The notes beneath the pieces are model-generated. The model had not been told where the DNA came from, made no database searches, and saw only the letters and a program-made list of their open reading frames with translations. Positions 1 to 64,000 of a DNA stretch of 64,000 bases are shown piece after piece. The position numbers and the translations under genes are program-made. The DNA comes from Takakia lepidozioides. Lineage: Eukaryota; Plantae; Bryophyta. The stretch's first letter is position 1. Every line of letters begins with the position of its first letter. Location of the stretch: positions 27,280,001 through 27,344,000 of the forward strand of contig CM060733.1 in the NCBI GenBank assembly GCA_030704615.1, in the 5' to 3' direction.

Positions 1-99
1 TCAGCCCATTCTCCTTCTAGCTCTTCAGTAGGGCTAGCTTCTACTCAGAATGGTTTGGCCAGGCTCCGCCTCTTCCTGCGTGATCACAAGGACGATCCC

Positions 100-3000
100 A
101 TGGATTCATCTCAACCAACTTCAGGCGCACCCGAGAATAGCTACCCCTCTTCTGGAAACGAGAAGCTATACGAGGCCTACAATGACCTTCACAGCCTAGC
201 ACAAGATTTCCACAAACCCTTTGATGCACCTGCAATTCTGGTAGTCGGACATCAAACTGATGGAAAGAGTGCTCTTGTGGAAGCTCTCATGGGCTTCCAG
301 TTCAACCACGTGGGTGGGGGCACCAAGACGAGAAGGCCCATCACTTTGCACATGAAGTATAATGCTTCCTGTACCGAGCCCCGCTGCTTCCTGGTCACAG
401 AAGATCGGCCACCCAGGGAGGAGGAGAAGAGTCTTGAAGAGCTCCAGGTAAATTTTACTTCCCAACCAGGAGAATTGCAATATAATGTCCGCCAAAACGG
501 AGAGATTGAGATGAAGAACATACTGTTCATGGAGAGCCAGTGGTGCCAGCAAAGATTCTACTCTTCAGCCTCTGATGGAAGTGGTTCGGTGAAAGCCATT
601 CACATGTTCAGTGCACCATGGTGACAGTTACCACCTAGGAACCCCTTACAGTCTCTGTGAAAAAAACCTGACTTGGAGAACACTCACACAAGTACTCAGA
701 AGGTAGGCATCTCATAATTCCCTTAGTTGCACCATGGGTTGCATTACCGGCAGTTTCCCTGTGAATGAAGGGAGCTTACATACTTTCCTTTTGATCAATG
801 GAACTCAATACATGGCTGCAGCATGTAGATCCTCAGAGGGGAAGTGGGCGACAGATGCTTTGACTACAAAGCTGCCACGATAGTGTGGCAAAGTTGTTTT
901 AACAGAGGGCAATCCTTGGTGTTGACTATGTTAAGTTTCCACTACAAAGAAAGATCTTGACGGCCCATGAAGAAATCTCCACAAGCTGTACTGACTAGGA
1001 GAGCTGAAATAAAGATACTTTCCCACATATCTAATTTGTTGTCATTGGTCTACTGCTTGTTGTCATTGGGTAGAAAGAGAGAAAGAAAGAAGGAAGAAGG
1101 TCGGGAGAGCAATTATTGATGGAGGCTCTATCAAGCCAGTAGAAGCCAGCGGATGCAAATTCACCTTTCTTCCGTCACGTATGGACAACCATTAGGCAGA
1201 CATGTGTGTAATTTACACAAAACTTGATTTTTTTCAGACAGATCACCAATGGCATTTCTGGATTACATACTAATATCCCAATATCATACACAAGTGTTTA
1301 AGCCTCTTGATGATTTCTATTGGGTTAGTACTCTATGTGATGGTGCAGTTGAACATTCTCTGCACATGATGTCCAAGCACATATGCTTTGTTCCTGTGCT
1401 ATGTGCAAGACAGCCTGCAGTATGGGTTTCAATTAGAGTGTTATACTTTTCTGTTTTCCTTTCACGACCAGCTTATGAACCACTAATTGGAGACCTTGGA
1501 CTGCATTAATGTGTGTTCCCAATGTCTCAATGCAGGGATATATTGAGGCAGAGAACATGCGGCTTGAGCGGGAAGCGTGCCAGTTCTGGGCAAAGGAGAT
1601 AATATTGAAGATAGAGTATAAGTCTTGCCCCAATCTTACAATTATTGACACTCCAGGTCTCATTGCTGCTGCCCCTGGCCGCAAAAATCTCTCTCTTCAG
1701 GTCTGTTAAACCATCCGGAGATTCACTGTGCTACTTTCTAATGGGTACTTAGGTACTTGGATCCAACATGCTCGCTAAATTGCTTAAGAAAGTGGGACAA
1801 GTGATCGCTTTAGATCTTGCTAAAATACAAGCTGGTAGATTAGTTTGAACTTCTGTTGGTGTTTGTCCCACTTCTAAGCTCTCTTTCTTGATGAAATATC
1901 TTTCTAAGTACACTGCTTGATTGCCAAGCTGTCATCTCCCTCTTTCTTCTTTTTCAGTGTCATATTGTTGGTAACAGGCACAAGGACGAGCGGTGGAGGC
2001 ATTGGTACGCACCAAAATGCAGCACAAGGAGTTTATTATCCTCTGTCTGGAAGACTGCAGTGACTGGAGCAACGCTACCACCCGTCGTGTTGTCATGCAG
2101 GTATGCCAGTCTGTGTGTCTACTTTTCTCATTTTCTTTCTTCTTACTGTCTTCTTGGGGTTTCTTAACCCGTGTTTATTTTTCCCCATGCACAAATTCGA
2201 GTAATTGTCCAAATTTTCGGGCTTGTAGCGGACATAATGAACGGGTCCTCTCTCTATTGTCTTTCTTCCTTTCTCTTGGTCTCTGTGTAGGGTCTTATGC
2301 ATGAGGCACTTTATTGTTTGGGTTTTGTTCTCCACTCTGTTGCCCTACTGTCCTCAAGGGGGCTGCAGGGCCTCTTGTGGATGTTAAACGGGGGCACTTA
2401 TTCTGTCTAATGCAAGCGAAGTCTAGTGCAAAATGGTCTTATTGAAAATGAGGTCCTCACTGTTGTTTCGTATAAGAACTTCAGGCTGTCTTGCAGCAAA
2501 ATTGACCTTTCAGTGGTCAGCATCTGACAAGATCTGGACATGTTTCTGGCAGCAGATTGACTCTGATCTGTCACGGACAGTGGTTGTATCAACGAAATTG
2601 GACACACGTATTCCTCAGTTTGCAAGCCGTGCTGATGTGGAGCTCTTTTTGAGGCCCCCCACCCGCTTGCTGGATGGCAACATTCTGGGTGATACTCCTT
2701 TCTTCACCTCTGTGCCCTCGGGACGAGTGGGTAGCAGCCGGGATTCAGTCTATCGATCAAATGAACACTTCAGAGAGGTCAGTCCTTAAGGGATCCCTTT
2801 CTCCCCTGTTTGTGATGTAATATACCTCTTTGCTAGTGTGAGTGTTAATGCCTGGAGTTGTCTGTTGGTTCAAAGTTATCTGCATATTATGAAGGTCCAA
2901 GTAGACGGGGAATTTTACTAATTTGCAAGTGTTGCACTGCATCTTTGGTATGATATTTGGCAGGTGGTAGCATTACGGGAAGCACAGGATGTAGCCTCCT

Positions 3001-6000
3001 TGGAGGAGAAGCTGGATCGCTCATTGTCTAAAGAAGAACGTGCTCGTGTGGGAGTCAGCCGTTTACGATGGTTCCTTGAACAGCTGCTGCAGCGCCGGTA
3101 GGTATCACTATCCAAGAATCATTTTGGTCATTGTCACTAGCACAAAATATCTGCAAATTGTAGGTGGGGGAGTCCTTCAGACTGGAGCTGTGATTAAGCC
3201 AGTCGCTTTCAATGCAATACAAGGGACCGAGCTTGCAAACTGTTGGGGTCTCGGGAGTACATCCTCATGGCAGGATGTGTCCACCTAATATCAGCCAAAA
3301 CTGGCCTTGTTGCATGTGTAGAGCACTATCGATCCCAGCCAGCAGCTTCTTGACCTATTTGCTGGTCTGAGTGTTGATAGTAGTGATTAAGTTGGGTAAT
3401 GGCTGTGAATGAAGGTACATGGACAGTGTGCCAGCTATTGTACCCCTGTTGGAAAAGGAGTATCGCCATGCCACCATCAAGCTCCACCAGACTATTCAGG
3501 AGCTCGGGTTTGCCTTTTCCTCCCTCTCTTTGGGCCTCCTATGAACATTCTGAAGTTGTTTTCTCCCTTTCTTGCTTTCTCTTTCAGGTTTAGGTTAACA
3601 TTTGGGAAGATGAGTGGACCTCAGTATCTATCCACACATAAAATTTCCTTTAGTCTTGACACTACTGCTTTCTCACATATTCTGGTCCGCAGGAAGGGCA
3701 ATGTCTTTTTACATGATTATAGGTGTCACTTCCTAGAATTGCCAGAAATTGAGCTTATCACACCTGACTACTGACATTGAAATGGATTGCAGCAATTTGG
3801 ATGGAAAAAAGTTGAAAGAGAGAGGGCGAGTGTTTCGGGATTCCTTCCTAGCTAAGGTTTGTTATTAAATGTAACCTCACACAAGGCTAGCACTTGAGAG
3901 TACAATTAGATGATTCATCAAATTTCAGTTTTTTCGAAAAAATATTTTTCTTGGCTCTAGCTGATACAGCTATGTGAACAATCATGTTCTGTTTCCAGAA
4001 TTGCAAGTTGTCTCTAGATCAAAAATGTCATCTGTGCACTGGTTGCCACTTCATTTTCACATGGGACTTGGCAGGCACAGGGTTCATAGTTTTGTTGATG
4101 GTGTAAATGACCCTTGTCGTTTTTCTTTACAGCTATCGCTATTGCTCAGGGGGACAGTTGTAGCTCCAATTGACAAGTTCGGTGAGAAACTTTGTTACTT
4201 GTTGGATTGCCTTGAAGAGAGAGATTTTCTTATGTACCAAGCATGTCCAAATGTCTGTCAATGGACTTAAATCTTGTAGGTCTGGAATAAAGCTTGCATA
4301 GTACTGCTATTGACTGACAAATAATACTTGGACATGTTATAGAGTTGCATGGATCCACCCGGCATGGCATAAACAGTTTCTATGGTTAGAATTATCATCT
4401 CAATTGAGACCTGATGTAACATGCTGGAGGGCCTGCGAAGTCATAGGCTGTTCCAGTGCTCTAAGTTGTGTATCTAGTGATTCCAGCTTCGATTAGATTG
4501 TGGTGAAATCTCAGAGAGTTACTTGACTTTCTGTCTGTAGGATTAGGTTAATGGACATTGCAGTCATTGTTGAGACTTAAAGTCCATAATCTGGCATTTG
4601 GCATGGTTTAAGAGTGGTTAGTACAACCAGTCATGACAGGTGAGTTTGTAAATGGCTATCCTGCTTCGAGAATGTACTTTGAAATCAACCATGAAAGATC
4701 TTTTGAACCTGGGAATTATTTTGCAGGAGAATCACTTCAGGACGAGCGGGTCCACGGGGGAGCATTCGTTAGTACTGATGGTTTACAAATGCCTTACAAG
4801 CATATGCCAGTAGGCCTCTCAACCTTGTTTTTACCAATTGCAGAAAGTTTGCAATCTAATTTTAGAAGTAATTGTGCAGCTTTTGAGGTGCACAATTTGA
4901 ATCTGTATATCAATCCCATTGCAGATTTTGAAAACAAAATTCTCCACAAGCTACAACCAGTCTGGGCCTTAATCTCTCAAAAAGAGAACCACTCCAATCA
5001 CAGATGAGAGGAATTGGGGTATACAAAAGTGATGGGTGTCCTCCTTTGTTGACAGAATGCAGGAATGCGTCTGTATGGTGGGGCCCAATATCACAGAGCC
5101 ATGGCTGAGTTCCGGTTTGTGGTGGGAGGGGTCAAGTGCCCATCCATAAGCCGTGAAGAGATAGTGAATGCATGTGGTGTGGAAGACATCCATGATGGTA
5201 CCAACTACTTCAGGTACTTTCATCCTTGTAAGCTGAACTTGGGTTGTTCTAGTCATGGAAAATAAGAAAGAAAGAGGGGCTAATTAGAGAGATAAGAAAA
5301 GAAAGAAATACGTTAAGCGGACACAAAGGGCCTGTGGGCCATAGTAGGATTGCAGGCAATCTTACTTGAAGAATGAATGGAAGAAAGTAACTAACAGGCG
5401 TCCATATGAAGCCCAAAGAGCTACAGACACACCAAAGAGTAGACAACCAGGTCTAGATTGCCTCATATATTATCTAGTGTTTGAGTGCTCTTAAGAGATT
5501 GTTGGATTTGATGCAGAACGGCATGTGTGATAGCAGTTGCAAGAGCACGGGATGTGTTCGAGCCATTTTTGCATCAAGTAAGTCTTCTGACTCCAATCTG
5601 TTGCATGGTTGTTCACATTACTGGAACTTGACTTTGTCGATCAAATTTCTGTAAAGACTACAGCCTCTCAAGGAGGTGTTTGCTCTGTCCTCCAGACATG
5701 TGGCAAGATGCTCTACTGGTTGAGAGTCAAAAGCTGGGTGCTAAATACCTAGTGTGACGTATGGGAGTGTGGCATAGTTCGGGTGGAGGAGTTTGACTCC
5801 TGTCAGAAATTGTCCGTGTATATACATTCGTCATGGACATTCACACGTAGCATGGCTGTGTATGTTGTGTCTGGTTAAAATTTTTCCCTGCCAAGGTGTG
5901 GTGTCTTATTTAACCCCAGTTTGTTCCTCTACTCATACATGAGACAGATTTCTCATCAAGTCGTCATTCATGGTGCATGGCTGCAGCTGGGGTTCAGACT

Positions 6001-8562
6001 GTCGCACATCTTACGGAGGCTACTTTCCATTGGACTCTATATGTTGCAGGTGTGTGCTAGAGAGGCATGCATGACTTGTACAGTATATCAAGATTCATCA
6101 CACAGGTGAGAGAGGAGGAATTGTGAGTGGACAAAGAGATTGGGAAGAGGGAAACAGAAAGAAGAGTTGGATTTTTGGAGACCAGTATGTTCAGCTCCTG
6201 GAATGATCTGTCATATCTGTATTTTGCAGAAGGATGGAGAGTACCTGAGTGGGCATGATATGTTTGTAAAGCGTGTATCAACTGCTTTCCACATGTTTGT
6301 GGAGTCCACAGAGCGAGCCTGTCGGGAAAAGTAAGACGCACCCTTTTTTCTGCATTAGCAGAGCAGTATTCTGTAAATCCCCTTTCAAACATCACCTTAG
6401 TTGGGAAAGAACAAGCAATGGAAGGCTCTGTGGCTAAAATCCATCAAGAGACAGAATTTTCTGGTTGGCAGCCCATAATTGTAGATGCTTGGGCTATAGC
6501 TTTTCACATGGTTTCAGATTCCCCCTCAGCAATCTTTTTTATCTGATTAGACTCGGGACGGGACCAGGTGTATGGATGACCTACTAAGCACAACGCGGTA
6601 TGTCACATGGTCATTGCATAACAAGGTAACAATCATTCATGGGCTTGAGTATGGTCTGCATCAGAAGGATTATTTTTTTCCCTCCCCTAATGCTTAGCTG
6701 TTTGGGTGTCTGATCTGCTGTAACCATTCTACCTGTGTTCGTCTCATAAATTTCACTGACAAACCTTGCAAACAGCACCTCTCTCTGAGATTTTGGTGCT
6801 TCTATTTCTTATTTTCAAATTCTGCAGACCTTTTCCCACACTATCCCTCAAGAATCTCTACCTGAAGGAAGGTATCTGGGAGAATTTTCTTTGTAAACCA
6901 GAAACCAAAGTTCTATATTGGCTTGAAGTGCTTCCCACTATAAGCGCTAACCATAACCATAGTGAATGACTTGACTGAGGAAGCTGGTTATGTATCCACA
7001 CAGAGCCTGAGCATTTAAACAGTGAAACTGACTAAAAATATAAGGGACGTCTATTTTTGGGGATGCATGGGGTAAATCCTGCCTACGGTAATTTCCCCAC
7101 ATTTTTCTACACTGGAAGGGACTTGCGCAGGGGCCATCACCAGGTCATAATTTGCTTCCATCTACAAACTTAAGCATTGATAAATTCATGTGTAAATATG
7201 GCTACAAAACCCCAGCAATGGTTATTGTGGAAAGCTACAGCAGATGGGTCCAAACTCTGTTTCCTATGTTTTCTGTCTCCTATCTGTCTTACCCCTTCTC
7301 TTCTCATTTGGGGTCTCCCTTGCAGAATCGGTCTGGCCTGAGGCAGTTTCTGGACACACTGGGCACCAATGAGCTGTCCACAAGCCTTGTAGCAGGAGCG
7401 ATTACAGAGGGGACTGTGCCATCAGTAGGAAACAGCAATAAGCAAGAGAGCAAGGCCCGTCCTGAAAACAAAATTGCTGGCCCCAACCAAGAAGGTGGAC
7501 AAACAGCTCAGGCACGGCTGGTTGACCTGCTGGAGAGTACTCTCTGGAATCGAAGGCTGGCCCCAACCTCAGAAGAGATCGTGAATGCCCTGGTTTGTCA
7601 AATCTTTGAAGGCATTCGTGATCACTGCGTTGCAGCTGCCGAAATGAAAGTATGCCCTTCCCCTAATGCTAAGAAATTCGATGTTATACATGGTTGGAAG
7701 TTCTGAACAGGGATACCCATGTAGGATTGGTCAATCCGGCTTAAATGTGGGGGACTTCAAGCTAAAACTGTGTGGGGCTGGGCATGGGATGTGCAGTTCA
7801 ACTGCTTCTTTTTGATGCCAGTAGTGGATAAATTCCCAACAATGTTGCGTGAAGAATTGGAGGCAGCCTTCGAGGAAGACATTGATAATGTTTTTGATGT
7901 GGCCCAAGTCCGTCGTGCATTGGAGCAACAAAAGACTGAGCTTCAGCTGGAGCTACGGCGGGTATGTACCTGTGTTGTATTCCCTCTGACCAACCATTTC
8001 TGTATCGTATTGTATTAATATCAGGTATTTAGTCTCTTTCTTTGATGCTCTTGTATGATAAAAGCATTTGCCTTATCTTTAGTCTCATGTCAACGTCTAC
8101 CGGTTTTTCCTGTCGATGCATCCTGTTGTTCGTTGGACTGCTTTGATGTTTGGCATGGTATGTAACCTCTGCACTAAACTCACCAGTTTCAAAGTCTCTC
8201 TCTGTAAATACTTCTACTATATCTCTAAATTTCGGCCCCTATCCCTCAATTGTTGCTGGAAAGTGGATCCCAATAAACTGAACATATTTGGCACCACAGA
8301 ATACATTGAATGATGGGGCTGCTGATTGCTTCAAGAGTATGAAGGCCTCTCCATCAGGAATTTTTTTTCCTTCTCTCTTTGTCTCAGCTATCTGAAAACC
8401 CTGTACATACTCTGCTCATCATATGTTTAAATTGGTGCACAGGTGGAAAGGCTTCAAGAAAAGTTTGCTAGTATTCACCATCAGCTCAGTAATTCACAAC
8501 CAGTCTCACTCCCTCAGAAGGAGGTAGCAGAAGAGATTTCCATGTTCAATAATGGTGAATGA
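100..8562 (+). CDS. ARC5: Dynamin-related protein 5B / ARC5 (chloroplast and peroxisome division), about 17 coding exons
   Basis: GTPase motifs GHQTDGKS, FQFNHVGGGTKTRRP, IIDTPG and STKLD match ARC5/DRP5B rather than DRP5A. GT-AG exons at about 100-447, 1536-1700, 1978-2100, 2556-2777, 2964-3097, 3415-3507, 3793-3856, 4133-4181, 4727-4809, 5056-5213, 5517-5577, 5987-6048, 6230-6330, 6568-6625, 7326-7649, 7797-7961 and 8443-8562 (TGA). The start codon could lie upstream. Confidence 0.93.
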
Positions 8563-9203
8563 TCGTAGCCATCGAGCTCCCATTCTTCCACCTCCCTGTC
8601 CTCTACACCCTATTTTTTGAGGCAGGGAATAATAAATCATATAGGCCTGTAGCAAAACAGATCAATGTTGGCACCTGATGACTTGGAAAGCATTACAATA
8701 AGGAGCTTAGCATGGGGTCTTTTTGGTATCTAACCAATGCCTTAACAGGGTAGGTACATACAGTGATTCTTTTGCAATCTGTGAGGGAAAGTATTTATTT
8801 GTGGTTAAACAAATGGGTCTTATCTGTACATCAATAGCAGAATTTGAGAGTAGTCTTTCTCTTCCTCCTGCACATATGTTTTGTCTTATTGTTTAATGAA
8901 GTTCACTTTGAAACTTGTGTTGCTTTCACAATGAAGTGTAAGAAATGTGCACATCACACTTGTGGGAACTGTGATGATTGACGCCTGACAATGAACGAGT
9001 GGTTTCGGTCCCCCAAGCAGCAAGCATTCCCAGGACCCTTCACTCAATCAAAGAACATACAAGAAAAACCGCACACATATCTCTCTGCAAACCTTTTCCT
9101 ACCGTCCATCCCTGCATGCTCCGTTACCGTATGTAGAGTTAGTTGAGGTTAGTCATCCGCTTTTTTGAGTTGGAAGTGCTACGATTCAAGTACTTTGGAA
9201 GTA

Positions 9204-9734
9204 TCATGCAACAAAACTTGTAACCTGGCAGAACAGTATGCCCCCCACAATTGCGTTCATTTCTTCATAAAACCCATCGTGGCTCACAATCAAGAGTGTC
9301 TCCTCAATGCCCTTTACTTCTACCACCAGCCGCAAATACTCAGGCCGGTCGTGGACATAGAGCACCACTTTGACCTGGTACTCCTCGTCCAGCGCCGGAT
9401 ACAAGTCCTGGTTGCGGGGCGGTTCTGCATTCCGCTCCGTCAATTTCTTAGACAACTCATTCTGCTGGGGTAGCAAAATACCCCTTTTTCTGAGCAACTC
9501 CAAATCGACCCTTGTGCCCTCTCTGACAGGCAAACTATCATTTCTAGAAGCAGCATAGTCACGGCTGCCCGGTTGGTCTCGTTGAAACAGTACGCTACGA
9601 TCCCACCACACATAAAATGACTCCGATTCCAGCAACGGTCCCACCAGGAATATGAACACCACTAATTGCAGCCCTACCAGAAGAAGCAACTGGTGCCCAC
9701 GGCAACTGTTCAGTCCACTTCTTTGGTGCCGCAT
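9204..9734 (-). pseudogene. Truncated N-acetylglucosaminyltransferase II (GnT-II/MGAT2) copy
   Basis: N-terminal TM anchor followed by VVLYVHDRPEYLR..VKGIEETLLIVSHDGFYEEMN..ILFCQV, the GnT-II N-terminal signature. There is a small deletion before VKGI, similarity stops after FCQV, and no downstream catalytic region is visible. Confidence 0.7.
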
Positions 9735-10802
9735 AATTTCGAGTCACCCTTCATCACTTCAACTCCAACTGTGGCCGATACACATTACAGAACTCGGTTA
9801 TAGTCAACTGCCTGAAGAAACATCTTCCTTCAAGGGACCTTTGGTCTTCCGTGGTAAATTTGTGTCTTTCTTCTTTCTCTCTCTCCCCCATAAAACACCC
9901 AAATTTGCATATGATTGATAGCTAAGCCGTTCAGGAACTTCTTGTCAATGCATTGACTGCTACATATTGAGAGGAATCTGCCATATCTATTCTATGTAGT
10001 AGGTCTGTGTGCGGCACGCTAAAGAAGAAAGTAAAGTACCCCAATTTCTTGCAAGAACGAAAAACAAAACCGAAGAAACTGAGAGCTTCGTCAACAGATT
10101 GGAGCGACATTAATGGCAGACTCATTTCCCTCTAAAAACTGTCACTGAGATCTTCGTCAACAGATTGGCACATGATTCACTGATCATACTCCACCGCAAA
10201 ACCGAGCAGAGCTCTGCCGAGGAAGAAGAAGGGCTGCAAAACATGGATGATTTCACCCCACAAGCGACGTATTTCATCCACCGAGGCCGTCAAGACAGGG
10301 CTAGAGTCGCCTCATCTCGGTTCGTGAGTAAAGCTCCGCAAGATTCATCAGTAGTCCTTACGTCCTTACCTTCGTCCGTCTTTGGATGGGACGAACGCGA
10401 GCCGTCGGATGATCCAGGGTGGCGATCCCGAGGACCGAGATGGCACCAATGGGGGCCCTCGTAGAAGTGCTATTTAACAGCTGGGAAGTACACGCGGCCG
10501 AATTTCATTGGGGTATCGTGACAGGTGGCATATTTCGTTTGGGTAAAGGGGAAAAACCCTAAATGGAAGGGTGGTGAGCACTTCGTCAGTTTTCCCCCTC
10601 TTGCTCTCCCTGCAACTCTTGCGCTGCCGTCCTCGGAGGTCGAGGCGATTGCTGTTTATCTGCTAGAGGTGCGAGGTGATCGCTGTGAGGCGGGGCTTTA
10701 TATGTGTGCAGCGGAGGCTTGAGAGGTGAGGGAGAGGTGATCTGGTGCGGGAGAGGGGCTGTGTGCTTGGAGTATAGTTGTAGAGAAGTTTGGTTTGGCA
10801 TC

Positions 10803-12350
10803 ATGAGTTCCACTGGTGGAGCAGCCGGCGGAGGAGGCCGAGGGAAGACCAAGGCTTCCAAGTCCGTGTCGCGGTCGACGAAGGCTGGCCTCCAGTTCCC
10901 TGTTGGAAGGATTGCGCGGTTTTTGAAGGCTGGAAAGTATGCAGAGCGTGTTGGAGCTGGTGCTCCGGTCTATCTTGCTGCCGTTTTGGAGTACCTCGCA
11001 GCTGAGGTGAGATGGGTTCTCTGCCTTGTGATTTGGGCTATCTTATCCGATCTCTTGGTTTGTCCTTGGTCTTTCTTCTGTTGCTTCCAAGTTTACCTCC
11101 ACAGCATGCTCACCTAATCTGTTTGTGATGCTGTTGTATGTCTGGTTGGTGTGTCTCACCTTATCACCGGGGGTTTTGAGTCTTTGCTATAGATCTTTTT
11201 CGTTTTTATTCCACTGATAACTTCCACCGTTTCTTGATGTTACGGATGAGATCGGGTTTTATGTCATCTAATGTTGTCCGGATGATTGTCTTGCCTGGGG
11301 TTCGTGTTGCTTTTGTTCCTGTTGCGCATGTTGGGTATGATTTTTATTGTGGATCATTTAGGGTATCTCTTCTACCTCACTCTAGTCTTCTGAAAGCGAC
11401 CTGTACACTTCGCTGGCCTTTTGAAGTTGCACTCCAAGGTAATCAGAGGATTTTTTATTTGAATCAAGTCCAGATCGTACTGAAAAGTGTTGTGGGGACT
11501 GGTATGAGTCCGATCGTAGATGGTCGATGGCTACCAGTTCTAGCGGATGCCATGGTTGGTATTGATGAAGTACCAAAAGTTGGGGGAGGTGGAGTTGTAT
11601 TCACCTAAATATCTAGACTAACGTACCTCAATCTGACGATGTCTGTTATTGTGACCGCAGCTGGAAGAAAGTGTACTTTCTGTATGTAATGTGGCTTGAC
11701 GACTTCATGCTTATAAGGAACTGTGCTCAATTTCGACTATGTCGTTTCATTATGTGGATGTGTGGAATAGTAGTCCCGGTTTTGGTGAATCCAGGCCGGC
11801 TTTCCTTCAATGACAATCTCAGAAAGAAATTTTCATCGAAGTTATTGAAGTGGAGTGGGTTTAAGTATGCTGCATTGTTGGAATATTGAGAGTTTGGCTT
11901 GACCAACTTATACAGAAGCTGTATGCGAGATAGTGCATGACCCTATGCCATTGGATCAATGCTTGTTGTCTGTCTTCTCTTCTTGTGCTATCTGGAACTG
12001 GATTGTGTGGTTATGCCTTTCTCTTGCCATAAGTTCCGGATGTTTGATGTTTGTTTCTAGGACCTTCACTTTTGTGTCTTTGATGGTGGCATTGTCTTGA
12101 ACTAACTAAAATATTTCTGCAGGTGCTGGAGCTTGCCGGAAATGCAGCTAGGGACAACAAAAAAAATCGAATTGTGCCACGCCACATCCAGCTGGCAGTG
12201 CGCAATGATGAGGAGTTGAGCAAGCTGTTGGGCACTGTTACCATTGCTAATGGTGGTGTGCTGCCAAATATTCACACTGTGCTGTTGCCTAAGAAGTCAG
12301 GCAAAGGTGGAAAGGGGGATATGGGCGGCAGCATTTCCCAGGAGTTCTAA
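10803..12350 (+). CDS. H2AX: Histone H2A.X (exons 10803-11006 and 12123-12350)
   Basis: H2A core ([25 protein letters not shown]|[28 protein letters not shown]) with the C-terminal SQEF motif diagnostic of plant H2A.X; one GT-AG intron. Confidence 0.96.
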
Positions 12351-13550
12351 GCTCCAAGATGAAAGAGCTCTGTATATATGCATGCTCCCTCTGAACTCAA
12401 TTGATCGATTTTAGTGATGCAGTCCAGTACAGATTTTTTGTTCTGTTTTGTCACATGGTCCATGAGGATGTGATCTTCTAGTGGTTTTTCATTTTACGGA
12501 TATTTGTCTCTTAAGTGAGCAACTATGTCAACTTTGTTTCTTCACCTGTTTGTTTATGATCACATTGGGATTGTTGTGAGCTTGCAAACAGCTGTTTAGA
12601 TTAGGGTTTACATGTGGTAGTTCGGTCTTGTAGATGTGATGTTTAGACAGTAAAGGTCTGTATTTTTGAAGGAGATGATTGTTGAGTCAACTGCAAATAT
12701 CAAGTTATGATGCAAAGGTAAACAAGGGATGATGGAAGTGACTGACTCCCCTTCGGATTGGGTTCTGACATGAATTCATGGATATGGTTCTGTCTGGAAT
12801 GATAGTTTATGTTTCTCCATAGCATTTGTTTTCCTGTGGCTGAATTCAATTTCTGGAATAGCTAGCTAGATGCATTGTTTGTGCATGTCAAGACTCCATT
12901 GTGCTGTTATGAAAGGGGCCCGGGGAGGGTCAGTCAGCAGACAAAGGGGCTTGCTTGGAACTAAAATCCTTAGTCAGAAGAGTCGGTTGTCATGCTATTG
13001 TATTATTTGAGTCTTCGTGAATCATTTCTGTCTCATCTGGATTTCAAATGAATTCTATTGTTGCTCAGGTGTGAAGTGTGAACCACCTAAGACCTGGAGA
13101 TGTGGTGTCCTTGTAATCATTGTAAGCTATGTACTAAGTTACCTTGCATTTAGGTAGTGATTTGAAAGTGAAATTTCATGTCAACATCAAAAGTCTGGTG
13201 GTTGGTGTGACTTCATCATGCTGAATTGTCTTCACTCAATGAAGCAATAGCATTCAATTGTGAGTAATGTCTTGTGGGCAGGGCCTTCTTTTCATACTCT
13301 TGCAAGATAATTGACCCTGCCTTTAGCAGTCACTAAAAATGCATGGAATGGCCTTACATTTTGAGTGGGCATATGTTCCTCCAGTGTTCCTTTTGTGGAT
13401 GAACATAGATACTTACGAATTTATTGACTGATTTCCCTTAGCCTTCTGGAAGACACTGGAATGATACATTCTAAGAGCTTCATTATACTTAACAAAAATG
13501 AAAGTGTCATGATTGCATCCATGTTGAACAATTCACTGGTGTATCATGTA

Positions 13551-14256
13551 GGGTAGAAGCACCGTTCGTGGGCATGTGCCCCCATAGTGGCGCTCAAAAG
13601 TGCGCCCATGGGCAAGAATGTATGCCCAGTTTTGGAACGTGTCAGGGTGGGGTGCGCCATGATAGGCCAGCAAGCTTACCCAAAAAGGAATGAACTACAG
13701 GACACCATTCATGAAATCACTTTACACTCAAATTATCCTAGGTAGATGAACTTTACTGAAAATTGTTCCAACTACAAAATGCTGAGGCTCATCAAGAGCT
13801 TTCCAATGGTATCTTTATTTCCTAAAATGGTTAAAATCCAAGGTACCAAACAAGCAATATATCTTGTGCGCCATGATGGGCCCACTTGTTTTACCCTTCA
13901 ATTGCTATGGGTAGATGTCCTCTAATTTCTCCAACTACAAAAAGATGGGCCACATTAAGCGCTTTCCAATAGTATTTTTGGTTTTGTATTTGGTTACCAT
14001 CTCAGGTAGAAAGACATTAATGTGATCTGAATGAGTCATGATAGGAACAAGGTGCGCCAGAGGCTGACATTGACATCCTCTACCTCTATCCACTTTTAAT
14101 AGCAGATAGAGTCAGAATCTCGTTTAACTTTCAACTAAGAAAAGTTGTGTTATCTTAAGAGCTTTCTGTTAAGGTATTACATGATCTCATAGGTTAAAAG
14201 CACAAAAAGTTATTACATTTACCCAGTTTCCTGCGCCATGAAGAGTGCTTCTACCC
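13551..14256. mobile_element. MITE with TA target duplication (Tc1/mariner/pogo-type)
   Basis: Perfect 12-bp TIR GGGTAGAAGCAC (13551-13562) and GTGCTTCTACCC (14245-14256), with TA on both flanks. Non-coding, with internal GCGCCATGA and GCTTTCCAAT repeats. Confidence 0.75.
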
Positions 14257-15118
14257 TATGCATCTGTTCAAGCTAGTCACCCTGTTCATTTGCATTGTGT
14301 AGGCAGCCTTGTCTTGAGCCTCCTTTTGGATTCTTCTGCAGAGCTCACATCTTTCAGTAATAGTTGGGACCTAAAAGGAACTGCAAGAAAATGTCAGATA
14401 TCCCAACAACACGGAGAAAGTTGTTAGAAGTTAGAACACTAAAAGATAACACTCTCAGTTGGAGACTGGGGGAGAGTGGGACATTGGTTAGGGTAAGTAA
14501 GACATGATTGAGTTAAACCTTAAACGGCCATAGTTTGACTTTTTCATAAGTAGGACCCCTGCAGTGAAAAAATGGTGTAATGTTTGGAAAGTTGACCGCA
14601 GATTTTATGCCGCACATTACATTGAATGTGGGACCTATTATTAGAAAAATATAGCATTTTTTTTGTAGTTTTTAAAAGATTTGAGTGTCTGGATCAACTC
14701 CAATTGAGGAGATTTGGCAGGCTTCATCCCCTTGGGATCCCCTGGTCCAACAAGCCAAAAATCATCCAATTTGGCCAACACATGTAGTGCTGCCACTTGG
14801 TCAGATCCCCTAACTATAAAACTCTCTCTCACACACGTGTAAAGAAATCTTAGCAAGAAAAATGCAGAATTACCTTCATCAAAACCTGACCCCCTTGTTG
14901 ATGAGATAATTTTGCTTTAACGCCAAATTAGGACAATCAGTTGCCCAATCCTGACACTGTGCACGACCGGGACAACTCTATGACACGAATTTCATAAAAA
15001 TTGAATCAGATCTTAAAACAAATGGGCCCTAAGCCCGTTTTGGGGCTGGTGCCTTTCAGGTCAATGAGTAACCACCAGTGTTGGACCCATATATAGGTGG
15101 CGGGTATCAACTATCAAC

Positions 15119-15666
15119 TAGGGTAAGGGTAATGGTACGAAGGATCATACCATGCGGGTATGTTCATGGGGCAGGGTACATGGACTTCTAAAACCCTACC
15201 ACAAACCAGACGAGTCTGGTCTTCTTCCTCGCGCTACCACTCCAATAGCGTGCATGCGTTGGCCGAGGGAGAGGATGCATGGGTAGGGTTTAGGGTAGTT
15301 CATTAGGGATACTCGTTACATGGAAACATGACACGTTGACACTTTTGAAATGACACACTCGAAATATCAGTGTTTCTTGTTACTTGCTATGTCATTTCAT
15401 GTTCAGTTTGCAAAATTGTTTCAATTTGGTTGAGTTTTTCTTCTAAATGGTTGTGAAGGTCATTGTAAAGCACTTTGCAGCTGGTACCAATCCTGGCACA
15501 TACCCAGCTGGTATGACTTTTAAAAATTTGTTGTATACCATACCATTCAGATTTTCACTTTGATACCATACCCTATACCATACCAGGCTGCCAAATTTTC
15601 GCGTCCTTTGATACCAATACCATATGGCTTGAATAAGTCAACTCCACCCCCAATACCTTTACCCTG
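15119..15666. mobile_element. Degenerate hAT-like MITE
   Basis: Imperfect TIR (TAGGGTAAGGGTAATGG vs reverse complement CAGGGTAAAGGTATTGG) and many subterminal ATACC/GGTAT repeats. No 8-bp TSD found. Confidence 0.4.
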
Positions 15667-16584
15667 GTGGTATCAAAAAACCATGATACGAGTCCAACAC
15701 GTCCAACACTCATACAGTCGACCCTGGCTAAATGTGCCCTCTTTATGTGTTATAAGGGGTGTAATTGTTATCTTTTTTTACTCCCTAAAATTTTACACTA
15801 TGCTGCAGTAGGGATGTTATATGTTAAACGTTACAAAAATGGTGCTCCCTCCTTTGTAAAGTGACCCTTGATATACGTTATGTCCACCTCTTTGTTAGGA
15901 AAGTACAATGAAGGCCGCCTAAAGTAGGTTGAAACATAAATATTTCCATTGACATTTCATTAAGAAATAAATAATGTGGAACCACCGACTTGTGACGATT
16001 AAATTTCTGAATTAATATAGGGATGGATGTCTAGCAAATTGGCTCTATATAATGCAATGTAGTTATGTTTCTAACTATGGGGGTTCACAAATTTGTTCAT
16101 TAGGAGGAAGAACACGATTTGAACACTCCATATGCACCTACGGAAAGCCTAGGAACACATTGATCCATGTGCAAACATTGAAACTGAAGATGACGAAGAC
16201 GAACCTATTTTAGATTCAGTGGCATAAGTGACATTTTCCAATGTTCAGGAGGAATTCAAAGTGATTAATATGTTTCTAGAACAACAACCCTCGGTGGTTG
16301 GTTGAGAGACTTTCTAATAGGGTTAGATCTGTAGAAAATAGTCCAAGTTATCTAAAGCCAGCTTTTGCTTTGCCAGGCGCTCTACCGTTTAGAAACAGAA
16401 CCTTACTAAGGTTAGTGCTGGGTGCAATCCTGAGATCTTGCTCATGGCCCGTGGGGGCGCTTAAAGATCTCAACGGGGTTGGATAAAAATAATAATTACC
16501 AGCTTGGACATTAACTTAGCTGGCTGACAATCCTCTCCCTCGTGTGTGGTGTACGCAATGAACATGCTTCAAAGCGACAACCAA

Positions 16585-16650
16585 CATGTAGCCCAGTGGT
16601 AATGGGCACATACCACGTTGGATGTGGTTGAGGGTTCAAACCATGGTCTG
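16585..16650 (+). repeat. tRNA-derived SINE-like head (Pol III A and B boxes)
   Basis: A-box-like TAGCCCAGTGG and B-box GGTTCAAACC at tRNA-like spacing; no convincing full cloverleaf. Confidence 0.35.
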
Positions 16651-19600
16651 GTGTGTCATGAAGGTGTCAAGGCAGTAGCCCTTGTGGTGAAGTGACACCA
16701 TAATTTACGCTCCCTCTATATTTATTTATTTGCTTGAAAGTTGTGGTCGTTCGCCATGCTCGCATATCTGCAGACTGCAACACATCATTCAGAGTTTGAA
16801 GCTTCTGCAAATTTGTGATGTAGTTTTCCGTGTGAATCCTGTAGAGCACAAGAGGGATTGTGGAGCCTCTCATTTTAAGATAATAGTGTCTTCAATGGGC
16901 ACGTGCGAGGTGGCCGGTGGGCCCCACGCACGGACGCCCGGCTCCCCCCACCCCGGCCGCCCGTCCGCCGCGCAGCCAGTCCCCCGCCCATGAGTCTGCT
17001 GCCCAGCAGTCTGCCAGTCCGCCAGTCTGCCCGCCAGGCCGCTGGCTAGTCCCCTGCCATCCACCCGCTGACGGCGCAGGATCTCCACCGTCCGTTCCCA
17101 TAACCCATCCGAGCCCTCCATTTTTAGGGCTGCGAAAATGGCAATGATCTTGCCACCAAATCCCGGCCGCTCTCTTTTGACGGCTCTTTGTTGTCCGATG
17201 TTGCGGTAGGCGTTTCCATGCACGCGACTGTTCCTCTTTTGCGCGCGATGTTCATGATGATGTTGAAGCGTGTGCTTGAACATGAGAGGACTGTCTCGGC
17301 ACTACAGCCACCGTTGTGCATATGCTTCCACTATTTTTGCCTTCTTGTTGTGCTTTCGGGAACCTTCGTTTTATGGTGTGGTTCTATGTCATAAATATGG
17401 AAAATGTGGACATCTGTCCTCGATAACGTCCTCTGCTTGTGATCCGTCATGATACGTTTAGCCCCTTCGTACTACATCCCTCATGAGAGCCTTCACAAGT
17501 TTAGTTCGTTAAAGGAACCCATGGGTAACATGGGCGCGAAAATGGCGGAAACGTATGCACATGGGGGCGTGTATTGCAGATTTCGTATCGGACGATGGGA
17601 TTGTTTATGTGACCAAGTATAGTGGCTTGCATCCGTCGTGCATAAGTTGTGGAAAAGGGTGGAGAATATGAAGAAACCCAGCTTTGTGATGGATCCACAT
17701 GGTATTATATAAGGGATGGCAACACAAAAAAGCAATACGAGTCGTCACGGAACACCATCCAGTCCTAAGGTCCTCAAACATCTACACGTACCTGTTGAAT
17801 GCAGATGTCTGAGCCACAACGGGAGTAGGTGCATAATCGGTACATTGTCGCATTTGCCAGGAGACGGACCAGGCTGAGACAATTGCATCTGCAAATGTGC
17901 ATGGATGTTTGAGGTCCGTTGTGCCGTGAGTCTGTTCGCAGTGGGTCCGCTGGCCCGTCAATGCTCTGGATATTCCCCTTATCGCGTGCATAACAGTCAG
18001 TTTGGAGGCGGTCTATGGGAAGTCCGTCTGTTCAGTTTGTCGCACTGTGAATTTGTCTGTTGTGTCGGAAGTCTGTCGCAGTAAGTCTGTTGGACTTCTT
18101 ATTTTCCCTCCGATCAGTCTTTTGGCTTGTTCTCCCGCCAGTCTAGCGAAACGTCCGTCTGTTGAACAGTTCTTCTCTATGGATATCAGTATGTTGGACT
18201 GTGCATGCATCATTCTGTTGTGCCGCGAGTTTGTTCGCAATGGGTGTGTTCGACTTTCCTCTTCTCCCTTTACTCTATTTTGTCTTCATTCCGCCCGCTT
18301 CTTCGCAAACCAGTCTGCTGAACTGGAGGTATGCTAAACAATCGTTCCCTGATGATCTGTTCGCCTGGTACTTTGTTAGTCTGTTCTACTGCCAGCCTCT
18401 TTGTAGTGTGTCCGCTGGCAGGGAAGTGCCTCCAATATGAAGCCGCTTCGCCTCAGCAAAGCGAACAGTCCGCTGGATTGGCGGTTCGCTGGACTCTCGG
18501 CCCGATGAGAAATGAGTTTGTTGCACGTGCGAGGACTGTGGATGAATTTAGTACGATGCGTTCGTTCGGTGGACGTATTCAATGCGATGACGACGGATAG
18601 TGGGCGCCTGTGAAATCGCGTCACGTTGGCAGTGCCATGCCCACTTTCCCCCTTCTACTTCTACTTTCTTCTCATGTTCCCTGTGTTGACTCCATTCTCT
18701 TCGCGCCTGTTTCTTCGCATTGTTTCGTTTTCCTCTTTGCGTTTCCATCACCGTAACAAAAGATGACCGTTCATCCCTAGGTGTAGAAAGTCGCGGTGAG
18801 CCACGAAGCGTCGCAAACACGCTCACCTTCGTAACAACTCGAAGTTCATCGGCTCGGTGAGCTTCTGACTTGCTACGGTGTTTCCATTCCATTTTGTGTC
18901 CTCTTTTTGCTTAGGGTGAGTCTTTTTTTAGGACTTTTGTCTGTAGCTCATTGTCCTTGCACCCTCGTTTCATTCTGCAGCAATGGAGGATGCTTGTGAA
19001 AAGGGTGGAGCGGACTGGGTGGATTTTGTGCACCAAACCAGACTGAAGAAGGAGCGAAGGTACTGGTACTCACCAGAGGAGTTTGATCATAAAATAGTGG
19101 AAGCATTTGTAGACCTCCGCGCCCGGAAGCCCAAAAACTCGAATTGGCAGAAGGACAAGCTCTTATGTCCCTTCTGTGAAGAGGTTATCAATGACAAAAT
19201 CCAACTAAATCGGCATCGTGTTGACATGGGTTGCAAGGAGACTGTTGCAACGATTCCACGGGATTTCAAGCCTTGGCCGATACTGAAAGAAATGTCGATT
19301 GTCAAAGAGGCCACAATGCGCATGCGCAGATCAGTGCTTGATCCCCGCACTTTGGAATTAGACGAAGTGCGCGCATGGTATGGCGTCCATTCTACTGGCT
19401 CGTCAATGGAGGATGTGCAAGTGTAGGGAACGCCGGACGCTGCCAGAAAACGTAAACAAAGTGATGGGGCCCAAAAAAAGGAGAGGCAAAAAAAGGAGAA
19501 GGCTGCAAGATCTGCTCGCGAGGCAAGGGCAAAATCCACACAACAGACTGAACCCCGTCCTGGGCGGCAGACCCACACCATTAGCACTGATACTGAAAGT

Positions 19601-20504
19601 GAATCTGCTCCAGGGCGGGCAAACCATTATCCGGAATGATGACTTCGAAGGCCTGGAAATGGTGACAAGTCCAGTGGATATTGACTTGCCTGACCAGACT
19701 GGGCAGTAGACTCATACAAATATGGCAACCCATGCCAGAGGTTTAGGGTCAAAACCAAAAACTCAACAGAGCACTGAAGGGCCAGTCTGCCCTGGCACAT
19801 TGCGTCTCGTTGACTTTGGGTTTTTCCCACCAGAGTGCCCACCAACTGGGGATCCAGACTTCTTCCGTTATTTCTACAAAGTTGCCCAGTCAGGTCTGCT
19901 ACGCACATTCATCCGACAGGCGGAACATAACTGGTTGAACAGCTTTGAAGATGAAGATGACGATGAAGAAGTAGAGGAGGTAATGGTCAGTCTGACCGCC
20001 CAGTCTATTCTCTGTGCTGTTTGAGTCCATCATGGGGGGTCACATTGTCTATTCAGTCTGGTCAGTCCGCTGGCTCAGTCCGCTCATCAGTTAGTCTGTT
20101 TTATATCGCTGCATTACTTACTAAGTCCGTTTGTCAGTCCGCCAGTCCAGTCCGCTGGTCCAGTCTACTAACTGGCTCCACCATACGTACACACGATATG
20201 TCTGTGAGTCTGTTGGTCTGTGAGTCCAGTCCGCTACATGAGGTGAATATAGAGTCCACGTCCATGTTCCTGACGTCCAAGTTATCTGCCGTGTACCAGG
20301 ATGAACGTGTTTCAATTCGTAGGGCCATTCAGGCTTGGCGGATACCAAGCAATGATGCTCTTTTACAAGTGACTGCGGTGCATGCGGAAGTGGACCGCGT
20401 ACGGGAGTACATATTATTGAAGTATCCTGGGTCATCTGCTGCTATATCGGCATTACATATTCAAGACACGTCGGGGGGGGAATGAGTCTGGGACAGCTGA
20501 GTAT

Positions 20505-20672
20505 GCCATCCAGCAGACTCCCATTCAGCAGCCTGTCATCCAGCAAACTCCAACGGAGCAGACTCCCAACGAGCAGCCTATCATCCTGCAGACTCCTCTC
20601 CAGGATCCCATCATGCAGCCCATGCCAATGGGAAGACCTGTCATCCAACAGACTGCGGACCAGCAGACTGCC
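20505..20672 (+). repeat. Degenerate 15-bp tandem repeat (encodes IQQTP-like units)
   Basis: ccatccagcagactc / ccattcagcagcctg / tcatccagcaaactc / tcatcctgcagactc and related units. Confidence 0.7.
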
Positions 20673-20684
20673 TTTCTCCCACAT

Positions 20685-21407
20685 TGTCGCGCACCTCACT
20701 TCAGTAAGCTCCCCTTCAAATCATAGTTACTCACTTTGATGCACGCGCCTAACTCCCAACCTGGCCGCCGGGCCAACTCGGAGCTTCGGCTGCTCACCGG
20801 GACATGACGGTCCCCTTTTTTCCCCCAACAGACCCTCCACCAATTTGGCCCTAGTGGAAATTCCCTTCGGTAGATGGCAGTCCGGAATAGCTCCCCACTC
20901 CTTGGTCGCTTTCTGGCTCGCTCACTTACTCACTAGTTTTTGGTCACCAACGGGCTTGCACCGTTCTCGGGGTTACTACTCCCTATATATACTTCTGTGA
21001 CTGTCCGCGGGGGTTCCACAAACAACACCATCCTTTTATGGCAAACCACCATGAAGATCCTCAATTTCCGGTGATGAGTCGCGGTGAGTCTTGGCCCACC
21101 CACCACGGCCCCATTGGACCGTGATGAGTCCCAAGACTTCCCACGACTCCCACCACAAGATCTCCGCCCCATGGTGAGTCCTATACCACCCCCACCAAGT
21201 CCCGCTAAGCTATCACCACCCCTCGTGGAACCACCCCACCGCAACCCGGTGTGCGGGGCTCCACCTAGTGAGCGCCTCCGCCTCCTTGAGTGCCTTGAGC
21301 ACTCAAGAGTGCTTCAACCCCCGCATCTATTGTTGCCACCGCCCCCACCACAAGGGCAGCCCCTCTCGTGTCCCGACCCCCTGCCGTAAAGGCAAAGGGC
21401 CGCGACA
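20685..21407 (-). repeat. 3' LTR of the chromovirus
   Basis: Direct repeat of 34035-34757; about 94% identical over the first ~260 bp by hand count, mostly transitions. Confidence 0.92.
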
Positions 21408-24400
21408 CACACCCCTACCAACAGGGAGTCGATGTCCTCATCGACTTGTCCATTTTGTAGAAACGAACATCCAAGTTGTGGCGTCCCACATCAAGGAGTT
21501 TGTTTCCGTACCATGGCCCCACTCTCCACTAGCTAGTTCGGCCGACTTACTCCAAGTCCCGGCCAAGGGTGGAGCCTCTCAAGCTCCTCCCAGTGCACTC
21601 TTCTTGGCCCACTTTATGGCCAAGGAACGATCCTCCCCGAGGATCGAATCGCCTTATTGCAACAACATTGCTTGCGACCCCTCATGATGTCGCTTTTGGC
21701 ATCACCTTGAGCAAAGGTTCACCTTGAACCCTTTTTGACTAGGAAGATAACCTTGAACCAACCGTGCGCCCCAATCACTACAATTGGGTCCGCCTTGGAA
21801 TGTTGGCCTGAGGTACGGGAACACGCCGAAGCCGCACTACGACTTCGTCCCGAGGCTACACGATTATAGTACGTGAACGGAAGCACGTAGCTTCCGCGTT
21901 AGCCCGCACTACAAGGCAACCCCCTCGGTAGCGCAGTTATAGTATGCGCACGCGTGAGGTGCGTACTAGCACGTGAACTCCCAAAGAAGGCGCAAGTTTC
22001 CTTGCCCCTTGGATGGGAGTCACCCGATTTCGGCACTGCGCAAACACACGATTAATCCAATTTACCTCTCCCACTTTTGTAAGCAGGTTGGAGGTGATGA
22101 CCAGCCAACCATAGGAGTGCTTGCGGTGGATGCAAGTACAGGTGTAGGCTATGTTAGAAACTTAGTATTCCAAACCATAAGCCGCAACAGGTTCTCTACC
22201 CGGTTACCTTGTGGAGAGGGGGTTAGGGACATGTTCATGACCGGTTGAGTGTCAACACGGAGGTGCCACTAGTTGCTGGGGACAGTTCCGGTTCGAGCAC
22301 TAGCAATACTAGTGGGTACACGAGACGAGGTGTGCGGTTTAGGCCACCTTCACCTCCTATGTCTTCTACGGAAGGTTCTGATTCGGATTGTGAATCAGGA
22401 GGACTCATACCGGCGGTGCAAGTTGTTTCTTTGCCATTGTTGTGGGACACAATGGAGGAGATGTATGGAGCTACCAAGGGGCCACGAAGGTACTCTGGGG
22501 CGGTGGGCACCATCGAGTTGGATGATTTTATCCAAGAGTTTGATAGTTGGTGTGATTTGCAGCAAATGCGCAATCCACAACTATTTACGCCTTTCATGGC
22601 ATGGAAGGGGCTGTTTCAGCACCTTGAGGGGCCGCCTATGGATGATTACCATGAGTTCAGGCGGGGGCATGAGGTTGAGATCGAGGAGTGGAGGATGTAC
22701 TGGTCACCCGACTATGTCTCCATCACTAGGGGCACTAGAGCCACGAGGGCAGTGGCTACACCTGCCGCTGCACCGGCAGCTTCAGCAAGTAGTAGTGGGA
22801 CTAGTGGGACTGGTGATACAGTAGCTACGACGTCCACCCAAACCACTACCACACCAGCACTAGCACCCGTGCCTGCCTTCAACCGTGTTGTGGAGTTCTT
22901 CGAAGAGTTGAGAGGGAACTACCAAGGACAGAGAAGTTGCGGAGCTTGCAAGAGTTCCAACGGAAGCCGACCGAGAGCTTGAGGGAGGCTTTCACTCGCA
23001 TGAGGCGCTTGATAAATGTAACCCAAGGGGTTACGGAAGCTCAGGCAGTCCAATTCTGGTATGGGATATTGGATAAGGAGCCGAGGAGAAGGGTGCGGGA
23101 GGCAACTCTCCTACAAGTGGCCCAATCCACCTTAGCAAATGTGTTTTTGCTGGCAGAGCAGATAGAGCTCAACATGGTGGAGGAACGAGTGGTCATGGTG
23201 GGATTTGCTAAGGAGACACCACGGGGTAGTGGTGCTCCTAGCCAACCACTACCTCAACGTGCTCAAGGCAACAAGGGGGCTCAGGTGAAGCTCAGGGAAG
23301 GGCAGAGAGGACCTCAGATGCATGGGTCTCTCCCTTCATTTGCTGGCCAACAACGGGCGGATGTGGTGTGCTGGACATGTGGAGGACCCCATGTCAAGAA
23401 GGATTGCCCAGAGGGAGGCAAAGGGCCGGCACATGCACAGCCTGCACAGCTGCAGTGTGGGCATTGTGGCAAGCACGGGCATGGAGAGGCCCAATGTTAT
23501 GGTTTGCATCCTGAGTTGCGCCCAGGCCAGTTCCAAGGGAACAATGGTGGCCGGGGGCGAGGTGGAGCAGCCCAGAGAGGATGAGGTGGCCAGCCACGAG
23601 GTGCAGGCCAAGGGCCAGCTCAACATGGCCAAGGACGCGGAGGTCAGGGGGTTGACCAAGGCATGGCCAACCGGCTTCAGCAGCTAGAGCAGAGGCTCGC
23701 TGCCATGGCTATAGCTCAGGTGGTACCGGCTCTAAGGCCGGATGGTCCACCTCCTGCTCCTGAGGGAGGAGATATGGGAGGCATGGGATTCATGTGTGGA
23801 GCAGCACTACCACTAGTGCAGGTGGAGTCTGCTGCAGCCGTGACTCGAGGAGCAGCACAAGTTCCTGAGCCACGAGGTGCAGAGGTGGAGTTGGATCCAC
23901 AGCGTGGGGAGGCAAGCCGTCAGGCTAGGCTTCCTCAGTCATTCACATTGGCAGAGACAGTGTCGACGCCATCCATGGCACCTAGTTCTCACCCGACTGT
24001 TACCGAGGCGGAGGTTACTATGCCATTGGGGAAAGCTACACGGGTAGCACCACTACCTAGTGTTGCCAAGGCTACGGCAGCTAGTGTGCTGCTAGGAGCG
24101 GCCACATCTGTGTGCCAGGCTCCATTGTTCTCGGCTACCATGATTGCGACGCCGGGGGTAAGACCAGCTGAGGTGTTCAGGCTGGTAGCTACATCCTGTG
24201 AGAGTGGGGAGGTTACTTCATCTTCTGCGGAGATAGTGGGAGGTGTAGTGCCGGAGGGATCCTCGGATTTGAGGGTCAAGACTGCCACGGCGGCGCCATG
24301 GCAAGCTGCAGCTGCCAGGTTGATGGAGCTGCCAGCTAGGCCAGCCATTGAGCGCGCCATGGTGACACCTGGAGTTGTCATGTTAGACAACTAGGATGAC

Positions 24401-25170
24401 ATTTTCTGTTTGAGTGGACCGGCAGGCAAGAGGTACCGGCCACTGCGGGTCTTGTTGGACTCGGGAGCTCAGCCATTGATGCTGGGCAGAGCTGCTATTG
24501 CAGGCTTGGGCCTCACGGAGGCGGATATGGAGCCTTGTCCTTTCCAGATACAGACATCTCTGGAGGATCGGAGCAGGCTCGGGGTATGACACGGCGTGAG
24601 TTGGCTATCAGACTACGGCCGGATCACCCTACAGATGGCTCAGTGATGCGAGCCAAGGCCATTGTGACAGACGCGGTCTCATACAATGTCCTGGTTGGTG
24701 GGGCAGTGTTGTATCCCATGGGCTTCACCCTGGATTTTTGGGAGGAGTCAGTTTCCTATAGGCCTGCAGGGCAGTCAGGGGAGGGCCGGCGTGTGCAGCT
24801 CCCTGTGACGTTCATAGGAGGAGTTGCGGTTGCCCAGTGAGGCAAGATGCCAACACTAGCAGCATTCACAGCGGCAGTGAGTTGGCCTAGAGAATTGCTT
24901 GAGGGCAACGCTCATTCAGAGGATGTGCCACCTCCGGGAAAACATGATGACATGTATGGTATGGCGGAGTTGCCTACCATGGTTGCTCAGACTCCATTGT
25001 GGGGCACGAGCAAGGATTTGCAGCGGGATGCTGATCGACGGGTGCAACAAGCCTGGGTGGAGGCTTTTGTACCGTCAGGAGAGGAGGAGAGTGCGGGGAT
25101 TGCACCAGGACCACCTCAGTTGTCTCCATTGGACACCACAACTATTGTGTGGCAGTATCCGGATGAAGGC

Positions 25171-26106
25171 ATTTGTCTTCTGGACTTGTTTGGTGGGATC
25201 AGCACCGGATTGGCTGCTGTGTTACAGGCAGGTGTACGAGTTCGGCGTTACCTGTATGTGGAGAGGGATGAGACTGCACAACGCGTTTCACTTTGCCATG
25301 TTGCTCAGTTGGTGCAGCGGTACCTTGAGTTGTTGTCGGTGTCTGCAATTCGTGGATATCAGCAGGCCTTGCCAGCAGACATTTCGTTGCTGAGGGCGCA
25401 GGATTTGGAGCGGGTTGGCTCCATTGATCTGGTAGTGGCAGGTTGGCCCTGCCAAGGGCATTCATCAGCCGGGCATGGCAATGGATTGCGAGACTCGAGG
25501 TCGGGTCTGTTTTGGGAGATGGTGCGGGTTTTGCGCCACTTGCAGCTTCATCAAGCTGTATCTCCAGCATACATCTTGGAGAATGTGCCACTGATGGGCG
25601 ATTCTCGGGCTAGGGTGATGGCCAGTGTGCATCAAGTCCGGTCATGGCTTGGGTCAGCAGTGTTGCTAGATGCAGCTACAGTGGGGTCACGGGCTCATCG
25701 TCCACGGCTACGGTGGACTAACTTGATGCCACCCGCACTGCTCAAGCGTGCATTTGATGGGGTGCAGCGGCCAGCACATCTCACAGTGGATAGCATTCTG
25801 GACACAAGGAGGCAGTCTCAGCGTGTGAGACACGATGACCGTTCGCCTTTGGCAGTGGTCAACAAGGTGGGTCAACCACGAGCAGCATTACCTACACTAC
25901 TCAGCTTTCCAGGATCGCATGCTTTCCGGAATAGTGGACTTGGCCTCCTGTGGGATGCTCAGTTGCAGCAGTTAGTGGAGCCTAATGCTGACGAGCGTGA
26001 GCGGGCAATGGGTTTTACCACTGGTACCACGGCGGTGTCGTCTCTTTCTGAGGCATCACGTCATCAAGTGTTGGGGCAAACAATGGATCTCAATTGCTTG
26101 ACCTAG
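25171..26106 (+). other. C5 cytosine methyltransferase domain inside Pol
   Basis: Motif I LLDLFGGIS, II YVERD, III ADISLL, IV GWPCQGHS (catalytic Cys at 25450), V GLRDSRSGLF, VI ILENV, VIII SRAHRPRLRWTN, IX ERERAMGF and X VLGQTMD, in canonical order. Confidence 0.93.
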
Positions 26107-29100
26107 ATTATCACCTTGGCTCTGGCTGAGCAACGCAGAGTGCGGAGTACACTTCCCTCGATTGTCTCTCTGCCTACCGAGACGGTACAGGCAGTGAGTG
26201 GGGGCGAGCATGTGAGGACCACGGGGTGCATGCATCCATGGCACACGTGGGAGGTGCTCGAGGTTCAGAGGGAGTTGGCAGCCAAGGCGGCTGTGATGGA
26301 TGAGGTTGGGGATTCTTCTCGGGTTGAGGAGGTCCTCAAGGATGAGATGATGGGGCAGGATGAGGCCTTGTCATTGACTGAGCAGGCAGGGAGTACTGCT
26401 CAAGAGGTTACAACATAGCAACCACTGGACGCGTCCTCTACCTCTAAGCCCACTGGACTTAAGGTTGCAGTTACGGAGGACAATTGGGAGCCTGACATTG
26501 GACCCATTGTTACCGGAGGAGAGAGACGACGTATACGGCGGTTCCTGAGGGCTTACAGGAATTGCTTTGCCTTCAGTTTGAAGGACTTGGGAGCACTGAA
26601 GGGTCAAGAGATCCATATTGAGTTGGCCACTGACACGCCAATCTTTCGGAGACCCTATAGATACAGTGACATGGAGAGGTCTTTGATTCAGATTAGGACT
26701 CAAGATCTCTGGGATGCAGGTTTGGTGGAGCTCTCTGGTGGAGAGTATGTTTCAGCCATAGTGATGCCAGCCAAGAAGGATGTCTATGGCAATTGGACGG
26801 AGAGACGTATGTGCGGTGATTACCGGCTTGTAAATCGTCAGACCAAGTCCGATAAGTATGCCATGCCAACACCGAGGAGATCTTTGATGCCATCGGCATG
26901 CTAAGGCCTTTAGCACTTTGGATTTATGATCCGGATATCACCAGTTGCCAATCAAGGAGGCGGACAAGCAGAAGACGACATTCTGGGGGATCAATGAGCA
27001 CGGCAAGGATTGCTTATATCAGTGGCGGTTCTTACCATTTGGGCTTAAGAATGCTCCTGCAGAGTTTCAGAGAGTCATGGATAGGATTCTAGCAGGGGTG
27101 GACTTTGCTCGGTGCTACATAGATGACATCATCATCTTTAGTGTTACGATGGAGGAGCATGAGAGATACCTTCAGGTGGTATTGGAGCGCTTGAGAGCGC
27201 ACGGATCGAAGTTGCATCCGGGGAAGTGCAAGTTTTTCCACAACCAGATTGAGTATCTATTATAGACGGTTTGTCAAGGGATTTAGTACCATTGCAAAAG
27301 CTCTAACCAAGCTAACCAAGGTGGACCAGGAGTGGCAGTGGGAAGATGAACAGGAACGAGCTTTTCAAGAGCTCAAGGCGAGGTTGACCTCGGCGCCTAT
27401 CCTGAGACGACCTATCAGAGGGCGTCTCTTTCAGCTGCATACGGATTGGAGCATGCTGGGGCTTGGAGCGGTGCTCACACAGGTGGATGATGAGGGAAGA
27501 GAGTTCGTAGTGGCTTATGCTAGCTGCTCGAACAACGCTGCAGAGGCTAAGTACAGCTCATATGAGGGAGAGTGCTTAGCTGCAGTGTGGGCCGTGGCAC
27601 ACTTCAGGTGCTATCTATACGGCAATCTTTTCACCCTTGTCACGGATCACCAGCCACTCAAGTGGTTGATGGAGTCAGACAAGCTTACGGGGAAGCTTGC
27701 ACGGTGGGCACTCATACTCTAGGAGTATGACTTTCAGGTTTTGCATCGACCGGGTTTGGTCAATCGGGATGCGGATGGATTGAGTCGCAATCCATGCATG
27801 AGCCAGCAGGATGACACTGGAGCTCGGTGGCATGGAAAGACGGACGAGGAGATGGTGCCGGGATGGCACGCATCTGTATTTTTGTGTATCTTGGCATCGG
27901 GAGGTCAGGTTGGACCTACAACAGGGATGACTGTAGATGGAGTGTCTGAGGACCCTGAGGCTAGTGATGAGCCAGGTGGTGCCAGAGATATACATGAGGA
28001 TTCGGCTGTGTTGGACTACCTCCGCACGGGAGACATGTCAGCCACTGTGACTGCCAGGGAGAGGGATCGGATCATGCAATGAGCCAAGAGGTTCAAGTGG
28101 GAGGGGATACACCTACTTCGAGTGTGGGAGGATGGTCGGGTGAGGATTGTGCCTCACCCCACACAGCTTGCACGGTTAGTGCGGCATGCCCATGAGGAGT
28201 TGGGGCATTTTGGAGTGCGACGCACTCACAGTTTACTGCAGGGGCAGTATTGGTGGCGTGGTATGCATACAGAGGTGCAACAATTCGTGGCTAGGTGCAT
28301 GGTATGTGACAGGGTGCGTGCTTCATTCAACGCCCCTACACCATAGTTGCATCCTTTACCAATCATGGGATTGAGCTACAGGTGGAGTCTTGACTTCGCA
28401 GGGCGTTTGCCACTGACTATGCGCCACCACAGATATGTGTTGGTGATGGTGGAGCACTTCTCCAAGTGGATCGAGTTTGTTCCATTGCCTGACAAGGCTA
28501 GTGAGGGGGCTGCATATGCATTCTTGGATCGTGTGCTTAGCCGATTTGGTGCTCCAGCTGAGGTACTCACGGACCAAGGGAGAGAGTTCTTAGGGGAGTT
28601 TCAGGCTTTGTGTGATAAAGCCTTGATAGACCACCGCACCACTTCTCGGGATCATCCTGAGGCCGATGGCTTAGCAGAGAGAGTTGTTCAGACGGTGAAG
28701 AGGGGTTTGCGCAAGTATGGCTTGCAGAAGGGACACCTAGGAGATTGGGATCTTCAGGTTCCTTGGTTAGCCATGGGCTACAGGTTCAGCAAACAAGCAT
28801 CACTTGCCTCCTTCTCACCATATTTCCTTCTCTTTGGCCGAGAGCCGGATTTGCCTGCAGCCATTCGTAGGGACACTGCTCAAGTCCTTAACCTTGACGA
28901 TCCGGACGTGTGGGTACGTGCATGTGATCAGCGTGCAGAGTTGTTCAAGAAAGTCATGCCCATGGCTTTTGAGAACCTTGTCATTTCACAGCACCGTGAT
29001 ACGTTGAGGTATGCCACTATACGTGGTGGAGGATATCATCCTGGGGTTCGGAGGTTTAGCCCTGGTGACTATGTTTATTTGCAGCAGACTACTCCAACGA

Positions 29101-29288
29101 CTCTGGATATTACTGCAGGGTGTGTTATTCTGAGGGTTCGAGAGGTGTTCCCCTCAGGGGTCCTGATCTTGGAGGGTCGGGATGGCATGACTTGGAAGGA
29201 CCATGTGCGTAATTGTGCGCCATGTCACCTTCCCAATGTCGATGGCAGAGTTGACCCAAACTTGGCAGTGGTACCTGCAGGTTTGAGG

Positions 29289-29432
29289 TGCATGCTCTGT
29301 GGGTCTGCCAAAGGGGCAGCCACCATGCTGGTGTGTGATCGATGCTCAAGGGGTTGGCATATGGGATGCTTGACACCACCTCTTGAGAAGGTTCCTGACG
29401 GAGATTGGTTGTGTCCACACTGCTTGGGATAG
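29289..29432 (+). other. PHD finger at the integrase C-terminus
   Basis: CMLC..MLVCDRCSRGWHMGCLTPPLEKVPDGDWLCPHC is a canonical C4HC3 PHD, in frame with the integrase core (ORF 28347-29432). Confidence 0.92.
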
Positions 29433-29897
29433 TGGCAGTGGACATGACTGGAGGCAGCTAACAAGACATGGGAGGCCAAGCTCATAGGAGTCAATACATG
29501 AGATCCCAAGCTCAAGTTCACAGGATGCAAGACGGCGACTAATGATGGGGCAACTCTTGCACCCGGCCTCTTGATCTATCGAGTTTGAGTGTAGTAGGGA
29601 TAGTGGTGGAGGACTTAATGAGGCTATTGTCACTATCACATCTTGTGGCTACCTAGACTTAGAGGGACCTAAGCACCAGCTAGGGGGGCGATTGTGTGGA
29701 CTAGTGACTGCCATAGTGGGCAGCATAGTGGCAGCCTAGTGACTGACTAGTTGTAGCCTAGTGGTTGGACTAGTGGCTGGACTAGTGGTGGACTAGTGGT
29801 ATACTAGTGTGTGGTGTGCACATGTGTTGTGTGGTTTTGGATAGCGATGTAGTTGTGTAGCGATATGTATGCGCACGACACAAGGTTGATGTCCCCA

Positions 29898-32800
29898 TCA
29901 ACGCTTCTTCCGCTTTTGAGGTCGCCCTTCGAAAGCTGCAACCGCCTCGGATGCGTTTCCCATTTCTGAGGCACGCACCCAAGATGCCTCCACATGATGA
30001 TAGCCCTTCCATTTCACGAGATACTCCGTTTCTCAATTCTTGAACCACCTCGACTTAAGCACTGCCTCCACCTCGTACTCAGGTTCATTTTCATGATCTA
30101 ATAGCACAGGTGGTGGACGCAACACTTGATGCCGATTCGGACGCGCTTCATCTTTGAAGTAAGGCTTCAAAAGGGAGACGTGGAATACCGGATGCACCTT
30201 GCTATTTGCCGGCAGCTCCAATTCATACACATCCTCATTCATAACCTTCCGGATGCGAAAGGGTCCCGCATACGGAGGTACGAACTTCGGACCCACTTCC
30301 GGAGGTAGTCGAAAATTCTTGATATTCAACCAAACCTCCGTATCTGCCTCAAACTTGACTTCCCTCCGCTTCCGATTTGCCTGCCGTTCATACTGTTTCC
30401 TAGCTTTGGCGATGTTGTACTTTGCGAGCTTCAACAAGCGTTCGCGTTCCTCCAACACAGCTGCTGCTGCCGGTTCCTCAACGTCTTGGGCAGCCCAACT
30501 TGTCGGCACTAGAGGTGCTTTTCCATAGACCAATACGAAAGGGAAAACACCCGTTGCGGAGTGTTTTATGTTATTATAACATAACTCTACCGCTTCCAAG
30601 TGCTCCACCCAGTCCGATTGGTCCGCCGACACGTAATTCCGCAAGATCTGCTTCACCACGGAATTCACCCTTTCCGTTTGGCCGTCCGTCGTAGGTCAGA
30701 AGGCGGTGCTCATCTTGAGCCTCGTCCCCATCTTCTTCCAAAGTGCCCTCCAAAATTTACTTGTAAACTTTGGATCGCGGTCCGAGACAATATCCTTCGG
30801 GAGTCCATGATGTTTCAAGACGTGGGCGAAGTAAAGTCGCCCCTTCTCCTGTGCCGTTGCCGTCTCCTTGGTGGGGGCCATCTCATCCTTCCGGTAAGCC
30901 TTCCGGATCTTCCTTTGGAGCGCCGTCTCGCCCCTGTACACCAGCAAGAGCTGCTGCTTTCTACTTAAAGCATCGGTCACCACATTGTCCCGTCCCAGTT
31001 TGTACCGGATATCCACGTCGAACACCGCCAAAGTATCTTGCCACCTAAGTTGTTTTGGGGACAATTTAGGCTGCGTGGCAAAATACTTCACCGTGACATT
31101 GTCTGTGAATACCTTCACTGGGTTGGAACCAACATAGTGGCGCCAAAGTTCAAGGCAATGCACCACCGCCTTCATCTCTTTCTCGTGCGTCGGCCACCAT
31201 CGCTCCACTTCATTCAGTTTCTTACTTTCGTAAGTCACTGGACGTCCATCTTGCATAAGTACACCCCCAATCGCGAAGTCCGACGCATCTGTATGAATCT
31301 CAAACGGACGGTCGAACTCCGGGATTTTCAAGACTGGAGCTTCCGCCATCCGCTACTTCAACTCGGCAAAAGCTTAGCCACAAAAGGTGTTCCATACCCA
31401 TACCTTGGATTTACACAGAAGGTCTGACAGCGGCCCCGCGATCTTGGCGAAATTTCTCACATACTTTCGGTAATAGGAAGCGAGTCCTAGGAAGGATCGC
31501 ACTCCCGGGACCAAAGTCGGAGGCTCCCAGTCCAAGATCGCCCTCACCTTTCTGTCATCCATTTTGATCCCATCCTGTGTAATCACATGCCCTAGGAACT
31601 CCACTTTTGTGACCCCGAATTCGCACTTTGAAGCTTTGGTATATAGCTTCCCTTCCCGCAATTTCTGGAACACCCTTTTGAGGGGCTCCATGTGCTCTTC
31701 CTTTGTTTTCGAGTACACCAAGATGTCGTCGATGTACACGATTACAAAGTCATCCAACCACTCCTGAAAAAGACTATTCATTAGCGTGCTAAAGGTCGCG
31801 GGTACGTTGGTGAGGCCAAAAGGCATCACCAAGAACTCATACGAACCATATCTTGTCCTGCACGCGGTTTTCTCCTCATCTCCTTCTGCCACTCGGATTT
31901 GATGGTAGCCGGAGCGCAAATCGATCCGGCTGAAATACTTCGCTCCTGCCAACCGATCAAAGAGGTTGTTGATTCTTGGCAAAGGGTACCGGTTCTTGAT
32001 AGTCACCTTATTCAGAGCCCTATAGTCGACACACATCTGTAGCGTCATATCTTTCTTGTCTGCGAATAGCACCGGGGCTCCGTAAGGTGACTTACTCGGC
32101 CGGATGTATCCATTTGACATTAGATCCTTGAGCTGAGTCTTCAGCTCGACCAACTCTCTGTGGCTCAACCGGTAGGGCACCTTGGCAGGCGGCTCCGATC
32201 CCGGTAACACCTCAATCTTGTGGTCAATTCCCCTTCGCGGTGGCAAGCCGCTTGGTAAATCCTCCGGCATCACATCCTGGTATTTCTCCAAAATCCCCTT
32301 GATCCAATTTGGGCTCGGCTCCCCATCGCCTTCTCCATTCACTTGTCTTACATAAAGCAAAAATTGGGGCTCGTGTGACTCCTCCACGACCCACTCCCTT
32401 GCTGACAGAAGGTTTAGTCGCCCTCCCACGGGGTTGGGCGTTTTCAACACTCGTAAACTTCGCCACCATTCCCACATGGTATCGTGACTACTCTCTTGTG
32501 GCCATCTATGACCGCTCTGGGTCATCCCCAAAATGAGATCCACTCCATCGATCTCGCAAATGGTGAAGTTCTCACGTCCCTCCCAACTCCCGAGCTGAAG
32601 AGGAACATCGAACGCCAATTGTGGTTCTCCTTTAGCAGAACGCACCTCAATAAAGGCCCCCACATCACTTGTCGGGAGTCCCAGCTTCCGTGTTGTTGCC
32701 GGTGTCATGAAGGAGTGCGACGCTCCAGTGTCCACCAACAACGACACGTTAGTTCCGGAGATTATCCCACTCACAAAAATTAACTGACTCCCTTTACGCA

Positions 32801-33905
32801 AGGCGTCAGTTTCCTGATACAACTCACAAGAGTAGTTGTCTACCTTGCAAGTCTTGGCGACCACCGCCTCCACCAAGCGGTGGATGGAAGCTTCGGACAA
32901 CTCCGTGGTTGCCCGAGTCATGTTCAATTGTCGGGGATTTGTACACTTCTTGGCTATGTGCCCGGGTTCCCCACAATTGAAGCACACTCCATCGAAGGTC
33001 GCCTTTTGTCCGCCATAAGGCGTCGCACCTGATTTTTCTTTCGGAGCACCGGGTGTCGTCTTGGCGTGTGAAGGCCCTCCCTTCGATTTCCACGTGCCGT
33101 TGTCGCCGCGTGGCCTATCCCACTTCTTTTCCGGTCGAAATGAGTCACCCTTCCGCGGGGTCTTCTTGTGGTTCAGCTCCGTACGGCCTTGTCTTTCGCC
33201 CTTAGGGACATCCGAAAAACATTCAGCCCTCTCAATTGCCTCGTTCAAAGTCTTAGGTAGCTTCTCCTCCAACTTCCGTCTGGCCCATGGGGCCAGTCCC
33301 GCCACAAAGTTGAAGACCATTTCTGGTTCTACCATGTCCGCGACTTTGAGCAACAACACATTGAAAGCCTGAACATATCCCCGAATGTCATCCGTTTGCT
33401 TCAGATTCCTCATCTTGTCCCGGGTGAGCCAAGACGCGTTGAGGGGCACAAGCTGTTTCTTCATCAGTTCCTTGAACCCACTCCAGTTCAAGGTTTCTGG
33501 GTTTAGACCTCGGTCGTGAAGGCATCTCTGCCACCATTGTTGAGCATAGCCCCTCAAATAGGTGGGAGCCACTTCCACCCGATCCTCGTCACTCAACTTG
33601 GCCACCCGGAAGTACTGCTCTACCTCCAAGAGCCAGGTGTTGAGTGCCTTCCGATTTCGGACGCCCTCGAAGATGTCGGGTTCCTTAGGCTTCACCTTAA
33701 ACTTTGCCTTAGTGGAAGTGGCATTAGCCGCCTTCAATACGTCTTTCAACGTCCCGCCAAACTGCGCCAACAACCCTTCCCAGAAGGCTGCTGGCAGGGG
33801 AGGCATCTGTTGGTCTGTCAGAGCTCTCATAGATTCCTCCCGTTCTTGAGTGGCCCCATTTTCAAAAGCATGCATCGCTTCCTCAAATGACCGCTTCGGT
33901 GACAC
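29898..33905 (-). pseudogene. Chromovirus gag-pol with C-terminal chromodomain
   Basis: Zn knuckle [14 protein letters not shown], protease [19 protein letters not shown], RNase H HTDASDFAIG, integrase with its N-terminal half deleted (junction at about 30880), GPY/F motif, and chromodomain EYEVEAVL..YLVKWKGY..SW ending at TGA 29898. Confidence 0.9.
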
Positions 33906-34034
33906 GTCGCCCCTATCGGGCTCACCAAGATCATCATCTTTCGGGCCGTTCCGCTTTCGCTTTGGCTTCCCGACCCCATGATGAGGCCGATCCCAAGGAT
34001 GATCGTGTACTGAACTCTAGGCTCTAATACCAAG

Positions 34035-34757
34035 TGTCGCGCATCTCACTTCGGTAAGCTCCCCTTCAAGTCATAGTTACTCACTTTGATGCGCGCGCCT
34101 AACTCCTAACCTGGCCGCCGAGCCAACTCGGAGCTTCGGCTACTCACCGGGACATAACGGTCCCCCTTTTTCCCCCAACAGACCCTCCACCAATTTGGGC
34201 CTAGTGGAAATTCCCTTTGGTAGATGGCAGTCCGGAATAGCTCCCCACTCCTTGGTCGCTTTCCGGCTCACTAGCTTACTCACTAGTTTTTGGTCACCAA
34301 CGGGCTTGCACCGTTCTCGGGGTTACTACTCCCTATATATACTTCTGTGACTGTCCGCAGGGGTTCCACAAACAACACCATCCTTTTATGGTGAACCACC
34401 ACGAAGACCCTCGATTCCCGGTGATGAATCGCGGTGAGTCTTGGCCCACCCACCACCGCCCCATTGGACCGTGATGAGTTCCAAGACTCCCCACGACTCC
34501 TACCACAAGGTCTCCGCCCATGGTGAGTCTTATGCCACCCCCACTAAGTCCCGCTAAGCTACCACCACCCCTCGTGGAACCACCCCCACCGCAACCCGGT
34601 GTGCGGGGCTCCACCTAGTGAGCGCCTCCGCCTCCTTGGGTGCCTTGGGCACTCAAGGGTGCTTCAACCCCCGCATCTATTGTTGCCACCGCCCCCACCA
34701 CAAGGGCAGCCCCTCTCGTGTCCCGACCCCCTGCCCTCAAGGCAAAGGCCCGCGACA
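34035..34757 (-). repeat. 5' LTR of the chromovirus
   Basis: TG...CA repeat of 20685-21407, adjacent to the PBS at 34021-34033. Confidence 0.92.
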
Positions 34758-36324
34758 CACATAACACGGCTCTTTTTGCAATCTGACGATCGCCATCACC
34801 GGTAATTCGACCCGGAGCTGAAGACCTCACACTTCCCCGGCTTAGGGTGGGAGAAATTAATCCCCATTTGGATTGGCATAATGAGCTCCACCGGATTGTT
34901 GCGGACCGCCGGTGGTCATTTGTACCCTTTCATTATTCCATGGAGTTTTCTGCTGTTGCCATTGAAGCCACAACCGTCCAAAATGCGCTGCCTCTACTTG
35001 TGCAGCTGATTCTCATGGATAACCCACGGCCTGAAGACCTCAGACATATGCCTATGGCACATCCAACCTTTGGGGTGCGAAGAAAGCATTTGTTCGGATT
35101 GACTGAGGAGGACTTTGAGCGCATGACAGCTTCCTTCCTACAACACAGATGGATGCAAATTTGGCAATTTCCGCTCGTACAGCAAGTTGATGAAGGATCT
35201 ACATAGTTTGAGGATGGACTTGCTCCATGGAACATACCATTCACAGAAGTTTGTGGTGGATGACGCATTGCAGTGGTTTGCATTGGTGATGGAGTGAGCA
35301 GTATTCAACATTGTTTTGCAGAATCTCAATGTCTTCAAAGTCCTGTGGTGTGGGACCCCAACTGAAGACCGCATCAGCGCCATTGCTCATCTCGATGGAG
35401 CATGCTTGATGCCCCCATATAAGCCTCATTAACATAACATTTGATATGTTGAATATAGTATTGAAAAATGGTCACTGGGTGAGGGTGGCCTCATTCAGAT
35501 CCACAATTATGCTTGACCCACTCCCAAGAGCCTGCCCCCACCTACCTCATGGCCAATTGTTACTATCAACGATGCCCCTTGTACATTTTTGTATGCAATT
35601 TACATGTCCAACATCCCAGAGCATGAATGGATAACACTACCTTGTTTTTGGACGTGTTTGAAAAATTTGGGTTCCATCTCACCGCGAGGAGCAATCAACT
35701 CCTCCCCATCTGAATTCACTCAATTTTTCTTGGCATCTTCGTCACCATCTCCATCGGCTCCTTCTTTTGTTGCCACTTTCTTGACTGCATTTTTTCATGG
35801 TATGCTAGCTCTTTTGTTTGGAGTAGGGACCACAATGATTTCCACATCATCATATTCATGGTCTTGGGGATTATTAGGGATTGCACAGCCGACCCTTCTC
35901 TTTCACCCTACCTCTCTCTCATCTCCCAGGCCCTCTGCCAACTATGTTGTGGCGAGTCACGACCAGACCGGGATCTTCAAAAGGTGACATTGCTGGCAAA
36001 ATCTCCATTGTTGCATCAATACTTTGTTGTAATGGCTTGTAAGCACATGCGTGTTGAGACGTGCCGGTTGAAAACATCTCATCTTCCACATTGCTACCTT
36101 GATGAACAAAGAAAGAGAGACTTTGTGATCCTGCTGTCACATAAAAGCTCCTTGAAAAGTACCAGTGATGATGATATTTTGTAAGAATATTATATTTTAA
36201 TCATGAACATCTTAGGCCGGAGTGCGAGAGTTGGGTCCCCAAAACAAGAGGTATCTTTTTCATTGGGCTGGCTCAAGAAGTTGCTGTCAAAACTTATGCT
36301 ATGTAGGTGCCATGTAGGCGAATG

Positions 36325-36505
36325 GCCTTTGTTGGTCTATGAGCCAAGATCCCTGAGGGCGTCTCATGGCTTTCGCCCTGGTCGTTCGTGCCACACCGCT
36401 CTCGGACAGGTCAAACGGGAGTGGAAGGGAACCCCTTGGATAATCGAGTTTGACATTGCAAAATGTCACGACACCATCTGTCGTGAAAAGTTGGTGGATA
36501 TCATA
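36325..36505 (+). pseudogene. Fragment of a group II intron RT/maturase (probable organellar DNA insert)
   Basis: VYEP..SHGFRPGRSCHTAL..WKGTPWIIEFDIAKCHDTI..KL matches RT subdomains 2-3 of group II intron maturases. Confidence 0.75.
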
Positions 36506-36789
36506 TGCCATATGGGGGCGCTTGGTAGAATTTACATGTGGCCCTTCTGGCGATATTCTGAAAAAAAAAATATGGAGATTCTCTAGCTACCGTAGTGGGA
36601 TATTGGCCAGTTAGGCACTTGGCTACCTAATAATTATTTTTGGGGTCATTTGGCAGTTTGGCACTTTCAAGAAAATTTTCTAAATTAGGTGCCATCTTGG
36701 ATGTGTAAATTTGTAAAATTAGGCAACTAAGAATAATGACCATAAGACAAAACTATAAAAATAAAATGAAAACTCATTAGAGGCGGGTG

Positions 36790-37230
36790 TTCCAGCTACG
36801 GAGGTGAAGGTGATCAGATATCCAAGATGCGTGAGTGGGCAACTCTTTGGTTATGGGAGGCTTGGTGTCATGTTGGATGTCATACACAGATGATTATGTC
36901 TGGTTGGGAACAATGTGGCATTCTACGTGTATTTGAACACATGTTTCAAGGAGAGGCTATGAGAGCTAACTTTGCAAGTGACTTGTTTGTCACCTTTGAT
37001 AATATCTTCGAAATGGATCTTATTACGGAAGATGTCCCACGGGTATATCTATCTTGGTCTCAGTGTAGTTGATAACATGAGTAGATGTTTGGCAAATCTG
37101 CATATTGAAGACTAAGAGCTTCCTAACCTCAATGATAGTTCAGAATCCGAAGGAGAGCTTGAGGGATACAAGGCAAACTATGATGAGATAGTTGAGTCAA
37201 TGCAAAGACCTATGGAGGTTATCTGGAACT
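36790..37230 (+). pseudogene. Possible pogo/DDE_1 transposase C-terminal remnant
   Basis: WLWEAW..MIMSGWEQCGILRVF followed by an acidic tail resembles pogo-type C-termini; degraded. Confidence 0.3.
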
Positions 37231-37831
37231 AGTACATGCATCAAATAGTATGAAGTAGAAAGAAACTGGATATCATTTTTAGATTTTTTTCATTTTATTA
37301 TTCGTTTTCTAATTTGAATTCAAGTTTTTATACCATTAGGCATTTTTGGAGAAATTTTTGAAAATTAGGCACTCTTGCCAAAATAATTTATTTTGATTAT
37401 GCATATTTTTTTGGCGAGGACTACATTTAACTAACAAGTTTAAAGCAAGCATTGAGGTGGTGGGGCCGTTGGACGGAGCTCCGAGAGGCTGTGGCAGGCT
37501 ACCAGTCAAATTTCATCCCCCAATTGGCACCTCATGTTCCCTACCTTTAGGACCATGTTCCCAAACATTCTCCAATTTTGCTTCCCTGTCCCCGCTCCTT
37601 GATCCCTGCTCCTTGATCCCTGCTCCCAATTGGGACAAGGGAGCGAGGAAGGGAGCGGGGACAAGAGATATGGATTGGGAGGGGAGTGAGGATCTTGGAC
37701 TTAGAATTATTTTGGAGATGAGATGAAAATGTACAATAATTAGGGCCGCTTTACACGTTGACCCAAGCCCAAGACCAAGCCAATATGGAGCGTTTCCATT
37801 GGTCGAGAGCTGAAAATTGGGCCCAACCGCT

Positions 37832-38857
37832 TTACACTACCTCTTGATAGAAAAAAACGGACACAAGATTCTGGTCTCTCCACATGCGCACACTCTCGGC
37901 ATCATCAGCGTGTTTTTTGAAGGTTTGCCACGTACGTTTCTTGACAAGGTTGTGAACATCTTGCTCCAACAAGAAATCATCACGGGTCCATGCATCGCCC
38001 AAGCCGGTGTTGTTCATCACGTGCTCTTTATGCTCCATCTTGATTTGGGCGATCGACAGGCCTCGACACAAACACTCGATGACCCAGGCTTTCAATTCCT
38101 CGCTAATGTGTGGTGCATAGGCGTGCGGGTGTTCCTGAACTCTGCGGACTTCCCATGCAAGGGTTTTCATTGCGCATCTGTATGCTTCATGTTGTTGTAG
38201 TACGTGAGGACACAGATGGCATGGGCGAGAGAGCATTGCTGGACCTTGAAACAACATTGGCAACCACACTTGTAAGACTCTCCATACTCCGACTTCTTTC
38301 TTCTTGGGCCTTTATGAGGGCAAGATGTTCCAGCACCCACTTCTGTTTTGGATCCTCCACTATTGCTTTGTTGGTGCGCTTGTCATCAGGACCGTAGCAG
38401 TATTGATACCTGGACATAAAATTCAAAAATCGATATCCAACGACTTGTGGAAGATAGAATCAGAGAACTCGTGAAACAAAAAATGGCAACAGACATGCAA
38501 TGAAACGTCAAAAGGACTGAGGACGGTGCACACATAATACTGGACAAAAATGTGTTGGCTCTGGGCGCTTTTCGCGTGCCGGGTTCCACTTTAGAATGGA
38601 CACTCACCCAAAACTGAGTGGGGTAGTCCTCTAAACTCTCCTCTCCCAGGACAAAGTCACCAACTCTATCCCAAGGTATGCAGACCTTTTCAACATTCAT
38701 TCGCACACCTATAAAACCCATATTGCGTCTCACTCTTCCAATGGAGATCCTTCCTGTTGAAGGGTCCTGGTTTTGCTGTTTGCAAACATTGTCGAAGAGG
38801 CCGTAAAAGCAGGCTTTCCGTGATCAGTATATCATCGGGTTTTGCTTCCACGTCCAT
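37832..38857 (-). pseudogene. N-terminal part of a MULE transposase (At1g60560/At4g13970-like type), truncated
   Basis: IPWDRVGDFVLGEE, YCYGPDD, APHISEELK, RDDFLLEQDVHNL and DDAESVRMW..VFFYQE resemble the N-terminus of the plant SWIM/MULE protein family. It reads inward from the right TIR; the catalytic and SWIM parts are absent. Confidence 0.72.
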
Positions 38858-40136
38858 GCCATATACAATACAAAGGACACGCTTCTGAACCTGCAAGAAA
38901 CGCGCCGCAGTACCCAAGACACGTAATGTGCCAGGAGAACAATGCGCACGTTCGTGGCTGTTGGCAAGCGGCAGACTGCAGGGATAAAGGTTTGAATTGC
39001 AGCCCTAAAAATGGAGGGCTCCGATGGGTTATGGGAACGGACGGTGGAGATCCTGCGCCATCAGCGGACTAGATGGCAGGGGACTGGCGGGCATACTGCT
39101 AGGCAGCGGACTTGCAGACAAGGGCAGCGGACTCATTGGCGGGGGACTGGCCGCGTGGCGGACGGGGGCGTGGGCGGGGCGGGCGCAGACGCGGTTGCTG
39201 CAGCCGCGCCCACGGCTGGCCGACCGCGCGCAGCGGCAAGTGGGGCGGACGGAGCCAGGCGTCCGTGCGCGGGCCCACCGGCCACTTGGCACGTGCCCAT
39301 TGAAGACGCTATTATCTTAAAATGAGAGGCGATTGTGGATCCCTAGCAGATACACAAATTCGAGAGACCTGTCAAGAGCAAAGAGTGAAGATTCTGATCA
39401 CACATTACGAACACACGTGCATGTTCCCACTCTCATAGTTTAGGCTCCCCAGAAAACCCAATCATTTAGTGAAGCCTGCACGGACACTTTATTCATCCAT
39501 ACTCATCTGAACTGGATGGATTCGTCTTGAGCCAAATGCTCTTTCGTTCATTATGTGGATGAGAAGCAGGTGGTGGTTGAGAAAATGAGTGCGGGCCTAA
39601 TTTTGGTCCTGTCACCTTGTCTTATGCCAACACTAACAAAATAAAGTTCTGGCAGCTGACGTGTGATAGAGGAATAAGGGAATCATTTTCTCCAATGAAA
39701 GATGGCCACCTGGCTGTTTAGATTACGTCTTATTTTATATAGAAAGCATTCTCGGGGCTTGGGCTCTCGACAGTGGGAGTTGGTGTGCTTGGTGTGCGTT
39801 CCGAAGGTCCCTGGAACTGACGAGGGGCCTTGCACGGCAACGGATGGCATCAGTTCCGCATGTGCCCCGCAGAGAGGCGCCATAAAAGCTGTGCGAGGCA
39901 AACCAGCGCTTGAGAAGCGAGTGTACAAGTGGTGTGATGTTTCGCTGCGGAGCTGCCCGGGAGTTCGACATCCGTTGCTTTGCTGTGGATTACAGCTCGT
40001 GATTTTGAGAAGTGGCTTTGCAGACTTTAGTGTACGGCATTGCGCAGGGTTTGTGGACAGCAGAGCACGAAATTGATCCAAATTGATGCGGAGAGAGGGA
40101 TAGAGATCGAGGTGGATAAAGTAAGAGGAGAGCGAG

Positions 40137-42512
40137 ATGAGAGAAAGCGTGGAAGCATCCGTCCAGCTACCTCAGCACAGCAACTGGGGAGCTCACGACA
40201 GTGTTGGGCTGCTAGTGTTGGCCAGCATTCTCGGCGCAATAGCAATCCACTATTTCTTCGTGAGAAAGCCATCTGGACTACCTCCCGGACCACGCCCATG
40301 GCCGATCGTAGGCAATCTTCCGCTCTTGGGTCACATGCCGCACCAGTCGTTGGCGCACCTGGCTCAGAAGTTTGGGCCGCTGATGTACCTCAGGCTGGGA
40401 ACGACGCACGCTGTCGTTGCATCCTCCCCAGACATGGCAAGAGAGTTTTTGAGGACCCACGATCAAGTGTTTGTCAACCGACCAGACGGTTTGGTTTCGC
40501 ATTTATTCAGTGGCCATACCAAGTTTGTGATGGCTAATGGCGCACAGTGGAAGCATTTGCGTAAGCAGTGCCTACTTGAGCTCTTCACTCAGAATCGCCC
40601 GGACTCGTTCCGACCTGGGAGAACAGAAGACATAACGACGATAATCAAGACCATCCTTCAGGAGTCGCAGGAGGGGACAGTGGTGGACCTTAATTTCACG
40701 CTGTGGTCTCTCACTGCTAACAACATGACGCGCATGCTGATGAACAAAAGGTAAATCTCAAAAGCTTGATTTCTCTTCTGTTCAAACATGGAGTTGCTTG
40801 AGCAATTTTTCTGTCGCGCTTGAGAGCGAGTTGATGTGCAAATAAAGGGAGCCGACAATTACTTAGTCTATGCGGTCTTCTGGTGAAATGAAGATTAAGT
40901 TACGCAATTTGCTTGGGAGGTCCTATATTCTTTGGATGCAACGAACCAAAGTAGATGCTGTACGTAGGCTATTTATTTACTGTACAAAGGACAATGTGTT
41001 GTACTCAAGAGGAAGTCTCAAGAGGAAGTCTCTAATCTCAAGAGTGAAGTCTCTAGTCTCTCTCAAAATAGGAAAATCAAATCGTGCAATGCTTGAGAGG
41101 TCCTACTGATTGACAGTTCAGTCCCTGCTCAATCTATTACTCATTCCTCCAGTCCTGATATGTGATCTATGCAGTTTTGAAAGGACTAGATTTTCCGTCC
41201 AACATATAAATCTTCCCCAGACCCAAATTTAGTAAGATACATTGATATGCATTACGCTGCAAAGCTCATGAATAAACAATATGGTTCCTACTCTCAGGTA
41301 CTTCACGAAGGACGGAGAAAGCCAGCAAGAAGCGCAAAGCTTCAAGAGTATCATTGAACAGCTCCAGAGATGGTCTGGGAAGTTCATTATTGGCGACCTC
41401 AATCGCAGCTTACGGTGGGTGTCAAAGCTACAAGGTGTCGACACCTCTATAAGGAAGCTGAGTGGCCAAGTTTTTCATTTTTTTCAAGCGAGTGATTGAC
41501 GAACACAGAGAAGCGGCAACTGGCGGTACAGGGAGTAAAACTGGATCAACTGCCGACTTTGTCGACGTTCTGCTCTCTATGCCTTCGGAAGATGGCAAGG
41601 GCCATCTCTCCGATGAAACCATACGAATCGTGATCCTGGTAAGATTCTGAATTGCTTTTCGTGAACTGACTCTGATTTGAGGCGAGGGGACTCTGGGGGC
41701 CAGGTGGTTGCAATGGTACGGATGCAGTCTCCATTATGATGCAACATGGTTGATTGTGTTACTCTGCTCTTGATTCTTGAATGGAAATCCATATGAGATG
41801 GGTTAGGAAGTAGAATTGGCTTACACGATCTGAGACATATCTTGATGTTGGTGTTTTTATAATTATATGTGAATGTAGAATTTGATGCAAGCTGGATCGG
41901 ACACATCCTCGGTCACAACAGAGTGGGCTATGACAGAGCTTCTGCGCCACCCTGATGCCATGAAGCGCGTACAGGACGAGCTGGACGCTGTGGTGGGAAC
42001 CAGTCGGGCTTGTCCAGGAATCAGACCTCCCACATTTGAAGTATCTGATTGTCGTGGTGAAGGAGACCTTCCGCCTCCACCCCCCCCCCCCGCTCCACTG
42101 CTGCTTCCACACGAGTCTAGCGAGGCATGTCAAGTTGCGAGTTACAATCTGCCACCCAAAACCCGGTTGGTCGTCAATGTGTGGGCTATGGGGCGGGATC
42201 CTTCTATCTGGGAGAGACCCCTCGAGTTTGAACCTGAGATTTGTGGAGCATTCTGAGATTGATGTGAAAGGCCAACACTTCCAGCTTATACCATTCGGGA
42301 CCGGGAGACCTGGATGTCTGGGACAGTCCCTGGGACTACTCATGGTGCATCTTGTATTAGCTCGCCTTCTTCAGAGCTTCAACTGGTCTCTACCGTAAGG
42401 GCAGGACCCCAACACTTTGGACATGTCTGAACACTTCGGACTCACACTGAGCAGGGTACAACCACTGGAAGCTGTTGCAGAGCCACGTTTGCCTGCCCAT
42501 TTGTATGACTGA
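40137..42512 (+). pseudogene. Cytochrome P450, CYP71 clan (A-type) pseudogene
   Basis: TM anchor, LPPGPRPWPIVGNL, AGSDTSS (I-helix), KETFR, and a degenerate heme motif PFGTGRPGCLG. Exons at about 40137-40750, 41298-41638 and 41890-42512; several frameshifts and a premature TAA at 42396. Confidence 0.88.
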
Positions 42513-44779
42513 ATCGTTGTGATCAAACTCAATGAGGTACCCCACAGTTTGTCTGAAACTGTGGACAACGCTGGACAGATCATTGCAGGGTCCTCAAATG
42601 AAGAATCATGATCAAGTGGAAATAGAAGTCTACCTCTGAAACTTCTGAGCAGCCTTGGCATTTGACATCCAGAATTCCAGAGCTTGACAATATGCTTTTA
42701 TGTAGTTTGTATATGAGATTGTAAAGTGGTGTACAGTGTGATGACGCAAACGCTCCGCTCAGTGAGGGGGCAGTGAGGGCTTTGCCAGAAGGTCTCTGGG
42801 CTTATGCTTCCCAAGTTTCTCCTTTTAAATAAGAAAAACACAACAAAATAAGGGGCTGTCGTGGTATTGTATAGATAGAGTACGGTTGCTACTACGGTTT
42901 CCAGGTACCTGTACCATGGGTTTATATACAAAATACTTGTACTACGTTGTGGGTGCACAAGGGTGGTGGGTTTGTGTACACTGACATATTGGAGGATGTC
43001 CAGAATAGCCGGCTGTGTTGATGAGAGAGGGGAGGAGAGTGATGGACTGCGCATATAAAGAACATGTTCAAGCATCGATTTGGACTCAATTTTTACCTCA
43101 TTTTGGTCTGAGAGGAGAGGGAGATGGAGAAGGCCAAGCAAGATCTGTGTGCAACAATGTCCATATGATTGCTTCAATCTTCGATCATATAAACTTCACA
43201 TTCAGATGGTCTCCCAGCTTGTCAAAAGGTGTGGACATAGCTGCAGATTCAAGTAAATAAGCCCCGTTGAATTGGATGTGTTGACAGGTTTTTGATATTC
43301 TCTCAGTGAGTATGATTTTGCTCATGCTCTGTGTAAAGTTGGATGCTAATTACATCTTTTGGGTTCTGTGGACTACAAACTTTGTACAATTTTTGTGGTC
43401 TCTTCTATATTGTTTGACTTGGTGGGATATGTTTGTCGTGGTGCACAGGAGTAACAGTGTTCCTGTGTGGAGCAGCAGCTGCAATACTAGGGAACAAGTG
43501 CAACGTACCCACATTGATGCTTGCGAATCTCATTGCCACACCTGTAGAACTAATGTAGGCTTTCCTGTTGATTACTGAAATCCTACTAGGAGAGGTTGGG
43601 ATTAGTCACATACTCAATTTGTGTAGGTTTGCCAATGGTGATTTTGTTACTCTTGTTCTAGTTCTTTGCAGTTAGTGGTATGGAATTTGGTTCTTTATGA
43701 CTCATGGGTGGTCTGATTGGGGCATATGTAAACCAGTTCAGAATCATCTGTACGTGTTGTCTTGTTCCACCCGTTGTGCTGACATTTTGTCATGATTGGC
43801 GTGCTTGGATGGATGCAGCTTGGTAGTCCCCTTTCTGCGGTTGGGTGAACTGTTACTGGGTGGGCATCCTTTCATGCACTTTGGAAGGCAGTTACCTTAA
43901 AGGCTTCTAGCAAAGTACTGGGGGCACTTTTCACATGCCGTGAGTGTTGGTTTCACCTCCAATTTCGTAGGAGGTAGTAGACAGTCTTCTTGTTCTGGTT
44001 GTTGAGCTGTCAAATGAGACTTCTAGGACAAGCGTAGTCTATCCTAGGTCTGTGCTGCTTGACAGTGTTAGTTCCATTGTCATGGATATGCTTGGGGCTC
44101 TTTCTCCTTAAAACTTGAGCCAGTATAGTCTTTAATTATACTTTTGATTTGGGAAACTTCCTGATGCTTCAGCTAGCAAGTCAGGTTTGAAGGGGTGACT
44201 GGTAGTTATGGGCTAAAAGGGTTCAGTAGAGTAGATGTGTGTTATCATCCTGATTATGTTTATCCTGGAGTTGCAAGCTTGAATTACTGAAAGGGGTCAT
44301 GAGATTTTTATTTGATGAGATTTTGGATTTTGTTAAACACAACTTCAGGTTCGGGCTTTGTTATGTCATCTCAGACATGGGGTGCAGTTCCAACTTGGAA
44401 TTGTATATGTACTTCAACTGAGTAATACTCATCTTTGAGCATGGGATGGGTGGTGGTGCGTAGTTTTGGCAGTTGGTGGGTTGGGTGATTGCTGCACCCT
44501 TATGTCCTTGTATATTCTCTTTCTGCCATTGTTGCACCGTGCTCGACAGCGTTTCGCTGCCAGCGATCTTCCCATAAGCCAATCATTGGTCCTGCTGAGT
44601 GAGGAGGTTGCTTCTCCGAGTAAAGATGCAGTCTTGCAATTAATTCTTTTTCTCCGATTGATATTTCACATTCCATTTTTTGTAGATACATAGATTTCCA
44701 AATTCAAATTCAGGTGGATTGTATTATCAAGACATACACCTTCATATAATTGTCTTCATTGCTTGATACATTCAACTGG

Positions 44780-50097
<5,318 letters not shown>

Positions 50098-51469
50098 TCA
50101 AGAAAAGTGCCTTGCCAATGAAAACCGTAGGTGATATTCTCAGAAAACAAGAACGGGATGATCATATCCCATTGAATCAAAAACACTGCTTAGGATTCAC
50201 AGTAAGCCTAACTCATGACTGCCCACTTGTGAATCGTTTTCTAACCATAATACGTACAACAGTACATGGCCTACAGAAGGAGGGAGAGTGGGATAGGAGA
50301 CAAAAAGATTCACGTTTTTTGAATCGCTCTTCGCGGGTAAAATTTATTTCAATTATACTGAAATGCTCTAGGGTCATTCTACCGCTGGAGCTGTTCCTCC
50401 TAGTGATTCAGTGTCACATTTCGGCTACCGATAATTTGAGTCAGTATCTGGGCTGGTTTGCATCCAGGTCAGCAAAAGCCCAGCATCGTTGAAATTCTTC
50501 ACATTGAAAACGTCTGAAGTAGTTGCCTCTACCCATGCGCATTATTATGTTGGGTCTGTACTTGCCATGAGAGCTAGTGAAAACCCCTTAAACCTCTGAA
50601 ATCCCTAGGAATGGACCAAAGGTCACGTAAATTTGATCCAATCCACAGACGCACGTCGACCAGATGTGCGTCCATGTATGAACCACTCTTAATAAAAGAA
50701 CTGACTCCAAGGAAAACAGCTTCCAGATCCTGTAAGTCCTATCCTATGAGTCTGCATTGCGTTTGCCAAGACGAAACGAGTGGACAACACTTCAAAGTCT
50801 CGACCGTGAACTCAATTGATCAATCTCAATTTAGCGGTGGACAAACTTAGCGCCAATTCCCAAACCCTAGTTCCTTGCAAAGCTGCAGCAGGCTGGACAA
50901 GTTTTCAGCAGGCTTACCAGTGTCGGTACTTTGGTGTTGTAATGAAAGCGACACACAAAGAATGTCGATAGTGCCCCAGTACGAAATTCTGTAAAATTCC
51001 TGACAAGGGAGGATATTGCAATGGAGCAGCCAATGCGGACCGAGAACAACGTGGAGAGAGACACCAGCGCAAGAGGGAGCATATGGGAAGAGACAACCCA
51101 CAAAAGAATCCTCTTCTTAAGAAAGACCTTCCTTCTATGTCGTCGCTGAGTGTGAGAGAGCTGAGAGAGGAGTGTAGATGCCGTGCCGTGTTATGCCTCT
51201 ATTACTCTAAGCGACGACCGAGAGTCGGAGACTAGTTTAGCGTAGAGCAGGAATAGGGTGCTATAGTTCCACGTCATCGTAACCATGCCATCGTCACCAC
51301 GTCATCATCGTCACGCCACGTCGTCGTCAGCCACGTCATCGTCATCATTTTTGTGTGTTTGTAACGGAACCACGCACAGTCGGCAGCGATCAATGATCTC
51401 TTGTTGGTTTGTCAGGACAGTGAGGCTTTCTCTCTCAAGCAGCGCAGCATTCAGGGTTTCCAGCATCTG

Positions 51470-52290
51470 GCCTCTCAAGTGTTTCGTAGTATGGCTGAAC
51501 GGGATGTGATCTCATGGAGTGCAATGATCAGAGATTGTGCCCAGCATGGCTATGCTGAGAGAGGTTGTACGACTATTTGAGGAGATGCAACAGGAAGGCT
51601 TGAAGCCGAACAGTATCACATTAAATGCTTATGCTCGGCATGTAGCCATATGGGCCTAGTGGATGAAGGCCGTCACGACTTTGAGTCAATGAGTCACAAT
51701 CATAGCCTTACTACTACAGTTGAGCATTTTGGCTGCATGGTGGACCTTCTCGGCCGGGCAGACCGGTGGGTGAGGCAGAGGAGTTCATTTACAAAATGCC
51801 AATCAAACCAGGTTCTGTAGTGTGGATGGCCTTGCTTGATGCCTGCAAAATTCATGGTCATGTGGAGGTTGCAGAACGTGCGGTAAAAAGCATTCTGAAG
51901 AGTGATCCATAGGATGCTGCAGCTTTTGTCCTGCTTTCGAACATCTATGCTGCAGCAGGCAGGTGGGACAATAAATCAGAGGTGAGAAAAATGATGGAGC
52001 GAAGAGGTAGTGGGAAGGAGCTAGGGTGCAGCTGCATTGAGGTTCATGACTGGGTGCAAACACTGATTGTGGAGGGTGAATGGCATTCACGAATAGAGGA
52101 TATTGGCGTTGAGCTGAAGAGGTTGTCTGGGTAGATGAAGGAGGCCAGAACATGAATGACACATGCAACAGTTGGTCTTTTTTCGACTAACAAGCACATC
52201 CCCTGGGACACCTATCTGCATCATTGGTACTGCAGGTTTGTGGTGAGTGCCGCACTGCCACCAGGTTTATGTTGAAGATTGTTAGGCAAG
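51470..52290 (+). pseudogene. PLS-E-DYW PPR pseudogene fragment
   Basis: ERDVISWSAMI, GLVDEG, EHFGCMVDLLGRA, FVLLSNIYAAAGRW, GCSCIEV and VCGECRTATRF, with many stops and frameshifts. Confidence 0.85.
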
Positions 52291-53485
52291 CAGTTGATGA
52301 AAAGAGTATCACGCAAAAGGAGTAGCACGAAACCCGTTGTTTGTCTCATTATATTAAATTCTTCAATTATTGTATGGTTTATTTCTGTGCCTAGTTCTGT
52401 CCCTAAACCCTAATAACATGCCTTTTAAGCAGAATTCGAAAGTTCACAGCAAGAGGATGCTTCGGCCACCGCAGCACACGCGGAGGCGGAGGCACTCTTA
52501 TCAAGTAGTCCTCACAGAGTAATCCTAAAATCTCTCTCAATTGCCCCTTAGTAAAGTGCTGCTCATTCAATGCCCACTGAGTGAGGACATCAATAGCATG
52601 TTTATACCAGTGTTGGGCGGTTCTTGCCTTTGTGAAGGAACCTTCTGTTCCGGTTCCACAAATTTTTGAAGAGACGGTTCCGGATCCGGATTATTAAGGC
52701 GGTTCCGGTCCGGTTCAGGTTCTGACTTTTTAACATGGGGGCGGTTCCGGTTACTGGTTAGTTGCTGGAAAAAAAACACCGGTTCCGGTTAACCAGTTGC
52801 TGGAAAAAAAACACCGGTTCCGGTTAGGTTCCGGTTCTTTTTTAAAAATATATTAAATTCTTTTAATTTTTTATTCTTCTGGAAAATTAGATGAATTGAT
52901 CTGATTGGTCATTCTGAGAATTTTCAACTAAAACCAGGGAATTTATTAGTAAAACAGAAGTAAATAAACTTATATGTTTTTTGTGATTGTCTTTTATGGT
53001 ATATATAACTAGTTATATACGCATGGTCTCCATTAAAAACGGAAAACCAGAGATTTTATAAGTTGTCGTACGGTGTAGCAAAGAACAACTAAAACAAACT
53101 AACTACATAAGGATCTTAATTCAAAATACAAAACAAATTAAACATGTGTAATTCTATGGTTACCTTTTATGGTGCAGCAAAAGCACAACTAAAAAAAACT
53201 ACATAAATTTGTGTTTTTTGGATGATGCTTTGTCAATATAGCATACAACAAACTAAGTACACGGGATGTCACTGAAATTTTCAATAAAAATGACAAATAA
53301 ACAAACTCCAATCAAAGGAATATAGTGTAATATGTTCAACAATAATTTGTCTCTAAGACAAATCAGTCTACCTCAAAGAGGTTTGCCTCTGTAATCAAGT
53401 CCTCATTCTCATCTAAGAGGACTTCTTCCCTATCCAAAAACTCTTTCATGGAAGTACTAAAGCAACCAAATCTATCATCATTTGG

Positions 53486-55843
53486 CTAATTCTTGACTAC
53501 ACTCACAAGCATATCAAGGTTTTCAATATTTAACCTGCACCGTCTCAAGTTTGTTATGACACCTGCAATACTAAAAACCCTCTCAGCTTCAATCTGAGAT
53601 CCAACTATGCCCAAAATTAGCCGTGCCAAAAATCCCACATACGGAAAGAGAGACTCGTGTTCTTTCCACCATTTCAAAGGAGCCACGCACTCACCCTCAT
53701 TTATCTTCGTCCTTCTGAAATGTGATAGTTGTTCTCTCACCACTGTCAATGTCATGTCTTCATTGTGGTCATGCACACCAAATAAGGACATCTCGTCCAT
53801 TGTGGAAGTGGGCTGTGATTGGGCCGGAGTATCCGGATGTAAGACCTTGAAACACTTTACCAAAAGAGGCTCTAACACCATACTATCATATTGGGACACA
53901 ATATGCAAAGCACGCTCTTTGCCCACATATTGTGATACCAATGACAACCCCTTGTAACGTGGGTCAAGCATAAGCGCGAGCATATTGTGAGCTTTGCGCG
54001 ATTGAAACCCTTCCAAAAAAGAAAGAAATGGTTCCAAGACATATACCACCTCTCGAGCCATCCGCCATTCCAACAATGTCAACTATGTTGAGAAATCCCC
54101 CATGCAATGATCCACAGTTGCAGCCCCCCCAGCACTACTTCCTCGCATGCGAATTGTTGTGGCAATGGCTGCATTAAGAGCATCGGACAACAACCAAAAT
54201 CCCCCAGATTGATTCATAATGCACTCATGAACCACAGGCCCTAGAACTGTAGAAATTGATTGGGCAATGGCCCACACTTGTGGACTTGGTATGCGAGACT
54301 GCAGTGCCAATGAGGTTTGCCTAGAGTAACAAGTGATTATGGCTTGCCTAAACTCCAAAGTCTCTTGGAAGAGGATCACCTTGGAAGCAAACCGTGTCTT
54401 CACCGGAGTCTTCAGTTTGCGGGGATGAATGTCGCTGTCCACACATGCCTTTGCCCATTCTTGTCTCCATTTGCCACTTTTTTTGGTCCAAGTAATGGTT
54501 TTTTGCAACTCTGATTGGGCATTTTTTATAGAAACCGATCTCATATCTGCGCATACTTTTGCATCATTTGTTGCATACTGGCAACACTTGGACATTGCAT
54601 GCCCAAAACAGCTACCCACAAATGGAGAATCCAACCCCAAACACGCACATGAGACCACCGAATTCAAAGCATTGGTCAAAGTGGCCAAGTTACCTCCCTC
54701 ATCTTTGACGTAAGCAATAATGCGAGTATTGAGGCCATACTTCACAAGAAGATTGTTGACTTGATGTGCCATGGCAGCCCCAGATGTGTCAAATGTCTCA
54801 AACATGCCAAGAGTCACATGACATTGCTCCCACTGTTCATTAATAAAGTGCGCTATGATGACAAAAGTGTCAGTTCCCCCTCTTGACATCCACAAATCAA
54901 AACTCACGGAGCAAGTAGCACAACTCTGAAGAGATGGGGACATGTAGCGCTCTTTCGTCTTCTCTGCCAAGATTGGAATGGCCTCATTCACAAATGTCCG
55001 TCGAGAAGGGAAAACAATCCGAGGATTTTGCCTCAACACCATCCTTCTTAGCCAAGGGGATTCTACCAAAGACAGTGGAACCAACTCCTTTGCAATGAAT
55101 AAGACTAAATCCTCATTGAACTGCTTCTGTTGATCATCATTTTGGTTGTATGGAGTGGAGCTCCTAAAAAAAAAAACTATGTTTCCAGGAGTGGGGCCGG
55201 GCCTCTTTTTGGCTGGCCTACGGGCCTTCTCAGGTCCTTCATTTTCCCTCTCAATCCACCTACGCAAAACAATGTCATGTTCTTGATCCACATGCTTTCG
55301 AAGGGCAGAGATACCATTGGTTTTATTATAGGTCACAATGCCCTTCTTGCTTGCAGGAGTGACACCAACAGGATGACATAGAACACACCTCATTTGTTGT
55401 GGATTTGTTATGTCCACTGGAGCAGAGTCTTTTGTTGCATAGAATGCCCATGTCGAAGCAGTGCGACTGTGGGGCTTCCAAAAATCCCGTTGTTTGTCAA
55501 GTACTGGGAGCTGCGCCTCCACATCCAACACCGTGTGTGATGGCGAAACTGTGGAAGATGACATTGCAGCCGAGGCTTGATGAGCTGATGTAAATGAGGC
55601 TTCATGATGAGCATCCTCCGCAACATGGCACTCCACCAAAGCTCTCTCATTATCAACATTGATGTCAGGAACAACTTCCCTTTCTAGTTCATCGAAAATA
55701 TTGGGCTCCATGACATAAAAAGCTTGTGGAACAACTCCTGTGTAAAAACAATGCAAACAAAGAATCCAAAAGGCATTTAATAATTGTGCACAACTCATAT
55801 ATTTACAACTAAAAATGTAAACAACTAAAAAAATAAAGCTCAA
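53486..55843 (-). pseudogene. hAT transposase (BED finger, DDE, hATC dimerisation domain) with one premature stop
   Basis: BED finger W..CVLC..LRKHVDQEH, SFDLW, KDEGGN, CFGH, KTRF, LDPRYK and PLKWWK..SQIEAERVFS. An in-frame TAG at 54083-54085 separates two same-frame ORFs. The true 5' end is probably spliced. Confidence 0.9.
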
Positions 55844-56812
55844 TGAAAGGGAGTTACAAGCGGGTAATGGTGGCTGGTTGGCAGGTCCCTCCCTACTTTG
55901 GGCTCCCTCCCTCTCATGCAGAATCTGCTATAACAGAAGCCAAAGGGGCCATCTCATTAACCCCCAATTGTATCAAGAATTAAAAAAATTTAAAGAAAGA
56001 GAAGATACTTACCAGTGATGATCAATGTGGGCTGGTTGGCGGGCCCCTCTTTGCTTGTGCTCCCTCCAATGTAAAATCTACCCTAGTGGAGCAAGGGCTA
56101 TCAGCCCCTTGGTATATCATCAAAGAAAACAGGAAATAATAATAATAAAAATAATGATGATCAATGATTACCATGGACCAAGGGGCCTGGTTGCAGGTGG
56201 GCCCTCCTTACTCGTCCTCCTTACCTCTTGCACCACATGCCATAGCAGAAAAGGAGGAAGCTGATTAGCTTCATGGTGAACTAAAGCTAAAAACAGTAAA
56301 ATAACCAAAAGTGGTGGATGCTTACCAACGTCACTAACTCTACTTGCTACAGCATTGATATCCACTCGATTGCTTAGATCATTCTCTTTTGAAAAGCCCT
56401 CTCTAGTAGCTGAACAACACTTGGAGACGACTGGATGACTAAATTACTGACAACCAAGACCAGGTTGACTTTCAAGTGAAGACAGCCAGAATGCAGTGCC
56501 ACGTGGAGTAGCCAGAAACTATGAACGAGAGAGCCCCTGAAGGAGAGGATGGAAGAGACGGGGGGATGGCTGCTCACATACCTCCTCTCGCCAGTCAACA
56601 TTGTTCAAGATTCTCCGACACACAGCGAAAAGAGGAACACCCTTGTACAAAACCTACATAAGCACCTTATTCAGCTCCACTTGCAGCTATCCTACCATCC
56701 CACAATAGAACTTCTTGGAAATGAACAGTGCGGAGACCCCTCTAATTTGGTGCAAATCAATTCTGCCAATACAATAACCCACAGAATGGTGAACAAAAGA
56801 AAAGGGGGTTAC

Positions 56813-57648
56813 CTCACTCGCTGCAAAACCTGGGTAAATTTCAACCCCAAGTTTCTCTGCTTTCCCTCCTAGCCACCGCACCAGCTCACTCAAGCTATTC
56901 AAAGCATAGCACATGGTTATGGAAGGCTTCAACAAGCATTGCCAAATAGCTGGCTCTCACATAGAATAATACCCCTTGCATTTGTCTCTGTGGTTAAGCA
57001 CAAGTGTTTGTTCCAATCGAGGGTTTAGGATTTACCAAGCTTCCTGGGATTTGGTGGCCCACTGAATCATGGTGGAAGACTTTAGTATGCTAGTTTCCTG
57101 CATGCAACTGTCTCTTCCCCGTCTCTCTGTACACTTCAATACCTGTTCTACATAGGAAAGTAGCAGCATAATTTCCACAAAGTTGAATATGTGGAGAAAA
57201 CAAAAATATTGCACTCAAGCCGGAGTAGGAGAGTAGAAGCTGACCTAATAACAAAGTTACTATTGTTGTTGAAGGGAGATGGGAGTGGCAGTGCACGTTT
57301 CTCAAATAACATCCAAAACTTGTCTTCCACAACTGGCACACGCAGTGGAGCCTGTGTCAAAAGATCCAATTGATATCCTTCAACCAATCCTCATCAGCGA
57401 TAATCTGCTATTATCAAATTATCATGAACGGATGTGTCTCAATTGATTAGCACTCATCAGCAATCACTCCATTTCCAGCTGAATAACATCATGAACGGAA
57501 GACAATCACTTCCCAAGCCATCTACCTCTCTTGCATCATCCAGTTTTCATAACTATGGACTGAGGACATACGCCTTGATCCTTCCAATCTGGAAGGAGCT
57601 CACTGAGTGCCCGTGGTTCAAACACATTTCCCGAAAGTATGTGTGCAC
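56813..57648 (-). pseudogene. ETFQO: Captured three-exon fragment of ETF:ubiquinone oxidoreductase
   Basis: Exons 57648-57572 (GAHILSGNVFEPRAL), 57351-57245 (APLRVPVVEDKFW..LPSPF) and 56894-56813 (SLSELVRWLGGKAEKLGVEIYPGFAASE), with GT-AG introns. Confidence 0.85.
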
Positions 57649-58528
57649 CTGCCACATATACAGGAACAGTCAGGCGCCGAGGTTCTGTATAAATCTCTGT
57701 TGCACGATGAACAACATTGATCATGGCAATAGACACTGAGGCAAGGAAGCAACCTACTGTCATTACGCCCCAACCAACTTGCTATCCATTATGTGCTGCA
57801 AAAGTACAAATTGGTCATCCAAAGCTAGCCTGGCTGTCATCCAGATTGTACAACTAAGCACCGTACAAGAGAGGGGCAGAGAGCTGACCTCTTTCTAGGT
57901 TAATTCTTCTCGGTTGGTCTGAATTCATCTAGATTATGTAGCTAGCACAGAAGCGAATAGTCTCAGTCGATGGTCGTGGGACTGCCAGGGTCTAATTGCA
58001 TGTTTGATATTCAGCTATACGAGAATGATGTTCGAGTGGTACCAAGAGAGCAAGTTTTGGTTTCCGCTATGGAAAGTGCTGATGATGGCGCTGCAATTGA
58101 GGTAGAAGTATGGTGTACGCGTTGACCTTCCCTTGGAGAGATTTTAGCCCCACAATTTTCAAAGTGGCAAATTTGTTGACCAACTACAGCGCGAGGTGCA
58201 AACCTGCAGAATCTATCTCACTGTACACCCGATTTGATCTTCGGGGAGCAGCAGCAGTTGTTGGTCTATTTCTTCGCTGCTCCAATATATTGTCCAGGTG
58301 ACTCGATGTGGGCCATTCTGCACTTGCGCTGTCTGAGTCAATACACTTGTCTTGCTGCTCGCTCTAGATAAGCAAATTACTCCTAGGGCCCTCGTTCTGA
58401 ACAGCACATGGGTAAGCGCATTGATCTTTCGTGTTATGATGCAGGTCCCCAAGAGCAATTGGACACTACAGCCTTGAAGGCTTACACCTTACTGTCAGAG
58501 CTTCAGTAACAACAAGTTTACTGGATCC

Positions 58529-61048
58529 ATGAGTACTCTGCAAATCACTCCACTCACGAGGGCCATCGGCGCCGTGGTCGAAGGCATTTCTCTGGCGGAA
58601 CCGTTGCAGGATGCAGAACAGGCAGCCATCAACGACGCCTTACTTCAGTATCAGGTGCTCTTCTTCCGCAACCAGCCAATCACTCCACACCAATAGCACG
58701 CCTTCGCCAAGCGTTTCGGTGATTTGCACATACATCCAATCTACCCAAACTTAGGCCCCGAGTTAGAGGAAATCATGGTACTGGATGCTGACGGTGATCA
58801 CCCCCCAGACAATGATAAGTGGCACACCGACGTCACTTTCATTGAGACACCGCCCTTGGGCACAATCCTGAGCGGCAAGCTCATACCTCCCGTGGGTGGT
58901 GATACCCTGTTTCCCTCGTTCTTGAAGTGCAGATGGATGAACTTAAAGAGCAATTTCAGTGATCCCCAGCAATTCCCATTTCACTTGTGACACTTTGCAC
59001 ATTCAACTCCAGTCCTGGGTTCTGTTCAAACTTGCAGATAGAGCCTCCTCTTAGGTGCTGTTGTCGACCCTATCCCGATCTCTGCAGCCATACCATCTTT
59101 GCAACTGTTTCAGATCTGAGCATACTGATGTGAGAATTTCTTGCCCTAATAAGCACCAGAATTCCACTAATTAAGAGGTTGACATTGTGGTCTAGGCCAT
59201 CCAGGAAACTACATAGGAGGTGAGAAAGACAGGTTCTCTATGCAAGAAACAACACATGCTTGCCACACATCACTACAAGCTTAAACGCTACCAGTTATAA
59301 GGATGGGGATGAGCATGCATCATCCCTTTCACCTGCTCATTTTCTTTCTAGCTCTCACATATACACAATCATGTGCAGGTAAAGAGCTCATACAATAGAC
59401 AAAGAAGGCCAACTTAAGATTTACAGATGCCAGCTACTTCTTTGTAGAACCCCCCAAATAGAAGCCAAGGCTGCTGAAAGACTGATTGACAGAGATGTAA
59501 AAGCTTCCTGAGGCGAGATATATTTGAAAGAAAGAGAAATGAAATGATACTTTCTATTGAAATCCCAAAGAACTGAAGGGACTAGAGAAAGAATGAAACA
59601 AGAAAGGGAGTGGGGCCCTCAACAAGCAGCTGAAAAACAACTGATAATCAAGGGATTGTCTAAGAGTCAAGGACTTTTGTAGATATGCTGCCAAGCATTT
59701 CTGATCCTCGTAATGGAAGACCTCTATGAAATATTGGCTATCTTGGAATACACAATAGATCACAGAAGAGAAAGAGAAGAAAACATATATCTAGAAAGGA
59801 GAGGGCACAGGAAAATCCAGAGCTCGGAACAAGGAGGCACATTTCCTGTCACACCCAAGTTGTTCCAATCGGACAGAGGGAGACTTCACTATATCTGAGC
59901 CACTATGTGCAGTTCATGTTTGGCTTCAGGCACTTGATCAAACGGTAAAAATTTGAGAAGGTATTTGCAAAGTGTATTACTTCTTGGCTGCATACAAATA
60001 TATTACAGAACTACCTGGAAATACAAAGCTCACCGAAGATGCTACAATCGTAGGGACACGAGGGGAATTGGCTGTATCAAACTTCAGGGCGCTTTAGGGC
60101 GCTTCAGGGCGCTTGATCAACGTAGGAATTCAAAAATGTAATTGCAATGTCTTTCACTTCTGCATATAACTATACTGAGTAACAAAATAAGCTGGAAGGA
60201 GAGGGCATTCTAAAACTCCAAAGCACTCGTCTCACCCAAGATATTACAATCGTAGGGGCAAAGGCGGAAATTGCTATCTCTGAGCCACATTGGTAGTTCA
60301 TGTTTGGCTTCAGGGCGCGCGATCAGCGTCACAATTCAAGAAGGCAGTTGCCATGAGTTTGACAACATAACTCTAATGAGTTATACATCGAGCTGTTCCC
60401 AGCTCATTCCCCAGCGGATCCGCACAAAGGTAAAAGAGAAGAAGACAAACAGAAGAGAGAACGAGAGGCAGACCAGTAAAGGAGAGGGCACAAAGGGAGC
60501 CCATGAAGACGGCATAAAGAAGCATACATATTAGAAGACAACGGACTTCCACAAAACTGTGCTTGACAGAGTGTTGCAGCACTACGAAGCGAACAAGAGA
60601 TCACATGCCTGCGATCCAATCGGCATTGCAGCCTTCGAGGCGCTCTCAAAGCCATTGCAACAATTTCTTCTTGGGCTAAAAGCAGAGCATAGCTTCGTCA
60701 AGTCATTCTCGCAGCCCCGGTACCATACGAAGGTCGAGGGGACCCCAAGGCGCTGTGGGAGGAAGCTGTGAAAGAGCACCCGCCAGTGGTGCACCCTCTC
60801 ATCCGCACTCATCCTGACAGTGGGCGCAAGGCTCTCTTCCTGAGCCAAGGATTCCTGACCCGCATTGTGGATCTGCAAAAGGACGAGAACAATGCATTGC
60901 TGGGATTCCTGTTTGCGCATGCTACAAAGCCCGAATTCACAGTGAGATGGAGATGGTAAGCCAATGATGTGGCCTTCTGGGACAACCGCATATTGCAGCA
61001 CTACGGCGTGGCCGATTACCTTCCGCATCGCCGCATCATGAACCGCGC
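58529..61048 (+). pseudogene. tauD: Bacterial-type taurine/alpha-ketoglutarate dioxygenase, split by a ~1.7-kb insertion
   Basis: 58529-58910 gives QVLFFRNQ, FGDLHIHPIYP, PPDNDKWHTDVTF and GGDTL. 60621-61048 gives GIAAFEALS, HPLIRTHP, KPEFTVRWRW, WDNR..QHY and DYLPHRRIM. It is colinear with E. coli TauD as I recall it. Stops at 58694 and 60957, one frameshift. Confidence 0.88.
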
Positions 61049-61972
61049 ACGTAGAGACTAGAGACACTTAGGGCTACAGCCCACGGGTGGAACCGGAACC
61101 GGAACCGAAACCGAAACCCTAAACCCCAAACCCGGTTCCCACACATGTGGTTGTAGCTGGAACCGCCGGTTCCGGTTCCCACACAATCCCCAATTTCCGG
61201 TTCCGGTTCCGGTTCCGGTTCTGCACATGCGGGTCCGGTTCCGGTCCGGTTCCACATAACCGGAACCGGAACCGGCGGTTACCCGGGGCCCAGGCGGGTA
61301 ACTGCCCAACACTGGTTTATACCGCAGCGGAGGTGTTGGTGGCTCCAAGGCATCACACACCTTGCGCTTCACACCCATCTGAACCTGCGCCCAAACCCTA
61401 TCACCCCACCTAATAAGTAAGAGTAATGCAAATGAAGATCGACCATCAATGTATTCGCCATAGTTTTAGCATTACGTCAAAACTGTTTCAAATATATAGC
61501 GGATTTAGGTGCTTTAGCCAAAACTATTCCTATTTCAGCTATTACCCCGTCTATTATTATGTTTCCATACGCAGGAATACCCCCCGTTAGCTGGATTTCG
61601 TAGCAAATCCTATTTGTTTTTCGCCGTTTTAGGCTGCGGGAGGAGTTGTTACTAGCGTTATCAGTTGTTTTTATTATATACGCTTTGTGAAAATAATGTA
61701 TTTTGATACACCTAAAACAGATGCGCTGAAGGTTATTGAACAGAGGCAGCCAGAGAAAAGGGACTTAGCATGAATGAAAGAGCCTGCGAATTCATTTCAG
61801 CACAGAAGCGCCACCCGCCTGCTAAATAGGCACCCCTAATGTATATCTACAAGCTCATGTTCCAAATATTTACAGCTTTGGTATCCCTACAAACACTTTA
61901 GGGAAATACAAAGTCACAATAACCAATACCATCCAAAACACATAAATACCATACAATAATTGAAGAATTTAA

Positions 61973-62787
61973 CCCTTAAGTTCCCAAGCCCTTTTTTGAC
62001 TTTTTACCAATTTTGGGTACCCAACTGTGGTAAATTGCCCCTAGAAACCTACCAAAAATCATCCAGAGATTCCAGCCTTATAGTAGTGGGCGCAGCTCAT
62101 TTATGCATGACATACCAAAAAATGAGCCAAGTCCACCATGGAAATTGTGAGATTATAGCGTTGGCCCATACCTCAAATATCAGGTCCCAAAGAAAAAGTG
62201 AGAAAGAAATTGGTTTGACCAAATCAAAACCCAGCTTTATCCAATTTTGCTTGCCCCAAGACCCACCATTTCCAAATCAATAGTGGAGTGGCTATGACCC
62301 CACTAAATTGCACGTCCAACTGATTTTTTCACCTATGCTTGCTATTCATGCAATTACACGGGGGTTGAAATCTCAAAATTGACAAGAGAAAATGTGCCTC
62401 CAAATGATTTTTCTACAAAAGTTTTGAAAGCCAATGGTGGATGTGTGTATGTAATGCTCACACACCAGATGGTAAAGTGTTTTTTCCAAAATTGCTAATT
62501 TTCTGCCAAAAATGGCCTTTGGAGTGCAATCTGTTTTGGGCTTGTTTACCTGCCACGTCAGCGGTCAACAAGCCCTTTTCAGGCCCAAAACGTAAAAATG
62601 AGATCTAAGATATTTTTTGTAGGTAGCAGCTTTTGTTTTTTTTTAGTTTTGTTTTTTGCATCATACTCGAGACAAATCCCTTGTCATTAAAGCTTCAGGA
62701 GTGGGCCCCATCAGATTAGATCTGCAAAAACTAGGTCGAACCTCAAATTCAAAGTGACCCGATTCAGGTCACTTGGGAACTTAAGGG
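61973..62787. mobile_element. piggyBac-type MITE
   Basis: Perfect 16-bp TIR CCCTTAAGTTCCCAAG / CTTGGGAACTTAAGGG, flanked by TTAA on both sides; non-coding, 815 bp. Confidence 0.82.
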
Positions 62788-63465
62788 TTAATATGATGAG
62801 ACAAACGGGTTTCGTCAGCGAAATAAATCAAGTTGAGTTTTGCCAGCAAAATTTCAAGGTATCGTCTAATGGTTTCATGGACGAAACAAAATGAGTTGTG
62901 TTTGGTTTTGCGGTAAAAAGACGACATAAGGTTGGTTTATTTTGCTAACAAATTGTTACGTACTTATTGTTTTTATGGACAAACAGAGACACACGAGAGG
63001 CAATCGAGATGAATGGGAGACGACCATTGGTAGAGAGGGCACCCGCCACTAACACACGAGAGGAAACACGTTCTAAATGAAGCTGATGTGTCTAATGACG
63101 TGGAAGGTTTTGGAAGCCGCAAAGACTTCCAAGCTCTTCCGGCTAGAAGTGTCGCACAGCTCTGAAAGACTTTGTCATGACGTGAAATGTAGGGCCCACC
63201 GTCATCTTCATTCTTCCCGGAGACTTCTTTCACGCAGCTCTTTACTATGGAGATCTACACCGTCGATGGTTTCCACAAAATCAAGAAAATCCACGACGGA
63301 TCACCAATGGAATGTCTATCAACTTCCACTCGTGTGTTTGCTGTAACATCCACCCTTGCTTATGTGTCACTTTTCATTGGAAAAATGGGTGGAAGAAGGG
63401 GTGTGAGACGCTCTATTCCACTATCGCTCGTGAGAAAAAGGCCTGAATTGTGTCTAGTTTTGCAT

Positions 63466-63690
63466 ATTGCTAATTGCTACAAATGCCAACTGCACATGAA
63501 TAAATACGCAACTATTAATCAACGAAAAGTGTATCTTCGCGTGGCTTGTGCTCATGTGCTATTCACGTGAGCACAAATTGCTAATTGCTACAAGTGCCAA
63601 CTGCACATGAATAAATACGCAACTATTAATCAACGAAAAGTGTATCTTCGCGTGGCTTGTGCTCACGTGCTATTCACGTGAGCACAAATT
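63466..63690. repeat. 111-bp tandem duplication, each unit ending in a hairpin
   Basis: Two near-identical units start at 63466 and 63577. The second contains a perfect 13-bp stem, TTGTGCTCACGTG-ctatt-CACGTGAGCACAA. Confidence 0.85.
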
Positions 63691-64000
63691 TCACATTTTA
63701 GTTTCGCTAAAGCATTTTTCCGAAAAACATTCTTGGAATATGTGGCATATCCTCTTCTGCTCACGTGAGTAGGCACACAGAGGCATAGGCACGAGCCTGC
63801 CCATGTGGTACCCAACCTCTTCCACGGTTGTGATAGCAAATTGTGTGATATATGCTTACATGTTTTTTGCTAAACCCTGTAATCAAACAAAAAATTCAAT
63901 ATAATTAAAAAATACTATATCAATAATTATGAAAGGTAATAGAGCTAATAAAATATTCTCAATTAAACACCAACAAACTCATGGCACTATTACCAAACAC

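Follow-up and report, generated by a model that had tools for sequence, protein, structure and literature searches.

A decayed Ty3/Gypsy retrotransposon of a land plant with a DNMT3-like methyltransferase domain inside Pol

The window analysed here, 64,000 nucleotides of the Takakia lepidozioides genome, contains a decayed Ty3/Gypsy element of a many-copy family with the domain order gag, protease (PR), DNA methyltransferase (DNMT), reverse transcriptase (RT), RNase H (RH), integrase (IN) and PHD finger. That the element is a DNMT-bearing Ty3/Gypsy retrotransposon, and that the DNMT is a trait of its family, is almost certain. We assign it, as a member from a land plant, to the published KnitGypsy-Dnmt3 kind, since its relatives have the same order, the DNMT is conserved like the RT, and the RT and DNMT trees agree. 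This kind of element was previously published from Klebsormidium nitens (de Mendoza et al. 2018, PMC5890265, accessible text). The overall reading is probable: a dead copy of a Ty3/Gypsy family with a selected DNMT3-like domain in a single gag-pol frame, working copies of which would methylate their own DNA and integrate by way of a circle. The features of the element and of the elements around it are as follows.

22452..23581, + strand: gag (tblastn with Marchantia P0001; frameshift at ~22925-22937)
24350..24825, + strand: aspartic protease (Asp_protease_2 E 0.008, N-half; stop at 24392, frameshift at ~24560)
25162..26133, + strand: DNMT3-like C5 cytosine methyltransferase (PF00145 E 2e-13; motifs I-X in canonical order)
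26476..27259, + strand: reverse transcriptase (RVT_1 E 3.5e-24)
27267..27797, + strand: connection and RNase H (RT_RNaseH E 5.7e-33; stop at 27720)
27984..29240, + strand: integrase, H2C2 zinc domain and DDE core (Integrase_H2C2 E 5.4e-17, rve E 3e-13)
29289..29423, + strand: PHD finger at the integrase C-terminus (PF00628 E 6e-11)
29682..29690, + strand: polypurine tract (PPT), identical in position and sequence in loci L004, L007, L010, L020 and L022
29691..29880, + strand: terminal repeat B, one copy with a CA end (its last 38 bases are the B end of five loci)
20685..34757, - strand: host element of the DNMT copy, a Ty3/Gypsy element with a chromodomain-like C-terminal end and no DNMT (LTR pair, 5-bp target duplication, PPT)
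20685-21407 and 34035-34757, - strand: LTRs of the host element, 94.5% identical
34016 to 29896, - strand: gag-pol of the host element (from sequence)
16865..39330, no strand: outermost element (~270-bp terminal inverted repeats; 9-bp target duplication 16856-16864/39331-39339)

The initial annotation had placed a complete C5 methyltransferase between the protease and the RT. Its motif residues are indeed found in order (F 25189, E 25261, P-C 25447/25450, E-N 25579/25582, R-x-R 25699/25705 and the motif X G 26074), with the PF00145 match falling in the open reading frame 24841-26103, and the proposed Pfam check returned DNA_methylase, RVT_1, RT_RNaseH, Integrase_H2C2, rve and PHD. The gag region has no match in a Pfam search. 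Marchantia P0001 aligns to it by tblastn (residues 1-154 to 22452-22937, residues 153-672 to 22925-24562), its frame extends open upstream as far as 22227, and its translation contains two CCHC-like knuckles near 23370-23510. The protease, with a DSG motif at 24458, is 50-64% identical to metagenome loci. In the RT, the YIDD motif lies at 27116, and there are frame breaks at ~26874-26897 and a deletion at ~27258; the integrase is interrupted by stops at 28080 and 28344. The PHD finger is common to the five loci that share the PPT. No tyrosine recombinase was matched by Pfam in the scanned open reading frames.

The protease C-half, the DNMT and the RT start share one frame, as had been claimed for 24535-26904; the bounds found here are ~24550-26874, with point stops at 24838, 26104 and 26416. 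The last DNMT helix contains the stop at 26104, directly after motif X, which, together with the stops at 23582 and 24392 and the frameshifts at ~22930 and ~24560 upstream of the DNMT, means that this copy makes no enzyme. The copy is dead, 5'-truncated and without a 5' repeat. Of the element bounds first given (22078..29880), the right one is the true family end. The left one did not hold: when the left part was aligned to three loci, similarity exceeded that of shuffles for L005 only and began only at 22312. Two short patterns for the left junction gave no match in the window, and no target duplication of the DNMT copy was found. An ordinary paired-LTR structure had also been expected; neither paired LTRs of this element nor the partner repeat A occur in the window, and the family relatives carry split repeats. 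The PPT and the CA end are present in the window copy, while the TG start and the primer site were read in L010 and L020. Both borders of repeat B have loose ends in the sequencing runs X1, X5 and X6.

The DNMT domain is most similar to DNMT3A, consistent with its earlier description as DNMT3-like. Its best PDB matches are DNMT3A, its structure model (pLDDT 96.4) has 6f57 (DNMT3A) as the best Foldseek match (E 7.6e-19, TM 0.72/0.81), and profile comparison favours DNMT3A (E 7e-25) over DRM (3e-11) and M.HhaI (1e-8). A DRM identity was rejected, as DRM has rearranged motifs and the element DNMT has motifs I to X in canonical order. Fold and motif order thus resemble those of host DNMT3 enzymes (animal DNMT3A/B, Physcomitrium DNMT3); in contrast to these, the element DNMT lacks introns and is only ~22% identical to DNMT3A, and its methylation context is not readable from sequence. 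Physcomitrium DNMT3 carries DUF3444 (PMC6453930); for the element, a domain search gave no match to PWWP, ADD or DUF3444.

Compared with 16 loci, the DNMT is 67% identical (pN 0.20, pS 0.71), the RT 67-72%, the protease C-half 50% and the linker 43%. At the sequence level, the DNMT is conserved as strongly as the RT. Divergent pairs (L005 against the other loci, dN ~0.29, dS 1.5-1.9) indicate that it is under purifying selection; the median omega of 0.56 among close loci is what decayed copies would give and is not by itself proof of selection. Loss of the catalytic residues, considered as an objection from the start, is not what the family shows: the catalytic Cys is present in 254 of 262 aligned proteins and the motif VI Glu in 265 of 274, with 91-97% of the aligned proteins retaining Cys, Glu and both Arg. 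We consider it likely that the DNMT would be active on DNA in intact copies.

The order gag-PR-DNMT-RT-RH-IN recurs in metagenome loci (a set that contains duplicates and probably represents few hosts). In L005, gag to the integrase core lies in a single frame of 2063 codons with two point stops, and Marchantia P0006 and Klebsormidium P0029 each contain PR-DNMT-RT-RH within one protein. The domain is likewise found in Calypogeia, Riccia, Sphagnum and Closterium, and in a sister group that includes Scenedesmus the same DNMT is placed after RNase H and before the integrase. The RT-RH and DNMT trees both separate 13 sequences with the DNMT before the RT (window, Marchantia, loci, Klebsormidium and Closterium) from 20 with the DNMT after the RNase H (SH-aLRT 87 and 98). 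These trees are quick searches that used 20 of the 56 sequences of the latter group, have no host-DNMT3 outgroup and include one distant sequence as the sole DNMT-less element. The kinship with the Klebsormidium element that had been proposed is likely; this element falls on the same side as the window in both trees, with no settled position within its group. In Marchantia polymorpha, 14 of the 32 longer matches listed are annotated as hypothetical genes. Named vascular plants are absent among the 32 and 120 DNMT matches listed, which were drawn from a capped number of scored candidates and are not proof of absence. Two pattern matches in viral contigs include no relative.

The DNMT copy is nested in an LTR element that is itself inside a Mutator-like element. 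The host element has a PBS that we take to be of the tRNA-iMet type, a Pfam search for its chromodomain gave no match, and contig 15 of run X5 contains its empty site, joining 20679 to 34758. The outermost element is presumably Mutator-like, judged by its terminal inverted repeats and target duplication; Pfam gave no transposase match for it. The 14-kb stretch was also considered as a single composite family with two pol sets and rejected. Coverage is similar over both halves, but 22 X1 contigs continue from 29881 into other sequence, and the pieces listed include starts at 29881 and none that bridges it; nested insertion is preferred because contigs diverge at, or start from, this position. 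The flanking PPR gene has its best matches in Diphasiastrum (52-55% overall) and Ginkgo (up to 61% in the tail), and its tree gives it no firm position.

It is exceedingly improbable that the DNMT reflects a one-off capture, a later insertion, contamination or a misassembly. The left junction of the copy was not located, which would fit such an origin. Against it, the domain order is shared by named genomes and many loci, as expected from the initial claim that the DNMT is a family feature of Pol; sequencing runs from several studies contain the stretch; and the flanking genes are those of a land plant, in line with the host first proposed. In run X1, 166,564 contigs align to the 14.7-kb stretch with even coverage across DNMT and RT, and none of the 15 joints listed skips the DNMT. 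Over 99% of the depth disagrees with the letter of the window at the stops 24392 and 28344.

According to the accessible text of PMC5890265, the Pol of KnitGypsy-Dnmt3 is likewise of Ty3/Gypsy type and contains a DNMT3-type domain that is unrearranged, lacks introns and is under purifying selection, and the element has DIRS-like repeats (A1, A2 and two B flanking A2). The K. nitens protein KFL_009030040 has PR-DNMT-RT-RH-IN and 45% DNMT identity. That text treats the element as acquired within the K. nitens lineage and says nothing about how it integrates, nor about self-priming, target duplications or a PHD finger. The window element differs in its embryophyte host and in having named relatives in liverworts, peat mosses and Closterium. 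SymbioDIRS-Dnmt3 and DIRS/PAT-type elements share the DNMT3 in Pol and the A-ORFs-B-A-B layout; they integrate by a tyrosine recombinase, whereas in the window family the integrase is of the DDE type, the ends are TG..CA and the target duplications measure 4 bp. A DIRS/PAT identity was ruled out by the rve integrase, the missing recombinase match in the scanned open reading frames and these duplications. As in the self-priming Ty3/Gypsy elements Tf1/Sushi and Tcn1 (PMC6317226), the primer site in relatives is complementary to the 5' repeat; unlike them, the family has a PHD finger in place of a chromodomain, a DNMT and split repeats. PHD, methyltransferase, Marchantia and Klebsormidium do not occur in the main text of that survey.

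The repeats of the relatives are arranged as A1-ORFs-B1-A2-B2 or as A-ORFs-B. L020 and L022 show B-A-B, L004 has B-A to the contig end, and L007 and L010 stop at B. The two loci with both ends readable, L010 and L020, have TG..CA ends and 4-bp target duplications, and reads from the species of the window contain both B-to-A and A-to-B continuations. A self-priming match with 0-1 mismatch is present in four of seven loci (0/80 in each control). The combination of split repeats, a DDE integrase and 4-bp duplications suggests an integration route unexpected for LTR elements. On balance, sequence evidence slightly favours integration from a cDNA circle cut at the B|A junction. Self-primed reverse transcription would give a linear cDNA with B+A at each end, as standard reverse transcription should because the PPT precedes B1 and the primer site follows A1. 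The cDNA would be closed into a circle, and the DDE integrase would cut the circle open at the B|A junction, a near-palindrome (CA-2 bp-TG), and insert it, yielding the permuted form. A likely role of the PHD finger is to steer integration on chromatin. A route without a circle is a serious though less probable possibility: an odd strand transfer could give a linear A-ORFs-B-A-B cDNA, or ordinary LTR elements could insert in tandem and recombine, with A-ORFs-B arising from B1 x B2 recombination. No circles were seen, and B1 x B2 recombination fits L007, L010 and the window copy equally and would leave the target duplication intact. However, B stands upstream of A1 in none of the seven loci, the positions of PPT and primer site predict B+A at both ends, and the accessible text on Klebsormidium reports the same layout.

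As for the role of the DNMT, the protease of working copies would likely release the domain, which would then likely methylate cytosines of the element's own cDNA or fresh insertion. We give the element's own DNA an even chance of being the main target. It is rather unlikely that an active enzyme is instead directed at element RNA or at DNA of the host or of competitors, be it the integration site, another transposon or a silencing gene of the host. Selection on the domain is silent as to its target, and the PHD finger is a possible chromatin anchor. CpG depletion, considered as a sign of self-methylation, was rejected: CpG at the 3|1 junctions of the element is 43 observed against 139 expected (host element 80/97), and ratios just as low occur in a hAT element, the PPR gene and a chromovirus piece without DNMT from L013 (0.28, 0.25 and 0.31, respectively), so the depletion is not element-specific. 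On the other hand, because it is located inside Pol, the DNMT would be made and packaged together with RT and integrase, and DNA methylation at CG is reported for related DNMT3 domains of Symbiodinium (PMC5890265, accessible text). It is improbable that the domain is a conserved, catalytically idle scaffold that binds DNA or shields cDNA in the manner of DNMT3L. In the accessible text of PMC5890265, yeast showed no methylation by the Klebsormidium domain, and Glu stands in place of the motif IV Pro in 81 of 261 aligned proteins and Cys in place of the motif I Phe in 27 of 230; yet the catalytic residues are kept, and the same text reports that human DNMT3B was also negative in that assay, a result its authors call inconclusive for Klebsormidium.

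The literature search, which covered text outside subscription papers, figures and picture supplements, found no description of a DNMT-bearing retrotransposon in land plants, in agreement with the initial annotation, nor of circle-junction integration by such an element. We tentatively propose, as a reading less likely than not, that PHD-bearing Ty3/Gypsy elements of green plants (chlorophytes, Klebsormidium, Closterium, liverworts, mosses and the host of the window) would form an ancient clade with an active DNMT3 at two places in Pol. The streptophyte branch of this clade would integrate a methylated cDNA circle through an internal B|A cut by the DDE integrase. If true, this LTR element would insert in the copy-out, paste-in manner of IS3 and supply land-plant genomes with a mobile source of de novo methylation. 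DNMT-carrying retrotransposons are thus no longer a curiosity of algae and count among the residents of land-plant genomes, and some of the DNMT3 genes counted in plants may be transposon copies. They are present in the model Marchantia polymorpha, and the question of the role of transposon DNMTs raised by the 2018 paper therefore becomes genetically testable.

The DNMT-bearing Ty3/Gypsy element observed in the window is real. Translation and Pfam place coding for gag, protease, a C5 methyltransferase, reverse transcriptase (RT), RNase H, integrase and a PHD finger at 22452-29432 on the plus strand. The methyltransferase and one part of the terminal repeat, repeat B, lie as follows.

24841-26103, plus strand: methyltransferase open reading frame (PF00145, E 2e-13)
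29691-29880: repeat B of this copy, placed by its likeness to B of the relatives

The initial annotation had claimed a complete C5 methyltransferase with its motifs in order, in frame with the C-terminal half of the protease and the start of RT. Both claims hold, as the catalytic motifs are all present in canonical order and one frame from ~24550 to 26874 spans the three regions, interrupted by point stops (24838, 26104 and 26416). This copy is dead: besides these stops it has others at 23582, 24392, 27720, 28080 and 28344, its frame breaks around 22930, 24560 and 26874-26897, and a stretch close to 27258 is deleted.

The solved structures nearest to the domain are DNMT3A, followed by DNMT3B/C, with DRM and M.HhaI far behind. 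E values for DNMT3A, DRM and M.HhaI were 4e-10, 3e-5 and 8e-4 with the single sequence, and 7e-25, 3e-11 and 1e-8 with a profile of 81 rows. The structure predicted from 25141-26103 (pLDDT 96.4) matches DNA-bound DNMT3A (6f57) with E 7.6e-19, TM 0.72/0.81 and 22% identity. Loss of catalytic residues, raised earlier as an objection, is contradicted by the relatives: of 321 proteins searched, 306 align, and these keep the catalytic Cys in 254 of the 262 that cover its position, the motif VI Glu in 265/274, and the motif VIII arginines in 258/283 and 263/282.

The DNMT in Pol is a family trait. Searching longer proteins with the DNMT gave 32 matches, including 14 from Marchantia polymorpha and one each from Sphagnum fallax and Klebsormidium nitens; a search of proteins of similar length gave 134, and Calypogeia fissa, Riccia sorocarpa and three further Sphagnum species also appear among the 120 listed. 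A full scan recovered 232 clusters with E up to 1e-30, one of which, from Closterium, carries the order DNMT-RT-RH-IN. The 27 metagenome loci show the order of the window wherever their length suffices, except for internal deletions such as those in L007, L013 and L014, and in L005 a single frame of 2063 codons with two point stops runs from gag through the integrase core. The same order across these genomes and loci contradicts a one-off capture, in which other members would lack the DNMT. Across 16 of the 27 loci (duplicates and short pieces dropped), DNMT identity to the window is 67% (pN 0.20, pS 0.71), a conservation near that of RT and above that of the protease C-half and linker. Omega for the DNMT is near 0.2 in divergent pairs with L005, and its median is 0.56 among close, decayed locus pairs.

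The element is also many-copy in public sequencing runs. In run X1, possibly the source sample, 166,564 contigs align to 14.7 kb of the window, mostly at 90-99% identity, and at two of the window's stops >99% of the depth has another letter. Cover on the DNMT equals that on RT in X1, X5 and X6, where summed depth is not a copy number.

The DNMT occupies two positions in Pol. Among 180 proteins, it precedes RT in 10 and follows RT/RNase H in 67; in proteins lacking RT it follows gag or protease in 25 and precedes integrase in 18; in 60 it stands alone. P0024, P0026 and P0061 are among the proteins with the DNMT after RT/RNase H or before integrase without RT, and a named example is Scenedesmus sp. 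PABB004 'pol'; no description of the RT-RH-DNMT-IN-PHD form was found in the literature searched. In quick trees of RT-RH and DNMT, built from 13 rows with DNMT before RT and 20 of the 56 with DNMT after RNase H, the layouts separate in both (support 87 and 98), and the window groups with Marchantia and the loci (support 100 each). With no host DNMT3 rows in these trees, the layouts may reflect either a single capture and a subsequent move or separate captures of two related DNMT3s.

The paired LTRs sought for the element were not borne out, as there is no repeat pair at the window copy, which is explained by the split-repeat layout of its relatives. Locus L020 reads A1 (339 bp, TG..CA), ORFs, PPT, B1 (~115 bp, CA end), 2 bp, A2, 2 bp and B2, with a 4-bp target duplication. 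The 3' end is likewise B-A-B in L022, and B-A followed by the contig end in L004; L007 and L010 terminate at B, and L010 also shows a 4-bp duplication. In no locus of the seven does B precede A1. Repeat A is absent from the window copy. In the window's species, contigs reach the left border of B from conserved other sequence and exit its right border into flanks or an A-like start, so the A/B split layout exists there. The 11 bases 3' of A1 are complementary to a site in A ~30 bases past a TATA-like box, with 0-1 mismatch in 4/7 loci; self-priming elements likewise have a complementary site. Within B, 29700-29810 contains short tandem ACTAGT-type units whose number varies between copies, and an unrelated ~0.8-kb insertion (L022:6612-7400) breaks up the 3' region of that copy.

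The DNMT element and the pol of its host element, a minus-strand Ty3/Gypsy, stand tail to tail. The host element has LTRs that are 94.5% identical and a 5-bp duplication; in its family the usual continuation at 29881 is other sequence. The left junction of the DNMT copy was sought in the window and not found. The ~0.7-0.9 kb between host PPT and DNMT gag (21408-22300) has high cover in reads, and its assignment to either element is uncertain. A 22.5-kb TIR element (16865-39330, 9-bp target duplication) encloses the 14-kb LTR element, which in turn contains the DNMT element, giving a three-level nest. An X5 contig joins 20679 to 34758, an empty site, which shows that there is an allele or relative lacking the 14-kb insertion. 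A fragment with a weak RVT_1 match (36185-36586, E 5e-4) resembles part of a group II intron maturase and may come from an organelle. The flanks, earlier called embryophyte-like, encode PLS-PPR, P450, H2A, thioredoxin reductase and MGAT2, the gene content of a land plant. A PLS-type PPR gene with an E motif (44961-46928) and an inverted partial paralogue (51475-51925) stand on either side of the thioredoxin-reductase-like gene, and a hAT transposase lies at 53486-55927.

We propose that gag-pol would be translated as one protein and then cleaved by the protease. Self-primed reverse transcription would yield linear DNA with B+A on both ends. Because the copies in genomes are circularly permuted relative to this DNA, it is likely circularised. 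The integrase would open the B|A junction, which is near-palindromic, by a cut staggered by 4 bp, presumably much as at IS3-type circle junctions; a two-repeat circle would give A..B-A-B, and A..B would arise from a circle with one repeat or by B1 x B2 recombination. Carried inside the particle, the predicted DNMT enzyme would mark the cDNA or the new insertion and thereby dampen bursts or give the DNA a host-like look. CpG at 3|1 junctions numbers 43 vs 139 expected in the DNMT element and 80 vs 97 in the host element, and depletion is just as strong in three other places: the hAT element, a gene of the host, and an element that lacks a DNMT. The two adjoining elements have opposite signatures, with CpG at 0.51 and CWG at 1.29 of expected in 22455-29429, and 0.89 and 0.65 in 30036-33968 of the host element.

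The covered part of de Mendoza et al. 2018 (PMC5890265) reports both DIRS-like repeats and purifying selection for KnitGypsy-Dnmt3, and describes the K. nitens domain as inactive in yeast, an inconclusive result; Marchantia occurs nowhere in its main text. The covered parts of PMC10952607, PMC11982613, PMC8616336, PMC6317226, PMC11244446, PMC9516144 and PMC6453930 describe no DNMT-bearing element. The initial remark that such elements are not known as a described part of land-plant genomes agrees with the literature searched, in which no land-plant report was found, although closed papers or picture supplements could contain one. The core idea is already in print and the window copy is dead; the element is a land-plant addition to a published, rare kind of element, and what merits follow-up is its range of hosts, its occurrence in a model organism and the puzzle of how it integrates.

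Follow-up and report, generated by a model that had tools for sequence, protein, structure and literature searches.

We found that the 361-codon reading frame at positions 28347-29432 (+) of our window, the whole 64,000-nucleotide stretch of Takakia lepidozioides DNA that was analysed, belongs to a broken Ty3/gypsy element with a truncated 5' end, of which it is the last intact piece, and that the PHD finger in which it ends is a trait of the element's family, not private to the Takakia copy. The reading that we consider reasonably likely is that this frame represents the integrase-PHD part of a dead, high-copy Gypsy-DNMT3 copy, and that the PHD finger of the family is, as predicted from its sequence, a histone H3-tail tether that would bias insertion away from H3K4-methylated promoters.

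The integrase frame and its PHD finger

The frame runs for 361 codons without a stop and, according to its translation, is closed by a TAG at 29430-29432. It contains an integrase core (Pfam rve, residues 12-104, E 3e-13, 50.3 bits against a cut-off of 32.6) whose DDE catalytic residues D16, D76 and E111, encoded at 28392, 28572 and 28677 (+) according to a motif scan, show a spacing of 59/34. The core is followed by an SH3-like C-terminal domain at about 29070-29222 (+) and by a C4HC3 PHD finger at 29289-29423 (+), corresponding to residues 315-359 (Pfam PF00628, E 6.1e-11, 42.6 bits against a cut-off of 24). The eight zinc ligands of the finger (C315, C318, C330, C333, H338, C341, C356 and C359) have canonical spacing, and the C4HC3 pattern is unique to this finger across the six frames of the 64-kb window. 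The AlphaFold2 model of the frame agrees with this arrangement, with pLDDT values of 80-94 for the core, about 80 for the strands at residues 242-292, and 82-88 for PHD residues 311-361, which were modelled without zinc and form two short strands. When the whole model was searched with Foldseek, the best matches were foamy-virus and Ty3 integrases, a result that is dominated by the integrase core and is uninformative on the PHD finger.

The integrase zinc-binding domain is absent from the frame; Pfam locates it in the preceding piece, 28083-28343 (+) (Integrase_H2C2, E 5.4e-17; HHCC pattern at 28185-28307), and a stop at 28344 severs this N-terminal HHCC domain from the integrase core. An earlier note on this DNA had described an unbroken 361-aa frame with a DDE core and a C4HC3 PHD finger. 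Translation and Pfam confirm its coordinates, frame and domains, but the term "unbroken" applies to the last piece, 28347-29432, only, since upstream the same frame stops at 27720, 28080 and 28344.

A decayed element nested in a chromovirus

Judging from its domain order and from contig ends, the element spans 22085-29880 (+). At 22084|22085 the contigs of DNA run X1 have continuations that are consistent on each side yet differ between the sides, and at 29880 the contig flanks of the same run are heterogeneous. The domains are arranged in the order gag-CCHC-PR-DNMT-RT-RNH-IN-PHD. The gag region, at 22452-24562 (+), was defined by tblastn, with residues 1-672 of the Marchantia protein P0242 matching the gag, and by motifs, namely a CCHC knuckle at 23456-23497 and a protease-like LLDSGA from 24452; frame changes were located by tblastn near 22925-22937 and 24550-24562 (+). 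For the protease, this motif is accompanied by a sub-threshold Pfam match only (Asp_protease_2, E 0.0075), and in the relative P0261 a protease match lies between the CCHC and the DNMT. Between the protease motif and the reverse transcriptase, a 421-aa open piece at 24841-26103 (+) encodes a DNMT3-like cytosine-5 methyltransferase (Pfam PF00145, E 2e-13). The reverse transcriptase (RVT_1, E 3.5e-24; YIDD at 27116) and RNase H (RT_RNaseH, E 5.7e-33) occupy 26897-27719 (+), a piece with a small deletion and a frame change at 27257|27258, where contig loose ends are also found.

The whole element has nine in-frame stops ahead of the final one and four frame changes. A chromatin reader and a DNA methylation writer working in one polyprotein, as the earlier note had envisaged, is therefore not what this copy encodes; it is a dead, truncated pseudogene without expected function. 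A complete RT-RNH-IN-PHD frame in a transcript assembly (P0124) is a sign of activity elsewhere in the family. Repeat searches of the window detected no LTRs belonging to the plus-strand element, although the family may well have them, because contig loose ends indicate that the Takakia copy is 5'-truncated.

The element is nested, in the opposite orientation, within the 3' untranslated part of a chromovirus that we delimited at 20685-34761 (-) by its Pfam domains and its pair of 727-bp LTRs (20685-21411 and 34035-34761, 94.5% identical, with TG..CA ends). On the minus strand, Pfam places the gag-PR-RT of this host at 34016-31377, its RNH-IN at 31352-30036 and its chromodomain at 30032-29904 (Chromo, E 6.8e-9), after an SH3-like integrase tail; an in-frame stop at 30033-30035 interrupts the chromovirus just before the chromodomain. 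The two elements share only 30-37% identity in RT-RNH. No Chromo domain was found by Pfam in the plus-strand element, which has its PHD finger instead, also after an SH3-like integrase tail, so that the proposal that the finger stands where the surrounding chromovirus has its chromodomain was borne out. We considered whether the 727-bp repeats at 20685 and 34035 could be the LTRs of the plus-strand element and rejected this assignment, since the PBS-like TTGGTATTAGAGC on the minus strand, just inside 34034, and the polypurine-like sequences fit the minus orientation only, and the contig loose ends place the plus-strand element inside.

At 90% identity or more, 83,169 contig pieces of DNA run X1 map on 7.5 kb, a number that is a sign of high repetitiveness only, contig depth not being copy number. 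Contigs of run X11, which we only guess to be RNA, cover 26044-28095 and 28567-29696 at about 92-95% identity.

Conservation of the PHD finger in relatives

Searches for relatives at E<=0.001 returned 560 proteins of near lengths and 385 longer ones, of which the 240 listed ones were examined. We found the PHD finger in all 197 of the listed relatives that reach the region. All eight ligands are kept in 180 of these 197; in the other 17 the finger still aligns, with one or two of its ligands substituted or its end cut off. The remaining 43 of the 240 end before the finger, in most cases because the record itself stops there. The PHD-bearing relatives come from liverworts, Sphagnum, Klebsormidium and chlorophytes. 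The closest named ones are liverworts, with Calypogeia at 79% identity, and the chlorophyte relatives of the integrase-PHD are from Pleodorina, Volvox, Tetrabaena, Haematococcus and Chromochloris. In the Protein Atlas, the nearest neighbours are only PHD clusters labelled Streptophyta or Chlorophyta, which we regard as leads only.

Pairing of the PHD finger with a DNMT3-like methyltransferase

The nearest solved chains to the methyltransferase are DNMT3A catalytic domains (E 4e-10), and the Takakia copy carries the motifs FGGIS, PCQ, ENV, RAHRPR and ERERAMGF. Among the relatives that cover both motifs, the catalytic Cys and the EN are kept in 63 of 68. The position of the methyltransferase varies: it stands before the RT in the streptophyte clade and between RNase H and integrase in the chlorophyte-type arrangement, while the PHD finger always follows the integrase C-terminal domain, wherever the DNMT stands. 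It should be mentioned that most of the chlorophyte methyltransferase domains are missed by standard Pfam annotation.

The co-occurrence of the two domains across relatives, which had been suggested as a check, gave a positive result. Fifty-eight relatives have RT, RNase H, integrase and PHD finger; a DNMT is present in 27 of them, 29 begin too near the RT to tell, and two are without it, one of these having a long unexplained gap between RNase H and integrase. In N-truncated integrase-PHD proteins with at least 350 upstream residues, a DNMT was found in 19 of 21. Exceptions include P0220, which has 617 residues upstream of its RT and a PHD finger and shows no detectable DNMT, and several other relatives without a DNMT between RNase H and integrase. 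The combination of a PHD finger and a DNMT3-like methyltransferase in one polyprotein holds for the family, with the catalytic motifs kept.

Predicted ligand of the PHD finger

The solved PHD fingers nearest to that of the integrase are readers of unmethylated H3K4 or of the unmodified H3 tail, as far as sequence matching can tell. The best 60 of 98 matching PDB chains include CHD4 PHD1/2, KDM5B PHD1 (E 2.5e-13), PHF12, KDM5A PHD1 and ATXR5, and further DPF3, PHF21A/BHC80, BAZ2A/B, UHRF1 and AIRE. No H3K4me3 readers, and no chains of the ING, BPTF or TAF3 type, are among these best 60 of 98. The ADD domain that governs host DNMT3 is itself PHD-like and reads H3K4me0, so the nearest solved fingers read the same mark as this domain.

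The methyl-lysine cage Trp of BPTF and ING2 presumably falls two residues before the zinc-binding His in our alignment; this position is Gly in 173 of the 181 intact family fingers and aromatic in none. The cage residues are named as W32 and W238 in PMC4225485. The same paper assigns to D328 of KDM5B PHD1 a salt bridge with H3R2 and to W351 the H3A1 pocket. H3K4 itself is hydrogen-bonded, in this finger of KDM5B, by the acidic D308. In the alignment of PDB matches, D331 and W354 of the Takakia finger align with D328 and W351, respectively. Across the 181 intact family fingers, the Asp directly after Cys3 is present in 170, and the residue two before Cys7 is Trp in 167 and Phe in 13. The residues that contact K4 are less well kept: the D308 position is Ala311 in the Takakia copy and the Glu of the loop (E321) is also Ala; an Asp three residues before Cys1 is found in only 74 of the 181 family fingers, and in 51 of them the Cys2-Cys3 loop lacks acidic residues altogether. 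Because of this poor conservation, it is uncertain whether the finger tells methylated from unmethylated K4, particularly in the bryophyte clade.

The finger resembles KDM5A/B PHD1, CHD4, ATXR5 and BHC80 in having both the H3R2-pairing Asp and the Trp of the H3A1 pocket and in lacking an aromatic cage. It differs from KDM5B PHD1 in the Ala that replaces the K4-binding Asp, and the solved PHD fingers belong to host chromatin proteins, whereas this one is appended to an integrase. From these alignments we infer that the PHD finger would bind H3 in working family members and that methylation of K4 (or R2) would block the binding.

Relation to known elements

The earlier note overstated the novelty of the element, whose kind is already known, because PHD-bearing Gypsy elements and Gypsy-DNMT3 have both been published: the former, together with the idea of chromatin targeting, for Chlamydomonas (PMC9940879, PMC8557442, PMC6673714) and the latter for Klebsormidium (PMC5890265). 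In KnitGypsy-Dnmt3 of Klebsormidium nitens, a DNMT3-like domain lies inside the Gypsy Pol polyprotein; its acquisition is presented as having happened in the K. nitens lineage alone (de Mendoza et al. 2018, PMC5890265). The plus-strand element is like it in being colinear over the stretch DNMT-RT-RNase H-integrase and in conserving the key DNMT residues; residues 49-1567 of the K. nitens protein KFL_009030040 (P0268) match 24430-29159 in order by tblastn, from DNMT through integrase. Unlike KnitGypsy-Dnmt3, the Takakia element comes from a land-plant genome, and by tblastn Marchantia gag-DNMT proteins match it at 55-67% identity. Further integrases from K. nitens that fall in this clade (P0009 and P0048) end in a PHD finger, as in the window. 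A PHD finger is nowhere mentioned in the text and three of the supplements of de Mendoza et al. 2018 (PMC5890265). The DIRS-like repeat arrangement reported for KnitGypsy-Dnmt3 in that paper (A-coding-B-A-B terminal repeats) was not detected by the repeat searches of the window, in which the copy is 5'-truncated.

The Gag-Pol of the Chlamydomonas element Gypsy-7a_cRei has a PHD finger, for which an action on chromatin that keeps harmful insertions to a minimum was proposed, and its intergenic insertions occur at 2.6 times the expected frequency (PMC9940879). Compared by description only, this element differs from that of the window in that no methyltransferase is among its listed domains. Our literature search found no description of a chlorophyte Gypsy element with both DNMT and PHD finger, and nothing relevant on Chlamyvir with a PHD finger. 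REM1, attributed to Perez-Alegre in 2005, is reportedly a PHD-bearing Gypsy element of Chlamydomonas.

In chromoviruses the integrase ends in a chromodomain (Gao et al. 2008, cited in PMC6673714 and 10.1101/2021.11.30.470311). The element of the window shares with them the domain order, with a histone-tail reader appended after the SH3-like integrase tail, and differs from them in that the reader is a PHD zinc finger, its predicted ligand is the unmodified H3 N-terminus instead of H3K9me, and a DNMT is added. Among reader domains, PHD and Chromo are described as the commonest fusion partners of transposon domains (Grau-Bove et al., 10.1101/2021.11.30.470311). A histone reader and a DNA methyltransferase are also combined in the LTR elements called EpiLTRs, in which a chromodomain goes together with methyltransferases for adenine and, of the DNMT4-like type, for cytosine, unlike the PHD finger and DNMT3-like enzyme found here; the EpiLTR preprint names the streptophyte Gypsy-DNMT3 a separate acquisition (bioRxiv 10.64898/2026.05.21.726589).

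Proposed function and alternatives

In working members of the family, the PHD finger would act as a tether between integrase and nucleosome, with the unmodified N-terminus of histone H3 as its attachment point. This tethering would bias insertion away from H3K4-methylated promoters, and binding to H3 may guide integration as the chromodomain does for chromoviruses. The methyltransferase could then, following the proposal of de Mendoza et al. 2018 (PMC5890265) for the element-encoded enzyme, put its mark on the new copy or on the cDNA. A tether that brings integration to H3K4-unmethylated chromatin is the mechanism that we infer as best supported, because the nearest PHD fingers read unmodified H3, the contact residues are kept and there is no cage Trp. 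The insertion of this copy inside another transposon is uninformative on preference, since it is a single case and both elements are very abundant.

A different and less probable role for the finger, one that we judge unlikely yet the strongest of the alternatives, is that it mainly serves the methyltransferase in the manner of an ADD domain, bringing the DNMT to H3K4-unmethylated nucleosomes or activating it there. The element would in this case methylate its own DNA or the DNA around it, and the targeting of integration would be at most secondary. The tight co-occurrence of the two domains is in line with this, and the chlorophyte-type arrangement has DNMT, integrase and PHD finger side by side; as the DNMT there directly precedes the integrase, the finger could serve it instead. 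The element's enzyme, moreover, is DNMT3-like, and the host DNMT3 is under the control of an H3K4me0 reader of the same kind as the nearest solved fingers. In the streptophyte clade, that of the window, however, about 1,000 residues, comprising RT, RNase H and the entire integrase, lie between DNMT and PHD finger, and given this distance and the presence of a protease it is probable that processing would put the two on different proteins. The position of the finger after the integrase C-terminal domain regardless of where the DNMT stands, and its presence in P0220 and the several other relatives mentioned above, also speak against this role.

It is still less likely that the finger is a structural or protein-binding zinc module, acting in intasome assembly, nuclear import or the binding of a host factor or nucleic acid, with no reading of histones. 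Some PHD fingers do bind non-histone partners, and the acidic residues that contact K4 are not conserved in the clade of the window. Such a module is hard to reconcile with the retention of the residues that hold H3R2 and H3A1 (the Asp and the Trp, as assigned in PMC4225485) and of the hydrophobic strand preceding Cys3, the partner strand of the H3 peptide, or with histone-tail readers being the best PDB matches among the best 60 of 98.

Reading of H3K4me3, which would send insertions to active promoters, is highly improbable. Many PHD fingers read this mark and some retroelements prefer promoters, yet nearly all family fingers have Gly at the position where, by our assumption, the cage Trp would stand, and readers of H3K4me3 are missing from the best 60 of 98 PDB matches. 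The PHD-bearing Gypsy-7a_cRei is, in addition, over-represented in intergenic sites (PMC9940879). Finally, an accident of the Takakia copy, be it the capture of a host exon or a chimeric assembly, has nothing in its favour beyond the general frequency of chimeric gene models and was discarded, given a PHD finger in every relative reaching the region in several plant and algal lineages, and contigs of independent runs that span the end of the frame without a break.

More tentatively, and with less confidence than in the tether itself, we suggest that the PHD finger and the DNMT3-like enzyme may be one old, co-inherited toolkit of a chlorophyte-streptophyte Gypsy clade and not a Klebsormidium-specific capture. 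It would be a split version of host DNMT3, consisting of an H3K4me0-type reader and a de novo methyltransferase, in which the reader would both pick H3K4-unmethylated insertion sites and place the element's own methylation. The methyltransferase would have moved from the gap between RNase H and integrase to a place before the RT toward land plants, where the family would have come to rank among the most abundant repeats of a liverwort-like genome.

Significance

How retrotransposons choose their insertion sites and cope with host silencing are central questions of genome biology, and tethering by the chromodomain is the textbook plant example of retrotransposon targeting. Here, a different reader, the PHD finger, occupies the same site of the integrase and is conserved over a large family of the green lineage, and in nearly every case it comes together with a methyltransferase whose catalytic motifs are kept. 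The breadth of this pairing is a point of moderate interest, and it suggests that DNMT3 entered Gypsy elements much earlier, and is spread among them far more widely, than the published account of a "charophyte" acquisition has it. As the family is present in the model liverwort Marchantia, its members there offer a natural test of whether a transposon-encoded reader of unmethylated H3 steers integration, and are also suited to testing whether a transposon-encoded DNMT3 marks new copies.

Integrase and PHD finger in the terminal open reading frame

The 361 open codons at 28347-29432 (plus strand), which the translation shows to be closed by a TAG, form the last open coding piece of the plus-strand Gypsy element. 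Pfam identified an rve integrase core at residues 12-104 (E = 3e-13) and a PHD finger (PF00628) at residues 315-359 (E = 6.1e-11), both scoring above the curated cut-offs. A motif search placed the catalytic residues at D16, D76 and E111, and the zinc ligands are C315, C318, C330, C333, H338, C341, C356 and C359; a second C4HC3 pattern was not found in any frame of the 64-kb window. The AlphaFold2 model, which took 50 aligned relatives as input (mean pLDDT 68.9), has a confident catalytic core, an SH3-like domain of five strands at 242-292, and a confident PHD finger at 311-361 (pLDDT 82-88), and its top Foldseek matches are the integrases of prototype foamy virus and Ty3. The feature is real and was correctly described by the earlier note, in that the frame, its DDE core and its PHD finger were all confirmed, with "unbroken" holding for the last piece of the element only. 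The finger also occupies a chromodomain's place, as had been claimed, the PHD of this element and the chromodomain of the surrounding chromovirus both following the same integrase domain.

A decayed copy nested in a chromovirus

Upstream, the plus strand carries a gag region from 22452 (tblastn with Marchantia proteins), a CCHC knuckle motif at 23456-23497, a protease-like LLDSGA motif from 24452 with a sub-threshold Pfam match only, a cytosine-5 methyltransferase (DNMT) domain at 24841-26103 (PF00145, E = 2e-13), a reverse transcriptase (RT) with YIDD at 27116 and then RNase H (domain and motif searches), and an integrase HHCC domain at 28083-28343 (Pfam, E = 5.4e-17). Because four frame changes and in-frame stops at 23582, 24392, 24838, 26104, 26416, 26927, 27720, 28080 and 28344 interrupt the homology path, this copy is a dead pseudogene. 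According to the contigs of the DNA sequencing run X1, small deletions at 22924 and 27257|27258 explain two of the frame changes, and two of the stops, at 23582 and 28344, belong to the window's copy alone. At both of them nearly all other X1 copies have a different base in codon position 1; the T-for-C difference seen here is what deamination of methylated cytosine would be expected to produce.

In the same contigs, both sides of 22084|22085 have, in other copies, continuations that are different yet consistent, which marks the junction of the chromovirus 3' UTR with the 5'-truncated element, while heterogeneous continuations mark 29880 as the element's 3' end. Repeat searches of the window found no LTR pair flanking the element because, as the junctions indicate, it is a 5'-truncated copy nested in the chromovirus. 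Within the source species this is a highly repetitive family: X1 has 83,169 contig pieces that lie on 7.5 kb at 90% identity or more. The 3' untranslated part contains, at 29690-29810, a series of short TAGTGG/ACTAGTGG-like repeats; many X1 contigs join across this series at different lengths, so that it varies in length among copies.

The host chromovirus (20685-34761), on the opposite, minus strand, looks complete yet decayed, with a gag-PR-RT frame of 880 aa. It has LTRs at 20685-21411 and 34035-34761 (727 bp, 94.5% identical), a tRNA-Met-like primer-binding-like site adjoining 34034, and, after an SH3-like integrase tail, a chromodomain at 29904-30032 (Pfam Chromo, E = 6.8e-9) that a stop at 30033-30035 interrupts; at the ends of the chromovirus, no target-site duplication that matches was seen. 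It is also very high-copy in X1, and 20600-22520, which consists mostly of chromovirus (the 3' LTR and its neighbouring part) and includes the opening 436 bases of the nested element, collected 30,596 more contig pieces. Summed contig depth is about 30-fold lower left of 20665, and a tandem repeat with a 15-base unit in about nine diverged copies (20482-20656) lies directly left of the LTR. Both retrotransposons are flanked by three inverted-repeat pairs (16865-17133 versus 38999-39330; 60-69 bases, 82-97% complementary, about 22 kb apart), which may be opposite-orientation copies of another repeat or the ends of a larger element. The remainder of the window holds plant genes, with a transposon remnant included, at 44964-46928 (minus), 40125-40751 (plus), 1-621 (plus) and 53489-55927 (minus). 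The genes encode a PPR protein of 655 aa that includes the beginning of an E motif, as well as fragments of a cytochrome P450 and of a dynamin N-terminus, and the remnant has a hAT dimerisation domain after a 614-aa frame without a Pfam match. These genes and the best relatives of the frame point to a land plant as the source, probably a liverwort or something close to one.

Conservation of the finger in the family

A protein search (E <= 0.001) returned 560 relatives of similar length and 385 longer ones. The top relatives share 81-82% identity and Calypogeia fissa 79%; other named relatives come from Marchantia polymorpha, Sphagnum fallax and Klebsormidium nitens, and from the chlorophytes Haematococcus, Pleodorina, Tetrabaena, Volvox and Chromochloris. 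Other copies carry the PHD as well: the finger is aligned in all of the relatives that reach the region (197 of the 240 listed), with the eight zinc ligands complete in 180; in the other 17 one or two ligands are substituted or the end is cut, as expected of decayed genomic copies. The other 43 mostly end earlier, 30 having no residue past the aligned part. The PHD is the extreme C-terminus in the closest clade, and about 95-175 residues lie beyond it in many others.

The methyltransferase and its pairing with the PHD finger

Among solved structures, the catalytic domain of DNMT3A/DNMT3B is most similar to the DNMT piece of the window (E = 4e-10), which keeps motifs I (FGGIS), IV (PCQ), VI (ENV), RAHRPR and ERERAMGF. 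The named proteins closest to it are some twenty Marchantia gene models at 55-67% identity in which gag, CCHC and DNMT are joined, with one Sphagnum model and KFL_009030040 of K. nitens also close. About twenty "hypothetical proteins" of Marchantia polymorpha (950-1,330 residues, the retrieved proteins P0242-P0258 included) are pieces of this family, with gag-CCHC-DNMT or DNMT-RT-RNase H content, and all of them risk being mistaken for host DNA methyltransferase genes.

Searching a DNMT-domain profile against 270 retrieved proteins gave two arrangements. Among the 58 proteins holding RT, RNase H, integrase and PHD, the DNMT lies between RNase H and integrase in 25 and before RT in 2; 29 start less than 400 residues before RT and could not show an upstream DNMT, one has an unexplained RNase H-integrase gap of 352 residues, and one has no DNMT despite 617 residues upstream of RT. 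Where integrase-PHD proteins are N-truncated but still have at least 350 residues upstream (21 cases), DNMT directly precedes integrase in 19. Taken with the 27 of 58 full proteins, this bears out the co-occurrence of PHD and DNMT; a putative chromatin reader and a predicted methylation writer are co-encoded, as proposed, with the qualification that the copy in the window is dead. Most RNase H-DNMT-integrase arrangements were missed or under-scored by Pfam alone. Of the 68 relatives that cover both the catalytic Cys and the EN of motif VI, 63 retain the two. In chlorophyte-type relatives (retrieved proteins P0163, P0184, P0194, P0200 and others), a DNMT-like domain some 320 residues long separates RNase H from the integrase zinc domain; PF00145 gives no match or a sub-threshold one on most of these, the catalytic Cys and EN are usually kept, and a few have a variant motif IV (ECQ, SCE).

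A maximum-likelihood tree of the integrase-to-PHD region (147 rows, being proteins with BLAST matches to zinc domain, core and PHD, Marchantia and Sphagnum fragments excluded) contains a clade of 55 (SH-aLRT 97) that takes all but three of the rows lacking an RNase H-integrase DNMT. This clade includes the window, both DNMT-before-RT proteins and the Klebsormidium and Calypogeia rows, and none of the 46 rows that have the DNMT between RNase H and integrase; the chlorophyte-named rows fall outside. As the root is a midpoint only, the tree does not fix the direction of change between arrangements.

The main rival explanation, in which the PHD is an ADD-like module at the service of the methyltransferase, draws on this tight co-occurrence and on the contiguity of DNMT, integrase and PHD in chlorophyte-type members. 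However, about 1,000 residues separate DNMT from PHD in the window's clade, where a protease is also present, and the PHD is always joined to the integrase tail; we consider this explanation unlikely.

Predicted ligand of the PHD finger

The best solved-chain matches of the PHD are CHD4 PHD1/PHD2, KDM5B PHD1 (E = 2.5e-13), PHF12, KDM5A PHD1, ATXR5 and DPF2/3, with MLL3/4, PHF21A (BHC80), WSTF, BAZ2A/B, ORC1b, UHRF1, KAT6A/B and AIRE also among the top ones. Those whose ligands are known read H3K4me0 or the unmodified N-terminus of H3. PMC4225485 states this for KDM5B, BHC80, AIRE, DPF3b and UHRF1, and also describes the KDM5B complex: D308 and D328 bind K4 and R2, respectively, W351 makes up the A1 pocket, and the peptide pairs with strands around L324-L326. 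The HMMER alignment sets these residues against A311, D331, W354 and M327-V329, respectively, so that the R2 Asp and A1-pocket Trp are common to both proteins, whereas the K4-binding Asp is Ala in the window.

In 170 of the 181 intact fingers Cys3 is followed by Asp; Met-Leu-Leu precedes Cys3 in most, and the residue two before Cys7 is Trp in 167 and Phe in 13. Two residues before His, which we take to be the position of the cage Trp in BPTF and ING2, Gly stands in 173 and an aromatic residue in none, so that this Trp has no counterpart. Fingers with Asp three positions ahead of Cys1 number 74, none of them in the window's clade. By these residues the PHD has the typical features of a domain that binds the H3 N-terminus and lacks a methyl-lysine cage, and such binding is predicted; its discrimination of K4 methylation is uncertain, in the bryophyte clade above all. 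A non-histone role of the finger is less likely, and we give it little credence; reading of H3K4me3 by a finger with no aromatic residue at the cage position is highly improbable. That the finger is an artefact of a single copy, when it recurs across the relatives, has practically no chance of being right.

Relation to known elements and proposed role

KFL_009030040 is colinear with the window from DNMT through integrase, and its record ends about 70 residues before the expected PHD start. The K. nitens Gypsy with DNMT3 was named KnitGypsy-Dnmt3 by de Mendoza et al. 2018 (main text of PMC5890265), and the plus-strand element is, on sequence, of this type. Passages in PMC6673714, PMC8557442 and PMC9940879 cite Kapitonov and Jurka 2003 and Perez-Alegre 2005 for retrotransposon PHD fingers and for the proposal that these guide chromatin choice; PMC9940879 draws the Chlamydomonas Gypsy-7a_cRei polyprotein with a PHD and reports a 2.6-fold excess of intergenic insertions. 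In excerpts, Grau-Bove et al. (10.1101/2021.11.30.470311) give PHD and Chromo as the chromatin domains oftenest fused to transposon domains, and a 2026 preprint (10.64898/2026.05.21.726589) speaks of streptophyte Gypsy-DNMT3. Since PHD-Gypsy and Gypsy-DNMT3 elements are both in print, the class of the window's element is already known. In the literature searched we found no published text on the PHD and DNMT pairing, on the family in liverworts or Sphagnum, or on the chlorophyte arrangement (DNMT between RNase H and integrase), parts of which Fig. 4c or the main supplement of PMC5890265, the REM1 paper and the Craig thesis may show; the wider pairing, as yet a tentative reading, would be more novel than the element itself.

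The best-supported reading, which we hold to be moderately probable as a whole, joins the integrase-PHD identity of the family, near certain by itself, to an H3-tail tether, for which the chances are about even, and to marking by the DNMT. The mechanism in the earlier note matches published ideas and is plausible as a prediction. The PHD would serve the family as the chromodomain serves chromoviruses, tethering the intasome to the nucleosome via the unmodified H3 tail, and the role of the DNMT would be to methylate either the cDNA or the new copy, a suggestion made in 2018 (PMC5890265). Such tethering would keep insertions out of H3K4-methylated promoters.

Follow-up and report, generated by a model that had tools for sequence, protein, structure and literature searches.

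A hAT transposon with an interrupted transposase gene and a broken, nearly complete copy of a probable host TauD gene

That DNA transposons capture genes is well established for seed plants and fungi. Pack-TYPE elements, including the Pack-hAT elements of maize and rice, are described in PMC8903248 as non-autonomous and as having no transposase gene. According to PMC6710886, a hAT element of Dothideomycetes that contains a copy of histone H3 is present in hundreds of copies and has been inactivated by RIP. For the Pack-CACTA elements, a hybrid-element model of transduplication, in which neighbouring elements fuse after complementary terminal deletions, is summarised in PMC13317346.

We analysed a 64-kb stretch of DNA, referred to below as the window. 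We consider it highly probable that the region at 52608–61314 is a hAT transposon with its own, twice-stopped transposase gene and approximately 5 kb of host DNA, likely transduplicated, which includes a nearly complete, broken copy of a host TauD gene. Like the Pack-hAT elements, as presented in PMC8903248, it is a class II element bounded by terminal inverted repeats (TIRs) and a target-site duplication (TSD), the interior of which holds captured host coding DNA, here from at least two genes. Unlike them, it has retained a transposase gene that is full length but twice stopped; its cargo includes nearly a whole gene where theirs consists of short fragments, and it resides in a bryophyte-like genome. 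The main text of PMC8903248 does not mention "moss" or "Physcomitr". With the fungal histone H3 hAT, as described in PMC6710886, our element shares the organization of a complete hAT with a transposase and a transduplicated host coding sequence; it differs from it in that the cargo is likely present in one or a few copies and that decay took place by insertion and point mutations. The layout also resembles that of the Pack-CACTA hybrid model, as set out in PMC13317346, in having a complete left end with the transposase, a right end of ~260 bp, host DNA between them and no internal TIRs. However, it belongs to another superfamily, and its cargo is a mosaic that is not obviously a contiguous chromosomal stretch.

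Ends and transposase gene of the element

The limits of the 8.7-kb element were read from its TIRs and TSD in the window. The 8-bp TSD GTTTATAC was read directly at 52600–52607 and again at 61315–61322, and it is identical at 8/8 positions on both sides, as is characteristic of hAT elements. The TIRs, which were located by a pattern search, are 15 bp long and complementary at 14/15 positions, the left one being CAGTGTTGGGCGGTT (52608–52622, plus strand) and its inverted partner on the right being CAGTGTTGGGCAGTT (61300–61314); TIRs of this short type are also expected of a hAT. The pattern matched only twice in the 64-kb window, in inverted orientation, against 0.01 matches expected by chance, and thus no internal TIRs were detected in the element by this search. 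In the left subterminal region (52608–52860), the GGTTCC repeats amount to 8 motifs within 253 bp and are accompanied by a 35-bp tandem duplication, while the right arm (61057–61314), which is matched by family contigs of the data sets X6 and X7 from 61057 onwards, consists of subterminal GGAACC repeats and the TIR. Over the terminal ~250 bp, the GGTTCC/GGAACC motifs reach a density of 32–55 per kb versus 0.4 per kb elsewhere, which corresponds to an ~80–130-fold enrichment. A hAT bounded by TIRs and a TSD at these very positions had been proposed in a preliminary description of this DNA, and the 15-bp TIRs, the exact 8-bp TSD and the subterminal repeats were all found.

The comparison of the element with itself and with the window revealed only an internal duplication of 72% identity and the subterminal palindrome. 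The window around the element is plant nuclear DNA, most likely of a moss, containing PPR, P450, dynamin and MGAT2 genes as well as Ty3 elements.

The minus strand at 53366–55711 contains a hAT (BED-type) transposase gene which, as judged from Pfam, homologues and alignment, is full length in comparison with its relatives. The hAT C-terminal dimerisation domain, Dimer_Tnp_hAT (PF05699), was recognized with 45.6 bits, the cut-off being 21.4. The search for homologues returned 19 proteins at E ≤ 1e-3 (best E 3.9e-203), 15 of which contain PF05699 according to precomputed domains. The identity amounts to 62 and 57% to proteins of Diphasiastrum and to 46–48% to those of Ceratodon, and the transposase aligns end to end with the hAT transposases of mosses and lycophytes. 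The alignment also revealed two in-frame TAG codons, at 54083–54085, where the relatives have Glu, and at 53486–53488, where they have Trp, so that the uninterrupted reading frame of an autonomous element is not present. Since both TAG codons are premature, the present copy of the element is not autonomous now. The proposal that the element keeps its transposase is thus borne out as to the presence of a full-length gene but not as to its integrity. Among the 82 further open reading frames of the element, the Pfam scan gave no match above the curated cut-offs and six weak ones.

The cargo DNA and its broken TauD copy

The copy-specific interior of the element, or cargo, comprises about 5.2 kb (55809–61049). 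Its left limit is approximate: in the data set X5, a contig of the multi-copy family departs from the window sequence after 55808, and the depth falls there from ~20 to ~3–7, so that this limit is set by the loose end of one contig and by depth, which is not the same as copy number and gives only a weak hint of it. The right limit is the point at which the homology to TauD stops (61049). With a depth of ~1/5 to 1/7 of that of the transposase region, the cargo is likely present in one or a few copies.

The cargo is a mosaic derived from at least two genes. A genomic fragment of an ETF-ubiquinone oxidoreductase (ETF-QO) gene, recognized by its match to PDB 2gmh (E 2.5e-5), occupies 56810–57649 of the minus strand. 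A tblastn comparison with nine proteins resolved it into three collinear exons (57569–57649, 57247–57354 and 56810–56896) with the introns between them, and a contig of the RNA-like data set X7 matches 56811–56897 with one difference. The fragment is truncated and lies head to head with TauD. Host gene DNA, namely TauD and the three ETF-QO exons, is therefore located between the TIRs, as in the Pack-hAT elements.

The TauD copy lies on the plus strand in two parts, which were delimited by profile and alignment. The first (58529–58912) extends from Met1 to GGDTLF and has TAG at 58694–58696; the second (60616–61049) extends from A/P-IGIAAFEAL to RIMNRA and has a 1-nt deletion at 60724–60725 and TAA at 60957–60959. 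The relatives have Gln at both stops. The two frames match PF02668 at profile positions 1–129 and 168–266 of 267, with scores of 92.9 and 99.1 bits (cut-off 27), and the match to E. coli TauD (PDB 1gqw) has an E value of 3e-41 over residues 3–128. As previously claimed, HTD and the distal His are intact: WHTDV and the His of QHYG are present, and the alignment with 1gqw shows the same motif opposite WHTDVTF. The His-X-Asp pair and the distal His are presumably the iron ligands. The reported cut-off of the gene at RIMNRA, right at the subterminal repeats, was confirmed as well, since the frame ends at 61049, 8 codons before the TILGDKPY/F end of the relatives, and the right arm begins at 61057. 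Meanwhile, the coding sequence is not the clean, intron-free one that had been described, because it is split by a 1,703-nt insertion and carries two stops and a 1-nt frameshift; with the 8 missing codons, no complete open reading frame is left. In three other data sets from this species, one of the two stops (TAA at 60957) and the frameshift do not occur. To judge from its coding sequence, the TauD passenger would likely yield no working enzyme here.

The insertion (58913–60615), defined by alignment, contigs and self-comparison, contains a high-copy stretch within 59453–59763 and a diverged internal duplication (59848–59968 and 60229–60351). Its ends are CC..AT, that is, neither GT..AG, GC..AG nor AT..AC, and a spliceosomal intron was ruled out on these grounds.

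Source gene and junctions in other data sets of the species

For comparison, we used DNA (X1 and X5) and, by inference, RNA-like sequences (X6 and X7) from the same species. X6 was taken as RNA-like because the depth over the TauD exons is 62, yet it is 0 in 8 of the 10 bins of the transposase region (2.87 and 0.83 in the remaining two); in the DNA runs X1 and X5, unlike in X6, the transposase region is the more abundant one.

A 1,413-nt contig of X6 consists of 58443–58912 and 60617–61048, joins 58912 straight to G plus 60617 without the insertion, and continues as (A)TILGDKPF followed by a stop. The same native continuation was found in a 302-nt DNA contig of X1, where TILGDKPF and the stop are joined directly to 61019–61048. 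These results indicate that a source TauD gene with its native end exists elsewhere in the species and is about 99% identical to the copy in the element. Given this identity, the capture is likely recent. As for the leader, the intron that had been proposed at ~58412–58497 is not supported, as the RNA-like contig is continuous over 58443–58912. Separately, there may be a 5′ leader intron at 58298–58444: a contig of X6, unmatched at both of its ends, matches 58013–58300 and stops one base off the predicted junction.

In the X6 contig (depth 62), precisely these 1,703 nt are missing, which could also mean that the transposon-borne TauD is itself a working, expressed gene, the transcript of which loses the block as an intron and is completed by a downstream exon. 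X6 indeed shares with X1 and X5 the differences of their transposon copies from the window (at 60889, 60891, 60908 and 60957, and an extra C after 60725), and none of the X1 and X5 DNA contigs has the insertion-free junction 58912/60617. However, the skipped block has CC..AT ends instead of any of the three pairs of intron termini named above, the frame in the window has two stops and a frameshift, and the direct joining of the native end to 61019–61048 in X1 DNA indicates a separate DNA copy instead of a distant exon. We regard this explanation as very improbable.

The preliminary description had also predicted an intact parent gene elsewhere in the genome. The native 3′ end in X6 and X1 agrees with it, but the uninterrupted form is missing from the DNA contigs of X1 and X5. 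As, in addition, the X1 depth is flat over the TauD exons and the insertion (293–424), the DNA does not reveal a complete source gene. In the protein collection, no near-identical parent protein above 87% identity was found with the N half (507 matches, 991 candidates) and none above 82% with the C part (971 matches, 1021 candidates). Meanwhile, X1 and X5 contain a second form of TauD, in which the sequence joined upstream of 60916 is unrelated and does not occur in the window (the 30 nt joined at this point gave 0 matches there).

These data bear on the possibility that the hAT moved TauD instead of copying it, leaving a 3′ remnant at the old locus of the DNA-sampled strains, with their only N-terminal three quarters dead in the transposon and an intact gene in the RNA-sampled strain. 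The flat depth and the occurrence of the TauD N part of X1 and X5 in the transposon context only would fit such a history, as would the separate fragment (60916–61048 with the native end, behind unrelated sequence) and the intact appearance of the RNA-like transcript of X6. Yet contigs show presence, not absence, and the depth of X5 is only 3–5×; besides, the remnant and the cargo have 133 nt in common, an overlap not expected from simple cut-and-paste. This course of events appears unlikely, and we favour transduplication.

The junctions of the cargo were found in DNA contigs of both X1 and X5. The border between the insertion and TauD is bridged by an X1 contig (60588–60945) and an X5 contig (60517–60945), and that between TauD and the transposon end by contigs 61019–61085 of X1 and 60916–61083 of X5. 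That the window is an assembly chimera or contains bacterial contamination had been named beforehand as a possible refutation; in favour of this, GC-rich bacterial tauD contigs touching 60884–61005 are present in the X5 metagenome. However, each of the cargo junctions examined is spanned by independent contigs from two studies, the unit as a whole is enclosed by the TIRs and the TSD, and it has plant genes and plant retroelements on its flanks, which makes this origin of the sequence barely credible.

The TauD family of plants and the history of the element

The nearest proteins to the TauD copy are Ceratodon purpureus M758_6G134800 and M758_6G135000, with 85 and 87% identity in the N half and 82 and 77% in the C part; the overall identity to a Ceratodon chromosomal gene is 84% over 267 aligned columns. 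These hypothetical proteins of 280 aa are of the same length class and have the same motifs, but, unlike the copy in the window, they are encoded by intact annotated genes. The copy belongs to the same Pfam family as E. coli TauD (1gqw/1os7) and the proteobacterial taurine dioxygenases and keeps HTD and the distal His. It differs from E. coli TauD in being truncated, interrupted and provided with stops, and its intact relatives are plant chromosomal genes. The identity to TauD of Chitinimonas and Pantoea is 64–70%, about the same as for some plant homologues.

The maximum likelihood tree contained 66 rows, 11 of them plant-like (four taken to be plants from their position in the tree) and 55 bacterial by name or unnamed. 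All 11 plant-like rows formed one clade (UFBoot/SH-aLRT 99/96) nested among bacterial TauDs, with genes of moss (Ceratodon), liverwort and lycophyte; the copy in the window fell within a six-row moss clade (100/98). The tree is unrooted and singles out no bacterial sister group or donor of the plant clade. The plant relatives sit on contigs of 8–63 Mb and plant genes flank the copy in the window, which places both on plant chromosomes. Among the named entries in the best 120 rows, there was no alga or seed plant and one tardigrade record (Hypsibius, in the C-part search).

Taken together, PF02668, the match to 1gqw and the nesting among proteobacterial TauDs uphold the assignment of the enzyme to the proteobacterial TauD type. 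Grouping with plant homologues had been set beforehand as a test of the claim of horizontal acquisition, and the outcome is divided, as the protein groups with plant chromosomal genes inside the bacterial TauDs. Since it groups with moss, liverwort and lycophyte genes, any bacterial origin is ancient, vertically inherited and not tied to the transposon. The claim that the hAT mobilised a horizontally acquired gene thus holds insofar as TauD lies in a transposase-retaining hAT, but any transfer was old and a resident plant gene was merely picked up. From the tree, the plant TauD family likely descends from one old bacterial acquisition common to mosses, liverworts and lycophytes.

In a further scenario, a bacterial tauD was recently transferred straight into the transposon, which acted as the entry vehicle. 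This would account for the 64–70% identity to Chitinimonas and Pantoea TauD, similar to that of some plant homologues, and for a coding sequence without a spliceosomal intron. It is contradicted by the position in the moss clade and the 84% identity to the Ceratodon chromosomal gene. Moreover, the coding sequence has 55% GC (GC3 63%) in an element of 45% GC overall, the species has a near-identical transcript with an untranslated tail, and the moss and lycophyte genes lie on contigs of 18–63 Mb, which argues against contaminants. We therefore consider such a transfer extremely unlikely.

In the literature that we searched, no work on the plant TauD family was found; taurine, TauD and dioxygenase are absent from the main text of Yue et al. 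2012, and TauD-type terms from the main text and one supplement of PMC12513842, a large catalogue of horizontal gene transfer in plants.

We conclude that the element captured genes in the ordinary way of transposons and is a new case of the known process of hAT transduplication. The host fragments would have been taken up as DNA by an autonomous-type hAT. As far as one copy can tell, the route was either repair-associated copying or, as proposed for Pack-CACTA, the fusion of two adjacent elements that had undergone complementary terminal deletions. The 8.7-kb composite would then have transposed as one unit into its present site, giving rise to the 8-bp duplication. As the transposase of the present copy is broken, further movement would need its supply in trans by the ~5–7× more abundant family members.

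The locus provides a clear case from a genome of the bryophyte type, in which a transposase-bearing hAT contains nearly a whole gene ~99% identical to an expressed relative, and it could serve as a young example of how capture happens. If TauD was moved instead of copied, a transposon would have been caught depriving a moss lineage of a metabolic gene that had been acquired horizontally. As a by-product, the analysis shows that TauD of the proteobacterial type forms a chromosomal gene family, and one clade, in a moss, a liverwort and a lycophyte. Should these enzymes be active, sulfonates may be a source of sulfur that non-seed plants scavenge.

Structure and Coding Capacity of the Element

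The ends claimed in the preliminary description were borne out. The left terminal inverted repeat (TIR), CAGTGTTGGGCGGTT, was read directly at 52608–52622, and its inverted partner at 61300–61314 is complementary to it at 14 of 15 positions. The TIR pattern matched twice in the 64-kb window, at the two element ends and nowhere inside the element (0.01 matches expected from shuffles). The 8-bp target-site duplication (TSD) GTTTATAC, read directly, is identical on both sides (52600–52607 and 61315–61322), and its length is that of hAT elements. Within ~250 bp of either end, GGTTCC/GGAACC units are dense (32 and 55 per kb on the two sides vs. 0.4 per kb in the remaining element and 0.43 per kb in the remaining window), and tandem arrays were detected in these subterminal regions. 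By its TSD, TIRs, and transposase domain, the element (8,707 bp; GC 44.8%) belongs to the hAT superfamily.

The element sits in plant nuclear DNA. Also present in the window are an intact intronless PPR gene (655 residues; 44964–46928, minus strand), a P450, fragments of dynamin and MGAT2, and Ty3-type retroelements. A PPR pseudogene with an E motif (PF20431, E 6e-10; 51267–52190, plus strand), broken over at least three frames, adjoins the hAT insertion site on its upstream side. A Ty3-type retroelement at 22227–29429 (plus strand) encodes a C-5 cytosine DNA methylase domain (24841–26103; PF00145, E 2e-13) in an ORF upstream of its reverse transcriptase, RNase H, and integrase, and the integrase is followed by a fused PHD finger (28347–29429). 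Such a methyltransferase domain is uncommon in retrotransposons and may merit separate attention.

The transposase gene (minus strand, 55711 to 53366) forms a single frame of roughly 780 codons that can be aligned end to end with BED/hAT transposases (19 homologues at E ≤ 1e-3). The Pfam search returned the hAT dimerisation domain (45.6 bits) and no family at E ≤ 0.01 for the N-terminal 614 residues. Two in-frame TAG codons were found, at 54083–54085 (Glu in eight of eight aligned relatives) and at 53486–53488 (Trp in all six relatives reaching that position). The element thus retains a transposase gene, as had been claimed, but this copy lacks the capacity to encode the full protein.

Two proteins of Diphasiastrum complanatum matched the transposase best (62% and 57% identity), ahead of Ceratodon purpureus (46–48%) and Physcomitrium patens (40–43%). 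The transposase (P0222) is therefore clearly nearer to two lycophyte proteins than to any listed moss protein (at most 49% among the full-length matches listed), whereas the cargo TauD is nearest to moss genes. One lycophyte relative shares a 63-Mb contig with the two TauD genes of that species. The lycophyte leaning may merely reflect unannotated transposon genes in mosses.

In the two DNA data sets of the species, X1 and X5, the summed contig depth was about five to seven times higher over the transposase region than over the cargo (2163–5926 vs. 318–424 in X1; 19.7–35 vs. 2.5–5.75 in X5). Contig depth is not copy number, and these ratios, together with a multi-copy X5 contig that departs from the window after 55808, weakly hint at several family members elsewhere without this interior.

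The Interior and Its Probable Host Cargo

The copy-specific interior extends from about 55809 to 61049 and contains two recognisable host pieces; none of the 82 remaining ORFs of the element scored above the Pfam cut-off. The first piece comprises three collinear minus-strand exons of an ETF-ubiquinone oxidoreductase (57569–57649, 57247–57354, and 56810–56896) with introns between them, corresponding to residues ~149–255 of a 644-residue homologous protein. As no exons for the remaining protein were found on either side, the piece is a truncated stretch of genomic sequence that was copied as DNA. A contig of the RNA-like data set X7 differs from the last exon at 1 of 87 positions. Upstream of TauD, 204 nt (57958–58161) are replaced by a single G in one X1 contig and are present in an X5 contig, which is an indel polymorphism within the cargo.

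The second piece is the TauD gene, starting with the ATG at 58529 (plus strand). Its N half matched E. coli TauD (1gqw) over residues 3–128 (E 3e-41), both halves matched PF02668, and the iron-ligand motifs are present as claimed (WHTDV and the distal His in QHYG). The frame carries five kinds of damage: a TAG at 58694–58696 (Gln in relatives), a 1,703-nt insertion between GGDTLF and (A/P)IGIAAFEAL (58913–60615), a 1-nt deletion at 60724–60725, a TAA at 60957–60959 (Gln in relatives), and a truncated end, RIMNRA (61049), past which relatives continue to TILGDKPY/F. Of the intron-free coding sequence cut at RIMNRA that had been described, the end stands, but the frame is split by the insertion, two stops, and the frameshift.

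The inserted block was ruled out as a spliceosomal intron by its CC..AT ends. Its GC content is 43%, compared with 55% for the TauD coding sequence (GC3 63%), and self-comparison revealed a diverged duplication inside it. A stretch within 59453–59763 was very abundant in all four runs examined (depth 20569 vs. ~350 alongside in X1; 344 in X6; 103 in X7), and numerous contigs diverge near 59687 and 59721. The stretch is probably a transcribed short repeat present in many copies.

Origin of the TauD Gene

The best TauD matches were two chromosomal genes of Ceratodon purpureus (85% and 87% in the N half, 82% and 77% in the C part), followed by Logan and JGI proteins (77–83% in the N half), Diphasiastrum complanatum (72–74%), and Calypogeia fissa (64–71%). 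Chitinimonas, Silvimonas, Pantoea, and other Proteobacteria ranked below the plant matches (60–70%).

Maximum-likelihood trees were built from the window reading, with X at each break, and 68 of 221 proteins, excluding the partial Calypogeia protein P0017; the careful tree of 66 rows also excluded the long-branch proteins P0168, P0034, and P0081. In the latter, all 11 plant-like rows formed one clade (UFBoot 99, SH-aLRT 96), a grouping recovered in 100% of 200 bootstrap trees. The window TauD fell in a six-row clade with Ceratodon (100/98), and the bacterial sister group of the plant clade was an unresolved polytomy. The enzyme is thus of the proteobacterial type, as proposed from the outset, but it belongs to an old, vertically inherited family in these plants, so the transposon captured a resident gene.

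A TauD annotated in the tardigrade Hypsibius exemplaris (P0168) also lay among the bacterial-type matches; its branch is very long and its composition odd, and it represents either contamination or a further acquisition by a eukaryote. Among the papers searched, none was found on TauD in bryophytes.

Source Gene and Possible Routes of Capture

Six runs from three studies contain part of the stretch. X1 may be the window's own source sample and hence not independent; X5 comes from a separate study. Contigs of both span the insertion-to-TauD and the TauD-to-transposon-end junctions, so the arrangement is not an artefact of a chimeric assembly. X6 looks like RNA and was taken as such because its depth was 62 over the TauD exons and 0 in eight of ten transposase-region bins (2.87 and 0.83 in the remaining bins). 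X1, X5, and X6 all have C at 60957, giving CAA instead of the stop, and an additional C after 60725 that removes the frameshift, indicating that these two defects are private to this assembly or strain. Position 60616 is G in X1 and X5. A comparison over 9.3 kb gave 114 differences between X1 and the window; 51 are transitions with A/T in the window and G/C in X1, and 10 are the reverse, a bias that would fit C-to-T decay of the window copy.

A 1,413-nt X6 contig joins 58443–58912 to 60617–61048, with the 1,703 nt absent and six differences from the window on each side, and continues past 61048 as (A)TILGDKPF-stop. The same continuation was seen in a 302-nt X1 DNA contig. The species therefore possesses a near-identical TauD copy with the native end, and the identity of about 99% makes a recent capture likely. 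The expected intact parent is supported to this extent; meanwhile, no DNA contig of X1 or X5 showed an uninterrupted TauD junction. Depth was also flat over the TauD exons and the insertion, and a second DNA form in X1 and X5 has 60916 onward preceded by unrelated sequence that is non-coding in the TauD frame and absent from the window. Contigs can reveal presence but not absence, and a full parent may therefore still exist. These observations would suit an element that moved TauD rather than copied it, which we consider quite improbable. The second form retains the final 133 nt of the captured TauD, followed in X1 by the native gene end, and may be a remnant of the parent or a further captured fragment.

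The single TSD shows that the 8.7-kb composite reached this site whole, in one transposition event. The host fragments would have entered a transposase-bearing hAT before that event, possibly when two neighbouring elements fused after complementary terminal deletions, a documented route that has been proposed for Pack-CACTA (PMC13317346). Such a fusion fits the lopsided build: the left arm is full and includes the transposase, the right arm measures only ~260 bp, and the interior contains no TIRs. The cargo is a mosaic in which a doubly truncated ETF-ubiquinone oxidoreductase fragment and TauD lie head to head, which speaks against its origin in a single contiguous piece of chromosome. Transposons also capture unlinked DNA by repair-associated copying, which could have operated here; one copy cannot tell the two routes apart.

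With host DNA between its TIRs, the element behaves like Pack-TYPE transposons, but these are defined by the absence of transposase sequence (PMC8903248), and this element has a transposase gene. The closest architecture described is a complete Dothideomycete hAT with histone H3 (PMC6710886). The preliminary observation is thus partly confirmed and its interpretation partly supported. With intact ends and subterminal repeats, the element would remain open to mobilisation in trans. Overall, the case is an ordinary hAT transduplication, apparently a young one, and its passenger gene is dead.
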